Assembly: GCA_000025185.1 (NCBI GenBank) | Contig: CP001848.1 | Span: forward strand, 1,590,001-1,622,000 | Length of the DNA: 32,000 nt | Reading direction: 5' to 3' | Source of the DNA: Pirellula staleyi DSM 6068 | Lineage (GTDB): Bacteria > Planctomycetota > Planctomycetia > Pirellulales > Pirellulaceae | Part shown: piece after piece, positions 1 to 32,000 of the stretch | Position numbering within the stretch: position 1 is the stretch's first letter | Layout of the letters: each line of letters starts with the position of its first letter | Program-made: the position numbers and the translations under genes | Notes under the pieces: model-generated | The model's input: only the letters and a program-made list of their open reading frames with translations | Database searches by the model: none | Told to the model about the DNA's origin: nothing

Positions 1-260
1 ACAACTAATTGGGTTCGAAGGTTATCCCTACCCCCAGGGATTGTCAAGTCAGTTTGTCGAGCAAACCGAAACTTGCCGTGCTATCATACGCATCAGTGGG
101 CCTGGATCTGCCGCTAATCGCCAGCCAACTTCGGCCCCTGATAGCTTTTTTTACGGCGACAGTCAGGACCAGAGTTGTCACAAGATCGTGAATAATACCT
201 GACGCAGTGTTCAGGATGAATTGAATAAATACTGGCGAATAATTTACTTAAACGTGAAGA

Positions 261-1280
261 GTGATGAAGCAATTACTTACGAATAGCTGTTTACTACTGG
301 CGCTGCTGATCGCGCTCTGTAGCGCCCCGTCACCAGCGCGTGCCTGGAATGCCAAGGGGCATCGCCTGGTGGCTGCAATCGCTTACCGCAGCCTCACGCC
401 TGAAGATCGGGATGCGTTGATCGAGATCCTGAAGCAGCATCCCCGCTTTGCTGCCGACTTCGAACGCCAGATGCCCGACGTGGTGAAGAGTGGCACGAAA
501 GATCAGCAGCAAGAGTGGCTCTTCGGGCATGCAGCTGTGTGGCCCGACTACATTCGAGGCTTCAAGGGGGAAGAGTCCGACAAGTATCACCGCCCCACGT
601 GGCACTACATCAACTGGCCTCACTATTTGAGCGATGCTGAAGCTGCCGAACTCGCCATGCCTCCGATGGTGAATCGTCATCTCGATCCCGCGATGACCCC
701 GGTTCTCGAACAGAACCTCATGCAGTCGATCGCGCGGCTGCGCTCGCAGTTCGTCGATTCGAAGTACTCGGCTGAAGAGCGCGCGGTGATGATTTGCTGG
801 CTACTACACACCATGGGAGACCTGCATCAGCCGATGCATGGTGCCTCGCTCTTTTGCAAGCCACTCTTTGTGCAAGGCGATCGCGGGGGTAATTCGATCC
901 TGACGCGACAAAGCGGCAACCTGCACGCTGTGTGGGACAATGCCCTCGGGAACGATGATTCGTTTCGCGAGGTGAATCGCCATGCAACGTTGCTGCTGGC
1001 CACGCCCGAGATGACAAAAATCGGCACAGCGTCGCAAGCTTCAATCGAGCAGAAAACGTGGCTCGAAGAGAGTCACGCACTCGCTGTCGAGCATGTCTAT
1101 GACCAAGCAGTGCTGAGCCATGTGCGCGTGCAGATGCTCACTGCAAAAAATGTCGACGACTTCCCGCCTCTGATGCTCAACGAAGATTACCTGCGCAACA
1201 GCAGCAAGGTCTCGGAGCGTCGTTCGGTCGAAGCTGGCTACCGGATCGCGGCTGTGCTGCGGCAGTTGCTTCATCCGTAA
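261..1280 (+). CDS. Secreted S1/P1-type nuclease family protein
   Basis: 339-aa ORF. A signal peptide (LLLALLIALCSAPSPARA) is followed immediately by W-N-A-K-G-H, the mature N-terminal Trp/His metal ligands typical of S1/P1 nucleases. HTMGDLHQPMH and GGN motifs occur later. Alternative starts are GTG261 and ATG264. Confidence 0.8.
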   Translation: MMKQLLTNSCLLLALLIALCSAPSPARAWNAKGHRLVAAIAYRSLTPEDRDALIEILKQHPRFAADFERQMPDVVKSGTKDQQQEWLFGHAAVWPDYIRGFKGEESDKYHRPTWHYINWPHYLSDAEAAELAMPPMVNRHLDPAMTPVLEQNLMQSIARLRSQFVDSKYSAEERAVMICWLLHTMGDLHQPMHGASLFCKPLFVQGDRGGNSILTRQSGNLHAVWDNALGNDDSFREVNRHATLLLATPEMTKIGTASQASIEQKTWLEESHALAVEHVYDQAVLSHVRVQMLTAKNVDDFPPLMLNEDYLRNSSKVSERRSVEAGYRIAAVLRQLLHP

Positions 1281-1319
1281 GTGATAACCCGCAACGAGCT
1301 TAAATCGCTAGAAATAACG

Positions 1320-2861
1320 CTATTTCGCCGCTTTTAGATCGCGAATAGCGGCGGCGATCTGCTGCACGTTTTTAGCAAACCGATCGCTTGAGAGGTAGCG
1401 AAATCCCTTCGCCAATTTTGGCTGACCTGGGAGCGATTCGCCTTGATAGGTTGAAACCCAGCGCCCTTTTTCGTCGCATGTTTGCATCGCTTCGGCAAGT
1501 CGCATGCGATTCACTTTTGTCCGGTTCACGACGATCGGCTGATCGGCTTTGTAGGGCAATGCCTTGATCTGCTTTCGGCACTCCGCAAGTTCTTTTTCAA
1601 TCTCGGCGAGTTCCGATTTTCGCTTCCAGCCGTAGTGCGTTGGCACGTTGCGATCGTCGTACGTCAGTTCGTAGTCGCGGGTCATGTAGAGTGGTTTGTC
1701 GGTCTTCAGTTCGATGAAGCGCGGCAACATCCCGCCCGGCAATTCATGCGTATTGAGGTACGCTAGTGCGCGGGGAATTGGCTCGAGCAAACGCTCGTCG
1801 CTATGCACCAGCGCAATGATCATCAAGGCTCGCATCGCCTCTTGCGATTCGGAGGTGGCAATCGCTGGCGGCTCGAATTTGCGAGCCCACATCGGAATCA
1901 TCTCTTCGTTGTACTGTTGACACCAGGCCGGTTGTGGATCGGGCATCTGCGCAAGCTCGAGAAATCGACCGAGTGAGAAGAGCGCGTCGAACACTTCGCT
2001 ATCGCTCGGCCCCCAGGTGTAATGCGCCATCCGTAGCGTACTCGCCACGGAAAGCGCGAGACCATCGTTAAGCGTCGGATAGTCCCAGTAGTTCTTAATG
2101 CGGCGCTCGGTCTTCCAGTCGTAGGTGGGATAGCTCGCCTTTTTAGTGGCCACTTCCACGGGGCGATTTCCATCAAAAACCTGCGGAAATCCACCGATAT
2201 TCTGAAACATGGCAGTGCTACAGAGCGACGAAATTGCCCCGACGCAACCATAGCTGCGATAGTCGTGCGGGATCACGTCGGCCTCTTCGGCTTGAAGCAG
2301 AAAACGGATCGCCGATTGCGTTTGATCGTCGTCGAGCGACGAGCGATTCCAGGCTTTGCTCTCGCGAGGATTTTTGTTTTCTGGGCGATTGCGATAGTTG
2401 CCAAAGCGCTTGGCTGAGGGATGGAAATAGATGTTCTGATCCCAGCCTCCCGATGCTAGTTGGCCGTCGAGGAGTGCATCGGCAACCGACTTTGCATAGC
2501 GACGATAGTTCTCATCACCGGTCGCTTGGAACGCGGCGAGATACGCTTCCCCCACGGTCGGTGTGCCGGGGGGCTGCACGGCAATCGTATCCTTGTCGAA
2601 CTCCCCTTCACCAAAGAAACGCGTGAGATCCTCGCTCACGAAGTAGACATAGCCGCCGTGCTGCGCGACATGGTCGTGAAAGTACTTGCACGCGCGAGCA
2701 AGCGTGGACTCCAGCGCGTCGAGCGATAGATTGTCGACCCTAGGGGGTTCTGCTCCGAGCACGGAAGAAGCTCGATTGCCACCCAGCAGTAAAGCAGTTG
2801 CCGCCGCTGCCTTCAGCAAGTTGCGCCGCGAGATCGCCATCGGAAAATCCTCGTCAAACAA
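1320..2861 (-). CDS. Tat-signal exported protein of unknown function, possibly an alpha/alpha-toroid fold (PL10 pectate-lyase-like or prenyltransferase-like)
   Basis: 513-aa ORF with no competing long ORF. The N-terminus SRRNLLKAAAATALLLGG is a twin-arginine-type signal. Recurrent GGW/GGY motifs (HGGYVYF, ASGGWDQ) are present. The product family is a weak guess. Confidence 0.55.
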   Translation of the reverse strand: MFDEDFPMAISRRNLLKAAAATALLLGGNRASSVLGAEPPRVDNLSLDALESTLARACKYFHDHVAQHGGYVYFVSEDLTRFFGEGEFDKDTIAVQPPGTPTVGEAYLAAFQATGDENYRRYAKSVADALLDGQLASGGWDQNIYFHPSAKRFGNYRNRPENKNPRESKAWNRSSLDDDQTQSAIRFLLQAEEADVIPHDYRSYGCVGAISSLCSTAMFQNIGGFPQVFDGNRPVEVATKKASYPTYDWKTERRIKNYWDYPTLNDGLALSVASTLRMAHYTWGPSDSEVFDALFSLGRFLELAQMPDPQPAWCQQYNEEMIPMWARKFEPPAIATSESQEAMRALMIIALVHSDERLLEPIPRALAYLNTHELPGGMLPRFIELKTDKPLYMTRDYELTYDDRNVPTHYGWKRKSELAEIEKELAECRKQIKALPYKADQPIVVNRTKVNRMRLAEAMQTCDEKGRWVSTYQGESLPGQPKLAKGFRYLSSDRFAKNVQQIAAAIRDLKAAK

Positions 2862-2913
2862 GGGAAATAGTCACGATTCTCGCGGCAGAGAGGCTCGGCT
2901 TCACGCGCTGCGA

Positions 2914-3807
2914 TTACAGCGGCAAGTCGCTCGGGGGCTCGGTGGCAGGAGCCACTTCGCGGTCGATCTTTTTCCAAAGCGGAATCGTTTTGTTGGTCGT
3001 ATCGCCACCGGTCTTCAAGAAGAAGAGTTCCGCAGCGGGACCAGCATCGATGTTCATCACAGGGTTGCTATCGCCGGTGAACTTAGCGGAGGTGATCGGC
3101 ACCCACTTCTTCTCTTCTGTCAGGCTCCAAGCATTTCCGAAGCGAGCTGTCCGGACTTGTTTAGCCGACTCGCCGTTGCGACGAAAATCTTCGACGAACG
3201 AATACTGACCACGAATGAGATGGGCGTTCGATAGTGTGGCAAACGTGACCAAGTGCTTCCACTTCGATTCTTGTGGCAAGTAGAGATAGCCGCTGTAAGC
3301 GACGCGATCTTCTTTTGGTTCGGCTTTCACCATGAATCGTAACTTCTCGCCGACTTTCCAGTCGAAGTCGGTCATGCTCTTGCCGCCGGTCCCTTCACCA
3401 CCGAAGCGACTCACGCGAACTCCTTCTCCTGCATGCAGAACTTGCACGCGTTTATCTTGGTCGACCGAGCGTGGATCGTCTTGGCTACCAGGATCCCACA
3501 CGCTGAAAATGGCGACTTTCTTTCCATCGCCGAGTTCTTGAATTCCGAAATAGCCTTGTCGAAAGCCGATCACACAGAAGTAGGTGCCGGGCGCAGTTTG
3601 GTCGACAATCGCTTCGCAGTAGAAAGCGGTCGAGGGAGGAGCATCGTACCCCAAATGCACACTTCGGCAGGCAGTGTCTTTGAGCGACTCATCAGCGTGC
3701 GCGGCATATGGCTGCGCGGCAGATAAAAGTGTGACAGAAACGACCACTAAAGAGGCGAGCAGCGAACCAGAACGAGCCCAATGTCGACGAAAGGGGGCGA
3801 GCCACAT
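2914..3807 (-). CDS. DUF3472-like secreted protein
   Basis: The ORF is open to 3951, but the internal ATG at 3807 gives a clean signal peptide (MWLAPFRRHWARSGSLLASLVVVSVTLLSAAQPYAAHA). Motifs GYFGIQ, FSVWDPG, RFGGEGTG and SFVEDF match my recollection of the DUF3472 pattern. Confidence 0.6.
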   Translation of the reverse strand: MWLAPFRRHWARSGSLLASLVVVSVTLLSAAQPYAAHADESLKDTACRSVHLGYDAPPSTAFYCEAIVDQTAPGTYFCVIGFRQGYFGIQELGDGKKVAIFSVWDPGSQDDPRSVDQDKRVQVLHAGEGVRVSRFGGEGTGGKSMTDFDWKVGEKLRFMVKAEPKEDRVAYSGYLYLPQESKWKHLVTFATLSNAHLIRGQYSFVEDFRRNGESAKQVRTARFGNAWSLTEEKKWVPITSAKFTGDSNPVMNIDAGPAAELFFLKTGGDTTNKTIPLWKKIDREVAPATEPPSDLPL

Positions 3808-3958
3808 CAGCAGAATCTCGATATTCACGAGGGAAGAACCGCTGCACATCGTGGGAGAGCCAGCGGGAAGCCATGAATTATCAACCGTTTCAAAGCGACT
3901 ACTACCCCCCGCGAGCTGTAGAGGAGATGGAATGCGATCATTCCGCCCCAAAATGAAT

Positions 3959-3987
3959 TTGACTCGGTTTATCTACAGCTGTAGTAT
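3959..3987 (+). promoter_or_regulatory. Sigma70-like promoter (TTGACT-17 nt-TAGTAT) with an overlapping TACAnnTGTA operator palindrome
   Basis: ttgact is at 3959-3964, followed by a 17-nt spacer and tagtat at 3982-3987. The perfect 12-bp palindrome ctacagctgtag (3973-3984) contains TACAGCTGTA, the BlaI/MecI/CopY-type TACAnnTGTA box. The site is about 100 nt upstream of the BlaI-like gene. Confidence 0.5.
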
Positions 3988-4087
3988 CTGCCGCTAAGGC
4001 GAATTTGCAAAACGCGTAGCGAGTGCCAGGTTTTGCAGCTGTTTTTGTCGACTTCGAACTGATTTTCTTGAAGTGTTAGGGCGCTCC

Positions 4088-4528
4088 ATGCGACGGATGA
4101 GTGGGTTGCAACTTTCGATCATGCGCGTGCTGTGGCAGCGCGGACCCAGCAGCGTGGCCGAAGTTCAGAAAGAACTTCACAGTACTCGGCCCCTGGCTTA
4201 TTCCACCCTCGCTACGCTGCTGAAGCGGATGGAAGAAAAGCACGCCGTGCGCCACATCACGGAAGGGCGCACCTTCATCTACGAAGCAATGATCCAGCCG
4301 GAAGAAGCGGGTCACTCGCTGTTTGCCGATCTGCTCGAGCATGTGTTTGCTGGCAGCCCTTCGCAACTGGTGAGTCACTTGCTGCATACGCGCGAGATCG
4401 AGCCGGATGAAATGGCGCGGATCGAGTCGCTGGTAAGGAAACATCAAGAGCGCACCGGTGCGGATTCAACCGACGACGAATCGATGCGCGACAAGTCTCC
4501 CCGACGATCTCGGAGGAAAGATAAATGA
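4088..4528 (+). CDS. BlaI/MecI/CopY-family transcriptional repressor
   Basis: Winged-helix N-terminus (LSIMRVLWQRGPSSVAEVQKEL...YSTLATLLKRMEEKHAVRH) typical of the penicillinase-repressor family. The ORF is open from GTG4073; ATG4088 was chosen. Its stop overlaps the next start (ATGA at 4525-4528). Confidence 0.85.
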   Translation: MRRMSGLQLSIMRVLWQRGPSSVAEVQKELHSTRPLAYSTLATLLKRMEEKHAVRHITEGRTFIYEAMIQPEEAGHSLFADLLEHVFAGSPSQLVSHLLHTREIEPDEMARIESLVRKHQERTGADSTDDESMRDKSPRRSRRKDK

Positions 4529-6588
4529 GCGACCCCAACCTTGGGCTGGCGCTGCTTGTCGCCCTGCTGATTCATAGTTCTCTTTTCGCGACTTTCGCCG
4601 CGCTCTTCGCGTGGTTGGCCGGGGCTGATCGTCCCGGCGCTACGGCACTGGTCTGGAAAATTACAGTCGCTGGCGCGCTCGTCACCGCTCCCCTCGCGAT
4701 GCTGCTGCCAGCCGACTACTCCCTCATCACGTGGCACACTGCGGCTCTGGCTCAGGCTGATTCGAGCCCCTCCCCTGCTTCGGACACTCGCGCGGAAGGA
4801 TGGTCCGCGACCATCGCTTCGGCACCCGTGTCAGCAGCCGAGGCTTTCGAAACTACTGCCGGTGAACCATCCGTTTCCACGAGCAACGCAGCTGACCCTT
4901 ACGAAGCTTCCTGGGCAGATAGTCAGACGCTTTACGTTTGCCTCTGCATGACGATGGTCCTGGGGCTTTTGATCGGGATCACGCGCCTTGTCATCGGCCA
5001 AGTTTATCTTTCGCGAGAACTTGCGAGCTGCACGCGAGCGACCGATCCTGAGCTTTTGGCGATGACGCGCCGCTTAGCGATTTCCCTGGGAATTCGCGAT
5101 CCGATCGAGGTTTTGATCCTGCCGCGTACCGCCAGTCCGATGGCCGTGGGGTTCCTCCGCTACAAGCTGGTCCTACCGCAACCTACATGGTGGGGAGCGC
5201 TCGATCGCGCTCAGCAGATGGGAATGGTAGCTCATGAACTTGCGCACCTGCGACATCGCGATCCACTCTGGTCGGTCGTCGGGCATTTGATCTGTCACAC
5301 CCTCTGGTTTCAGCCGCTGCTGTGGTATGCCGTGAAGCAGATGCGCATGACAGCCGAGTTTGCTGCTGACGACGAAGCTCGCCGCCTGAGTGGCGATGGA
5401 CTTGGTCTAGCACGCTCGCTGGCGACCCTCGCGTCGTGGCTCGTGACGGAGCGAGCATCCGACTCGATTTCGATCGCCACCTCGGGACTTTCGTCGTATC
5501 GCTCAACGCTCGGACAGCGTGTCGAACAACTCCTCGCGCCGCGTCGCAGCGTCAGACCTTCGATCCTTCCCGTGGCTGCTGGTTTGCTCGTGGTGCTTCT
5601 CCTCGCTCTTCTGCTCACGCCCCGTTTGGCCGTGACTGCCGTGGCTGAGGAAAAGCCCGCCGCGATCGCTCCTCCCGTGAGCGCCGCGCCACCGAAAACC
5701 GAAAGCGACAAGCCCACCAAGCCCGTCAAGCCGATCACGGAAGTGGATCTCTTCGCCGAAGAGGCCAAGCCAGTTTCGCCGCCGAAAGTAGCGGAAAAAC
5801 AAGCTGATAAGCAGCCACTTGACCAACCACCAATCAAAACCGCACAGCCAGTTCCGGAGGGTTTTGAAGGGTTCCGTGGCCAGCTCAGCGGTCTCGTAGT
5901 TGCCAAGAACGACGATCTCGGCAGCTTTCAGCTGGAAGTGCTGGAAGTCAAACGGGTTTGGAAAAACAATACCGCGAAGCATCCTGAAACGGTGATCAGC
6001 CGCATCATCAACATCGAGAACCTGACCGGCAAATGGCTCGATGTGCTCCTCACGATCAAGGTGGGAGATGCGGTTGAGATCGAGACCAAACATGTGCGCG
6101 GACCCAATGCCGAGTTCCTCGGCGAGTCGTTCAAAAAAGTAGAGCTGACCGACATCCAAGCGCGCTTGAAAGAGAAGCGTTCCGACGCAACGGGCGAGAT
6201 GGCAGCTAATCCCAATCAGCCTCGCAAAGATCGTCTAGCCGAAACGGAAAAGATCTCAGAGTCGACCGATCCCACTCTCTTTCCTGAAGGGCTGCGTGGT
6301 TTTCGTGGGATCATGATCGGACGCGTGATGGCGACCGACGCCGAGCAAGGGAAGCTGGTGATCGAGGGGATCGAGGTCAAACGGACTTGGCCGAAGAACA
6401 CTGCCAAGAACGCGGCCAGTTTGCGCGGAAAACGCCTTGAAATCGAAGGTATTTCGGGCAAATGGCTCGACGTTCTGCTGACCTTCAAGGCCGGAGATGT
6501 GATCGAGGTCGAGGCGTTTCATAATAGCGGCGAGAAGCTCGACTTCGTGCAGGAGTGGCTCAAAAAGCTTGAGGCCCCCGCCAAATAG
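4525..6588 (+). CDS. M56 (BlaR1-like) membrane metalloprotease/sensor with an unusual duplicated C-terminal domain
   Basis: 687 aa with N-terminal TM helices. The HELAHLRHRD zinc motif is in the position typical of peptidase M56. A further TM segment (LLVVLLLALLL) is followed by a Pro/Lys-rich linker and two ~97-aa homologous repeats. The gene is translationally coupled to the repressor. Confidence 0.85.
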   Translation: MSDPNLGLALLVALLIHSSLFATFAALFAWLAGADRPGATALVWKITVAGALVTAPLAMLLPADYSLITWHTAALAQADSSPSPASDTRAEGWSATIASAPVSAAEAFETTAGEPSVSTSNAADPYEASWADSQTLYVCLCMTMVLGLLIGITRLVIGQVYLSRELASCTRATDPELLAMTRRLAISLGIRDPIEVLILPRTASPMAVGFLRYKLVLPQPTWWGALDRAQQMGMVAHELAHLRHRDPLWSVVGHLICHTLWFQPLLWYAVKQMRMTAEFAADDEARRLSGDGLGLARSLATLASWLVTERASDSISIATSGLSSYRSTLGQRVEQLLAPRRSVRPSILPVAAGLLVVLLLALLLTPRLAVTAVAEEKPAAIAPPVSAAPPKTESDKPTKPVKPITEVDLFAEEAKPVSPPKVAEKQADKQPLDQPPIKTAQPVPEGFEGFRGQLSGLVVAKNDDLGSFQLEVLEVKRVWKNNTAKHPETVISRIINIENLTGKWLDVLLTIKVGDAVEIETKHVRGPNAEFLGESFKKVELTDIQARLKEKRSDATGEMAANPNQPRKDRLAETEKISESTDPTLFPEGLRGFRGIMIGRVMATDAEQGKLVIEGIEVKRTWPKNTAKNAASLRGKRLEIEGISGKWLDVLLTFKAGDVIEVEAFHNSGEKLDFVQEWLKKLEAPAK

Positions 6589-6643
6589 TAACTCGTAAGC
6601 GCGATCGATCCATCGTGAGTCGTTCGCGAGTAGCGGTGGCAGC

Positions 6644-9055
6644 ATGCGTCGGCTAGTAGCAAGTCAGACTCTTCGAGTATGGCGCTATTATTTTCTCGCG
6701 CTCGTTTCGCTGATGAGCATCACGAGCATGCTCGCTGCTGAGGAACTTGTAGCTGAGGAAGCCTCGCCACTCGCCGTGCGCGACCGGTTTGCGAAGCTCG
6801 AAGAATCACCGGAGCCCGATTTTCAGCGACACGTTGTTCCGCTGTTGTCGAATCTCGGCTGTAGTGGTCGCCACTGTCACGGCGCAAGCCAAGGGCAAGG
6901 CAATTTCAAGCTCTCCCTGTTTGGCTACGATTTTACAGCCGATCATCAAGCGCTCGTCCAAGGCTCGCGCATCGATCGGCGCGACGCGTCCAAAAGTCTC
7001 CTCCTCCAAAAGCCGCTCGCAATCGTCGACCATGAAGGGGGCCAGCGCATCGAGCGCGGCAGCTGGCAACATCACTTGCTGCAGGCCTGGATTAGCGCCG
7101 GTGGCAAGCGCGAGCGATCGCAGCGGCTGCTTAAACTCGAAATCGTTCCCCCCGAACTGCTCCTCGATTCACCCGGGAAATCGCAGCGGTTTTCGGTCGT
7201 GGCAAGTTGGTCGGATGGTTCGCGCGAAGAGGTGACGGGTCTAGCCCGCATAGAAGTGCGCGACGACACGGTCGCTCAGTTGCGCAAGCTCAACACCGTG
7301 GAAGCAGTCGGTGCTGGGGACACGCATTTGGTCGCCATCTACGACGCGCTGGTCGTCTCGGCTCCAGTCCTTGTCCCCTATCCAGCGGCCAGCTCGCGAG
7401 CACTCGCAGCGACCGATCACCCTGTCGATCACGGGGTGGATCGTTTGGTTCTCGAGAAACTTCAGAAGCTCGGGATCGAGCCGGCCGCGATCTGCAGCGA
7501 TGCGGAATTCCTGCGGCGAGCGAGCCTCGACATCATCGGGACGCTCCCGACGCCGAGCGAAGTGCGAACGTTTCTCGCCGACAAGGACGAAGACAAACGT
7601 ACGCGAAAAATCGACGAGCTGCTCGCGCATCCGATGCATGCCGCCTGGTGGAGTGTAAAGCTCGCGGAACTCACGGGCGGGGCACCCTCGCAGCAGAGCG
7701 ATGCCCCGCAGCAGTTCGCGCAGCAGTGGTACGATTGGCTCGCGCGACGACTCGCCGAGAACATGCCGTACGACCAAATCGTCGCTGGGATGCTGCTGGC
7801 CGAAAGTCGTCCCGCAGGCGCAACCTATCGCGCGTATGCCGAGGAGATGTCGTCGTACTTTCGCGAGGCTGATCCCGCCGACTTTGCGTCGCGGGCCACG
7901 CTGCCCCACTTCTGGAGTCGTAAGTCGCTCCAAGAACCACGCGCCAAGGCGCTCGCGGTTTCGCACACGTTTCTCGGGATTCGTCTCGAGTGCGCGGAGT
8001 GTCACAAACATCCGCACGATCAATGGACGCAGCAAGATTTTCGTGAACTCGGGAAGTTGCTCTCGGCGATCGAGTACGGCACTGCTCCCGACGCGCGCGA
8101 CGAGCAGCAGCGACTGGTGCGCGAACTAGGGAGCAACCTGGGCCCGCAGCAGTCGATCTCGGCCGACCTGTTGGCGAAGGCTGCCGATGGCCAAGTGCTG
8201 CCGTGGCGTGAGCTGTTTATCGCGCGCGAAGTAACTCCCCCCCGAGCGATTTTGCAGCTTCCGGTCGATGGTTCGGCGACTCGCGATCCACGCCGAATTT
8301 TCTACGACTGGCTTCTGCAAGAGAACAATCCATTCTTCGCGCGGGCGATCGTGAATCGTGTTTGGCGAGGCTATTTTCATCGCGGACTCATCGATCCGAC
8401 CGACGACGCAAGTCCGGCAAACCCTGCTTCGCACGAGCCGCTGCTGCGTTATTTATCGCAAGCGTTTGTGCAAAAGAAGTACGACCTGCGGTGGCTCCAT
8501 CGCGAAATTGTGACTAGCGCCACCTATCAGCGTTCGTGGCGACCAGTCTCGAGCGAGGTGCGCGATTTACGCAACGCGAGCCGCTTCGTCCCACGCCGCT
8601 TACCGGCTGAAGTTCTCTACGACGCCCTCAAGCAAGTCTCGCTGACGACAAAAGAGCTCGAAGCGTTTGCCCGCGATCCACGGCAGCGCGCCGCTGGCAA
8701 GTTATCCCCCAAGCTGCAAGGGAGCTACGCGATGCTCGCCTTTGGCAAACCGGCGGGGCAAGCGATGTGCGACTGCGAGCGGAGCGAACGGACCACGCTG
8801 CTGCAGTCGATCTTCACCCAGAACGATCCCCTCGTTCAGCTCCGGCTTGAGAGCACCAGCTGGGCCGCAGCTCTTGCGCGCGACGAGCTGATCGACGAGG
8901 CCTATTTGCGAACCCTCAGCCGCTTTCCGACGAGTGATGAGCGCGATCGCGTAGCCGCTCAGCTCGCCGAGCTACCGGCCGATGATCGTGAGGAAGCAGC
9001 GCGGTCGCTTCTGTGGTCGCTCATCAATAGTAAAGAGTTTTTGCTGAATCACTAA
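6644..9055 (+). CDS. DUF1549/DUF1553 (PSD1-type) domain protein
   Basis: 803 aa. N-terminal CSGRHCHG cytochrome-like motif, FLGIRLECAECHKHPHDQW (DUF1549-type) and NPFFARAIVNRVWRGYFHRGLIDPTDD (DUF1553-type). It is followed by its usual DUF1501 partner. Confidence 0.85.
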   Translation: MRRLVASQTLRVWRYYFLALVSLMSITSMLAAEELVAEEASPLAVRDRFAKLEESPEPDFQRHVVPLLSNLGCSGRHCHGASQGQGNFKLSLFGYDFTADHQALVQGSRIDRRDASKSLLLQKPLAIVDHEGGQRIERGSWQHHLLQAWISAGGKRERSQRLLKLEIVPPELLLDSPGKSQRFSVVASWSDGSREEVTGLARIEVRDDTVAQLRKLNTVEAVGAGDTHLVAIYDALVVSAPVLVPYPAASSRALAATDHPVDHGVDRLVLEKLQKLGIEPAAICSDAEFLRRASLDIIGTLPTPSEVRTFLADKDEDKRTRKIDELLAHPMHAAWWSVKLAELTGGAPSQQSDAPQQFAQQWYDWLARRLAENMPYDQIVAGMLLAESRPAGATYRAYAEEMSSYFREADPADFASRATLPHFWSRKSLQEPRAKALAVSHTFLGIRLECAECHKHPHDQWTQQDFRELGKLLSAIEYGTAPDARDEQQRLVRELGSNLGPQQSISADLLAKAADGQVLPWRELFIAREVTPPRAILQLPVDGSATRDPRRIFYDWLLQENNPFFARAIVNRVWRGYFHRGLIDPTDDASPANPASHEPLLRYLSQAFVQKKYDLRWLHREIVTSATYQRSWRPVSSEVRDLRNASRFVPRRLPAEVLYDALKQVSLTTKELEAFARDPRQRAAGKLSPKLQGSYAMLAFGKPAGQAMCDCERSERTTLLQSIFTQNDPLVQLRLESTSWAAALARDELIDEAYLRTLSRFPTSDERDRVAAQLAELPADDREEAARSLLWSLINSKEFLLNH

Positions 9056-9073
9056 AGAAATGCTGCAAAAGTC

Positions 9074-10387
9074 ATGCAAAACTATTTAGGAAAACTGACG
9101 CGGCGATTGCTCCTGGCGCGCTCGGCGACGCTGGGAAGCTGGATGACGGCAGCCACGCTCGCGGGCTCGCTCCGCAGCGGAATTTCCGCCGCCGAATCGA
9201 CTCCGCACGCGCGTCAGCTTCCACAGCGGGCGGGCATTCTCGTCTTCCTTTCGGGAGGGCCCGCGCATCAAGACACGTTCGACCTGAAGCCTGATGCGCC
9301 AGCGGAGTTTCGTGGCCAGTTCCAGCCGATTGCTTCCAAGACTTCAGGCCTGGCGATCTGCGAGCATTTGCCGCGCATCGCAGCGATGACCGACAAGCTC
9401 GCCGTGATCCGCGCGGTGTCGCATAACTTGCCCGATCATGGACTCGGGTCCCGTTATGTCTTGACCGGCAATCGCCCCACCCCGGTGATGCAGTTTCCTT
9501 CGCTCGGCAGCGTGATTAGCAAAGAGCAAACAGGACCTGCCGATCTGCCGCGTTACGTCGCGATCGATCGCGATAACGAGGGGCCCGGTTTTCTTGGCGC
9601 TCAGTTTGGAGCACTCGAAACCGGAGAACACCCGCGCGTCGGGCGACCGTTCTCCATACGCGGCATCACCCTCGAAGAGGGAGTGACGATCGAGCAGTTC
9701 TCCAGGCGTCGTAACCTAGCGCGCGAGGTCGATCAGCTCTTTGCCGGGCTCGAAGATTTAGATGACGAGGTTCGCGCGCTCGATCAATTTTCCGAGCAAG
9801 CGTATCGCATCATCAGCAGCAAGCGGGCCCGCGAGGCATTTGATCTATCGCAAGAAAAACCGACGATTTCTGCACGATTTGGCTCGCACGAGCATAGTCA
9901 AAGCTACTTGCTTGCCGCCCGCTTGATCGAAGCTGGAGTCCGGTTTGTGACCGTGATTGTCGATGGCTGGGACACGCATCAAGCGAACTTCAAAACGCTG
10001 AAGGAAACGCTTCTTCCCTCGCTCGATCAGAATGTGAGTGCCCTGCTCACGACCCTCGGCGATAAGGGTTTACTCGAGACCACCTCGGTGCTGATCACTG
10101 GCGAGTTTGGACGTACCCCCAAAATCAACGGCGGCGCGGGGCGCGATCACTGGGCGCAGGCGATGACCAGTTTGCTCGCCGGTGGCGGGGTGCAAGGTGG
10201 CGCGCTGATCGGCAAGACCGATGCCCGTGCTGCTGAACCTGTGGGGGATAGTTTTTCGCCCGACGATCTCGCGGCGACCTTCTTTCACACGCTCGGTGTG
10301 CCGTCATCGCGCGAGTATCCTTCCGGCACCGGTCGCCCGATCACGCTGGTGCGCGAAGGGAAAGTGATTCGCGAGATTTGCGCTTAG
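9074..10387 (+). CDS. DUF1501 domain protein (sulfatase-fold, Tat signal)
   Basis: 437 aa. N-terminus TRRLLLARSATLGS, then DGWDTHQANF and GEFGRTPKINGGAGRDHW motifs characteristic of DUF1501. It starts 18 nt after the DUF1553 gene. Confidence 0.85.
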   Translation: MQNYLGKLTRRLLLARSATLGSWMTAATLAGSLRSGISAAESTPHARQLPQRAGILVFLSGGPAHQDTFDLKPDAPAEFRGQFQPIASKTSGLAICEHLPRIAAMTDKLAVIRAVSHNLPDHGLGSRYVLTGNRPTPVMQFPSLGSVISKEQTGPADLPRYVAIDRDNEGPGFLGAQFGALETGEHPRVGRPFSIRGITLEEGVTIEQFSRRRNLAREVDQLFAGLEDLDDEVRALDQFSEQAYRIISSKRAREAFDLSQEKPTISARFGSHEHSQSYLLAARLIEAGVRFVTVIVDGWDTHQANFKTLKETLLPSLDQNVSALLTTLGDKGLLETTSVLITGEFGRTPKINGGAGRDHWAQAMTSLLAGGGVQGGALIGKTDARAAEPVGDSFSPDDLAATFFHTLGVPSSREYPSGTGRPITLVREGKVIREICA

Positions 10388-10389
10388 CT

Positions 10390-10406
10390 ACGCAGTTCCA
10401 CTGCGT
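10390..10406. terminator. Short perfect hairpin between convergent genes (possible bidirectional terminator)
   Basis: acgcagt-tcc-actgcgt forms a 7-bp perfect stem between the DUF1501 stop (10387) and the stop of the convergent 98-aa gene (10410). The loop is very short and the T-tract weak. Confidence 0.3.
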
Positions 10407-10409
10407 GGT

Positions 10410-10706
10410 TTATGCCTTCAAGAAAAACGTGTAGATCAGATACATCTCGCCAGCAGTGATGGCGACGCACGCGATCAGGAAGACAGCGATGGGAATGAGG
10501 CCGACGGCGTTGTCGTCGTCCATTTCAAAGAGGACGCGTACTAGCTTGGGTATGAAGATGATTTTGAGAATCGACACGACCGTGTCGTACAAAGTGTCGG
10601 CGGCTCGCGCGCCGGTATCGAATACGATCCAGCCCAGGAATAGATAGACCGGAATGTTGAGGATCACCAGGAGGATCGAGAGAATGATCTGAGTCGACTC
10701 GTCCAT
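10410..10706 (-). CDS. Small integral membrane protein, unknown function
   Basis: 98 aa with three clearly hydrophobic segments (ILSILLVILNIPVYLFLGWIVF; ILKIIFIPKLV; LIPIAVFLIACVAITAG). No recognisable family. Confidence 0.5.
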   Translation of the reverse strand: MDESTQIILSILLVILNIPVYLFLGWIVFDTGARAADTLYDTVVSILKIIFIPKLVRVLFEMDDDNAVGLIPIAVFLIACVAITAGEMYLIYTFFLKA

Positions 10707-10813
10707 ACCAGACTCACGGTGAAAGTTAACAGCTGGTGACGCTTAAATAGTTAGATAAATAGCCTCTAGTGGTGTTAAGTGTAGTTGTTCTGGGTGGTGC
10801 CGGCAAGCGCACG

Positions 10814-10847
10814 AAAAAAAGGCTGAGCAGCTTGCGCCACTCAGCCT
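10814..10847 (-). terminator. Rho-independent terminator of the oxidoreductase gene
   Basis: The minus strand reads aggctgag-tggc-GCAA-gctg-ctcagcct followed by ttttttt. That is a stem of about 12 bp (8 Watson-Crick pairs plus an inner GC/GU extension) with a GNRA tetraloop and a T7 tract, 37 nt downstream of the stop at 10884. Confidence 0.65.
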
Positions 10848-10883
10848 TCTGGATTGATCGGAAACGTCTAGAAAACGCTCGAA

Positions 10884-12080
10884 TTACTTGCGAGCCAGCG
10901 GATGTTTGATCGGCAGGAACGAGCCCCCTTGCTGGCTGCTCGCCACGCACTGCTCGATGAAGTACATCCCTTCCACGCCGTCGTGGATGTTCGGATAAAC
11001 GGTATCCTTCGTCTCGAACGGTTTGCCTTCAGCGCGGAGGATCATCGCGTCGTAAGCAGCGCGATAGATGTTGGCAAACGCCTCGAAAAACGCTTCAGGG
11101 TGTCCGCTCGGCAAACGGCAAGCAGCGCGGCCCATGTCGTTCATGTGCGGCGCGTTCGGATCACGGGTGTAGATCTTGTGAGGCTGTCCGTTCGCGCGTA
11201 CGACCATCGCGTTCGGCTCTTCTTGACGCCACACGAGCGAACCCTTCGTGCCGTCGATTTCGATCCACATGTCGTTCTCGCGACCATGGCTGATCTGCGA
11301 CGCAGTGACCGTTCCCAGCGCGCCGTTTTCGAACTTCACGATCGCGGTGCCGTAGTCGTCGAGCGCTCGCCCCTCTTCAAACGTTTTGAGATGGCAGCTG
11401 ATCGTTTCAGGGAGCAAGCCGGTCATGTAGCGCGCCAGGTTGTAGGCGTGCGTGGCGATGTCGCCGAAACAGCCAGCGATGCCACTCTTCTTGGGATCGG
11501 TCCGCCAGGCAGCCTGCTTTTGATCGCTCAGCTCCAGTCGCGTCCGGAGCCAGCCTTGGATGTAAAACGCGCGGATGGCGTTGATTTCACCGAGCTCGCC
11601 GCTGGCGATCATCTGCCGCGCTTGTCGCACCAGTGGATAGCCGGTGTAGTTGTGGGTGACGGCAAACACCACGCCCGACTTCTTCACCACCTCGGCCAGC
11701 TCTTCAGCCTGCTTCAGGTCAAAAGTCATCGGCTTATCGCAAATGACGTTGAAGCCCGCTTCAGCGGCGGTCTTGGCGATTTCGAAGTGGGTGTGATTGG
11801 GGGTGGCGACCGAAACGAAGTCGATCCGCTGATCGGCTGGCAGGGCGAGTTCCTTCTCGACCAGCTCGTGGATCGAGCCATAGGCCCGGGCGACAGGGAT
11901 ATCGTAATCAGGTGCCGAAGCTTTCGACTTTTCGGCATTGCTCGAGAGGGCACCGGCGACGAGGACCGCGCGGTTATCGAGGACAGCAGCAGTGGCGTGG
12001 ACCCGGCCGATGAACGACCCTTGTCCGCCGCCGCAAAGAGCCATCCGCAGCTTACGGTTGAGGCTTCCGTTGGTGGTCAT
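10884..12080 (-). CDS. Gfo/Idh/MocA family oxidoreductase
   Basis: 398 aa. N-terminal Rossmann motif (MALCGGGQGSFIGRVH), ATPNHTHFEIA and ICDKPMT (an EKP-type motif), and a typical C-terminal alpha/beta domain. Confidence 0.85.
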   Translation of the reverse strand: MTTNGSLNRKLRMALCGGGQGSFIGRVHATAAVLDNRAVLVAGALSSNAEKSKASAPDYDIPVARAYGSIHELVEKELALPADQRIDFVSVATPNHTHFEIAKTAAEAGFNVICDKPMTFDLKQAEELAEVVKKSGVVFAVTHNYTGYPLVRQARQMIASGELGEINAIRAFYIQGWLRTRLELSDQKQAAWRTDPKKSGIAGCFGDIATHAYNLARYMTGLLPETISCHLKTFEEGRALDDYGTAIVKFENGALGTVTASQISHGRENDMWIEIDGTKGSLVWRQEEPNAMVVRANGQPHKIYTRDPNAPHMNDMGRAACRLPSGHPEAFFEAFANIYRAAYDAMILRAEGKPFETKDTVYPNIHDGVEGMYFIEQCVASSQQGGSFLPIKHPLARK

Positions 12081-12240
12081 GGAGAGAGTTTCCTACAGAA
12101 AACGAGACGACAAAAGCGAGCGCGCGAACCGATCGCAAAACGCGATCGATCTAGGGCCGATGTTGTAGCACACCGCCGCCCCCTGCGGCAGATAGTCCCC
12201 CTTCGAGAGCCGATTTTTCGGGCGCTGCTGTTCCGTAGTC

Positions 12241-12390
12241 CCGTAGGTCGGCTACCCCGTAGCCGACAACGAATGCGGCTTCTATTTATTGAGACCGTCG
12301 ATGGGTGAGTGGCAATCAAATCGAGCCCATCATTAATCAGGCGACCATGGAGCGGTTAGACAAGTGTCGGCGAAAGGTGTAGCCGACCTA
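12241..12390. repeat. ~150-bp nested-palindrome repeat element, copy A (diverged centre)
   Basis: The left end cgtaggtcggctac-ccc-gtagccgaca contains a 9-bp hairpin (12247-12267). The right end is gtcggcgaaaggtgtagccgaccta. The terminal 12 nt taggtcggctac are inverted at both ends. The family is shared with 15036-15185 and 16341-16480. Confidence 0.7.
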
Positions 12391-12496
12391 ACAACCTATC
12401 CTGCATCAACATTGGCCATTCGACCACGCTGCACGTGAACGTGAATAGAGAGTCAGGTAGGGGTAGCTACCTACCAACTGAGGTTTAATAATGTTA

Positions 12497-12524
12497 TTGC
12501 ATTTAATTGAAGTGGGGATATAAT
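12497..12524 (+). promoter_or_regulatory. Sigma70-like promoter TTGCAT-16 nt-TATAAT directly abutting the cassette start codon
   Basis: ttgcat is at 12497-12502 and tataat at 12519-12524. The ORF starts at GTG12529/ATG12532, 5-8 nt after the -10 box, which implies a leaderless or near-leaderless transcript. Confidence 0.4.
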
Positions 12525-12528
12525 TTCA

Positions 12529-12891
12529 GTGATGAAGCCAATTATCGGCGACAAAGTCCGGGTAAAAGCGACCAAGGAACGTGGGGTAGTCGAGAGTCTC
12601 GATGGCCGCAAGATACAGGTGCGCCTTGAAACTGGTTTGCTCACACCCGTTACGGAATTGGAGATCACGAACTACAGCATGGCGGCACGCAAGGCTTGGA
12701 AAAGCATGCCGAACCGACGCGTAGGGCGACCGAATGGAACAACAACAACAGACCGTGTTTCCGTGACGCTCCGAATCGACCGTAAGCTTTGGGAAGCGTT
12801 CAAAAGTGCTGAAGAGCGTGGCGCAGTAGCCGATCGCACGGCAACGATTAACAAATGGATTTCAGAGAAACTACGCCAACTCGAAGCGTAA
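12529..12891 (+). CDS. Small protein with a KOW/SH3-like N-terminus and a ribbon-helix-helix-like C-terminus (putative regulator)
   Basis: 120 aa. The N-terminus is [29 protein letters not shown]. The C-terminal [23 protein letters not shown] has the strand-helix pattern of RHH/CopG proteins. It is the first gene of the cassette. Confidence 0.5.
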
Positions 12892-12920
12892 ACACGGAAT
12901 GCCTCTCGAAAGGAATGGGG

Positions 12921-13649
12921 ATGGCTCAAAATTCAGGAATCGAATGGACGGAGGCGACTTGGAATCCGACTACGGGATGCACGAAGGTGAGTCCCGGATG
13001 TGCACACTGTTATGCCGAACGCATGGCCCATCGACTGCAAGCGATGGGGCAGCCTCGGTATGACCAAGGATTCGATCTCAAACTCCAAGAAGACATAGTC
13101 GAGTTACCTCTCCAGTGGAAGAAGCCTCGTGTCATTTTCGTCAACTCGATGAGCGACCTATTCCACAAAAAGGTGCCGGATGAGTTTATCCGTCGGTGCT
13201 TTCAGGTAATGAAACAAGCCAGCCAGCATAAGTTTCAAGTCTTGACTAAGCGCCCTGAGCGAGTGGTCGAGCTTGGTAACGAATTGGAATGGGGGGATAA
13301 CGTCTGGATGGGAACTAGCGTTGAGAATGCCACATACCTTCGACGCGTTCGCGTCTTGAAACGAGTACCGGCTAAGATTCGCTTCCTTTCCATCGAGCCG
13401 TTATTGGGAGCGATACCACGATTGCCCTTGAAGGGTATTCACTGGGTCATTGTCGGTGGAGAGTCTGGTCCGCAATCACGTCCAATGAAGCCAGACTGGG
13501 TTAGAAATATCCGAGACCAGTGTGTCGCAGGCGAAGTCCCATTCTTCTTCAAGCAGTGGGGGGCATTTGGTGCCGATGGCGTGCACAGGACGAAGAAAGC
13601 GAACGGACGGGAACTGGATGGTCGAATATGGAGTGAAATGCCATCATGA
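12921..13649 (+). CDS. DUF5131 / phage Gp37-Gp68 family three-Cys-motif protein
   Basis: N-terminus [35 protein letters not shown] (Cys-x6-Cys-x2-Cys), then [10 protein letters not shown] and VIVGGESGP motifs, matching my recollection of PF07505. The ORF is open from 12855. ATG12921 (or ATG12915) was preferred because aagga lies just upstream and it avoids overlap with the previous gene. Confidence 0.8.
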
Positions 13650-14989
13650 GTGATGTACCGCTGTTACCGGGGATGGAGCCATTCGTTGCCGCGAAGCCCC
13701 CGAAGGAAAAAGCGAAAAAGAACAACTCTCAGTACCTCTGGATTCCGGGGGAGGATCCGCCTGAACTAGGTCAACACAGTTTGGCGAAGCATCGGATTCT
13801 TCGGAACTATCTCGAGACTTACGTCGCAATTCTTACCTCCAATCGAGTCGTCGAAAAGCTTAATCTTTCGCTGGTGGACGGGTTTTCTGGCGGAGGGGCA
13901 TATCGAAGCCCAGTGACCGGCGAAAGGATTGCCGGCTCACCCATACTGATGTTGGACGCGATGGCATCGGCAGAAGCAAGGGCGAACGAGGGAAAAACGA
14001 AGCCGTTCAAGATCGACGCCGACTTCTACTTCATCGAGCAACAGAAGCCGACGATTGAGTACCTCACGCATGAGATTAGTGAATGCGAATCCGCTCACGG
14101 AAAACACGAACAGATTCATATACTTCCCGGTAGCTTTGCGCAACACATTGATCGGGTCATCAAAGAGATAAAGTCCAAGGGGCGGCGACATCGCGCCATC
14201 TTTCTGCTCGACCAATACGGCTACACCGATGTCACGCTTGTGAACATTAGGAAGATATTTCGCGAGCTTCCTTTCGCCGAAGTAATTCTCACGTTCGCAG
14301 TCGATTGGCTTGCCGATTTCGTGAACGAGTCAGAGAAGTTCGAATCTGCGCTCCGGAATTTGGAACTATCAGACAAGCGGGACTTGCTTGTGCAGATACG
14401 GCAGCAACACGCGGCTGACTGGCGACCGACGATTCAGCACTTGTTGCATCAACATTTCTATGAGAAAAGCGGGGCTGACTGCTATACGCCATTCTTTATC
14501 AACTCGACTGAATCTCACCGAGCCTATTGGCTGCTGCACTTTTCAAAACACGCAACTGCACGAAATGCAATGGTCGATCTACATTGGAGTATGCAGAATC
14601 ACTTTCAGCATTTTGGCAAAGCGGGTTTCGAAATGCTTCTTGGCTACGATCCAAGTAAAATAAATGATTCTAAAATGCTGCCATTCGATTTCGGCTCGGA
14701 TGCAGCGTCACAAACGCACGAATCTCTGCTCATCGGGCTGCCTGAACGTCTTTCAAGGTTTGGGGAAACGATCTCCTTTAAGCACTTCTTTGAGACGGTG
14801 GTCAATGAAACGCCCGCGACGAAACAGATGATTGCAATAGCTGCTCGACAATTGACAAAGGACCATGAAATCGAAGTTATTAGAGCTGATGGTAAGTTGC
14901 GAAAGAATGGTGTAATTATTCATGACGATGATCTGCTTCGTCTGCCTGCAACCAAGTCACTTTTCCTGCCGAGAAAAGATGATAAATAG
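13646..14989 (+). CDS. tcmP: Three-Cys-motif partner protein (TcmP-like)
   Basis: 447 aa, with its start overlapping the DUF5131 stop (ATGA at 13646-13649). The call rests on the conserved partner position next to a DUF5131 protein and an N-terminal region ([15 protein letters not shown]...[13 protein letters not shown]) that fits my recollection of TIGR04474. It has not been verified by HMM. Confidence 0.65.
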
Positions 14990-15035
14990 CGAAGAAAAAC
15001 GTTCCAAGAATCTCATTTCCTAGAAATACTCAATT

Positions 15036-15185
15036 CCGTAGGTCGGTTACCCCGTAGCCGACAACGAATGGAGTTCCCATTTTGAGCGAGCCGAGACTGG
15101 CGATGAATTCGAGCGACGAGCCGAACGGTAGGCTGGCGAGAATGGAGCGCTGAGGGGAATGTCGGCTACGGTGTAGCCGACCTAC
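15036..15185. repeat. ~150-bp nested-palindrome repeat element, copy B (best preserved)
   Basis: The 27-nt terminal inverted repeats cgtaggtcggttaccccgtagccgaca and tgtcggctacggtgtagccgacctacg have 2 mismatches. Each terminus is itself a 9-bp-stem hairpin (gtcggYtac NNN gtagccgac). Confidence 0.75.
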
Positions 15186-15239
15186 GTACTAAGACCTGCG
15201 AACTTGTGAATGTCGCGAGTCGCTTTGCCACTTAAAGGT

Positions 15240-16235
15240 TTACGGCTTGCCTGGCTCGAAGTCGATTTTGCTGTTCACGATCAAGACGTACATGTAATCA
15301 TCGCCATACTTATCAAGCTTCACGCGGCGGCTGAAGATGCCATAGGTCAGTGAGTACGGACCTCCCATCTGTGGTGTTCCGAATACTTTGAGGACATCTC
15401 CGGCCTTGATTCGAGAAGCCTTTTCCTTGGTGAGCGTGAGGGTCACTTTCTGACCCAAGCTCCATTCCGAGTTGATGCTGGCGGTTTCCAGGGGTGGCTC
15501 GACGTAGATGTCATATTGGTTCGTGGAATTTGCTTTAGGCTGAACATCCCGAATCGGGAAACGAAGGGTCCATTTCTGCGATTTCAGCTTGCGATTGACG
15601 TCGGCTAGAACCTTCTCGGTTTGCTCGCTGATGAGTTTGGGCTGCTCGGCGGTGGTCTCCGATTCCTTGATCTCGAGGATAGCAGTGCTGTAATCCGCGC
15701 AGACTGTGAGAATCTCCTGCAGCGTGGACGTAATCAGCTCGGCATTCGTTTTGTCGAGCGAAGCTTTGGAGTGCGCTGCATTTGCGCGGACCCCTTCGAC
15801 CCGAATGGCTGCGAGGAACGTCGTGAGTTCCTGGGTGGCATTTCGGCTTTTCGTTACATTTCCCTCTTCGGCAAGCTGATTGGCCAATACTTCCGCCTCG
15901 ACGACCAGTTTTTCGCGGGCCGCTTTGAAAGTTTCGGCGTACTTGGTGACTGAGGGAGTGAGTGAATCTCGATTGGGGAGTTCGCCGAACTCGCGGAACT
16001 TCTGTTTGGCTTTCAAGAGTTCTCCCACAGCAGTCAGATTTTCTTTATCGACGAAGTGGGCAAGTTCGTCGTCGATTGCGGCGAGGAGCGCTTCGCGCGC
16101 TTCGGCGACTGCCAGTTTGAACTTGAGTTTAGGAAGTTCGATGGCCGAGGGACCATCGTCGGCACGGCAAAAGGAGGTGGAGATTACCGCCAGACAGACT
16201 GCCGCGTGGAGTAGGAAAGAGCGGATCACGATCAC
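15240..16235 (-). CDS. Secreted hypothetical protein (helical N-terminal half, beta-rich C-terminal half)
   Basis: 331 aa with signal peptide MIVIRSFLLHAAVCLAVISTSFCRADD. No recognisable family. Bracketed by repeat copies B and C. Confidence 0.6.
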   Translation of the reverse strand: MIVIRSFLLHAAVCLAVISTSFCRADDGPSAIELPKLKFKLAVAEAREALLAAIDDELAHFVDKENLTAVGELLKAKQKFREFGELPNRDSLTPSVTKYAETFKAAREKLVVEAEVLANQLAEEGNVTKSRNATQELTTFLAAIRVEGVRANAAHSKASLDKTNAELITSTLQEILTVCADYSTAILEIKESETTAEQPKLISEQTEKVLADVNRKLKSQKWTLRFPIRDVQPKANSTNQYDIYVEPPLETASINSEWSLGQKVTLTLTKEKASRIKAGDVLKVFGTPQMGGPYSLTYGIFSRRVKLDKYGDDYMYVLIVNSKIDFEPGKP

Positions 16236-16340
16236 CTCTTCGATAGAACTTTACCAGCCACCTGCACGGATTGGGCAGTATAGTAATTACCAATCGATAG
16301 AGGGGGTGTCAACTCTCGTGTAGGAGTAATTAACAGTCTC

Positions 16341-16480
16341 GTGGAGCGGTAGCCGACAGCAGATTCAGTCATCACTTTGAGCGAGACTTGATCGGCGATC
16401 AATTCAAAACACGAGCCGATCCGGAGGCTCGCGAAAATGGTGCGATGAGAAGAGTGTCAGGTACGTGGTACCTGACGTAC
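16341..16480. repeat. ~150-bp repeat element, copy C (left arm partly missing, right arm diverged)
   Basis: The centre (tttgagcgagacttgatcggcgatcaattcaaaacacgagccgatccggaggctcgcgaaaatggtgcgatgag) aligns with copy B. The right end tgtcaggtacgtggtacctgacgtac keeps the hairpin architecture with a changed stem sequence. Confidence 0.6.
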
Positions 16481-18215
16481 TACTTCGTCTAGCAATCAAT
16501 GTCATACTGCAATCTGTAGGCTGCAATCGAGTGTGCCACTGGGCTCTGCCCAGTGAGAAGTGTAGGTGGACTCTACGATTTTAGGCAGATTTCGCCCAAA
16601 ACATCGGTTCCAGCTTCTGCACTGGCGAGACGCCAGTGGCACCCAAAAACACCTGACATTGATCGCTAGACGTCGTACTACTAATTCGCGGCCGATTTAC
16701 GAAGTCAGTCGCTGCGAAAGAGTCAAGAACGGCTCCGGCCGGTGGTTTGGGTTTGCTCGAGGAGGGTCTGAAGCTGTTTGACGATTTCCGGTTTTTGAAG
16801 ATAGAGATTGGTGGTCTCGCCGGGGTCGGTATCGAGATCATAGAGTTGACCGGGCGCTTCGGGAGCACTATCGGGTAGAGCAAACGGTTTCATCAGTCCT
16901 TGCTCGTAGTTGTTGCCGCCCGAGCCGCGATGGTCGATGTATTTCCAGTTGCCGCGGCGAATCGAAAGCGTTCGTGCTCCGCCAAAAGCCTGCGTGAGCA
17001 GATAAGGGCGAATCGGAGCATTAGCTGTCCCTTCGAGGACGGGAAGCATGTTCAAGCTGTCTTCAGCCGCATCGCGATCGAGTTCTGCGCCGGTGATGGC
17101 GGCGACGGTCGCCATGATGTCGGTCAAGCTGGTTAGCTCGGCGCTGGTTGTGTTTGGCTTTACGTGTCCAGGCCAGCGAACGATCAGTGGCAACCGGTGC
17201 CCCCCTTCCCAGGCGTCGCGTTTAACACCGCGCCAAGGTTTCGCGCCGTCGTGCTGGTGATCGGCCCGCATGTGGACAACCGTAGTTGTTTCGGGGCCGT
17301 TGTCGCTCGTCAGGATGACCAGCGTGTTTTCGGCGAGTCCATGCTTGTCGAGAGCCTGCATCAGCTGGCCCACGATGTGATCGAACTGGCAGAGAAAATC
17401 GCCATGAGGTCCAACCTCTGTCTTGCCGCGAAAGTCTTTTCCAGCAAATGATGGAAGGTGTACAGCCTGCGTGGCATGAAAGAGGAACAGCGGTTTCTGA
17501 GGCGAGGTGCGTGCGTGTTCTGCGATGAATTCGAGGCTCTTTTGCAAAAAGATTGTGTCGACCTCTTGCATCTCAAAGTCAGGCGCGATGAGTCCCAGGC
17601 GACAATCTTCCGAATACGGATGACTGGGCAATGTCGAGCGCTTTAGCAAACTGGTGGGAGGAGTTGGGATATGGTCGCCATCGATAAAGGCGTAGAGCCA
17701 ATCGGTCGTAGGACAGCAGGCGGTCCCGAAGAAGTGATCGAAACCATGATCGATAGGGCCCCCTTCGATGCGGCGCGAGAAATCAACCCGGCGCACAGCG
17801 TCGACTCCCGACGTCTTGATCGGCTCGCCACTGCTGTCTCGAAAGGTGAGACCGACATGCCATTTGCCGACAGCAGCAGTGACATAGCCTTGCTGCTGGA
17901 GCATGGCGGGGAGTGTGAGACGTCCCGGCGTGATGAGCGAAGGTCCACCGACTCCGGTGAAGACGGTGCCGCCGCCCGGCACGCGAAACGGCATCTGACC
18001 GGTCATCAGACCGTAACGCGACGGCGTGCAGACGGTCGATGGACTATGGGCGTCGGTGAATCGCATCCCTTCACGCGCGAGGCGATCGATGTTGGGTGTG
18101 GGAACCTTCGCGTCGGGGTTGTAGCAGCGCACATCGCCATAGCCGAGATCGTCGGCAAGTATAAGCACTATATTAGGTACACGGCCAGAGTCGGCAGATT
18201 CAGCTGCATTTCCTA

Positions 18216-19074
18216 GAGCCTGTTATTGACTTATCTGCTTGAAATTGCTGTAGTTAGGGGATGAAACACACGACAGGGAAGTCGTATCCCAGCGACGTAA
18301 CGGATGCGGAGTGGGAATTCCTGCTCCCTTACTTAAGCCTCATGCGCGAGGATGTGCCGCAGCGCGCCTATTCACTGCGCGACCAGTTTAACGCCATGCG
18401 CTACGTGGTGAAAACAGGAATCCAGTGGGACTTCCTGCCGCATGAAATGCCTCCGTGGCGGGCCGTCTATCAACAAATGCGACGCTGGTTCGAAGCGGGA
18501 GTCTTTGAGGAAATTGCGCAAGACCTCAGGCTGATGGTGCGTCTTTTGGAAGGACGTGACGAACAGCCAACCGCTGTGATCATGGATGCTCGAACGCTGC
18601 AATCGACTCCTGAAAGTGGAGGCCGCGCGGGATACGACGGCGCGAAGAAAAAGAAGGGTTCGAAGGCCAATATTGCCGTCGATACACTGGGAAATCTGCT
18701 GGCGGTTTACATCACTGCAGCCAATGAGCAAGACCGCGACCAAGTCGCCATCCTCTCGCAGAGAGTGCAAGAGGTGACGGGCAGCAACGTGGAGATAGCG
18801 TACGTCGATCAAGGCTATACGGGCGCCGCAGCAGCCGAGCAGGCTGAAGCATCCTCGATAAGATTACAAGTTATAAAACATACCGAGACCAAGCGAGGCT
18901 TTGTCCTATTGCCACGCCGCTGGGTTGTTGAGCGCACCTTTGGTTGGCTGAGTCGCTTCCGCCGTCTCGCGCGTGATTATGAGAGACTCACCGTCACGCT
19001 CACCAACTTCCACTGGCTCGCCTTCCTCACCATACTCCTCGCAAAAATCTACAGACAAAGTCAATAACTGGCTC
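18216..19074 (+). mobile_element. IS5-family insertion sequence, copy 1 (859 bp)
   Basis: Terminal inverted repeats GAGCCTGTTATTGACTT and AAGTCAATAACTGGCTC. Single 268-aa DDE transposase ORF. CTAG on both flanks. Confidence 0.9.
18261..19067 (+). CDS. IS5-family DDE transposase (with DUF4096-type N-terminus)
   Basis: 268 aa. YPSDVTDAEWEFLLPYL, GIQWDFLP and PWRAVYQQMRRW at the N-terminus, and VDQGYTG...RWVVERTFGWLSRFRRLARDYE at the C-terminus, typical of IS5/IS4-superfamily transposases. Confidence 0.9.
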   Translation: MKHTTGKSYPSDVTDAEWEFLLPYLSLMREDVPQRAYSLRDQFNAMRYVVKTGIQWDFLPHEMPPWRAVYQQMRRWFEAGVFEEIAQDLRLMVRLLEGRDEQPTAVIMDARTLQSTPESGGRAGYDGAKKKKGSKANIAVDTLGNLLAVYITAANEQDRDQVAILSQRVQEVTGSNVEIAYVDQGYTGAAAAEQAEASSIRLQVIKHTETKRGFVLLPRRWVVERTFGWLSRFRRLARDYERLTVTLTNFHWLAFLTILLAKIYRQSQ

Positions 19075-19272
19075 TAGGGAAAGTGTCGTTGCTGCAGCGA
19101 AGCTGGCAATGATTAGTGTAGCTGATTTGTGTAGTAAACGCATAGAATATTCTCAGGCTGCGAGTAGATAGTCGAAATGCGTATTGGCCGAAGTGACGGT
19201 GAACTTGATTCGACGTCAGTATCGGTGCAGCAAATTTCGCAGTCAACAAAGTCAATATATGGAGAGGCGTAC

Positions 19273-19740
19273 ATGGGCAAAAAGCGGAAGCTAAGACGAC
19301 AGCAACATGGTTAAGCTTGGCACTGGAAGCAAACTGACTCCTGGTACTACACCCTACCTGGTACGAAGAAGCGAATGGCCCTCTTCAACGAACAGGGCGA
19401 ACGAATCAAAGGCCTGGCCAAGAACTTCGAAGCGGAGCAGGCCCTCGCTAGGATCAAGGTCGGGCTGGCGGATAACGGGCCAGGATTTACGCCCGAGGGA
19501 GAATGGATCGTAGCCCGTGTCTGTTCTGACTACATCCAGTATTGCGAACGTGGTGTTCTCAAAGGGACCACCACTTCCGGGCATTTGCTCAGGACGATGT
19601 CTTGGCTAAACGACCTTTGTGCGTACTGTGGCGCATTGCCGCTTTCTCAACTCAAGAAGGGGCACATCACCACTTGGATTGAATCCCATCCGACGTGGCT
19701 AAGTACGGAAACCCACCGAAGTGTACTTTCTATTGTCCTA
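19273..19740 (+). pseudogene. Tyrosine-recombinase (phage-integrase-like) N-terminal fragment with an in-frame stop, truncated by IS
   Basis: ATG19273 is preceded by ggagagg. The reading frame gives MGKKRKLRRQQHG-TAA(19312-19314)-AWHWKQTDSWYYTLPGTKKRMALFNEQGERIKG...HITTWIESHP...RSVLSIV. This resembles the arm-binding plus SAM-like N-terminal domains of integrases. The frame runs into the IS end at 19741 and no catalytic domain is present. Confidence 0.45.
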
Positions 19741-20599
19741 GAGCCAGTTATTGACTTTGTCTGTAGATTTTTGCGAGGAGTATGGTGAGGAAGGCGAGCC
19801 AGTGGAAGTTGGTGAGCGTGACGGTGAGTCTCTCATAATCACGCGCGAGACGGCGGAAGCGACTCAGCCAACCAAAGGTGCGCTCAACAACCCAGCGGCG
19901 TGGCAATAGGACAAAGCCTCGCTTGGTCTCGGTATGTTTTATAACTTGTAATCTTATCGAGGATGCTTCAGCCTGCTCGGCTGCTGCGGCGCCCGTATAG
20001 CCTTGATCGACGTATGCTATCTCCACGTTGCTGCCCGTCACCTCTTGCACTCTCTGCGAGAGGATGGCGACTTGGTCGCGGTCTTGCTCATTGGCTGCAG
20101 TGATGTAAACCGCCAGCAGATTGCCCAGTGTATCGACGGCAATATTGGCCTTCGAACCCTTCTTTTTCTTCGCGCCGTCGTATCCCGCGCGGCCTCCACT
20201 TTCAGGAGTCGATTGCAGCGTCCGCGCATCCATGATCACCGCGGTTGGCTGTTCGTCACGTCCTTCCAAAAGACGCACCATCAGCCTGAGGTCTTGCGCA
20301 ATTTCCTCAAAGACTCCCGCTTCGAACCAGCGTCGCATTTGTTGATAGACGGCCCGCCACGGAGGCATTTCATGCGGCAGGAAGTCCCACTGGATTCCTG
20401 TTTTCACCACGTAGCGCATGGCGTTAAACTGGTCGCGCAGTGAATAGGAACGCTGCGGCGCATCCTCACGCATGAGGCTCAAATAGGGGAGCAGGAATTC
20501 CCACTCCGCATCCGTTACGTCGCTGGGATACGACTTCCCTGTCGTGTGTTTCATCCCCTAACTACAGCAATTTCAAGCAGATAAGTCAATAACAGGCTC
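19741..20599 (-). mobile_element. IS5-family insertion sequence, copy 2 (859 bp)
   Basis: Same inverted repeats and length as copy 1, in opposite orientation. CTAG on both flanks. The transposase differs from copy 1 at 2 aa. Confidence 0.9.
19748..20554 (-). CDS. IS5-family DDE transposase
   Basis: 268 aa, near-identical to the copy at 18261-19067 (V31A, A35S). Confidence 0.9.
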   Translation of the reverse strand: MKHTTGKSYPSDVTDAEWEFLLPYLSLMREDAPQRSYSLRDQFNAMRYVVKTGIQWDFLPHEMPPWRAVYQQMRRWFEAGVFEEIAQDLRLMVRLLEGRDEQPTAVIMDARTLQSTPESGGRAGYDGAKKKKGSKANIAVDTLGNLLAVYITAANEQDRDQVAILSQRVQEVTGSNVEIAYVDQGYTGAAAAEQAEASSIRLQVIKHTETKRGFVLLPRRWVVERTFGWLSRFRRLARDYERLTVTLTNFHWLAFLTILLAKIYRQSQ

Positions 20600-20613
20600 T
20601 AGGGAGATTTGTT

Positions 20614-21324
20614 GTGATTCCGGCCGAGAATAGCTCGTGTGTTGTACTGGTCCCGGTTGGCTCACAGATTGAACCTGCATGTGAAGCAGGCCTCAAAGAC
20701 CTAGAAAAACGGGGTTATCCAGTTTGGCGAGTAAGGGGATATGCAGCGATCGATCAGGGTCGCAATCAGATGGCGACTGATGCGATTGCGCAAGGATTCA
20801 AAGAAACGATGTGGATCGATTCAGACATTGCCTTTGACCCCAATGCAGTTGACCGCCTTCGAACGCATCAGCTGCCGATCACATGCGGCGTTTATCCGAA
20901 AAAGGGAAAGCGAGAACTTGCGATTCATGTACTGCCAGGCACAGAGAAGATCGTTTTTGGCAAAGATGCGAGCTTGACAGAGATCAAGTATGCCGCCACT
21001 GGATTCTTGCATGTCCGTCGTGAAGTTTACTTAAAAGTCCAGGCCGATCTCAAGCTCCCTCTTTGCAACACTCGATGGAAGAACCCGATGGTTCCATTCT
21101 TTATGCCGATGGTGCAACCAGAGTCCTGGGGAAGTTGGTACTTGGCCGAAGACTATGCTTTTTCAGAGCGAGCAAGGCGATGCGGCTACCAGGTTTGGGC
21201 TGATACTTCGATCCGGCTGGGACACATCGGCAGCTATAGCTACAGCTGGGAAGATGCTGGAAGTGATACGAAGCGATTCGCTAGTTACACTTACCATCTC
21301 ACGGACCAAAAAAATGAGTCCTAG
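20614..21324 (+). CDS. GT-A-fold (family-2-like) glycosyltransferase
   Basis: 236 aa. The order VVLVPVGSQIEP, then AIDQGRNQMA, then MWIDSDIAFDP (a DxD-type motif), then YLAEDYAFSERARRCGYQVWADTSIRLGHIG matches the layout of small GT-A glycosyltransferases. GTG start with gggag 8 nt upstream. Confidence 0.6.
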   Translation: MIPAENSSCVVLVPVGSQIEPACEAGLKDLEKRGYPVWRVRGYAAIDQGRNQMATDAIAQGFKETMWIDSDIAFDPNAVDRLRTHQLPITCGVYPKKGKRELAIHVLPGTEKIVFGKDASLTEIKYAATGFLHVRREVYLKVQADLKLPLCNTRWKNPMVPFFMPMVQPESWGSWYLAEDYAFSERARRCGYQVWADTSIRLGHIGSYSYSWEDAGSDTKRFASYTYHLTDQKNES

Positions 21325-21398
21325 TCGTGGCAAATGGAATTGTCGGGATGACGCACTGACCCAACCGTCAAGAGATAACCGCTGTAGAGAATAGAGCA

Positions 21399-22211
21399 AT
21401 GATTAACACTTATTGGTGGCAAGGAGGCGGTGGCTCAAGAAATTTTGGTGACAAACTTGGACCGGCTCTGATAGAGCAACTTAGCGGTAAGCGGGTTTGC
21501 CACTCCACGATCGAAGACAGCGACATCCTTGCTATAGGAAGCGTTCTAGAACCCTGGTTTTGGCCGAAAGACTCCTGGCGCAAGTACAGTGGAGCAATTT
21601 GGGGAGTGGGGCGCATGTTTGGGCAAGTTCCATTCGATCTTCCCGCTGCAAATTCTATCGCAGTTCGAGGGCTACTCTCCAAAAGTCGGCTGGCTAATTC
21701 AGTTAACCGAGAGGTGGTCACTGGCGATCCTGGACTACTCTGTCCTCTGCTGCATCACGGTTTGACAGGGCCAGCCCGCAAACTCGGCGTTTGGCCACAC
21801 TGGAGTGAACTATCGCACCCGGCGTTCAAAACACTCGCGGCAAGTTCCCCAGACATCACGTTCATTGATCCCTGCGGTGATATTCGGGAAACACTAGACC
21901 GAGCCAGCAAATGTGAATTCATCGCCTCGTCGTCACTACATGGCTTGATTACGGCGGATGCCTTGGGGATTCCCAGGTGCTGGCTTCGCCTCAACACCGG
22001 AAATGAAGATCGGGCAGGTATGCCCGAGTTCAAGTACCGCGACTATTTTTCTGTCTATTCATCCCCCCCTCCTGATCCATTGCTCCTCTCCTCGACCACT
22101 CGCTTAGCCGAAATCGTCCAAAATGCCTCTTCGGTGGATCGTAACGAAGTGTGTCTCATCCAGACGACGCTGGCAAAGTGCTTTCCCTTTGGGAAAGCCC
22201 CAACAATCTAG
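21399..22211 (+). CDS. Polysaccharide pyruvyl transferase family protein
   Basis: 270 aa. N-terminal NFGDKLGPALIEQLSG and C-terminal SSSLHGLITADALGIP resemble the two hallmark segments of PS_pyruv_trans (CsaB/WcaK-like) proteins. Confidence 0.6.
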   Translation: MINTYWWQGGGGSRNFGDKLGPALIEQLSGKRVCHSTIEDSDILAIGSVLEPWFWPKDSWRKYSGAIWGVGRMFGQVPFDLPAANSIAVRGLLSKSRLANSVNREVVTGDPGLLCPLLHHGLTGPARKLGVWPHWSELSHPAFKTLAASSPDITFIDPCGDIRETLDRASKCEFIASSSLHGLITADALGIPRCWLRLNTGNEDRAGMPEFKYRDYFSVYSSPPPDPLLLSSTTRLAEIVQNASSVDRNEVCLIQTTLAKCFPFGKAPTI

Positions 22212-22274
22212 CGATTCAACTCAACAAGAGTGTGCTCTCGTTTTCATCTCGATGATTGACTACTCAAGACCGCT

Positions 22275-23531
22275 TTGGTGGTTCACATGCATGCATTGTT
22301 TTTGTTGAAGAACAGCAGGGCCAACGATGAAGAGTTGCGTTTTACCCTGAGGTCTGTTGCACTAAATTGGCCATGGATTACGAAGGTCTGGATTTTTGGA
22401 GACCGTCCGCATTTCATGGCAGATTGTCCAGAGCGTATCGAACATGTTCCTCATGAGTACATAGCGAGAGTCAGTGGTTTTCGGACACCGGTACGCAACA
22501 TGTTTCTGATGACCTACCTCGCATCACTTCTTCCAGAGCTTTCGGCAGAATTCATGCTCTGCACCGACGACACGGCAATACTTCATCCAATGAGCTTGGA
22601 AGATGCCAGTATCGTGAGGTACATCGAGGATCTAAAGGAAGTGAAATCACGCGGTACTGGGCTATGGAAAGATGCCCTATGGAGAACGCACGACACGCTG
22701 AAGCGGTTAGGGTATCCGTCACTCAACTTTGAAGCCCACGTTCCCTCCGTATTCAGCAAGAAGCAAGTTATCGAAGCCTATTTCGACTTGCGCGATTTTG
22801 TGAGCGAGGATCGGTTCTATGGCCTGCTCGTCAAGACAGCGGTCTATTCACACACCATGAAGAATCGCAAGTTTCCGATAGTTCGACTCAAAGATGAGCA
22901 GAGTGTCGCTGGATTCCATCATCGCCCAGCCAGCTACGAGGCGATCGAATTGGCTAGCCGAGGTAAAAAATTCCTCAACTTCGACGATGATGCGTTCGAC
23001 CAGGCCATGGTGCAGTACTTGACGACGAGGTTTCCTGAACCGTCGTGTTTCGAGAACCCACTTGCTCCACCTCCGGCGATTTCACCCCGACAAGAGAGCT
23101 TCGAGGGAATCGCAACGTCACCCTGGACAGGCGCATTCCCACGCAGGATTGTGGTCGCCTGCCGTAATTTTCCGGCACTACCGATTCTCCTGAAACAGTT
23201 GAAATTGCTCCCGGCAGAGTCTCTACTTCACTGTGTTGGATTGCCACAAACGGTTGCTGCTGAGCTGGATGGCTCTCGCGTGAAGATATCGAACGACCTA
23301 GCGACAGTGATCGAAGCTACGAAGACCAGCAGCATCGCAATTGCTTGGGACTGCAAGCCGATGGAGGAGCGTGCAATTCAAATGAAAGTACCTCTACTTT
23401 CACTGAACGACGCTACTTTCACACTCGGTGGATCTGGGGACACAACACCAGGCACGCGTCGAGAATTCGCATCTGTATCATCGCCTGCCATGATCATCGA
23501 TCGACTCCGCCATCTATGGGAGGGAATTTAG
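22275..23531 (+). CDS. Stealth-CR2-like capsule/glycan phosphotransferase-like protein
   Basis: 418 aa. NDEELRFTLRSVALNWPWITKVWIFGDRPHFM...HVPHE...LLPELSAEFMLCTDDTAIL parallels the Stealth CR2 pattern (ELRYSLRS..APW..I.IVTD..P.WL..H..IF...LP.FNS..IE...GLSE.FLY.NDD). ATG22287 is an alternative start. Confidence 0.5.
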   Translation: MVVHMHALFLLKNSRANDEELRFTLRSVALNWPWITKVWIFGDRPHFMADCPERIEHVPHEYIARVSGFRTPVRNMFLMTYLASLLPELSAEFMLCTDDTAILHPMSLEDASIVRYIEDLKEVKSRGTGLWKDALWRTHDTLKRLGYPSLNFEAHVPSVFSKKQVIEAYFDLRDFVSEDRFYGLLVKTAVYSHTMKNRKFPIVRLKDEQSVAGFHHRPASYEAIELASRGKKFLNFDDDAFDQAMVQYLTTRFPEPSCFENPLAPPPAISPRQESFEGIATSPWTGAFPRRIVVACRNFPALPILLKQLKLLPAESLLHCVGLPQTVAAELDGSRVKISNDLATVIEATKTSSIAIAWDCKPMEERAIQMKVPLLSLNDATFTLGGSGDTTPGTRREFASVSSPAMIIDRLRHLWEGI

Positions 23532-23576
23532 ACAGCCTTGCACCGTTCCTTTTCTCCCATTTTGGGGGAGAAAACA

Positions 23577-23604
23577 TTGACTGCTCGTTTGGGGAGGGTA
23601 TATT
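23577..23604 (+). promoter_or_regulatory. Candidate sigma70-like promoter TTGACT-16 nt-TATATT upstream of the giant gene
   Basis: ttgact is at 23577-23582 and tatatt at 23599-23604, about 87 nt upstream of ATG23691 in the 159-nt intergenic gap. Confidence 0.35.
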
Positions 23605-23690
23605 CACCCCCGCTATGACCACTACCATCGGTAAAAATGGTGTGGCCTCGGTGAAAACTAGCTGCCTCCCGAACACCAGGACTTTGCACC

Positions 23691-26600
23691 ATGCCCATTC
23701 GGCACCTCCTTCGTCTCCTGAACATGGTTCGTAGCGTTTCAGATTCCAAGCGAAAGGAAGCGATCAAGCGGTTTCGTCGCCTGCGACATGAAGCACTTGA
23801 AGTCCGAGCGGTGATGGATGGCGAACTTGCTGAACTGCTGACAAGCGGCTCTCCGTTCACTGCCCCGCAATCGCAACTTGAATACTCATCGACTCCCCCC
23901 CAAGGCTACATGTCCGAGTCCGACAGTTATGGTGCGGAAGGCGAAGGGAGTGGAGGAGGAAGCGGTTCAGGAGGAAGTAGCTCCTCGGGTGCGGCAATCT
24001 GGGTCTCAGTAGACAACTCGCACATCTACGAGCAGGGGAGTCCTTCAACTGCGCTCTTTACGTTTACTCGCGACAATACCGCTGGTGCGATCACCGTCAA
24101 TTTCACACTGGGCGGTAGTGCCACTTCTGGAAGCGATTTCAGTGCAGCCACTCCCCATTCGGTGACAATCCCGAACGGCTCTACCTCAGCCACTTACTCG
24201 ATAAGCTCCATTAACGATTCTGTGGCGAACGAGGGAAATGAAACGGCCAATTTATCGCTGACTCCCCCGAGTGGATATTACGCAATTACATCCTCTGCGT
24301 CGGTCACGATCGTTGACGACGACTTTTATGGATCGGGCGGAGGCAGCGGCGCAGGTAGTGGCAGCGGCGCAGGTAGTGGCAGCGGCGCAGGTAGTGGCAG
24401 TGGTTCAGGCGGTGCCTCCGGCAGTGGTTCAGGCGGTGCCTCCGGCAGTGGTTCAGGCGGTGCCTCCGGCAGTGGTTCAGGCGGTGCCTCCGGCAGTGGT
24501 TCAGGCGGTGCCTCCGGCAGTGGTTCAGGCGGTGCCTCCGGCAGTGGTTCAGGCGGTGCCTCCGGCAGTGGTTCAGGCGGTGCCTCCGGCAGTGGTTCAG
24601 GCGGTCTCATTTGGCTGGATGTTGATTCACTTACCATCCACGAAAGCGGCGGCAACAGCACTGCTGTGTTTACATTTGAACGAGACACCACCGATGGTGA
24701 TGTCACAATCAATTTCACCTTCGGTGGAAGTGCAGCCATCGGTTCTGACTATACCCCTTCGATTGGCTCACCATACTCCGTCACAATCCAAGATGGTCAA
24801 ACAACCGCGACCTTGTCAGTCACAGCGATTGACGACTTGCTGGTAGAAGCCTCTGAAACGGTATCAGTATCCTTCACGACCCCAGAGAACTACACCTCAC
24901 TCAACAGCAGCGAATCAGTTCTCGTCAGTGACGACGACTATGGAACTTCAGGCGGAGGAAGTGGCAGTGGCAGCAGTAGCGGGGCGGGTGGTGCTGAAAC
25001 TACGGTGTCGGTGACTTCATTACATACAAGTGTTGCTGAATCATCCGAAACAAATGTAATATTTACATTTACGAGAACTGGCCCGCTCGACCAATCGCTA
25101 TCTGTCAATTACACACTAGATTTTTCTCAAGCTAATCTTGGCGAAGACTACATTCTCACCGAAGGTACTGTAGGCGAGGTTACCTTTTTAGCCCAAGAAT
25201 CAAGTGCAATAGTTTCATTTTCCATAATCGACGATGTGATTAGTGAATATGACGAATCCATCGATATCGCAATAGAGGAACAGCCTGAGCTATATGAAAT
25301 AGGATCAGATTCATATGCATCCGCTCTGATTGAGGATGACGACGAAATCGATTTCTCCTTTGCAGGAATTCAGGTTGACGAGGGAAGTGGTCGAGTGAGC
25401 ATGTTGATCGAAATTGCGTCACCAACTCAACGTGAGCACCAACTCCAATTATCCGTTATTGGCGGAACCGCGACTTCAGGAAGTGACTACGAGGTCGTAA
25501 CACAAACAAATCAGGTCATTAACATAACTGAAAACACGGTGCTGATTGGTGTCGAAATAAATGTCAAGGACAACACCTCAGACAATCCTGATCGCACAGT
25601 TGATCTCAGGGCTGAGATTGATGGAGTTGTGAGAACAGCAGTTTTGACAATCGTCGACAATGACGACGCCACTTTAACTCTTATGCATGATGACAATGTC
25701 GTATTTGAGGGAGATTATCTGCGGCTGACAGGGCAAGTTTCGTATGCAGGTGTGATGCCTGAATTCGTTGAATTTTACCTTGGCAGCAGTCAGCAAAGTA
25801 TCGGCACGTCTACAGTATCTCAGGATGGCACATTTGAACACTATCTCAGAATCGAAGACGACGAGCCAGACGACCAGCCGAATGGCGTTGGAGTTGACTC
25901 AATTGAAATTAGGGCCGTTGCATCTCTAGGCGGGAACGAAAGCATTGAAAGCACGGTGTCTGCCGAGGTTTCAAACCTTCCTCCAGAGATCGATAATGTT
26001 TTTATTTATAACACGAACGATCTCTCCATACCAATTGACACGATTGGCCAAGATGGTGGCGAGATAACCCTATACCTAGACTTGAAGGATCGCGGTGAAA
26101 TCGACACTCATCTGCTTAACATTGACTGGGGAGACGGGTCGTCTCCCACAATCATCGAAGTCACCGCAGGGGAATACGCCATCCAACATGTATATGCCGC
26201 ACTTCCAGTTGAGCTCGAAGGGCAATCGCATGGCTACGACATTGTTATAACAGCGGTGGACGACGACGGTGGCGAGGGAACGGCAAGCACTTATCTTGTA
26301 GCGAATGCCGGCGACTCGGAAGATGTAGAACTCTGGATCACTGCACCAACTACTGGAAATGTTGCGAGCGAAGTACGCAGAAAATCGGCAGTTTTTACCG
26401 TCCACAGAGATAGCGGCGACGGCCAATTATTGGTTGACTTGGCTCGGTCAAGCTCGGCTACAGCTGACAGACTAGATTATTTTGTATCCGTCTCTGGAAA
26501 TGCCCGCTATGCGCAATCCCCAGACGGAAGACTCTTGGTCACGTTTCCAGATGGAGTAGATACGGTAACTATCACCTTGCTCCCGAGACTCGACAACCTA

Positions 26601-28193
26601 GATGAAGGAACAGAAACAATTGGGTTTGAAATAGCCGCCTTGCGGGGACAGACCTACACCACAAGACAAGGCCAGGAGTCGGTTGAGATCGAGCTTGAGG
26701 ACGGGCATTATGTCGTAACGTTTCTAGAGCCTCCAACAACAACGTACCAAGAAACTCGCGAACGAAACGACGTATTCGGTGAGTCCAATCGCGAAATCAC
26801 AGTAAAGGCTCGCTTGTGGCGAGACCTTTCTGAAAGCTTCTTTTTTCAGACTGTTAGCGTACCGATATCCTATACCGGGAGCTCTGCAACACCGACGGAT
26901 GACTTTATAGCAATGGACTCGATGCTTTTCAGCCCTGCGCGTGAGCCAATTGCTACGCTCAGAATTGGGATAATCGACGATACCATAATTGAAATCGATG
27001 AGGTCATTAACATTGGAATCGGAGCGACAGGCGGATTTACCCAAGAAGCTGGCACTCAATCCTATAGCTACACAATCATTGACGATGACGAAAGAACATT
27101 AAGCGTCTCCCTAGAAACAGACACTCGCACAGAGAATCATATAAATCTGACTGGGCTCCCCTCTGCCGAATTTGGGAAAAACCTCGTCAAAGTCGAAATA
27201 AGCATAGGCGAAATTGCCGCAGAAGATTTTCTTGTGAATGTCTCATTAAAAGGAATCGCAAGTTATGGACAGGACTTCACAATTTCAAGATACAGGATTT
27301 CGCAGCGATGGACAATTCTAGACCCCTTTAACTCCAGTGTTCGCGATGCCAGATCGATAGAAGACTTTCAGTTCTCTGACCACACAGACGTTTTTGTTAA
27401 ATCTGACGGACACGGTCAGCTCAAAATATTTAAGGGAGAGATGAGTGCCATTCTGTGGATTAAAGTGCTTGATGACACTGTTCTTGAGCCCTCTGAGAAT
27501 ATTAAGATATCCGTTACACCCGAAGTAACAGAAGAGTTCGTCAACCATAAAGCAGAGGACACCTTACACCTCCATAGCGATGACGAACTACCACCAAACA
27601 CCGATGGCAATGAATGGGAACTTGTGTTTGAGCCTAGCTCCGTTACGCTTTACCCAACCTACCTGGCCGACGACAATACACCTCAGGAATGGCTTTATGA
27701 AGATGGTGGCTGGTATAGAATCAAACATGTGATCGAAAAAGTGAGGGCGAGCTCCACCCCCATAGTCACTAATTATGGTGAGTCCCTAACCAGCAAAGGC
27801 AGTTGGTCAATGGGGTTCTCGGCTAGTCGGTCGTTTGAATTCAGCATTGGCATAGCCAATGAGATAACAAAAAAGATCGGCCTTCAAGGCTCTTATACAT
27901 TCGGGCAACAGACTTCACAAGAATTTTCAGTTGAGCGAAATTACGATCCTGATGGTGATGATGTAATTGGCGAGAGTGGAGATGATGTTCGCTGGGCTGC
28001 TTACAGGATCGTATCTCAGTCATTTATTTACCGAGATTTTATTCCAGATCCACTTCACGACCGCTTTGCAGGCTATCCCCCATCCGGCGCTGAAGCAACT
28101 CAGGACATTACCTCATCGAGTATGCTTGACAGTTTTTACCGAAAGGACGGAGTCGACGTCCAGGTGTACAAGCAGACGCGATCACAGGATTAA
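23691..28193 (+). CDS. Giant (1500 aa) multi-Calx-beta repeat extracellular protein with a PKD-like module, Gly/Ser linkers and an unassigned C-terminal domain
   Basis: At least 7 modules carry the Calx-beta signature (e.g. FTFTRDNTAGAITVNFTLGGSATSGSDF...SISSINDSVANEGNETANLSL; VIGGTATSGSDYEV). One PKD-like module is present (NIDWGDGSS...VITAVDDDGGEG). There are three Gly/Ser linkers, and the N-terminus is a basic RFRRLRHEALEVRAVM motif. Confidence 0.85.
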   Translation: MPIRHLLRLLNMVRSVSDSKRKEAIKRFRRLRHEALEVRAVMDGELAELLTSGSPFTAPQSQLEYSSTPPQGYMSESDSYGAEGEGSGGGSGSGGSSSSGAAIWVSVDNSHIYEQGSPSTALFTFTRDNTAGAITVNFTLGGSATSGSDFSAATPHSVTIPNGSTSATYSISSINDSVANEGNETANLSLTPPSGYYAITSSASVTIVDDDFYGSGGGSGAGSGSGAGSGSGAGSGSGSGGASGSGSGGASGSGSGGASGSGSGGASGSGSGGASGSGSGGASGSGSGGASGSGSGGASGSGSGGLIWLDVDSLTIHESGGNSTAVFTFERDTTDGDVTINFTFGGSAAIGSDYTPSIGSPYSVTIQDGQTTATLSVTAIDDLLVEASETVSVSFTTPENYTSLNSSESVLVSDDDYGTSGGGSGSGSSSGAGGAETTVSVTSLHTSVAESSETNVIFTFTRTGPLDQSLSVNYTLDFSQANLGEDYILTEGTVGEVTFLAQESSAIVSFSIIDDVISEYDESIDIAIEEQPELYEIGSDSYASALIEDDDEIDFSFAGIQVDEGSGRVSMLIEIASPTQREHQLQLSVIGGTATSGSDYEVVTQTNQVINITENTVLIGVEINVKDNTSDNPDRTVDLRAEIDGVVRTAVLTIVDNDDATLTLMHDDNVVFEGDYLRLTGQVSYAGVMPEFVEFYLGSSQQSIGTSTVSQDGTFEHYLRIEDDEPDDQPNGVGVDSIEIRAVASLGGNESIESTVSAEVSNLPPEIDNVFIYNTNDLSIPIDTIGQDGGEITLYLDLKDRGEIDTHLLNIDWGDGSSPTIIEVTAGEYAIQHVYAALPVELEGQSHGYDIVITAVDDDGGEGTASTYLVANAGDSEDVELWITAPTTGNVASEVRRKSAVFTVHRDSGDGQLLVDLARSSSATADRLDYFVSVSGNARYAQSPDGRLLVTFPDGVDTVTITLLPRLDNLDEGTETIGFEIAALRGQTYTTRQGQESVEIELEDGHYVVTFLEPPTTTYQETRERNDVFGESNREITVKARLWRDLSESFFFQTVSVPISYTGSSATPTDDFIAMDSMLFSPAREPIATLRIGIIDDTIIEIDEVINIGIGATGGFTQEAGTQSYSYTIIDDDERTLSVSLETDTRTENHINLTGLPSAEFGKNLVKVEISIGEIAAEDFLVNVSLKGIASYGQDFTISRYRISQRWTILDPFNSSVRDARSIEDFQFSDHTDVFVKSDGHGQLKIFKGEMSAILWIKVLDDTVLEPSENIKISVTPEVTEEFVNHKAEDTLHLHSDDELPPNTDGNEWELVFEPSSVTLYPTYLADDNTPQEWLYEDGGWYRIKHVIEKVRASSTPIVTNYGESLTSKGSWSMGFSASRSFEFSIGIANEITKKIGLQGSYTFGQQTSQEFSVERNYDPDGDDVIGESGDDVRWAAYRIVSQSFIYRDFIPDPLHDRFAGYPPSGAEATQDITSSSMLDSFYRKDGVDVQVYKQTRSQD
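24342..24605 (+). repeat. Perfect in-frame tandem repeats: 3 x 18 bp followed by 8.75 x 24 bp
   Basis: ggcagcggcgcaggtagt occurs 3 times (24342-24395, encoding GSGAGS). ggcagtggttcaggcggtgcctcc occurs 8 times plus an 18-nt partial unit (24396-24605, encoding GSGSGGAS). I could see no substitutions between units. Confidence 0.95.
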
Positions 28194-28196
28194 CGC

Positions 28197-29000
28197 ATGC
28201 AATATTCTACCCGCTCCTTGTTCAGCGTTTTATCTGTTCTATCTGTACTTTTTTGTTGTTTCCACTACTACTGGACCAAACAGACTCAACAACCGCAAGT
28301 TGACGGTTTCTTCGTTTCTTCACAGATGGCGGATGTTGACCTTTTGATCGATGATGAGCTAATTGCTAGTAGTGATCGACCCTTTGAGTTGTTTGTCAAG
28401 AATAGCGAACTCCTTCGAATTGCAGGGCCCAATGCTAAACTTACGACAGACAATCCAGGTTTCTGGATCAATCGGTATGGAATTTTGTGCAGCAGAGTTG
28501 TTAGGCCAGATGCTAGTAGCCCTGTTATTTGGTTCCGTAATCGAGCCGCAATTGAGACGACCCCAATTGGATTTGGAAATGCAATGTCAATTGAAGGATA
28601 TACAGAAGCCAGACAAGACACAAAGTATGGAGACAGGAGCCGCGCAGTTGTTTGGCACGCTTCAGGGAAAGAGAAGCACTCCACGATTGCAGCCCAGCTT
28701 GACAAAGATCTGCTCTCACTAGAATGTCGTGGCATACCCGGGGGATCTAGGCACGTACAGTATCGTTGCATAGTCACGGTGCGGTACGTTCGGTTTGATG
28801 ATTTCCGCCAGGTACTGTTTGAGGGGGATACAGAGGTAATTGAAGGGAATTGCTGGCTTACGCTTGACATCTCAGAGCTACTGGAGAAGTACCCTGTCAG
28901 TCATGGAGTTGTCGTAGCACATGTCGACATGGCTTTAAAGGAGAAGGGTAGCAACAAGAAGATTATAGAATTAGAATCTCCTATGGTTCGAGTTGAATAG
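28197..29000 (+). CDS. Membrane-anchored hypothetical protein, tightly linked partner of the giant protein
   Basis: 267 aa. The ATG lies 3 nt after the giant gene's TAA. N-terminal hydrophobic anchor LFSVLSVLSVLFCCF. No recognisable family. Confidence 0.55.
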   Translation: MQYSTRSLFSVLSVLSVLFCCFHYYWTKQTQQPQVDGFFVSSQMADVDLLIDDELIASSDRPFELFVKNSELLRIAGPNAKLTTDNPGFWINRYGILCSRVVRPDASSPVIWFRNRAAIETTPIGFGNAMSIEGYTEARQDTKYGDRSRAVVWHASGKEKHSTIAAQLDKDLLSLECRGIPGGSRHVQYRCIVTVRYVRFDDFRQVLFEGDTEVIEGNCWLTLDISELLEKYPVSHGVVVAHVDMALKEKGSNKKIIELESPMVRVE

Positions 29001-29107
29001 CTTGTTGCAACTCAGTTATATCTATCCCAGCTTAAGAGATGTATTCCTTACATACGTTTGCCCTGGACCGAAATTGTGCCGAATTAGTCTTCGAAAGTAG
29101 ACTTTCG

Positions 29108-29842
29108 ATGGATCGAAGGTATGGCTGGATTCTGTCGGATCAGCAGTGGGAGTTGGGTTGTCCCCTGCCACCGAAGCACCAGTCATCAGCAGGTGACGGC
29201 AGGCCGCGAACCGATATTTTTGGTGTTTCGTGGTATTTTGCCCTTGCATAGTGGGCCCGTTTAAAGGACCTTTCCAGGCAATATTCTTCACCAAGTACCT
29301 GCTGGCGACGACTTGCTCGCTGGGAAAATATTGACGGTGTCCGCAAGTTTGTGGCGCACCGTCATCGAGGCCCTCGATAAGCGAGGCCTCTTGGGTTTAG
29401 AGGAACTGCCTCTGTACTGTAGGTTGGGTCCTTCAAAAGCAAGCCGCGAGGGTTGGCAAAACCAAACGTGGAAAAACTGCGATGGCCACGGCGTTGGCAG
29501 ATGGCCAAGGAATTCCTTTGGCTTACTCTGCCTCGATCGCCTCGCCAGCCGAAGTCACACTTGCCGAAAGCATACTTTAGAGGATAACGCGACCAACAGG
29601 TCAAACCCTGCCACTGATTGCCGGTCGGGCCTGCGATTGCGATCCATTGCGTCAGCGTTTGGCCTAGCAAAAGTCTGGGGATTTTAACGCCTCATCGCCG
29701 CAGACGCATCAAGCTTCCCACGAAAGATGGTCGCAAGCTTCGCCGCTACCGCCATCGCTGGAAAAATTAAGCGTGCTTTTGGATTGCGCTTATCCGCCTC
29801 AAAAAGGTTGTGAAATGGGTTCTAGGCAACTACAGTTCGCTA
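29108..29842 (+). pseudogene. Decayed IS5-superfamily transposase relic with multiple frameshifts and stops
   Basis: Fragments lie in three frames: ILSDQQWELGCPLPP...GDGRPRTDIFGVSWY (N-terminus), WRTVIEALDKRGLLGLEE, GKTKRGKTAMATALADGQGIPLAYSASIASPAEVTLAESIL-stop, and TPHRRRRIKLPTKDGRKLRRYRHRWKN-stop. Together they follow the canonical order of DUF4096/DDE_Tnp_1 transposases. Confidence 0.65.
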
Positions 29843-30701
29843 GAGCCAGTTATTGACTTTGTCTGTAGATTTTTGCGAGGAGTATGGTGAGGAAGGCGAG
29901 CCAGTGGAAGTTGGTGAGCGTGACGGTGAGTCTCTCATAATCACGCGCGAGACGGCGGAAGCGACTCAGCCAACCAAACGTGCGCTCAACAACCCAGCGG
30001 CGTGGCAATAGGACAAAACCTCGCTTGCCCTCGGTATGTTTTATAACTTGTAATCTTATCGAGGATGCTTCAGCCTGCTCGGCTGCTGCGGCGCCCGTAT
30101 AGCCTTGATCGACGTATGCTATCTCCACGTTGCTGCCCGTCACCTCTTGCACTCTCTGCGAGAGGATGGCGACCTGGTCTCGGTCTTGCTCATTGGCTGC
30201 AGTGATGTAAACCGCCAGCAGATTTCCCAGTGTATCCACGGCAATATTGGCCTTCGAACTTTTCTTTTTCTTCGCGCCATCATACCCCGCGCGGCCTCCA
30301 CTTTCAGGAGTCGATTGCAGCGTCCGCGCATCCATGATCACCGCGGTTGGCTGTTCGTCACGTCCTTCCAAAAGACGCACCATCAGCCTGAGGTCTTGCG
30401 CAATTTCCTCAAAGACTCCCGCTTCGAACCAGCGTCGCATTTGTTGATAGACGGCCCGCCACGGAGGCATTTCATGCGGCAGGAAGTCCCACTGGATTCC
30501 TGTTTTCACCACGTAGCGCATGGCGTTAAACTGGTCGCGCAGTGAATAGGAACGCTGCGGCGCATCCTCACGCATGAGGCTCAAATAGGGGAGCAGGAAT
30601 TCCCACTCCGCATCCGTTACGTCGCTGGGATACGACTTCCCTGTCGTGTGTTTCATCCCCTAACTACAGCAATTTCAAGCAGATAAGTCAATAACAGGCT
30701 C
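29843..30701 (-). mobile_element. IS5-family insertion sequence, copy 3 (859 bp)
   Basis: Same inverted repeats and length, same orientation as copy 2, CTAG on both flanks. The transposase differs from copy 2 at 2 aa (G133S, T209G). Confidence 0.9.
29850..30656 (-). CDS. IS5-family DDE transposase
   Basis: 268 aa, near-identical to the other two copies. Confidence 0.9.
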   Translation of the reverse strand: MKHTTGKSYPSDVTDAEWEFLLPYLSLMREDAPQRSYSLRDQFNAMRYVVKTGIQWDFLPHEMPPWRAVYQQMRRWFEAGVFEEIAQDLRLMVRLLEGRDEQPTAVIMDARTLQSTPESGGRAGYDGAKKKKSSKANIAVDTLGNLLAVYITAANEQDRDQVAILSQRVQEVTGSNVEIAYVDQGYTGAAAAEQAEASSIRLQVIKHTEGKRGFVLLPRRWVVERTFGWLSRFRRLARDYERLTVTLTNFHWLAFLTILLAKIYRQSQ

Positions 30702-30896
30702 TAGAACAAAACGACGAACCAACGTTGTCTTACCGCTACCTAGGTCACCGACGACAACGATCGGATGCGGGACCACGTCGCGCGCATTTAGCAACTGATC
30801 CAGCGTGTCTAATGCGTCGGGTAATTCACCTTCGTGTTGCAGCTCAAGTGGCGTGCACGGAGTATCGCGGAACACTTGGCGATACTCCCTTTCCAC
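30702..30896 (-). pseudogene. 5' fragment of a P-loop NTPase gene truncated by IS copy 3
   Basis: (GTG)EREYRQVFRDTPCTPLELQHEGELPDALDTLDQLLNARDVVPHPIVVVGDLGSGKTTLVRRFV contains a Walker A motif (GDLGSGKT). The frame runs straight into the IS inverted repeat. The remainder of the gene is not on the other side of the IS. Confidence 0.55.
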
Positions 30897-31219
30897 CGGC
30901 CGGAGATAGTCTCGTATCTCCGCGTGAATTTCTAAAAAGCTGAAATGTTTCGGCTCAAGAGTGTTTCATCGAGTCGCTGCGACACCAATGCACTTTGAAT
31001 CTCTTGTTGCGCGACTTTGCCTTCTGAACTTTGCCACATTCTTTGAAGGGCAGTCTAAACGGCATCCGGCATCGGCTCGATGTTACCGCTTCCGTCAATA
31101 TGTACGTGACAATCATCCAGTTTGGGAAGTAGCATCAAAACGCCCGCTTCATCGAACCATTTATTAAGACGAAGTTGCTCTGCCCTAGCTTCATTGACGG
31201 ATGCAGAGTACAACGCCGG

Positions 31220-31594
31220 CTAGAGACAGCCCTCATCATCTTTGTACTCTTCTGGACTTGCGAATGCTAGGTGCAGACGACGCCCTCTCCCCGTAACCTG
31301 GGTGGCGAGGCGCCAGGTTTCCACAAAATGGTGCCTCCAACAGTGCGCCTTGGAGGTATCCAGCTCAATGTGCACGGCGAACAGCTTGGCACCGATCGAG
31401 GCTTTGAATTCGCGTATGGCTTTCTCGTGGACCAGATGCTGGCACTCGGCCGAGCAGAGTAAGTAGGATTGCTGCTTGCCGTCGGGATCGATGTCCAACC
31501 GCCAGCCGAGGATCGACAGATGCTTGTTCCACTCCAGCACGCTTTGGTCGTTACCGATGCCGAAAATCAAGAATTTGTTTCCTGATTTGGTCAT
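31220..31594 (-). CDS. Hypothetical protein
   Basis: The ORF is open to 31648. ATG31594 (MTKSGNKFLIFGIGND...) lies 1 nt after the TGA of the upstream ORF, suggesting coupling. No recognisable family. Confidence 0.35.
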   Translation of the reverse strand: MTKSGNKFLIFGIGNDQSVLEWNKHLSILGWRLDIDPDGKQQSYLLCSAECQHLVHEKAIREFKASIGAKLFAVHIELDTSKAHCWRHHFVETWRLATQVTGRGRRLHLAFASPEEYKDDEGCL

Positions 31595-31595
31595 C

Positions 31596-31865
31596 TCAAC
31601 TCGACTGGCGTACTTCGTTCCGACACACCGACGTATGTTGGGGCTCACATCCGCAAGATCGCGCTAACCGAGCGACTTCGATGGCGGATGCATCTCGGCC
31701 GAGAGTGGCAACGGGATTTGAACTCGGGAAGTCATAGCAGCAGAAGGACTTCTGGCGAATCACCGTAAATCGGAGTTCTATTTCAAACGTCGGTTGAACT
31801 GGTGAAGGCAGGTCGGTTGGGTGCTCTAACTCCTTGCCTGTCAACGAAAATAGCTCGTCAGCCAT
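31596..31865 (-). CDS. Hypothetical small protein
   Basis: 89-aa ORF directly upstream of the previous one and possibly coupled to it. No family recognised. Confidence 0.3.
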   Translation of the reverse strand: MADELFSLTGKELEHPTDLPSPVQPTFEIELRFTVIRQKSFCCYDFPSSNPVATLGRDASAIEVARLARSCGCEPQHTSVCRNEVRQSS

Positions 31866-31894
31866 GATTGGCAGCGAGCTATTTCAATTTCAAG

Positions 31895-31923
31895 TCGGGG
31901 TGACTGGATTCGAACCCATCGAC
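31895..31923 (-). other. tRNA 3'-end-like fragment (T-arm plus acceptor 3' strand), not an intact tRNA
   Basis: The minus strand reads gtcgatGGGTTCGAATCCagtcaccccga, a canonical GGTTCGAATCC T-loop context. I could not find a matching acceptor 5' strand (ggggtga), D-arm or anticodon arm in the 80 nt upstream. Confidence 0.4.
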
Positions 31924-32000
31924 TTTGGGCATCAAGTGGAGTGCAATGTAGCAAAGTGTAGTTAGTTTCACGTAGACCAGTGCAAACGCCATTGATTGAT

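Follow-up and report, generated by a model that had tools for sequence, protein, structure and literature searches.

A horizontally acquired DUF5131-TcmP module in Pirellula staleyi DSM 6068 as a candidate two-subunit nucleic-acid-modifying enzyme

Introduction

The systems most closely related to the locus described here are the PADLOC candidates PDC-M30 and PDC-M41, which combine a DUF5131 protein with TcmP and represent "guilt-by-embedding" candidates that are experimentally unvalidated (PMC10855318). The DUF5131 family is listed as a subgroup of the radical-SAM superfamily, and RadicalSAM.org places it together with spore photoproduct lyase in one megacluster (5-2 and 5-3) (PMC9477430). 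In the literature, we found mentions of DUF5131 and TcmP at the level of annotation and no functional study. Two solved enzymes are the nearest structural counterparts of the pair. These are spore photoproduct lyase (SplB; PDB 4FHF, 4K9R), a radical-SAM DNA repair enzyme, for DUF5131, and E. coli RlmJ (PDB 4BLV, 6QE0, 7P9I), the 23S rRNA m6A2030 methyltransferase, for TcmP.

Here, we analyzed a stretch of 32,000 nucleotides from the genome of Pirellula staleyi DSM 6068, referred to as the window. Its adjacent, co-directional DUF5131 and TcmP genes are matched by the PADLOC component models (PDC-M41B, 3e-114; PDC-M30B, 5e-111; PDC-M30A, 3e-28), and the pair shares the island and mobile contexts of PDC-M30 and PDC-M41. 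In contrast to these candidates, the locus has an additional, clade-specific gene for a protein with a KOW domain and a putative ribbon-helix-helix (RHH) segment and a conserved, apparently leaderless promoter/operator, and its TcmP comprises 447 amino acids compared to 281-381 positions in the PADLOC models. The DUF5131/TcmP pair is very widespread and has already been flagged as a defence candidate; the P. staleyi locus contributes a member and some anatomy to this known question, not a new one.

Results and Discussion

Three genes form a horizontally acquired module

Three co-directional genes, ORF1, ORF2, and ORF3, had been seen in an earlier note on this DNA; they are confirmed and extend across positions 12532-14989 of the window (Table 1). 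The extent of the module is evident from DNA alignments to two other Planctomycetes, in which the module has flanks that differ from those in the window. Locus L001 is 80% identical over 12472-14992, and locus L005 is 86% identical over 12483-15005. The GC content of the module is 50.1% compared to 57.9% in the left 12 kb, which agrees with the drop seen by the earlier note, and its GC3 is about 55% compared to 64-76% for the neighbouring genes. We conclude that 12472-15005 is an accessory module gained horizontally.

At the module ends, we looked for a target-site duplication and for a terminal inverted repeat and found neither. The window contains no tRNA gene, tblastn with two Planctomycete integrases did not detect an integrase in it, and the region from 11.5 to 17 kb gave zero matches to Rfam families. 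The genes immediately beside the module are ordinary and do not include defence genes. The Planctomycete module is compact (2.5 kb) and brings its own promoter and putative regulator; it is therefore clonable as one unit.

Table 1 Features of the module and its surroundings. Coordinates are positions in the window.
Feature	Coordinates	Strand	Basis or description
Horizontally shared module	12472-15005	+	DNA homology to L001 and L005; flanks unrelated
AT-rich promoter/operator box, conserved	12485-12524	+	Alignment of 8 trio loci
ORF1 (Psta_1289, 119 aa)	12532-12891	+	KOW/SH3-like N-terminus, conserved RVGRP(K/N)G stretch, putative C-terminal BrnA-like RHH
ORF2, DUF5131 / phage Gp37-Gp68 family, 242 aa	12921-13649	+	PF07505; homologue starts
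ORF3, TcmP, 447 aa	13646-14989	+	RlmJ-like class-I methyltransferase fold (~30-325), helical insert, C-terminal wHTH
Repeat A, ~150-bp palindromic element	12241-12391		Hairpin z -4.6
Repeat B, second copy	15036-15186		Hairpin z -7.6
Repeat C, degenerate copy, 73% identical to B	16349-16480		Hairpin z -1.9

ORF2 is a DUF5131 protein with a radical-SAM-like fold

A profile search confirmed the assignment of ORF2 to DUF5131 that had been made from its sequence by the earlier note: PF07505 is matched over its entire length (model positions 1-243 of 243; E 5e-110) with 367.1 bits against a gathering threshold of 28.9. The start of ORF2 is most likely the ATG at 12921, because homologues open with MAQNS, and with this start the gene does not overlap ORF1. 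The Cys-x6-Cys-x2-Cys triad that had been noticed is present, and its residues C22, C29, and C32 (numbered in a 244-residue query beginning at 12915) do not vary among 50 homologues. ORF2 is homologous to TIGR04471, which by its designation "radical SAM mobile pair protein A" is likewise half of a mobile two-gene pair (E 1.6e-25 for residues 40-234 in the ORF of 264 residues). However, its score of 90 bits is far under the equivalog cut-off of 355, and ORF2 is therefore not a member.

Profile searches with DUF5131 did not find a relative of solved structure by sequence. The structural model (pLDDT 83) contains a radical-SAM-like partial TIM-barrel core, which is recognized with weak scores: spore photoproduct lyase occupied the top four places in Foldseek with a marginal match (E 2e-3, TM 0.46), and NifB, LIAS, and BlsE were also retrieved (TM 0.43-0.47, likewise weak). 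SplB and DUF5131 have the partial TIM barrel and an N-terminal three-Cys loop in common. In contrast, sequence identity is only ~11%, DUF5131 is smaller by ~100 residues and depends on a partner gene, and its three invariant cysteines are spaced x6/x2, whereas SplB has the canonical radical-SAM arrangement C-x3-C-x2-C. We propose that DUF5131 is a small radical-SAM-type enzyme. The previous idea of a metal- or Fe-S-dependent Cys-triad enzyme is strengthened by the listing of the family as a radical-SAM subgroup (PMC9477430) and by spore photoproduct lyase as its nearest solved fold, and the triad itself would be the site that holds a [4Fe-4S] cluster.

TcmP has an RlmJ-like fold with a deviating motif IV

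The start of ORF3 lies inside the stop of ORF2 (ATGA, 13646-13649), as read previously, and its predicted identity as TcmP was verified by a TIGR04474 match of 237 bits (curated cut-off 53) over residues 43-315. The C-terminal wHTH corresponds to PF22560 (residues 334-416) and was found in 70/70 TcmP homologues. We considered reading the "GMT" in PF22560 as Gamma-Mobile-Trio and rejected this, since in the respective paper GmtX is characterized as StbA-like, and neither a wHTH nor a methyltransferase is referred to.

The AlphaFold model of TcmP (pLDDT 85) adopts a seven-stranded class-I SAM-methyltransferase fold, which substantiates the Rossmann core suspected by the earlier note. When the model was compared to the PDB, RlmJ ranked first (E 1e-7, TM 0.5-0.56 on the target), ahead of dozens of class-I methyltransferases; there were 61 matches at E ≤ 1e-3, and the best 50 of these 61 are nearly all methyltransferases. 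The SAM-binding motif I, which had already been pointed out, reads D78-G-F-x-G-G-G, with D78, F80, and G82-G84 invariant in 70 homologues, and aligns as VDGFxGGGxY with LDTHAGAGRY of E. coli RlmJ. Additional correspondences were matched by eye, namely the N-terminal helix (invariant HSLAKH in TcmP, HADVLKH in RlmJ), the helix start GSPLI in both proteins, and the acidic residue after beta-2 (position 131 of TcmP; E in 61 and D in 9 sequences). D189 of TcmP sits at the motif IV position of RlmJ. In hhalign, the TcmP profile aligned weakly with RlmJ, in motifs I and IV only (E 0.027).

TcmP differs from RlmJ in several respects. A sequence-profile search of the PDB with TcmP returned no solved relative, RlmJ included, and none of the 70 homologues matched a Pfam methyltransferase family. 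TcmP adds an invariant His-rich segment (H298, H302, R306, H313, H322), a helical insert, and the wHTH, and while RlmJ is a stand-alone housekeeping enzyme, TcmP is mobile and invariably has a radical-SAM-type protein as its partner. Finally, motif IV is DQYG(Y/F) in TcmP, with D189-Q190-Y191-G192 invariant or nearly so, and DPPY in RlmJ. The TcmP version does not conform to (D/N/S)PP(Y/F/W), the motif that defines amino-methyltransferases, and TcmP may therefore not methylate at all. Conservation is 0.60-0.74 in the catalytic core compared to 0.48-0.50 in the insert and the wHTH.

The pair is conserved as a unit and occurs in mobile and defence contexts

Word-filtered searches yielded nearly 2,000 relatives of TcmP and at least 8,000 of DUF5131. 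These come from Planctomycetes, Myxococcota, Proteobacteria, Nitrospira, and actinophages and are plasmid- and prophage-borne. Of 107 loci, which represent many phyla, 105 have the two genes side by side, in four different arrangements. Clustering of the 549 neighbouring proteins gave 492 clusters; hence, a third gene is not conserved, and outside the Planctomycete clade we found none. The neighbours are heterogeneous and are often defence, toxin-antitoxin, or integrase genes, among them DarTG, HipA, MmeI, PglX, MADS, retron, and CBASS, and a tyrosine recombinase is located within 3 kb (≤3 kb) in 14 of 100 loci. TcmP was additionally found on 65 plasmids, of which 30 are conjugative, and on 22 viral contigs. 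The association with mobile and defence contexts that the earlier note had anticipated is thus seen across the relatives. In isolated phages, DUF5131 mostly occurs without TcmP (181 records versus 6), and it can therefore work in another setting.

An SplB-like radical-SAM enzyme next to an RlmJ-like fold that has the SAM motifs and lacks DPPY leads to a specific hypothesis, the radical modification of a flipped base. The pair most likely modifies nucleic acid, although the nucleic-acid modification or anti-phage role that the earlier note had suggested is still an inference. Our best explanation, to which we assign about an even chance, is that the horizontally acquired three-part module encodes a two-subunit nucleic-acid enzyme composed of DUF5131 and TcmP, which serves as conflict-related mobile cargo and is likely directed against phages. 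Both subunits would act as one enzyme, with DNA as the more likely substrate. TcmP would locate the site via its variable helical insert and the wHTH and present the flipped base in its methyltransferase-like pocket, while DUF5131 would cleave SAM and perform radical chemistry on this base or on a group installed by TcmP. Carried by prophages, integrative elements, and plasmids, such an enzyme would most likely act against phages by way of modification (PADLOC candidate PDC-M30).

Against this explanation, we count the unvalidated status of PDC-M30 and PDC-M41, the marginal SplB match, the non-canonical Cys spacing, DQYG in place of DPPY, the lack of solved relatives in the profile searches, and the weak hhalign alignment with RlmJ, as well as the ordinary neighbours in the window and the occurrence of DUF5131 without TcmP in most isolated phages. 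Moreover, the conserved unit contains no nuclease or other effector, and it is therefore hard to see how a modification would tell phage from self.

A more far-reaching version, which we put forward tentatively and consider somewhat doubtful, is a new kind of enzyme, in which a methyltransferase-fold subunit without the catalytic DPPY loop would read the sequence and flip the base as an adaptor for a minimal radical-SAM subunit. It would introduce a new type of modified base into DNA (or RNA), of use to mobile elements for immunity or for escape from restriction, and the KOW-RHH protein would form, with its operator, a portable switch that is also employed by other conflict operons.

The same chemistry could alternatively serve counter-defence or self-protection, in that the pair labels mobile-element DNA (as well as host DNA) with an unusual modification, by which the element would evade restriction after transfer. 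Such an anti-restriction role, instead of immunity, would fit the carriage by conjugative plasmids (30/65), prophages, and integrase-bearing elements, the lack of an effector or nuclease conserved with the pair, and the frequency of DUF5131 in phage genomes, where it is sometimes found near DNA methylases. We nevertheless regard it as unlikely, considering that bona fide defence genes (CBASS, DarTG, retron) surround the pair and that TcmP is nearly missing from isolated phages. Moreover, in Gordonia phage ThankyouJordi, 4 nt separate the TcmP gene from the immunity repressor, which precedes it on the same strand; this position suggests expression in lysogens.

It is also conceivable, albeit improbable, that the pair repairs DNA, with DUF5131 reversing a specific lesion by radical chemistry and TcmP as the lesion-recognizing, base-flipping subunit. 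The patchy, horizontally transferred, and island-borne distribution without a link to repair genes is difficult to reconcile with this role, and the conserved SAM-binding motifs of TcmP would be superfluous for lesion recognition. What speaks in favor of repair is the closest solved fold, spore photoproduct lyase, with which DUF5131 shares a RadicalSAM.org megacluster, even though the structural match is marginal, and the fact that some loci adjoin DarT/DarG, the maker and remover of a DNA adduct.

Free nucleotides are the substrates of viperins, a group of antiviral radical-SAM enzymes. Following this precedent, DUF5131 might produce an antiviral or signalling molecule from a nucleotide or a SAM-derived metabolite. 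TcmP, whose Rossmann fold could accommodate any nucleotide and whose motif IV is non-canonical, would then be a nucleotide-binding or tailoring partner instead of a nucleic-acid enzyme. However, the wHTH in 70/70 TcmP homologues and the invariant RlmJ-like N-terminal helix point to a polymer as the substrate, and the nearest fold to DUF5131 is that of a DNA enzyme and not of viperin; we therefore give the small-molecule route little chance.

ORF1 is a putative autoregulator with a conserved promoter/operator box

From the ATG at 12532, ORF1 is identical to Psta_1289. The gene proposed by the earlier note (12529-12891) is thus real, but it starts at this ATG and not at GTG 12529. A profile of ORF1 matched Spt5 KOW domains in the PDB (E 2e-6), and 11 of 48 homologues matched the Pfam KOW family. 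For the C-terminal segment, which had been called RHH-like, the signal is weak but recurrent: BrnA_antitoxin was matched by 38 of 48 homologues at E ≤ 0.05 (best 3e-4), with all matches weak and below the Pfam threshold, and by ORF1 of the window with 16.3 bits against a threshold of 26.1. These matches to BrnA/DUF4415 antitoxins come from the C-terminal strand-helix-helix of ORF1, and some sources label ORF1 homologues "DUF4415 family". Unlike these antitoxins, ORF1 has an N-terminal KOW domain, its locus lacks a BrnT toxin, and its family forms the first gene of varied operons.

ORF1 accompanies the DUF5131/TcmP pair in the Planctomycete clade only, namely in the window and in 10 further loci (L001, L002, L005-L010, L150, L151), and is missing from the other ~95 pair loci. 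Members of the family also head operons whose cargo, a DUF87 ATPase, is unrelated, and a box related to the one described below is found upstream of such homologues as well. A toxin-antitoxin-like addiction module, with the enzyme pair as the toxic component and ORF1 as its antitoxin, is very unlikely given this restricted co-occurrence, the unrelated cargo, and the absence of a BrnT-like toxin, despite the weak BrnA_antitoxin signal and the frequency of toxin-antitoxin genes among the neighbours.

The conserved box upstream of ORF1 is laid out as TAAT..TTATTGCAnTTAA..GAG, 6 nt, TAnAAT. It contains a perfect -10 element (TATAAT, 12519-12524), separated by a 16-nt spacer from a weak -35-like element (TTGCAT, 12497-12502; 3/6 matches). 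Both boxes and a fixed gap of 7 nt to the ATG are kept in eight diverged trio loci. The constant distance between -10 and ATG implies that ORF1 is apparently leaderless or near-leaderless. The near-consensus promoter that the module had been credited with needs qualification: the -35 element is weak, and a consensus promoter scan did not call a promoter at 12497-12524. ORF1 is a putative autoregulator: it would bind the AT-rich box, which has dyad symmetry and covers the -35 element of ORF1, and repress the leaderless operon. Together with this box, ORF1 would form a portable regulatory unit.

Palindromic repeats lie outside of the conserved module

Copies A and B of a 150-bp nested-palindrome repeat, which the earlier note had described, are real. 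They fold as hairpins of ~150 nt with 27-nt ends common to both, and each end of repeat A is itself a small hairpin, GTCGGCTAC-N3-GTAGCCGAC. The 25-nt repeat core has three matches compared to zero expected. The genes are indeed bracketed by A and B, but not exactly: repeat A ends 141 nt before ORF1, repeat B starts 47 nt after ORF3, and the conserved module stops 81-92 nt right of A and 31-44 nt left of B. In addition, a third copy, C, is located 1.2 kb past B and beyond the next gene. The repeat family is therefore not specific to the cassette, and B and C bracket this next gene, which has a host-like GC content, in the same way as A and B bracket the module.

The hairpin core was not found in 84 other loci, among them nine of the ten further trio loci (all but L150/L151), and metagenome scans did not find paired copies, only single unrelated hairpins. 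An integron or tRNA-island reading was rejected, given that neither an integrase (tblastn), nor a tRNA gene, nor an Rfam match was detected and that the palindromes are absent from related modules; integron R'/R'' core sites were not recognized by eye. That the palindromes delimit a mobile cassette as MITE-like or attC-like ends and mobilize the three genes together, as their bracketing position, common 27-nt ends, and long hairpins might suggest, is hardly credible in view of their absence from relatives with 80-86% identical modules, the lack of paired copies in metagenomes, the equivalent bracketing by B and C, the end of homology to other genomes 31-92 nt inside the repeats, and the absence of a target-site duplication, of an integrase detectable with the two Planctomycete queries, and of a tRNA gene in the window. 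The repeats thus do not package the module, contrary to the earlier proposal; they are local intergenic elements of P. staleyi outside of it. With terminal inverted repeats, three intergenic copies, and a long hairpin that is pronounced in A and B but not in the degenerate C, the repeats resemble REP or MITE-like elements.

A horizontally shared module of three genes

Our analysis supports the locus as a self-contained, horizontally mobile unit of two enzymes together with a clade-specific regulator. The three genes lie in the same direction, as the earlier note had described, between a Gfo/Idh/MocA gene and a gene for a 331-aa protein. The best database matches of ORF3 and ORF1 are 100% identical proteins in Pirellula staleyi DSM 6068. 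Identity of ORF1 with Psta_1289 replaces the GTG at 12529, which had been proposed as its start, by the ATG at 12532 (119 aa). For ORF2, which encodes the DUF5131 protein, ATG 12921 is the most likely start because homologues begin with MAQNS, and ORF2 would therefore follow the ORF1 stop without overlap. ORF3, which encodes TcmP, starts within the stop codon of ORF2 (ATGA, 13646-13649), in line with the initial reading.

We found ORF1 beside the DUF5131-TcmP pair only in a Planctomycete clade, with 10 other loci (L001, L002, L005-L010, L150/L151) among the L-numbered loci fetched from other genomes, plasmids and phages. In blastn comparisons, the window is 86% identical to L005 over 12483-15005 and 80% identical to L001 over 12472-14992, and the flanks of the module showed no similarity to either locus. 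In both L001 and L002, the three genes follow an integrase at the margin of a larger element. The module is also lower in GC content (50.1% vs 57.9% in the left 12 kb) and in GC3 (~55% vs 64-76% in neighbouring genes). Its ends carry neither a target-site duplication nor a terminal inverted repeat. Just beyond the left boundary lies a short GC-rich hairpin, CAGGTAGGGGTAGCTACCTA (12454-12473), which appeared terminator-like on the minus strand in the scan. Further upstream, a 468-aa ORF at 10902-12308 (+) overlaps, in antisense, the minus-strand gene for the Gfo/Idh/MocA oxidoreductase (10884-12080); most likely it is spurious, a shadow ORF due to high GC.

Coordinates of the genes, repeats and insertion sequences in the window
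Feature	Position	Strand	Description
Three co-directional genes	12532-14989	+	ORF calls in the window
Repeat A	12241-12391		genuine ~150-bp palindromic element, ends themselves hairpins
Repeat B	15036-15186		genuine ~150-bp palindromic element, ends themselves hairpins
Repeat C	16349-16480		degenerate third copy, beyond next gene
IS5/IS4-family insertion sequence copy 1	18212-19081	+	~870 bp, 268-aa DDE transposase
IS5/IS4-family insertion sequence copy 2	19737-20603	-	~870 bp, 268-aa DDE transposase
IS5/IS4-family insertion sequence copy 3	29836-30704	-	~870 bp, 268-aa DDE transposase

Repeats A and B, with the layout GTCGGCTAC-N3-GTAGCCGAC...(~100 nt)...GTCGGCTAC-N3-GTAGCCGAC, are real, but the proposal that they package the cassette is not supported, for several reasons. 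Owing to the position of copy C, B and C bracket a gene of host-like GC just as A and B bracket the module. None of the 84 related loci searched contains the hairpin core. In the metagenome collection, the 25-nt core (hairpin plus GTAG extension) did not occur, and the shorter hairpin was present in 36 single, unpaired occurrences only. Searches of the repeat region for tRNA genes and Rfam families gave no hit. We take A, B and C to be intergenic elements local to P. staleyi, possibly of a REP-like kind.

DUF5131 and TcmP form a linked pair

The family assignments of the earlier note were right and its underlying observation was accurate: ORF2 matches PF07505/DUF5131 over the entire model (E 5e-110), and ORF3 scores 237 bits against TIGR04474 TcmP, for which the cut-off is 53. 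ORF2 additionally matches PHROG 2045. It shows homology to TIGR04471, 'radical SAM mobile pair protein A', with a score far under the family cut-off.

TcmP adjoins DUF5131 in 105 of 107 loci compared (80 genomic, 22 viral, four other and the window). As for the two exceptions, the TcmP match in L081 begins 144 bp from the contig end, and L089 has no DUF5131 in the 10 kb upstream, its contig ending 8 bp past TcmP. Four arrangements were observed, namely DUF5131 followed by TcmP (81), divergent (11), TcmP followed by DUF5131 (9) and convergent (4), in Planctomycetota, Myxococcota, several classes of Proteobacteria, Nitrospira and other taxa. No third gene is conserved beside the pair, the 549 neighbour proteins falling into 492 clusters. 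DUF5131 changes more slowly than TcmP, with identities to the Gimesia algae proteins of 80% vs 55%. Five loci (L045, L063, L075, L077 and L079, e.g. L079 7882-9036) carry a second, divergent TcmP-like paralogue beside the pair, which is PDC-M41A-like and has the GMT-wHTH domain.

Both proteins of the window match the PADLOC systems PDC-M30 and PDC-M41, which are described as non-validated 'guilt-by-embedding' candidates in a study that predicted PDC-M30 for 32 out of 100 P. aeruginosa strains (PMC10855318). In the literature searched, we found no paper testing either family. The locus adds a further member to a pair that is catalogued and uncharacterised. What our analysis contributes is its anatomy: a predicted RlmJ-like fold in which motif IV is altered, a predicted fold resembling spore photoproduct lyase, the module boundaries, and a putative portable KOW-RHH/operator unit.

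Predicted folds and conserved residues

The Cys-x6-Cys-x2-Cys triad noticed in ORF2 is invariant in 50 DUF5131 homologues (C22, C29 and C32, numbered on the 244-aa alignment query translated from 12915). AlphaFold2 models of both proteins, built from homologue alignments, were confident. The nearest solved fold to the DUF5131 model (pLDDT 83) is spore photoproduct lyase, a likeness with marginal scores (E 2e-3, TM 0.46); generic TIM barrels and a few further radical-SAM enzymes rank behind it. In RadicalSAM.org, DUF5131 is listed as megacluster 5-2, beside spore photoproduct lyase as 5-3 (PMC9477430).

In TcmP, the segment that had been likened to motif I of Rossmann/SAM methyltransferases is borne out as VDGFxGGGxY, invariant in 70 homologues. 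The TcmP model (pLDDT 85, pTM 0.84) matched the rRNA m6A methyltransferase RlmJ best in the PDB (E 1e-7), with many other class-I SAM methyltransferases next, which suggests a fold of this class. By sequence, neither a methyltransferase family nor a solved structure was detectable in profile and PDB sequence searches and with hhalign. We compared TcmP with E. coli RlmJ (rlmJ gene, MG1655 record), aligning motifs I and IV by hhalign and pairing the remaining segments by eye. The two share motif I and the Asp at motif IV (D189 in TcmP) and, by eye, an N-terminal K-H helix (HSLAKH in TcmP, HADVLKH in RlmJ), the GSPLI helix start and an acidic residue after beta-2. In contrast, the DPPY of RlmJ is replaced by an invariant DQYG in TcmP. 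A His-rich segment of TcmP is likewise invariant (H298, H302, R306, H313 and H322), and PF22560 'GMT-like wHTH' (residues 334-416 of ORF3) is present in 70/70 aligned homologues. Conservation is higher in the catalytic core (0.60-0.74) than in the helical insert and wHTH (0.48-0.50), a pattern that fits constant chemistry with variable target recognition.

ORF1 and its upstream box

The ~40 nt 5' of ORF1 are conserved better than much of the coding sequence. Eight loci with all three genes share the pattern TAAT..TTATTGCAnTTAA..GAG, 6 nt, TAnAAT, 7 nt, ATG, in which the bases between vary. The symmetry centre of the box (TTGCAA in several loci, TTGCAT in the window) coincides with a -35-like hexamer. 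As to the near-consensus promoter described earlier, its -35 fits the consensus at only 3/6 positions, which is why a generic promoter scan missed it. The constant 7-nt spacing to the ATG, with no Shine-Dalgarno, points to a leaderless or near-leaderless ORF1 transcript.

The KOW domain of ORF1 matches Spt5 KOW domains in profile searches (E 2e-6). An invariant or near-invariant NYS-AARKAW...R-VGR segment, continued by P(K/N)G in most homologues, may in our reading be AT-hook-like. The RHH-like end seen in ORF1 recurs as a BrnA-like tail in 38 of 48 homologues, although the signal is weak. In L152 (4949-5925) and L153 (5001-6795), ORF1 homologues (58% identity) head operons in which a DUF87/HerA-like ATPase takes the place of the pair, and are preceded by a related box (TTATTGCAATTTATTAGAG and TTATTGTAATTTATTACAG, respectively). 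ORF1 and its box therefore resemble a portable regulator-operator unit and not a catalytic partner.

Genomic context and possible function of the pair

In the model that we prefer, TcmP would serve as the SAM-binding, nucleic-acid-reading and base-presenting subunit and DUF5131 as the radical-SAM catalytic subunit, and the two would jointly modify DNA, possibly RNA, within a conflict function. Immediate neighbours of the pair include HipA, XRE-type HTH proteins, AbiEii-like ATPases, MmeI/type IIG enzymes, PglX, MADS components, a retron, DarT/DarG and a second TcmP paralogue; ordinary housekeeping genes likewise occur. On the Acidovorax plasmid p1-T1 (L147, 948-11223), a DNA methyltransferase, DEAD/DEAH helicase, GIY-YIG nuclease, DUF5131, TcmP, a second shorter TcmP and a PIN protein are co-directional, and a larger restriction-like operon may include the pair here. 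On S. meliloti pSymA, it lies beside HD, AAA, exonuclease and radical-SAM genes, as well as ThiF and a CD-NTase. The S. meliloti TcmP gene (SMa2243) is listed right after the Hna defence gene (SMa2245), both being ~2-fold up in a nolR+ strain (PMC12445080).

The pair is also found on mobile DNA. Of 100 non-redundant loci, 14 have a tyrosine recombinase within 3 kb, and an integrase immediately precedes the pair on a P. luteola plasmid. TcmP occurs on 65 plasmids (30 conjugative) and 22 IMG/VR contigs. Among isolated phages, DUF5131 is present in 181 records and TcmP in only 6. In Gordonia phage ThankyouJordi (L144, 3492-6070), the pair lies between integrase and immunity repressor; its TcmP-like gene, annotated 'methyltransferase', follows the repressor on the same strand after 4 nt, where expression in lysogens would be expected. 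Many isolated phages carry a longer DUF5131 (~310-323 aa) without detectable TcmP, as in phi1026b (L145, 3501-4472) and Squirty (L146, 3501-4433), which points to a form of the enzyme that does not depend on the partner. The genes around these two are mostly annotated hypothetical, and a DNA methylase adjoins in Squirty.

No effector is conserved with the pair, which leaves counter-defence as an alternative, along with roles in repair or in small-molecule chemistry. We consider defence more likely than counter-defence because defence genes surround the pair, the TcmP gene of a temperate phage adjoins the repressor, and isolated phages almost lack TcmP.

Insertion sequences and a low-GC block

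Elsewhere in the window, the three insertion sequence copies are 97-99% identical. Copies 1 and 2 are inverted and 658 bp apart; copies 2 and 3 are direct, ~10.1 kb start to start, around a low-GC block (20614-29000, 43-50%). The block encodes a glycosyltransferase-like protein, a Stealth CR2 protein and a 1500-aa Calx-beta protein, whose gene contains a tandem repeat with a 12-nt period at 24329-24629, and may represent a composite-transposon-like surface or polysaccharide island.

Follow-up and report, generated by a model that had tools for sequence, protein, structure and literature searches.

IS copies and interrupted genes at the locus

The window, that is, the whole stretch of 32,000 nt of Pirellula staleyi DNA that was analysed, contains three copies of an 865-bp IS5-family element, each measured from CTAG to CTAG, together with a sulfatase gene and the fragments of an integrase gene and a P-loop NTPase gene:

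16723-19143, - strand: sulfatase gene interrupted by IS1 (Pfam Sulfatase, E 3e-50; start codon 19141-19143)
18213-19077, transposase on + strand: IS1, a simple insertion at CTAG within the signal-peptide codons; flanks rejoin in frame
19273-19737, + strand: Int1 pseudogene, cut by IS2; first 155 codons of a gene for a tyrosine recombinase of ~400 aa
19738-20602, - strand: IS2, near the family consensus; two flanks mutually unmatched
29840-30704, - strand: IS3, with 12 private changes, clustered and mostly synonymous; two flanks mutually unmatched
30705-30896, - strand: 5' fragment of a P-loop NTPase gene, cut by IS3; GTG start, no more than 64 codons long

The 268-aa transposase ORF is intact in IS1, IS2 and IS3. 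The protein matches the Pfam domains DUF4096 and DDE_Tnp_1, both above threshold, and the NCBIfam model NF033580 ("IS5 family transposase") with 194 bits (cutoff 110), which identifies it as an IS5-type DDE enzyme. The ends consist of inverted repeats of ~20 bp with one mismatch, and CTAG was found on both sides of all five copies examined (IS1 to IS3, and those at loci L002 and L023), in agreement with the repeats and duplications of the IS5 family. Since the 4-bp target-site duplication is CTAG for every copy, it is uninformative on whether IS2 and IS3 are linked and on whether the block that they enclose moved as a unit.

IS1 is a clean insertion, unlike IS2 and IS3: its excision in silico to one CTAG restores an open sulfatase reading frame of 519 aa (MRLLHK...ILADDLGYGD). 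IS2 and IS3 are direct repeats with 98.5% identity (13 differences), including one stretch of 419 bp over which they are perfectly identical. Where the IS copies differ, the changes lie in clusters (P about 1e-4) and are for the most part synonymous (P 2.5e-4 and 1.9e-5), which makes IS2 and IS3 two separate functional lineages rather than a pair of fresh duplicates. One derived SNP (position 588) is common to IS2 and IS3, which is a weak hint that they may be sister copies.

The true start of Int1 is at position 19273, not 19375, and the gene contains an extra in-frame TAA at codon 14 (19312-19314). The fragment corresponds to the N-terminal ~40% of the full-length recombinase. The catalytic domain PF00589 is absent from it and is recognized in full-length relatives with 32-39 bits (cutoff 27.1), so that Int1 in the window belongs to the tyrosine recombinases by descent but is a dead fragment. 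The NTPase fragment contains a Walker A motif only (GSGKT, 30726-30740) and is cut 7 codons later. At IS2, codon 155 of the integrase gene is followed by a point 11 nt before the first gene of the enclosed segment, and at IS3 a truncated older IS relic is followed by codon ~64 of the NTPase gene.

The initial annotation had described IS2 and IS3 as direct copies around a 9.2-kb segment, with inward-pointing 5' fragments of an integrase-like gene (+) and a P-loop NTPase gene (-) on the outside, and the coordinates listed above agree with this description. Its statement that joining the flanks restores neither ORF was confirmed. With the unit removed, integrase codon 155 is followed by the NTPase stump in reverse complement and neither ORF goes on; of the six sequences that border the IS copies in the window, none extends the integrase (expected ...VVLAAFN...) or the NTPase in any pairing.

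Gene content of the enclosed segment

The inner segment between IS2 and IS3 (20603-29839, 9237 bp) contains five co-directional genes on the + strand, for sugar-active enzymes and surface proteins, and an unrelated IS relic:

20614-21324, + strand: putative glycosyltransferase (GT-A-like, weakly supported), with a GTG start 11 nt from the IS2 end
21399-22211, + strand: polysaccharide pyruvyl-transferase-like gene (PF04230, 34.4 bits, cutoff 25.3)
22275-23531, + strand: Stealth-like gene of the hexose-1-phosphotransferase family (CR2 at 41.7 bits, cutoff 39.4)
23691-28193, + strand: gene for a 1500-aa Calx-beta protein (Calx-beta, 97 bits)
28197-29000, + strand: orphan gene for a 267-aa protein with an N-terminal hydrophobic anchor
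29108-29839, + strand: remains of another, DUF4096-type IS, decayed and interrupted by several stops; C-terminal end cut at IS3

Five co-directional genes and a decayed IS relic had been reported before, and all were recovered here, the pyruvyl transferase and Stealth assignments with scores above the cutoffs. The GT-A label is weaker, with a match to Glyco_transf_21 that falls below threshold (20.3 vs 21.7) and an invariant DSD motif as its sole further support. The relic is unrelated to the active IS, and its match to DUF4096 is likewise below threshold (E 3e-6). In the Stealth-like protein, CR2 is the only one of the regions CR1 to CR4 that was detected, and the matches to GNPTAB and CpsY in PDB are weak (E 1e-4 to 0.06). 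The Gly/Ser linkers of the Calx-beta protein are encoded by a 24-nt tandem repeat (24329-24629).

The short distance between IS2 and the GTG codon of the glycosyltransferase gene shows that the native upstream region of this gene is absent. For this gene, 17 metagenome relatives with 46-73% identity were identified, which have at most the neighbouring pyruvyl-transferase gene in common with the block. The pair recurs in the same order at one locus (L006), with 73% and 60% identity. A single relative of the Stealth-like gene was found (L001), which is 53% identical and located in an unrelated context without synteny. The collections searched contained no close relatives of the giant Calx-beta protein, and none of its C-terminal region, while the glycosyltransferase, the pyruvyl transferase and the 267-aa partner protein are each the sole member of their own cluster. 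The GC3 values of the module genes are 0.44-0.55, below the range of 0.58-0.69 in the neighbouring genes and the two flank fragments, which by themselves have 0.62 and 0.69. In composition, the module genes are foreign. They are also of mixed origin, and the block is a mosaic: only the glycosyltransferase and pyruvyl-transferase pair recurs, the Stealth-like gene recurs alone, and the giant gene is an orphan, as is its partner. The five genes do lie together between the IS copies, as the initial annotation stated, but what it called a module is a mosaic. Relatives carrying the whole block, which it had proposed to look for, were not found in the collections searched, nor was a second copy or a circle.

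A putative sulfatase-targeting integrative island

The integrase fragment appears to mark the left arm of an integrative island, which would enclose the whole structure, including IS1, and the left end of which probably lies within the neighbouring sulfatase gene. Two features are relevant to this end:

18139-18162, - strand: ILADDLGY codons, the putative left junction (attL), by homology to the element at loci L030, L033 and L035
19218-19246, - strand: promoter-like site TTGACT-N17-GATACT facing the sulfatase gene, from the alignment of related elements

An integrase gene of the Int1 family is divergent from the adjacent sulfatase gene at all seven independent loci, and the same arrangement is seen in the window. 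At L030, L033 and L035, three different sulfatase genes carry an identical element arm of 373-379 nt, and the sequences diverge exactly within the codons GAT GA(C/T) CTC GG(C/A) (ADD|LGYG). The element boundary is seen directly at these three loci only; in the window, it was placed by means of the homologous signal-peptide and promoter blocks, and the island was assigned to the family by left-arm homology only, no right end being seen. The promoter-like block is conserved in position in most related elements, and the DNA to the right of attL up to the integrase gene is probably element-borne, providing a replacement signal peptide, start codon and promoter. We also looked for attR and for an empty site, and saw none.

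Downstream of the corresponding position, the rest of Int1 and a conserved, reverse Xis-like (HTH) ORF are present in all five other elements compared, and four of the five contain a second, tandem integrase, Int2, which is paralogous to Int1 (~65% identical). The window contains no trace of anything past integrase codon 155, nor of Int2 or the Xis-like ORF. The integrase family has more than 1000 close relatives in Planctomycetes, and many of the integrase homologs elsewhere are truncated or frameshifted.

Taken as a whole, these patterns make it rather probable that the elements constitute a planctomycete family that recombines into the catalytic-site ADDLGYG codons, which are common to a hundred-plus sulfatase paralogs per genome, and that their own promoter, start codon and signal peptide keep the struck sulfatase gene intact. 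Each element would have many alternative sites, with one element seen in three sulfatase genes, and the IS-bracketed module would represent cargo, or a later import, in a dead member of the family. This family of islands appears to be undescribed.

Islands with dusA-specific integrases (PMC4482086) have a tyrosine integrase at their edge, insert in the 5' end of a coding gene and supply a substitute 5' end. The sulfatase-associated elements resemble them in the location of the integrase and in that the target gene would be kept open by an element-borne 5' end. Unlike the dusA islands, which target one housekeeping gene, they would recognize a short motif across a very large paralog family, with one element found in three genes; the replaced portion would include promoter and signal peptide, and most of them encode two tandem paralogous integrases. 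The integrase family appears to use sulfatase active-site codons as landing pads and to mend the gene on landing. If true, islands would here choose their target in a new way, by a motif in a paralog family as opposed to a single gene or tRNA. This would also provide a handle on cargo acquisition by planctomycete genomes, and the family might yield recombinases whose target is defined and repeated in nature.

Origin of the IS-bracketed block

We are somewhat inclined to view the 11-kb unit as a remnant that is bounded by IS copies and lies in a dead integrative island, rather than as a transposon that inserted at this site. An island of the planctomycete family, with its tyrosine integrase at the left end, would have joined the chromosome within the ADDLGYG codons of the sulfatase gene, and brought a promoter, a start codon and a signal peptide for the gene it entered. 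The 865-bp element has colonised the island by insertion at CTAG, with IS1 as a plain insertion in the element-borne 5' end of the sulfatase gene. The breaks at IS2 and IS3 most likely arose either by recombination between two IS copies in the same orientation or by intramolecular transposition, with deletion of the intervening DNA. The left deletion would have removed the 3' part of the integrase gene, Int2, the Xis-like gene and further sequence, and the right deletion the 3' part of the NTPase gene and the end of the relic. Because the rest of Int1, the Xis-like ORF and usually Int2 follow in the relatives and none of them does so in the window, an IS-associated deletion or rearrangement, as already suggested in the initial annotation, is the most economical origin. 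The IS copies may have caused the breaks, or may instead have inserted into already degraded junctions. Should the missing gene halves still be present next to other IS copies, this would indicate inversion or translocation instead of deletion.

A one-step composite transposition of IS2, module and IS3 would be compatible with the intact inverted repeats and transposase ORFs in both copies and with CTAG at both sides of the unit, but CTAG flanks every copy and hence provides no evidence of a common duplication, and the two copies show 13 differences. The two outer flanks are 5' gene fragments that converge, and neither the integrase nor the NTPase is continued by any flank; we therefore reject this explanation as very improbable, as was also proposed earlier. 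Non-matching flanks would be expected, along with two direct copies, if an IS-plus-module circle or an IS-module-IS segment had recombined homologously with a resident IS between the integrase and NTPase stumps, in the style of a pseudo-compound transposon or translocatable unit. Such an import would account for the different GC3 values of the module and the outer flank fragments, for the direct orientation and common derived SNP of IS2 and IS3, and for the first module gene starting 11 nt from the IS end as though IS-excised. We nevertheless consider it unlikely, given that a second copy or relative of the unit is absent from the collections searched and that IS3 borders a truncated relic on its inner side, which requires an additional break anyway; the SNP pattern of IS2 versus IS3 is compatible with import without pointing to it.

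It is also conceivable, although quite unlikely, that the integrase, the NTPase and the relic were truncated earlier without any involvement of the IS, and that IS2 and IS3 landed at CTAG sites in the junctions. The independent nonsense mutation in the integrase gene indicates that decay was in progress irrespective of the IS, homologs elsewhere are often truncated or frameshifted, and CTAG is always the target and is common. This explanation needs two independent hits exactly on existing breakpoints, however, and IS1 is located in continuous sequence. Finally, repeats of 865 bp can mislead assemblers, but a mis-joined assembly is scarcely credible here, as private SNP patterns show that all three copies were resolved as distinct and the record is a single 6.2-Mb contig.

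The block can be compared with several known systems. Compound (composite) transposons may be bounded by IS5-family elements, for example Tn903 with IS903. Similarly to this type, the block contains two complete IS copies with intact ends and transposase genes around unrelated cargo. Unlike it, the outer flanks are not contiguous, the CTAG at both outer ends occurs likewise at every IS end, the IS copies are direct repeats that are 1.5% diverged, and a relic of another IS is part of the mosaic cargo. Of the features expected of a composite transposon, intact outer ends and a working transposase gene are present, as judged from the open reading frames; continuous outer flanks after removal of the unit are not, and the collections searched yielded no further site or genome with the unit. 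IS26 pseudo-compound transposons and translocatable units arise by the mechanism of the IS6/IS26-family transposases. In these units, direct IS copies bound a segment, the outer flanks need not match and a unit-wide duplication is lacking. The block is similar in its direct IS copies and non-matching outer flanks, whereas the element here encodes an IS5-family DDE enzyme, so that homologous recombination by the host would be needed as the route.

In Mycobacterium shottsii, IS5-group elements with CTAG direct repeats have mediated deletions and rearrangements during genome decay (PMC9241763). The locus studied here shares with that case a single-ORF IS5-family element, the 4-bp CTAG, copies at gene truncations and surrounding pseudogenes, but the decay is local, within a putative horizontally acquired island, rather than genome-wide. 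As an IS structure, the block is ordinary and would represent a routine case of an IS carving up and immobilising acquired DNA; it is less notable than the sulfatase-targeting island family, and cautions that an IS-cargo-IS layout is insufficient by itself for calling a transposon. The suggestion that the segment stands ready for joint movement or loss describes only a structural possibility: because the copies are direct, with 419 bp of identity and intact inverted repeats and transposase ORFs, homologous recombination could remove the block, and its mobilisation is conceivable in principle. The nonsense codon in the integrase gene, the mosaic composition of the module and the enclosing island with its putative left end in the sulfatase gene are additions to the initial annotation.

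Insertion sequences and their flanks

A repeat search identified three copies of one IS element in the window, which were placed by alignment and by searches for end motifs:

IS1, 18213-19077, transposase on the + strand
IS2, 19738-20602, transposase on the - strand
IS3, 29840-30704, transposase on the - strand

Each copy is 865 bp long as measured from CTAG to CTAG, has inverted repeats of about 20 bp at the ends and contains an intact ORF of 268 aa, which matches DUF4096 and DDE_Tnp_1 in Pfam and scored 194 bits against the NCBIfam model NF033580, "IS5 family transposase" (cutoff 110). Single-ORF elements of the IS5 group typically have a 4-bp CTAG repeat (PMC9241763), and CTAG was also found on both sides of two more copies, on contigs L002 and L023 from unrelated assemblies. 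Since the same tetranucleotide flanks every copy, the duplication is uninformative as to whether IS2, the enclosed module and IS3 have transposed as a unit. In L023 (GCA_002483025.1, 9920-9952), a nested insertion was observed: the same IS has inserted into what seems to be an older and diverged copy of itself, at the right end (…CTCGCACAAATCTACCGACAAAGTCA|CTAG…).

Removal of IS1 with a single CTAG retained yields an unbroken sulfatase frame of 519 aa (MRLLHKSATLIIASFAAATTLSLGNAAESADSGRVPNIVLILADDLGYGD...), and IS1 is thus a simple insertion, probably a recent one. An inversion between IS1 and IS2 was considered as the cause of the mismatched flanks of IS2 and IS3 and rejected, because the flanks of IS1 itself rejoin perfectly.

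To the left of IS2 is the stump of a tyrosine integrase gene, Int1, which is readable to codon 155, where IS2 starts. The ATG at 19375, taken as the start codon in the initial annotation, is internal; homologs begin 34 codons upstream, which places the true start at 19273. Codon 14 is an in-frame TAA (19312-19314), a position at which all relatives have a serine. A profile search identified 369 relatives of Int1, of which those of approximately 380-400 aa contain PF00589 above the threshold, and a search with one full-length member recovered more than 1000 planctomycete integrases with 64-85% identity (best 120 of 1033 listed). The fragment thus represents about 40% of a tyrosine recombinase, and about 245 codons are missing. 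Further integrase sequence was not found in the window by tblastn with longer homologs as queries, nor was the integrase found in a scan of viral contigs, and PDB sequence and profile searches with the integrase N-terminus were uninformative.

In many relatives of Int1, a truncation or frameshift is located around residues 125-140 (proteins P0002, P0009, P0011, P0012 and P0014; contig L003, 6001-6399). Among them are a second paralog in P. staleyi (Psta_3723, 136 aa) and a copy in a MAG, behind which come an IS66 fragment and the end of the contig. This may be genuine decay that has recurred, or it may stem from a slippery site or from breaks in the assembly of a multi-copy element.

On its other side, IS2 ends just 11 nt before the GTG start codon of the first gene in the module. 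IS3 is bordered to the left by a relic transposase gene from another DUF4096-type IS, which has decayed, contains several stops and lacks the C-terminal part, and to the right by the stump of a P-loop NTPase gene on the - strand, of at most 64 codons, which ends seven codons past the Walker A motif GSGKT (GSGKTTLVRRFV precedes the missing continuation). The central claim of the initial annotation, that IS2 and IS3 are located at non-matching flanks and that the two stumps are not restored by joining them, holds more broadly: when the Int1 and NTPase stumps were joined to all six IS-adjacent flanks in both orientations, neither protein continued.

We also compared the three copies to each other, with those in L002 and L023 as an external reference. 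IS2 is near the consensus, while IS1 has 10 private changes, all inside positions 117-381, and IS3 has 12 inside positions 420-726; a single derived site is common to IS2 and IS3. The private changes are clustered in both IS1 and IS3 (permutation P about 1e-4 and 4e-5), and most of the changed codons are synonymous, 8 of 10 for IS1 and 10 of 12 for IS3, as compared to an expected 23% (P 2.5e-4 and 1.9e-5). The copies thus represent distinct lineages in which function has been maintained, perhaps with patches of gene conversion, and IS2 and IS3 do not represent a newly made pair from the formation of a transposon. The two copies are still perfectly identical over 419 bp, more than enough for the block to be deleted by homologous recombination.

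Proposed integrative elements in sulfatase genes

An integrase gene of the Int1 family is located 70-190 bp from a divergent sulfatase gene in every independent locus that could be read, seven of seven (the window and contigs L003, L024, L025, L026, L029 and L030). An LLH(K/R)I(T/A)T block is common to the signal peptides of these sulfatases. With only 25-32% identity the sulfatases are not orthologs, and conserved synteny was therefore rejected as the cause of the arrangement.

The most telling case is one integrase, P0244, which is present on several contigs. These contigs show no difference (100% identity) between the start of the integrase and PNIVLILADD, a stretch that covers a promoter-like block as well as the start codon and signal peptide of the sulfatase. 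The first mismatch occurs 373-379 nt out, within GAT GA(C/T) CTC GG(C/A), and beyond it the three sulfatases, on L030, L033 and L035, differ (44% identity overall between those of L030 and L033). One element has thus entered three different sulfatase genes at the codons of the conserved ADDLGYG motif, and provided a new promoter and 5' end in each case, such that the sulfatase gene stays open.

In the five other elements compared, a reverse ORF of approximately 100-134 aa with weak similarity to excisionase-type HTH proteins is invariably located downstream of Int1, and is followed in four of them (L024, L026, L029 and L030) by Int2, a second integrase with about 65% identity to Int1. The cargo varies past this core. 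Nothing of this core, with its Int2 and Xis-like ORF, is left in the window past codon 155 of Int1.

In the window, the motif of the presumed junction is found at 18139-18162, and the island would therefore contain all three IS copies, the stumps of Int1 and the NTPase gene and the module. A second junction is absent from the window, and the right end of the island thus lies beyond it. A 22-bp block in the signal peptide region (19116-19137) was rejected as the att core, because the element boundary is located about 190 nt deeper in the sulfatase gene, and the block is accordingly element-borne sequence. The dusA-specific integrase islands (PMC4482086) come closest to this family, and nothing relevant on a sulfatase-targeting element in planctomycetes was found in the open literature searched. 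This family of integrative elements at the left flank merits separate follow-up.

The enclosed genes and the history of the block

Pfam searches back the pyruvyl-transferase-like gene, the CR2 region of the Stealth protein and the Calx-beta repeats of the giant protein. The Stealth protein also has weak matches to GNPTAB and CpsY in PDB. The first gene is a tentative "GT-A" on the basis of a below-threshold Pfam match and an invariant DSD motif; sequence and profile searches of this GT against PDB were uninformative, and its AlphaFold model from a single sequence was unusable (pLDDT 33).

The GT has 17 metagenome relatives with 46-73% identity, of which just one (on contig L006) is located next to a pyruvyl-transferase gene, and on that contig an IS3-type transposase ORF, rather than Stealth, comes after the pair. 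The sole relative of the Stealth protein (53% identity) has an unrelated context, and the 90%-identity clusters of the GT, the pyruvyl-transferase and the partner protein have no other members. The module is thus not a conserved unit, and no relative speaks for or against the block having been ancestral at this locus.

A history in four steps would be the most economical. An island would have integrated into the sulfatase gene, its integrase would have decayed through the nonsense codon, and IS copies would have invaded the island, after which an IS-associated deletion or rearrangement would have cost the island its core to the left and the NTPase gene its 3' part to the right, such that two IS copies in direct orientation now enclose foreign genes. 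A live alternative is that the block was imported as a unit via recombination with a resident IS, in line with its composition, since the GC3 values of the five module genes (0.44-0.55) contrast with those of the neighboring genes and both flank fragments (0.58-0.69).

That the structure is not a one-step composite insertion had already been proposed, and such a transposition is indeed contradicted by the flanks. Incidental insertion of IS copies into older junctions would be a further, less probable alternative, and a mis-assembly is unlikely, as each IS copy has its own SNP pattern. As an IS structure, the bracketed block is ordinary.

Additional observations in the module and the window

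Among sigma-70-like sites in the region, the best (TTGACT-16-TATATT, 10/12) is located at 23577-23604, just upstream of the gene for the giant protein. The GT gene, with its start 11 nt from IS2, has no match of similar quality in front of it, and the first three module genes may therefore depend on transcription out of IS2.

A 24-nt tandem repeat in the giant gene (24329-24629) encodes (GSGSGGAS)n linkers between the Calx-beta domains, and a gene for a Stealth-type sugar-1-phosphate transferase is located directly upstream. This combination recalls the phosphoglycosylation of Ser/Gly-rich linkers. At the C-terminus of the giant protein, approximately 350 residues (27138-28190) have no relative in Pfam, PDB or the metagenome scan; polar and hydrophobic residues alternate in one stretch (SKGSWSMGFSASRSFEFSIGIANEI...), which suggests a beta-rich domain.

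Two long ORFs of 398 aa (- strand) and 468 aa (+ strand) overlap almost completely at 10884-12308, the latter with no match in Pfam. REP-type GC-rich palindromic units (GTCGGCTAC...GTAGCCGAC) were identified at 12241-12287, ~12365-12390, 15036-15082 and ~15160-15190, paired on both sides of a two-gene cassette of lower GC content:

12855-13649, DUF5131 gene
13646-14989, gene for a GMT-wHTH protein of 447 aa

This REP-flanked pair may be a small inserted cassette.
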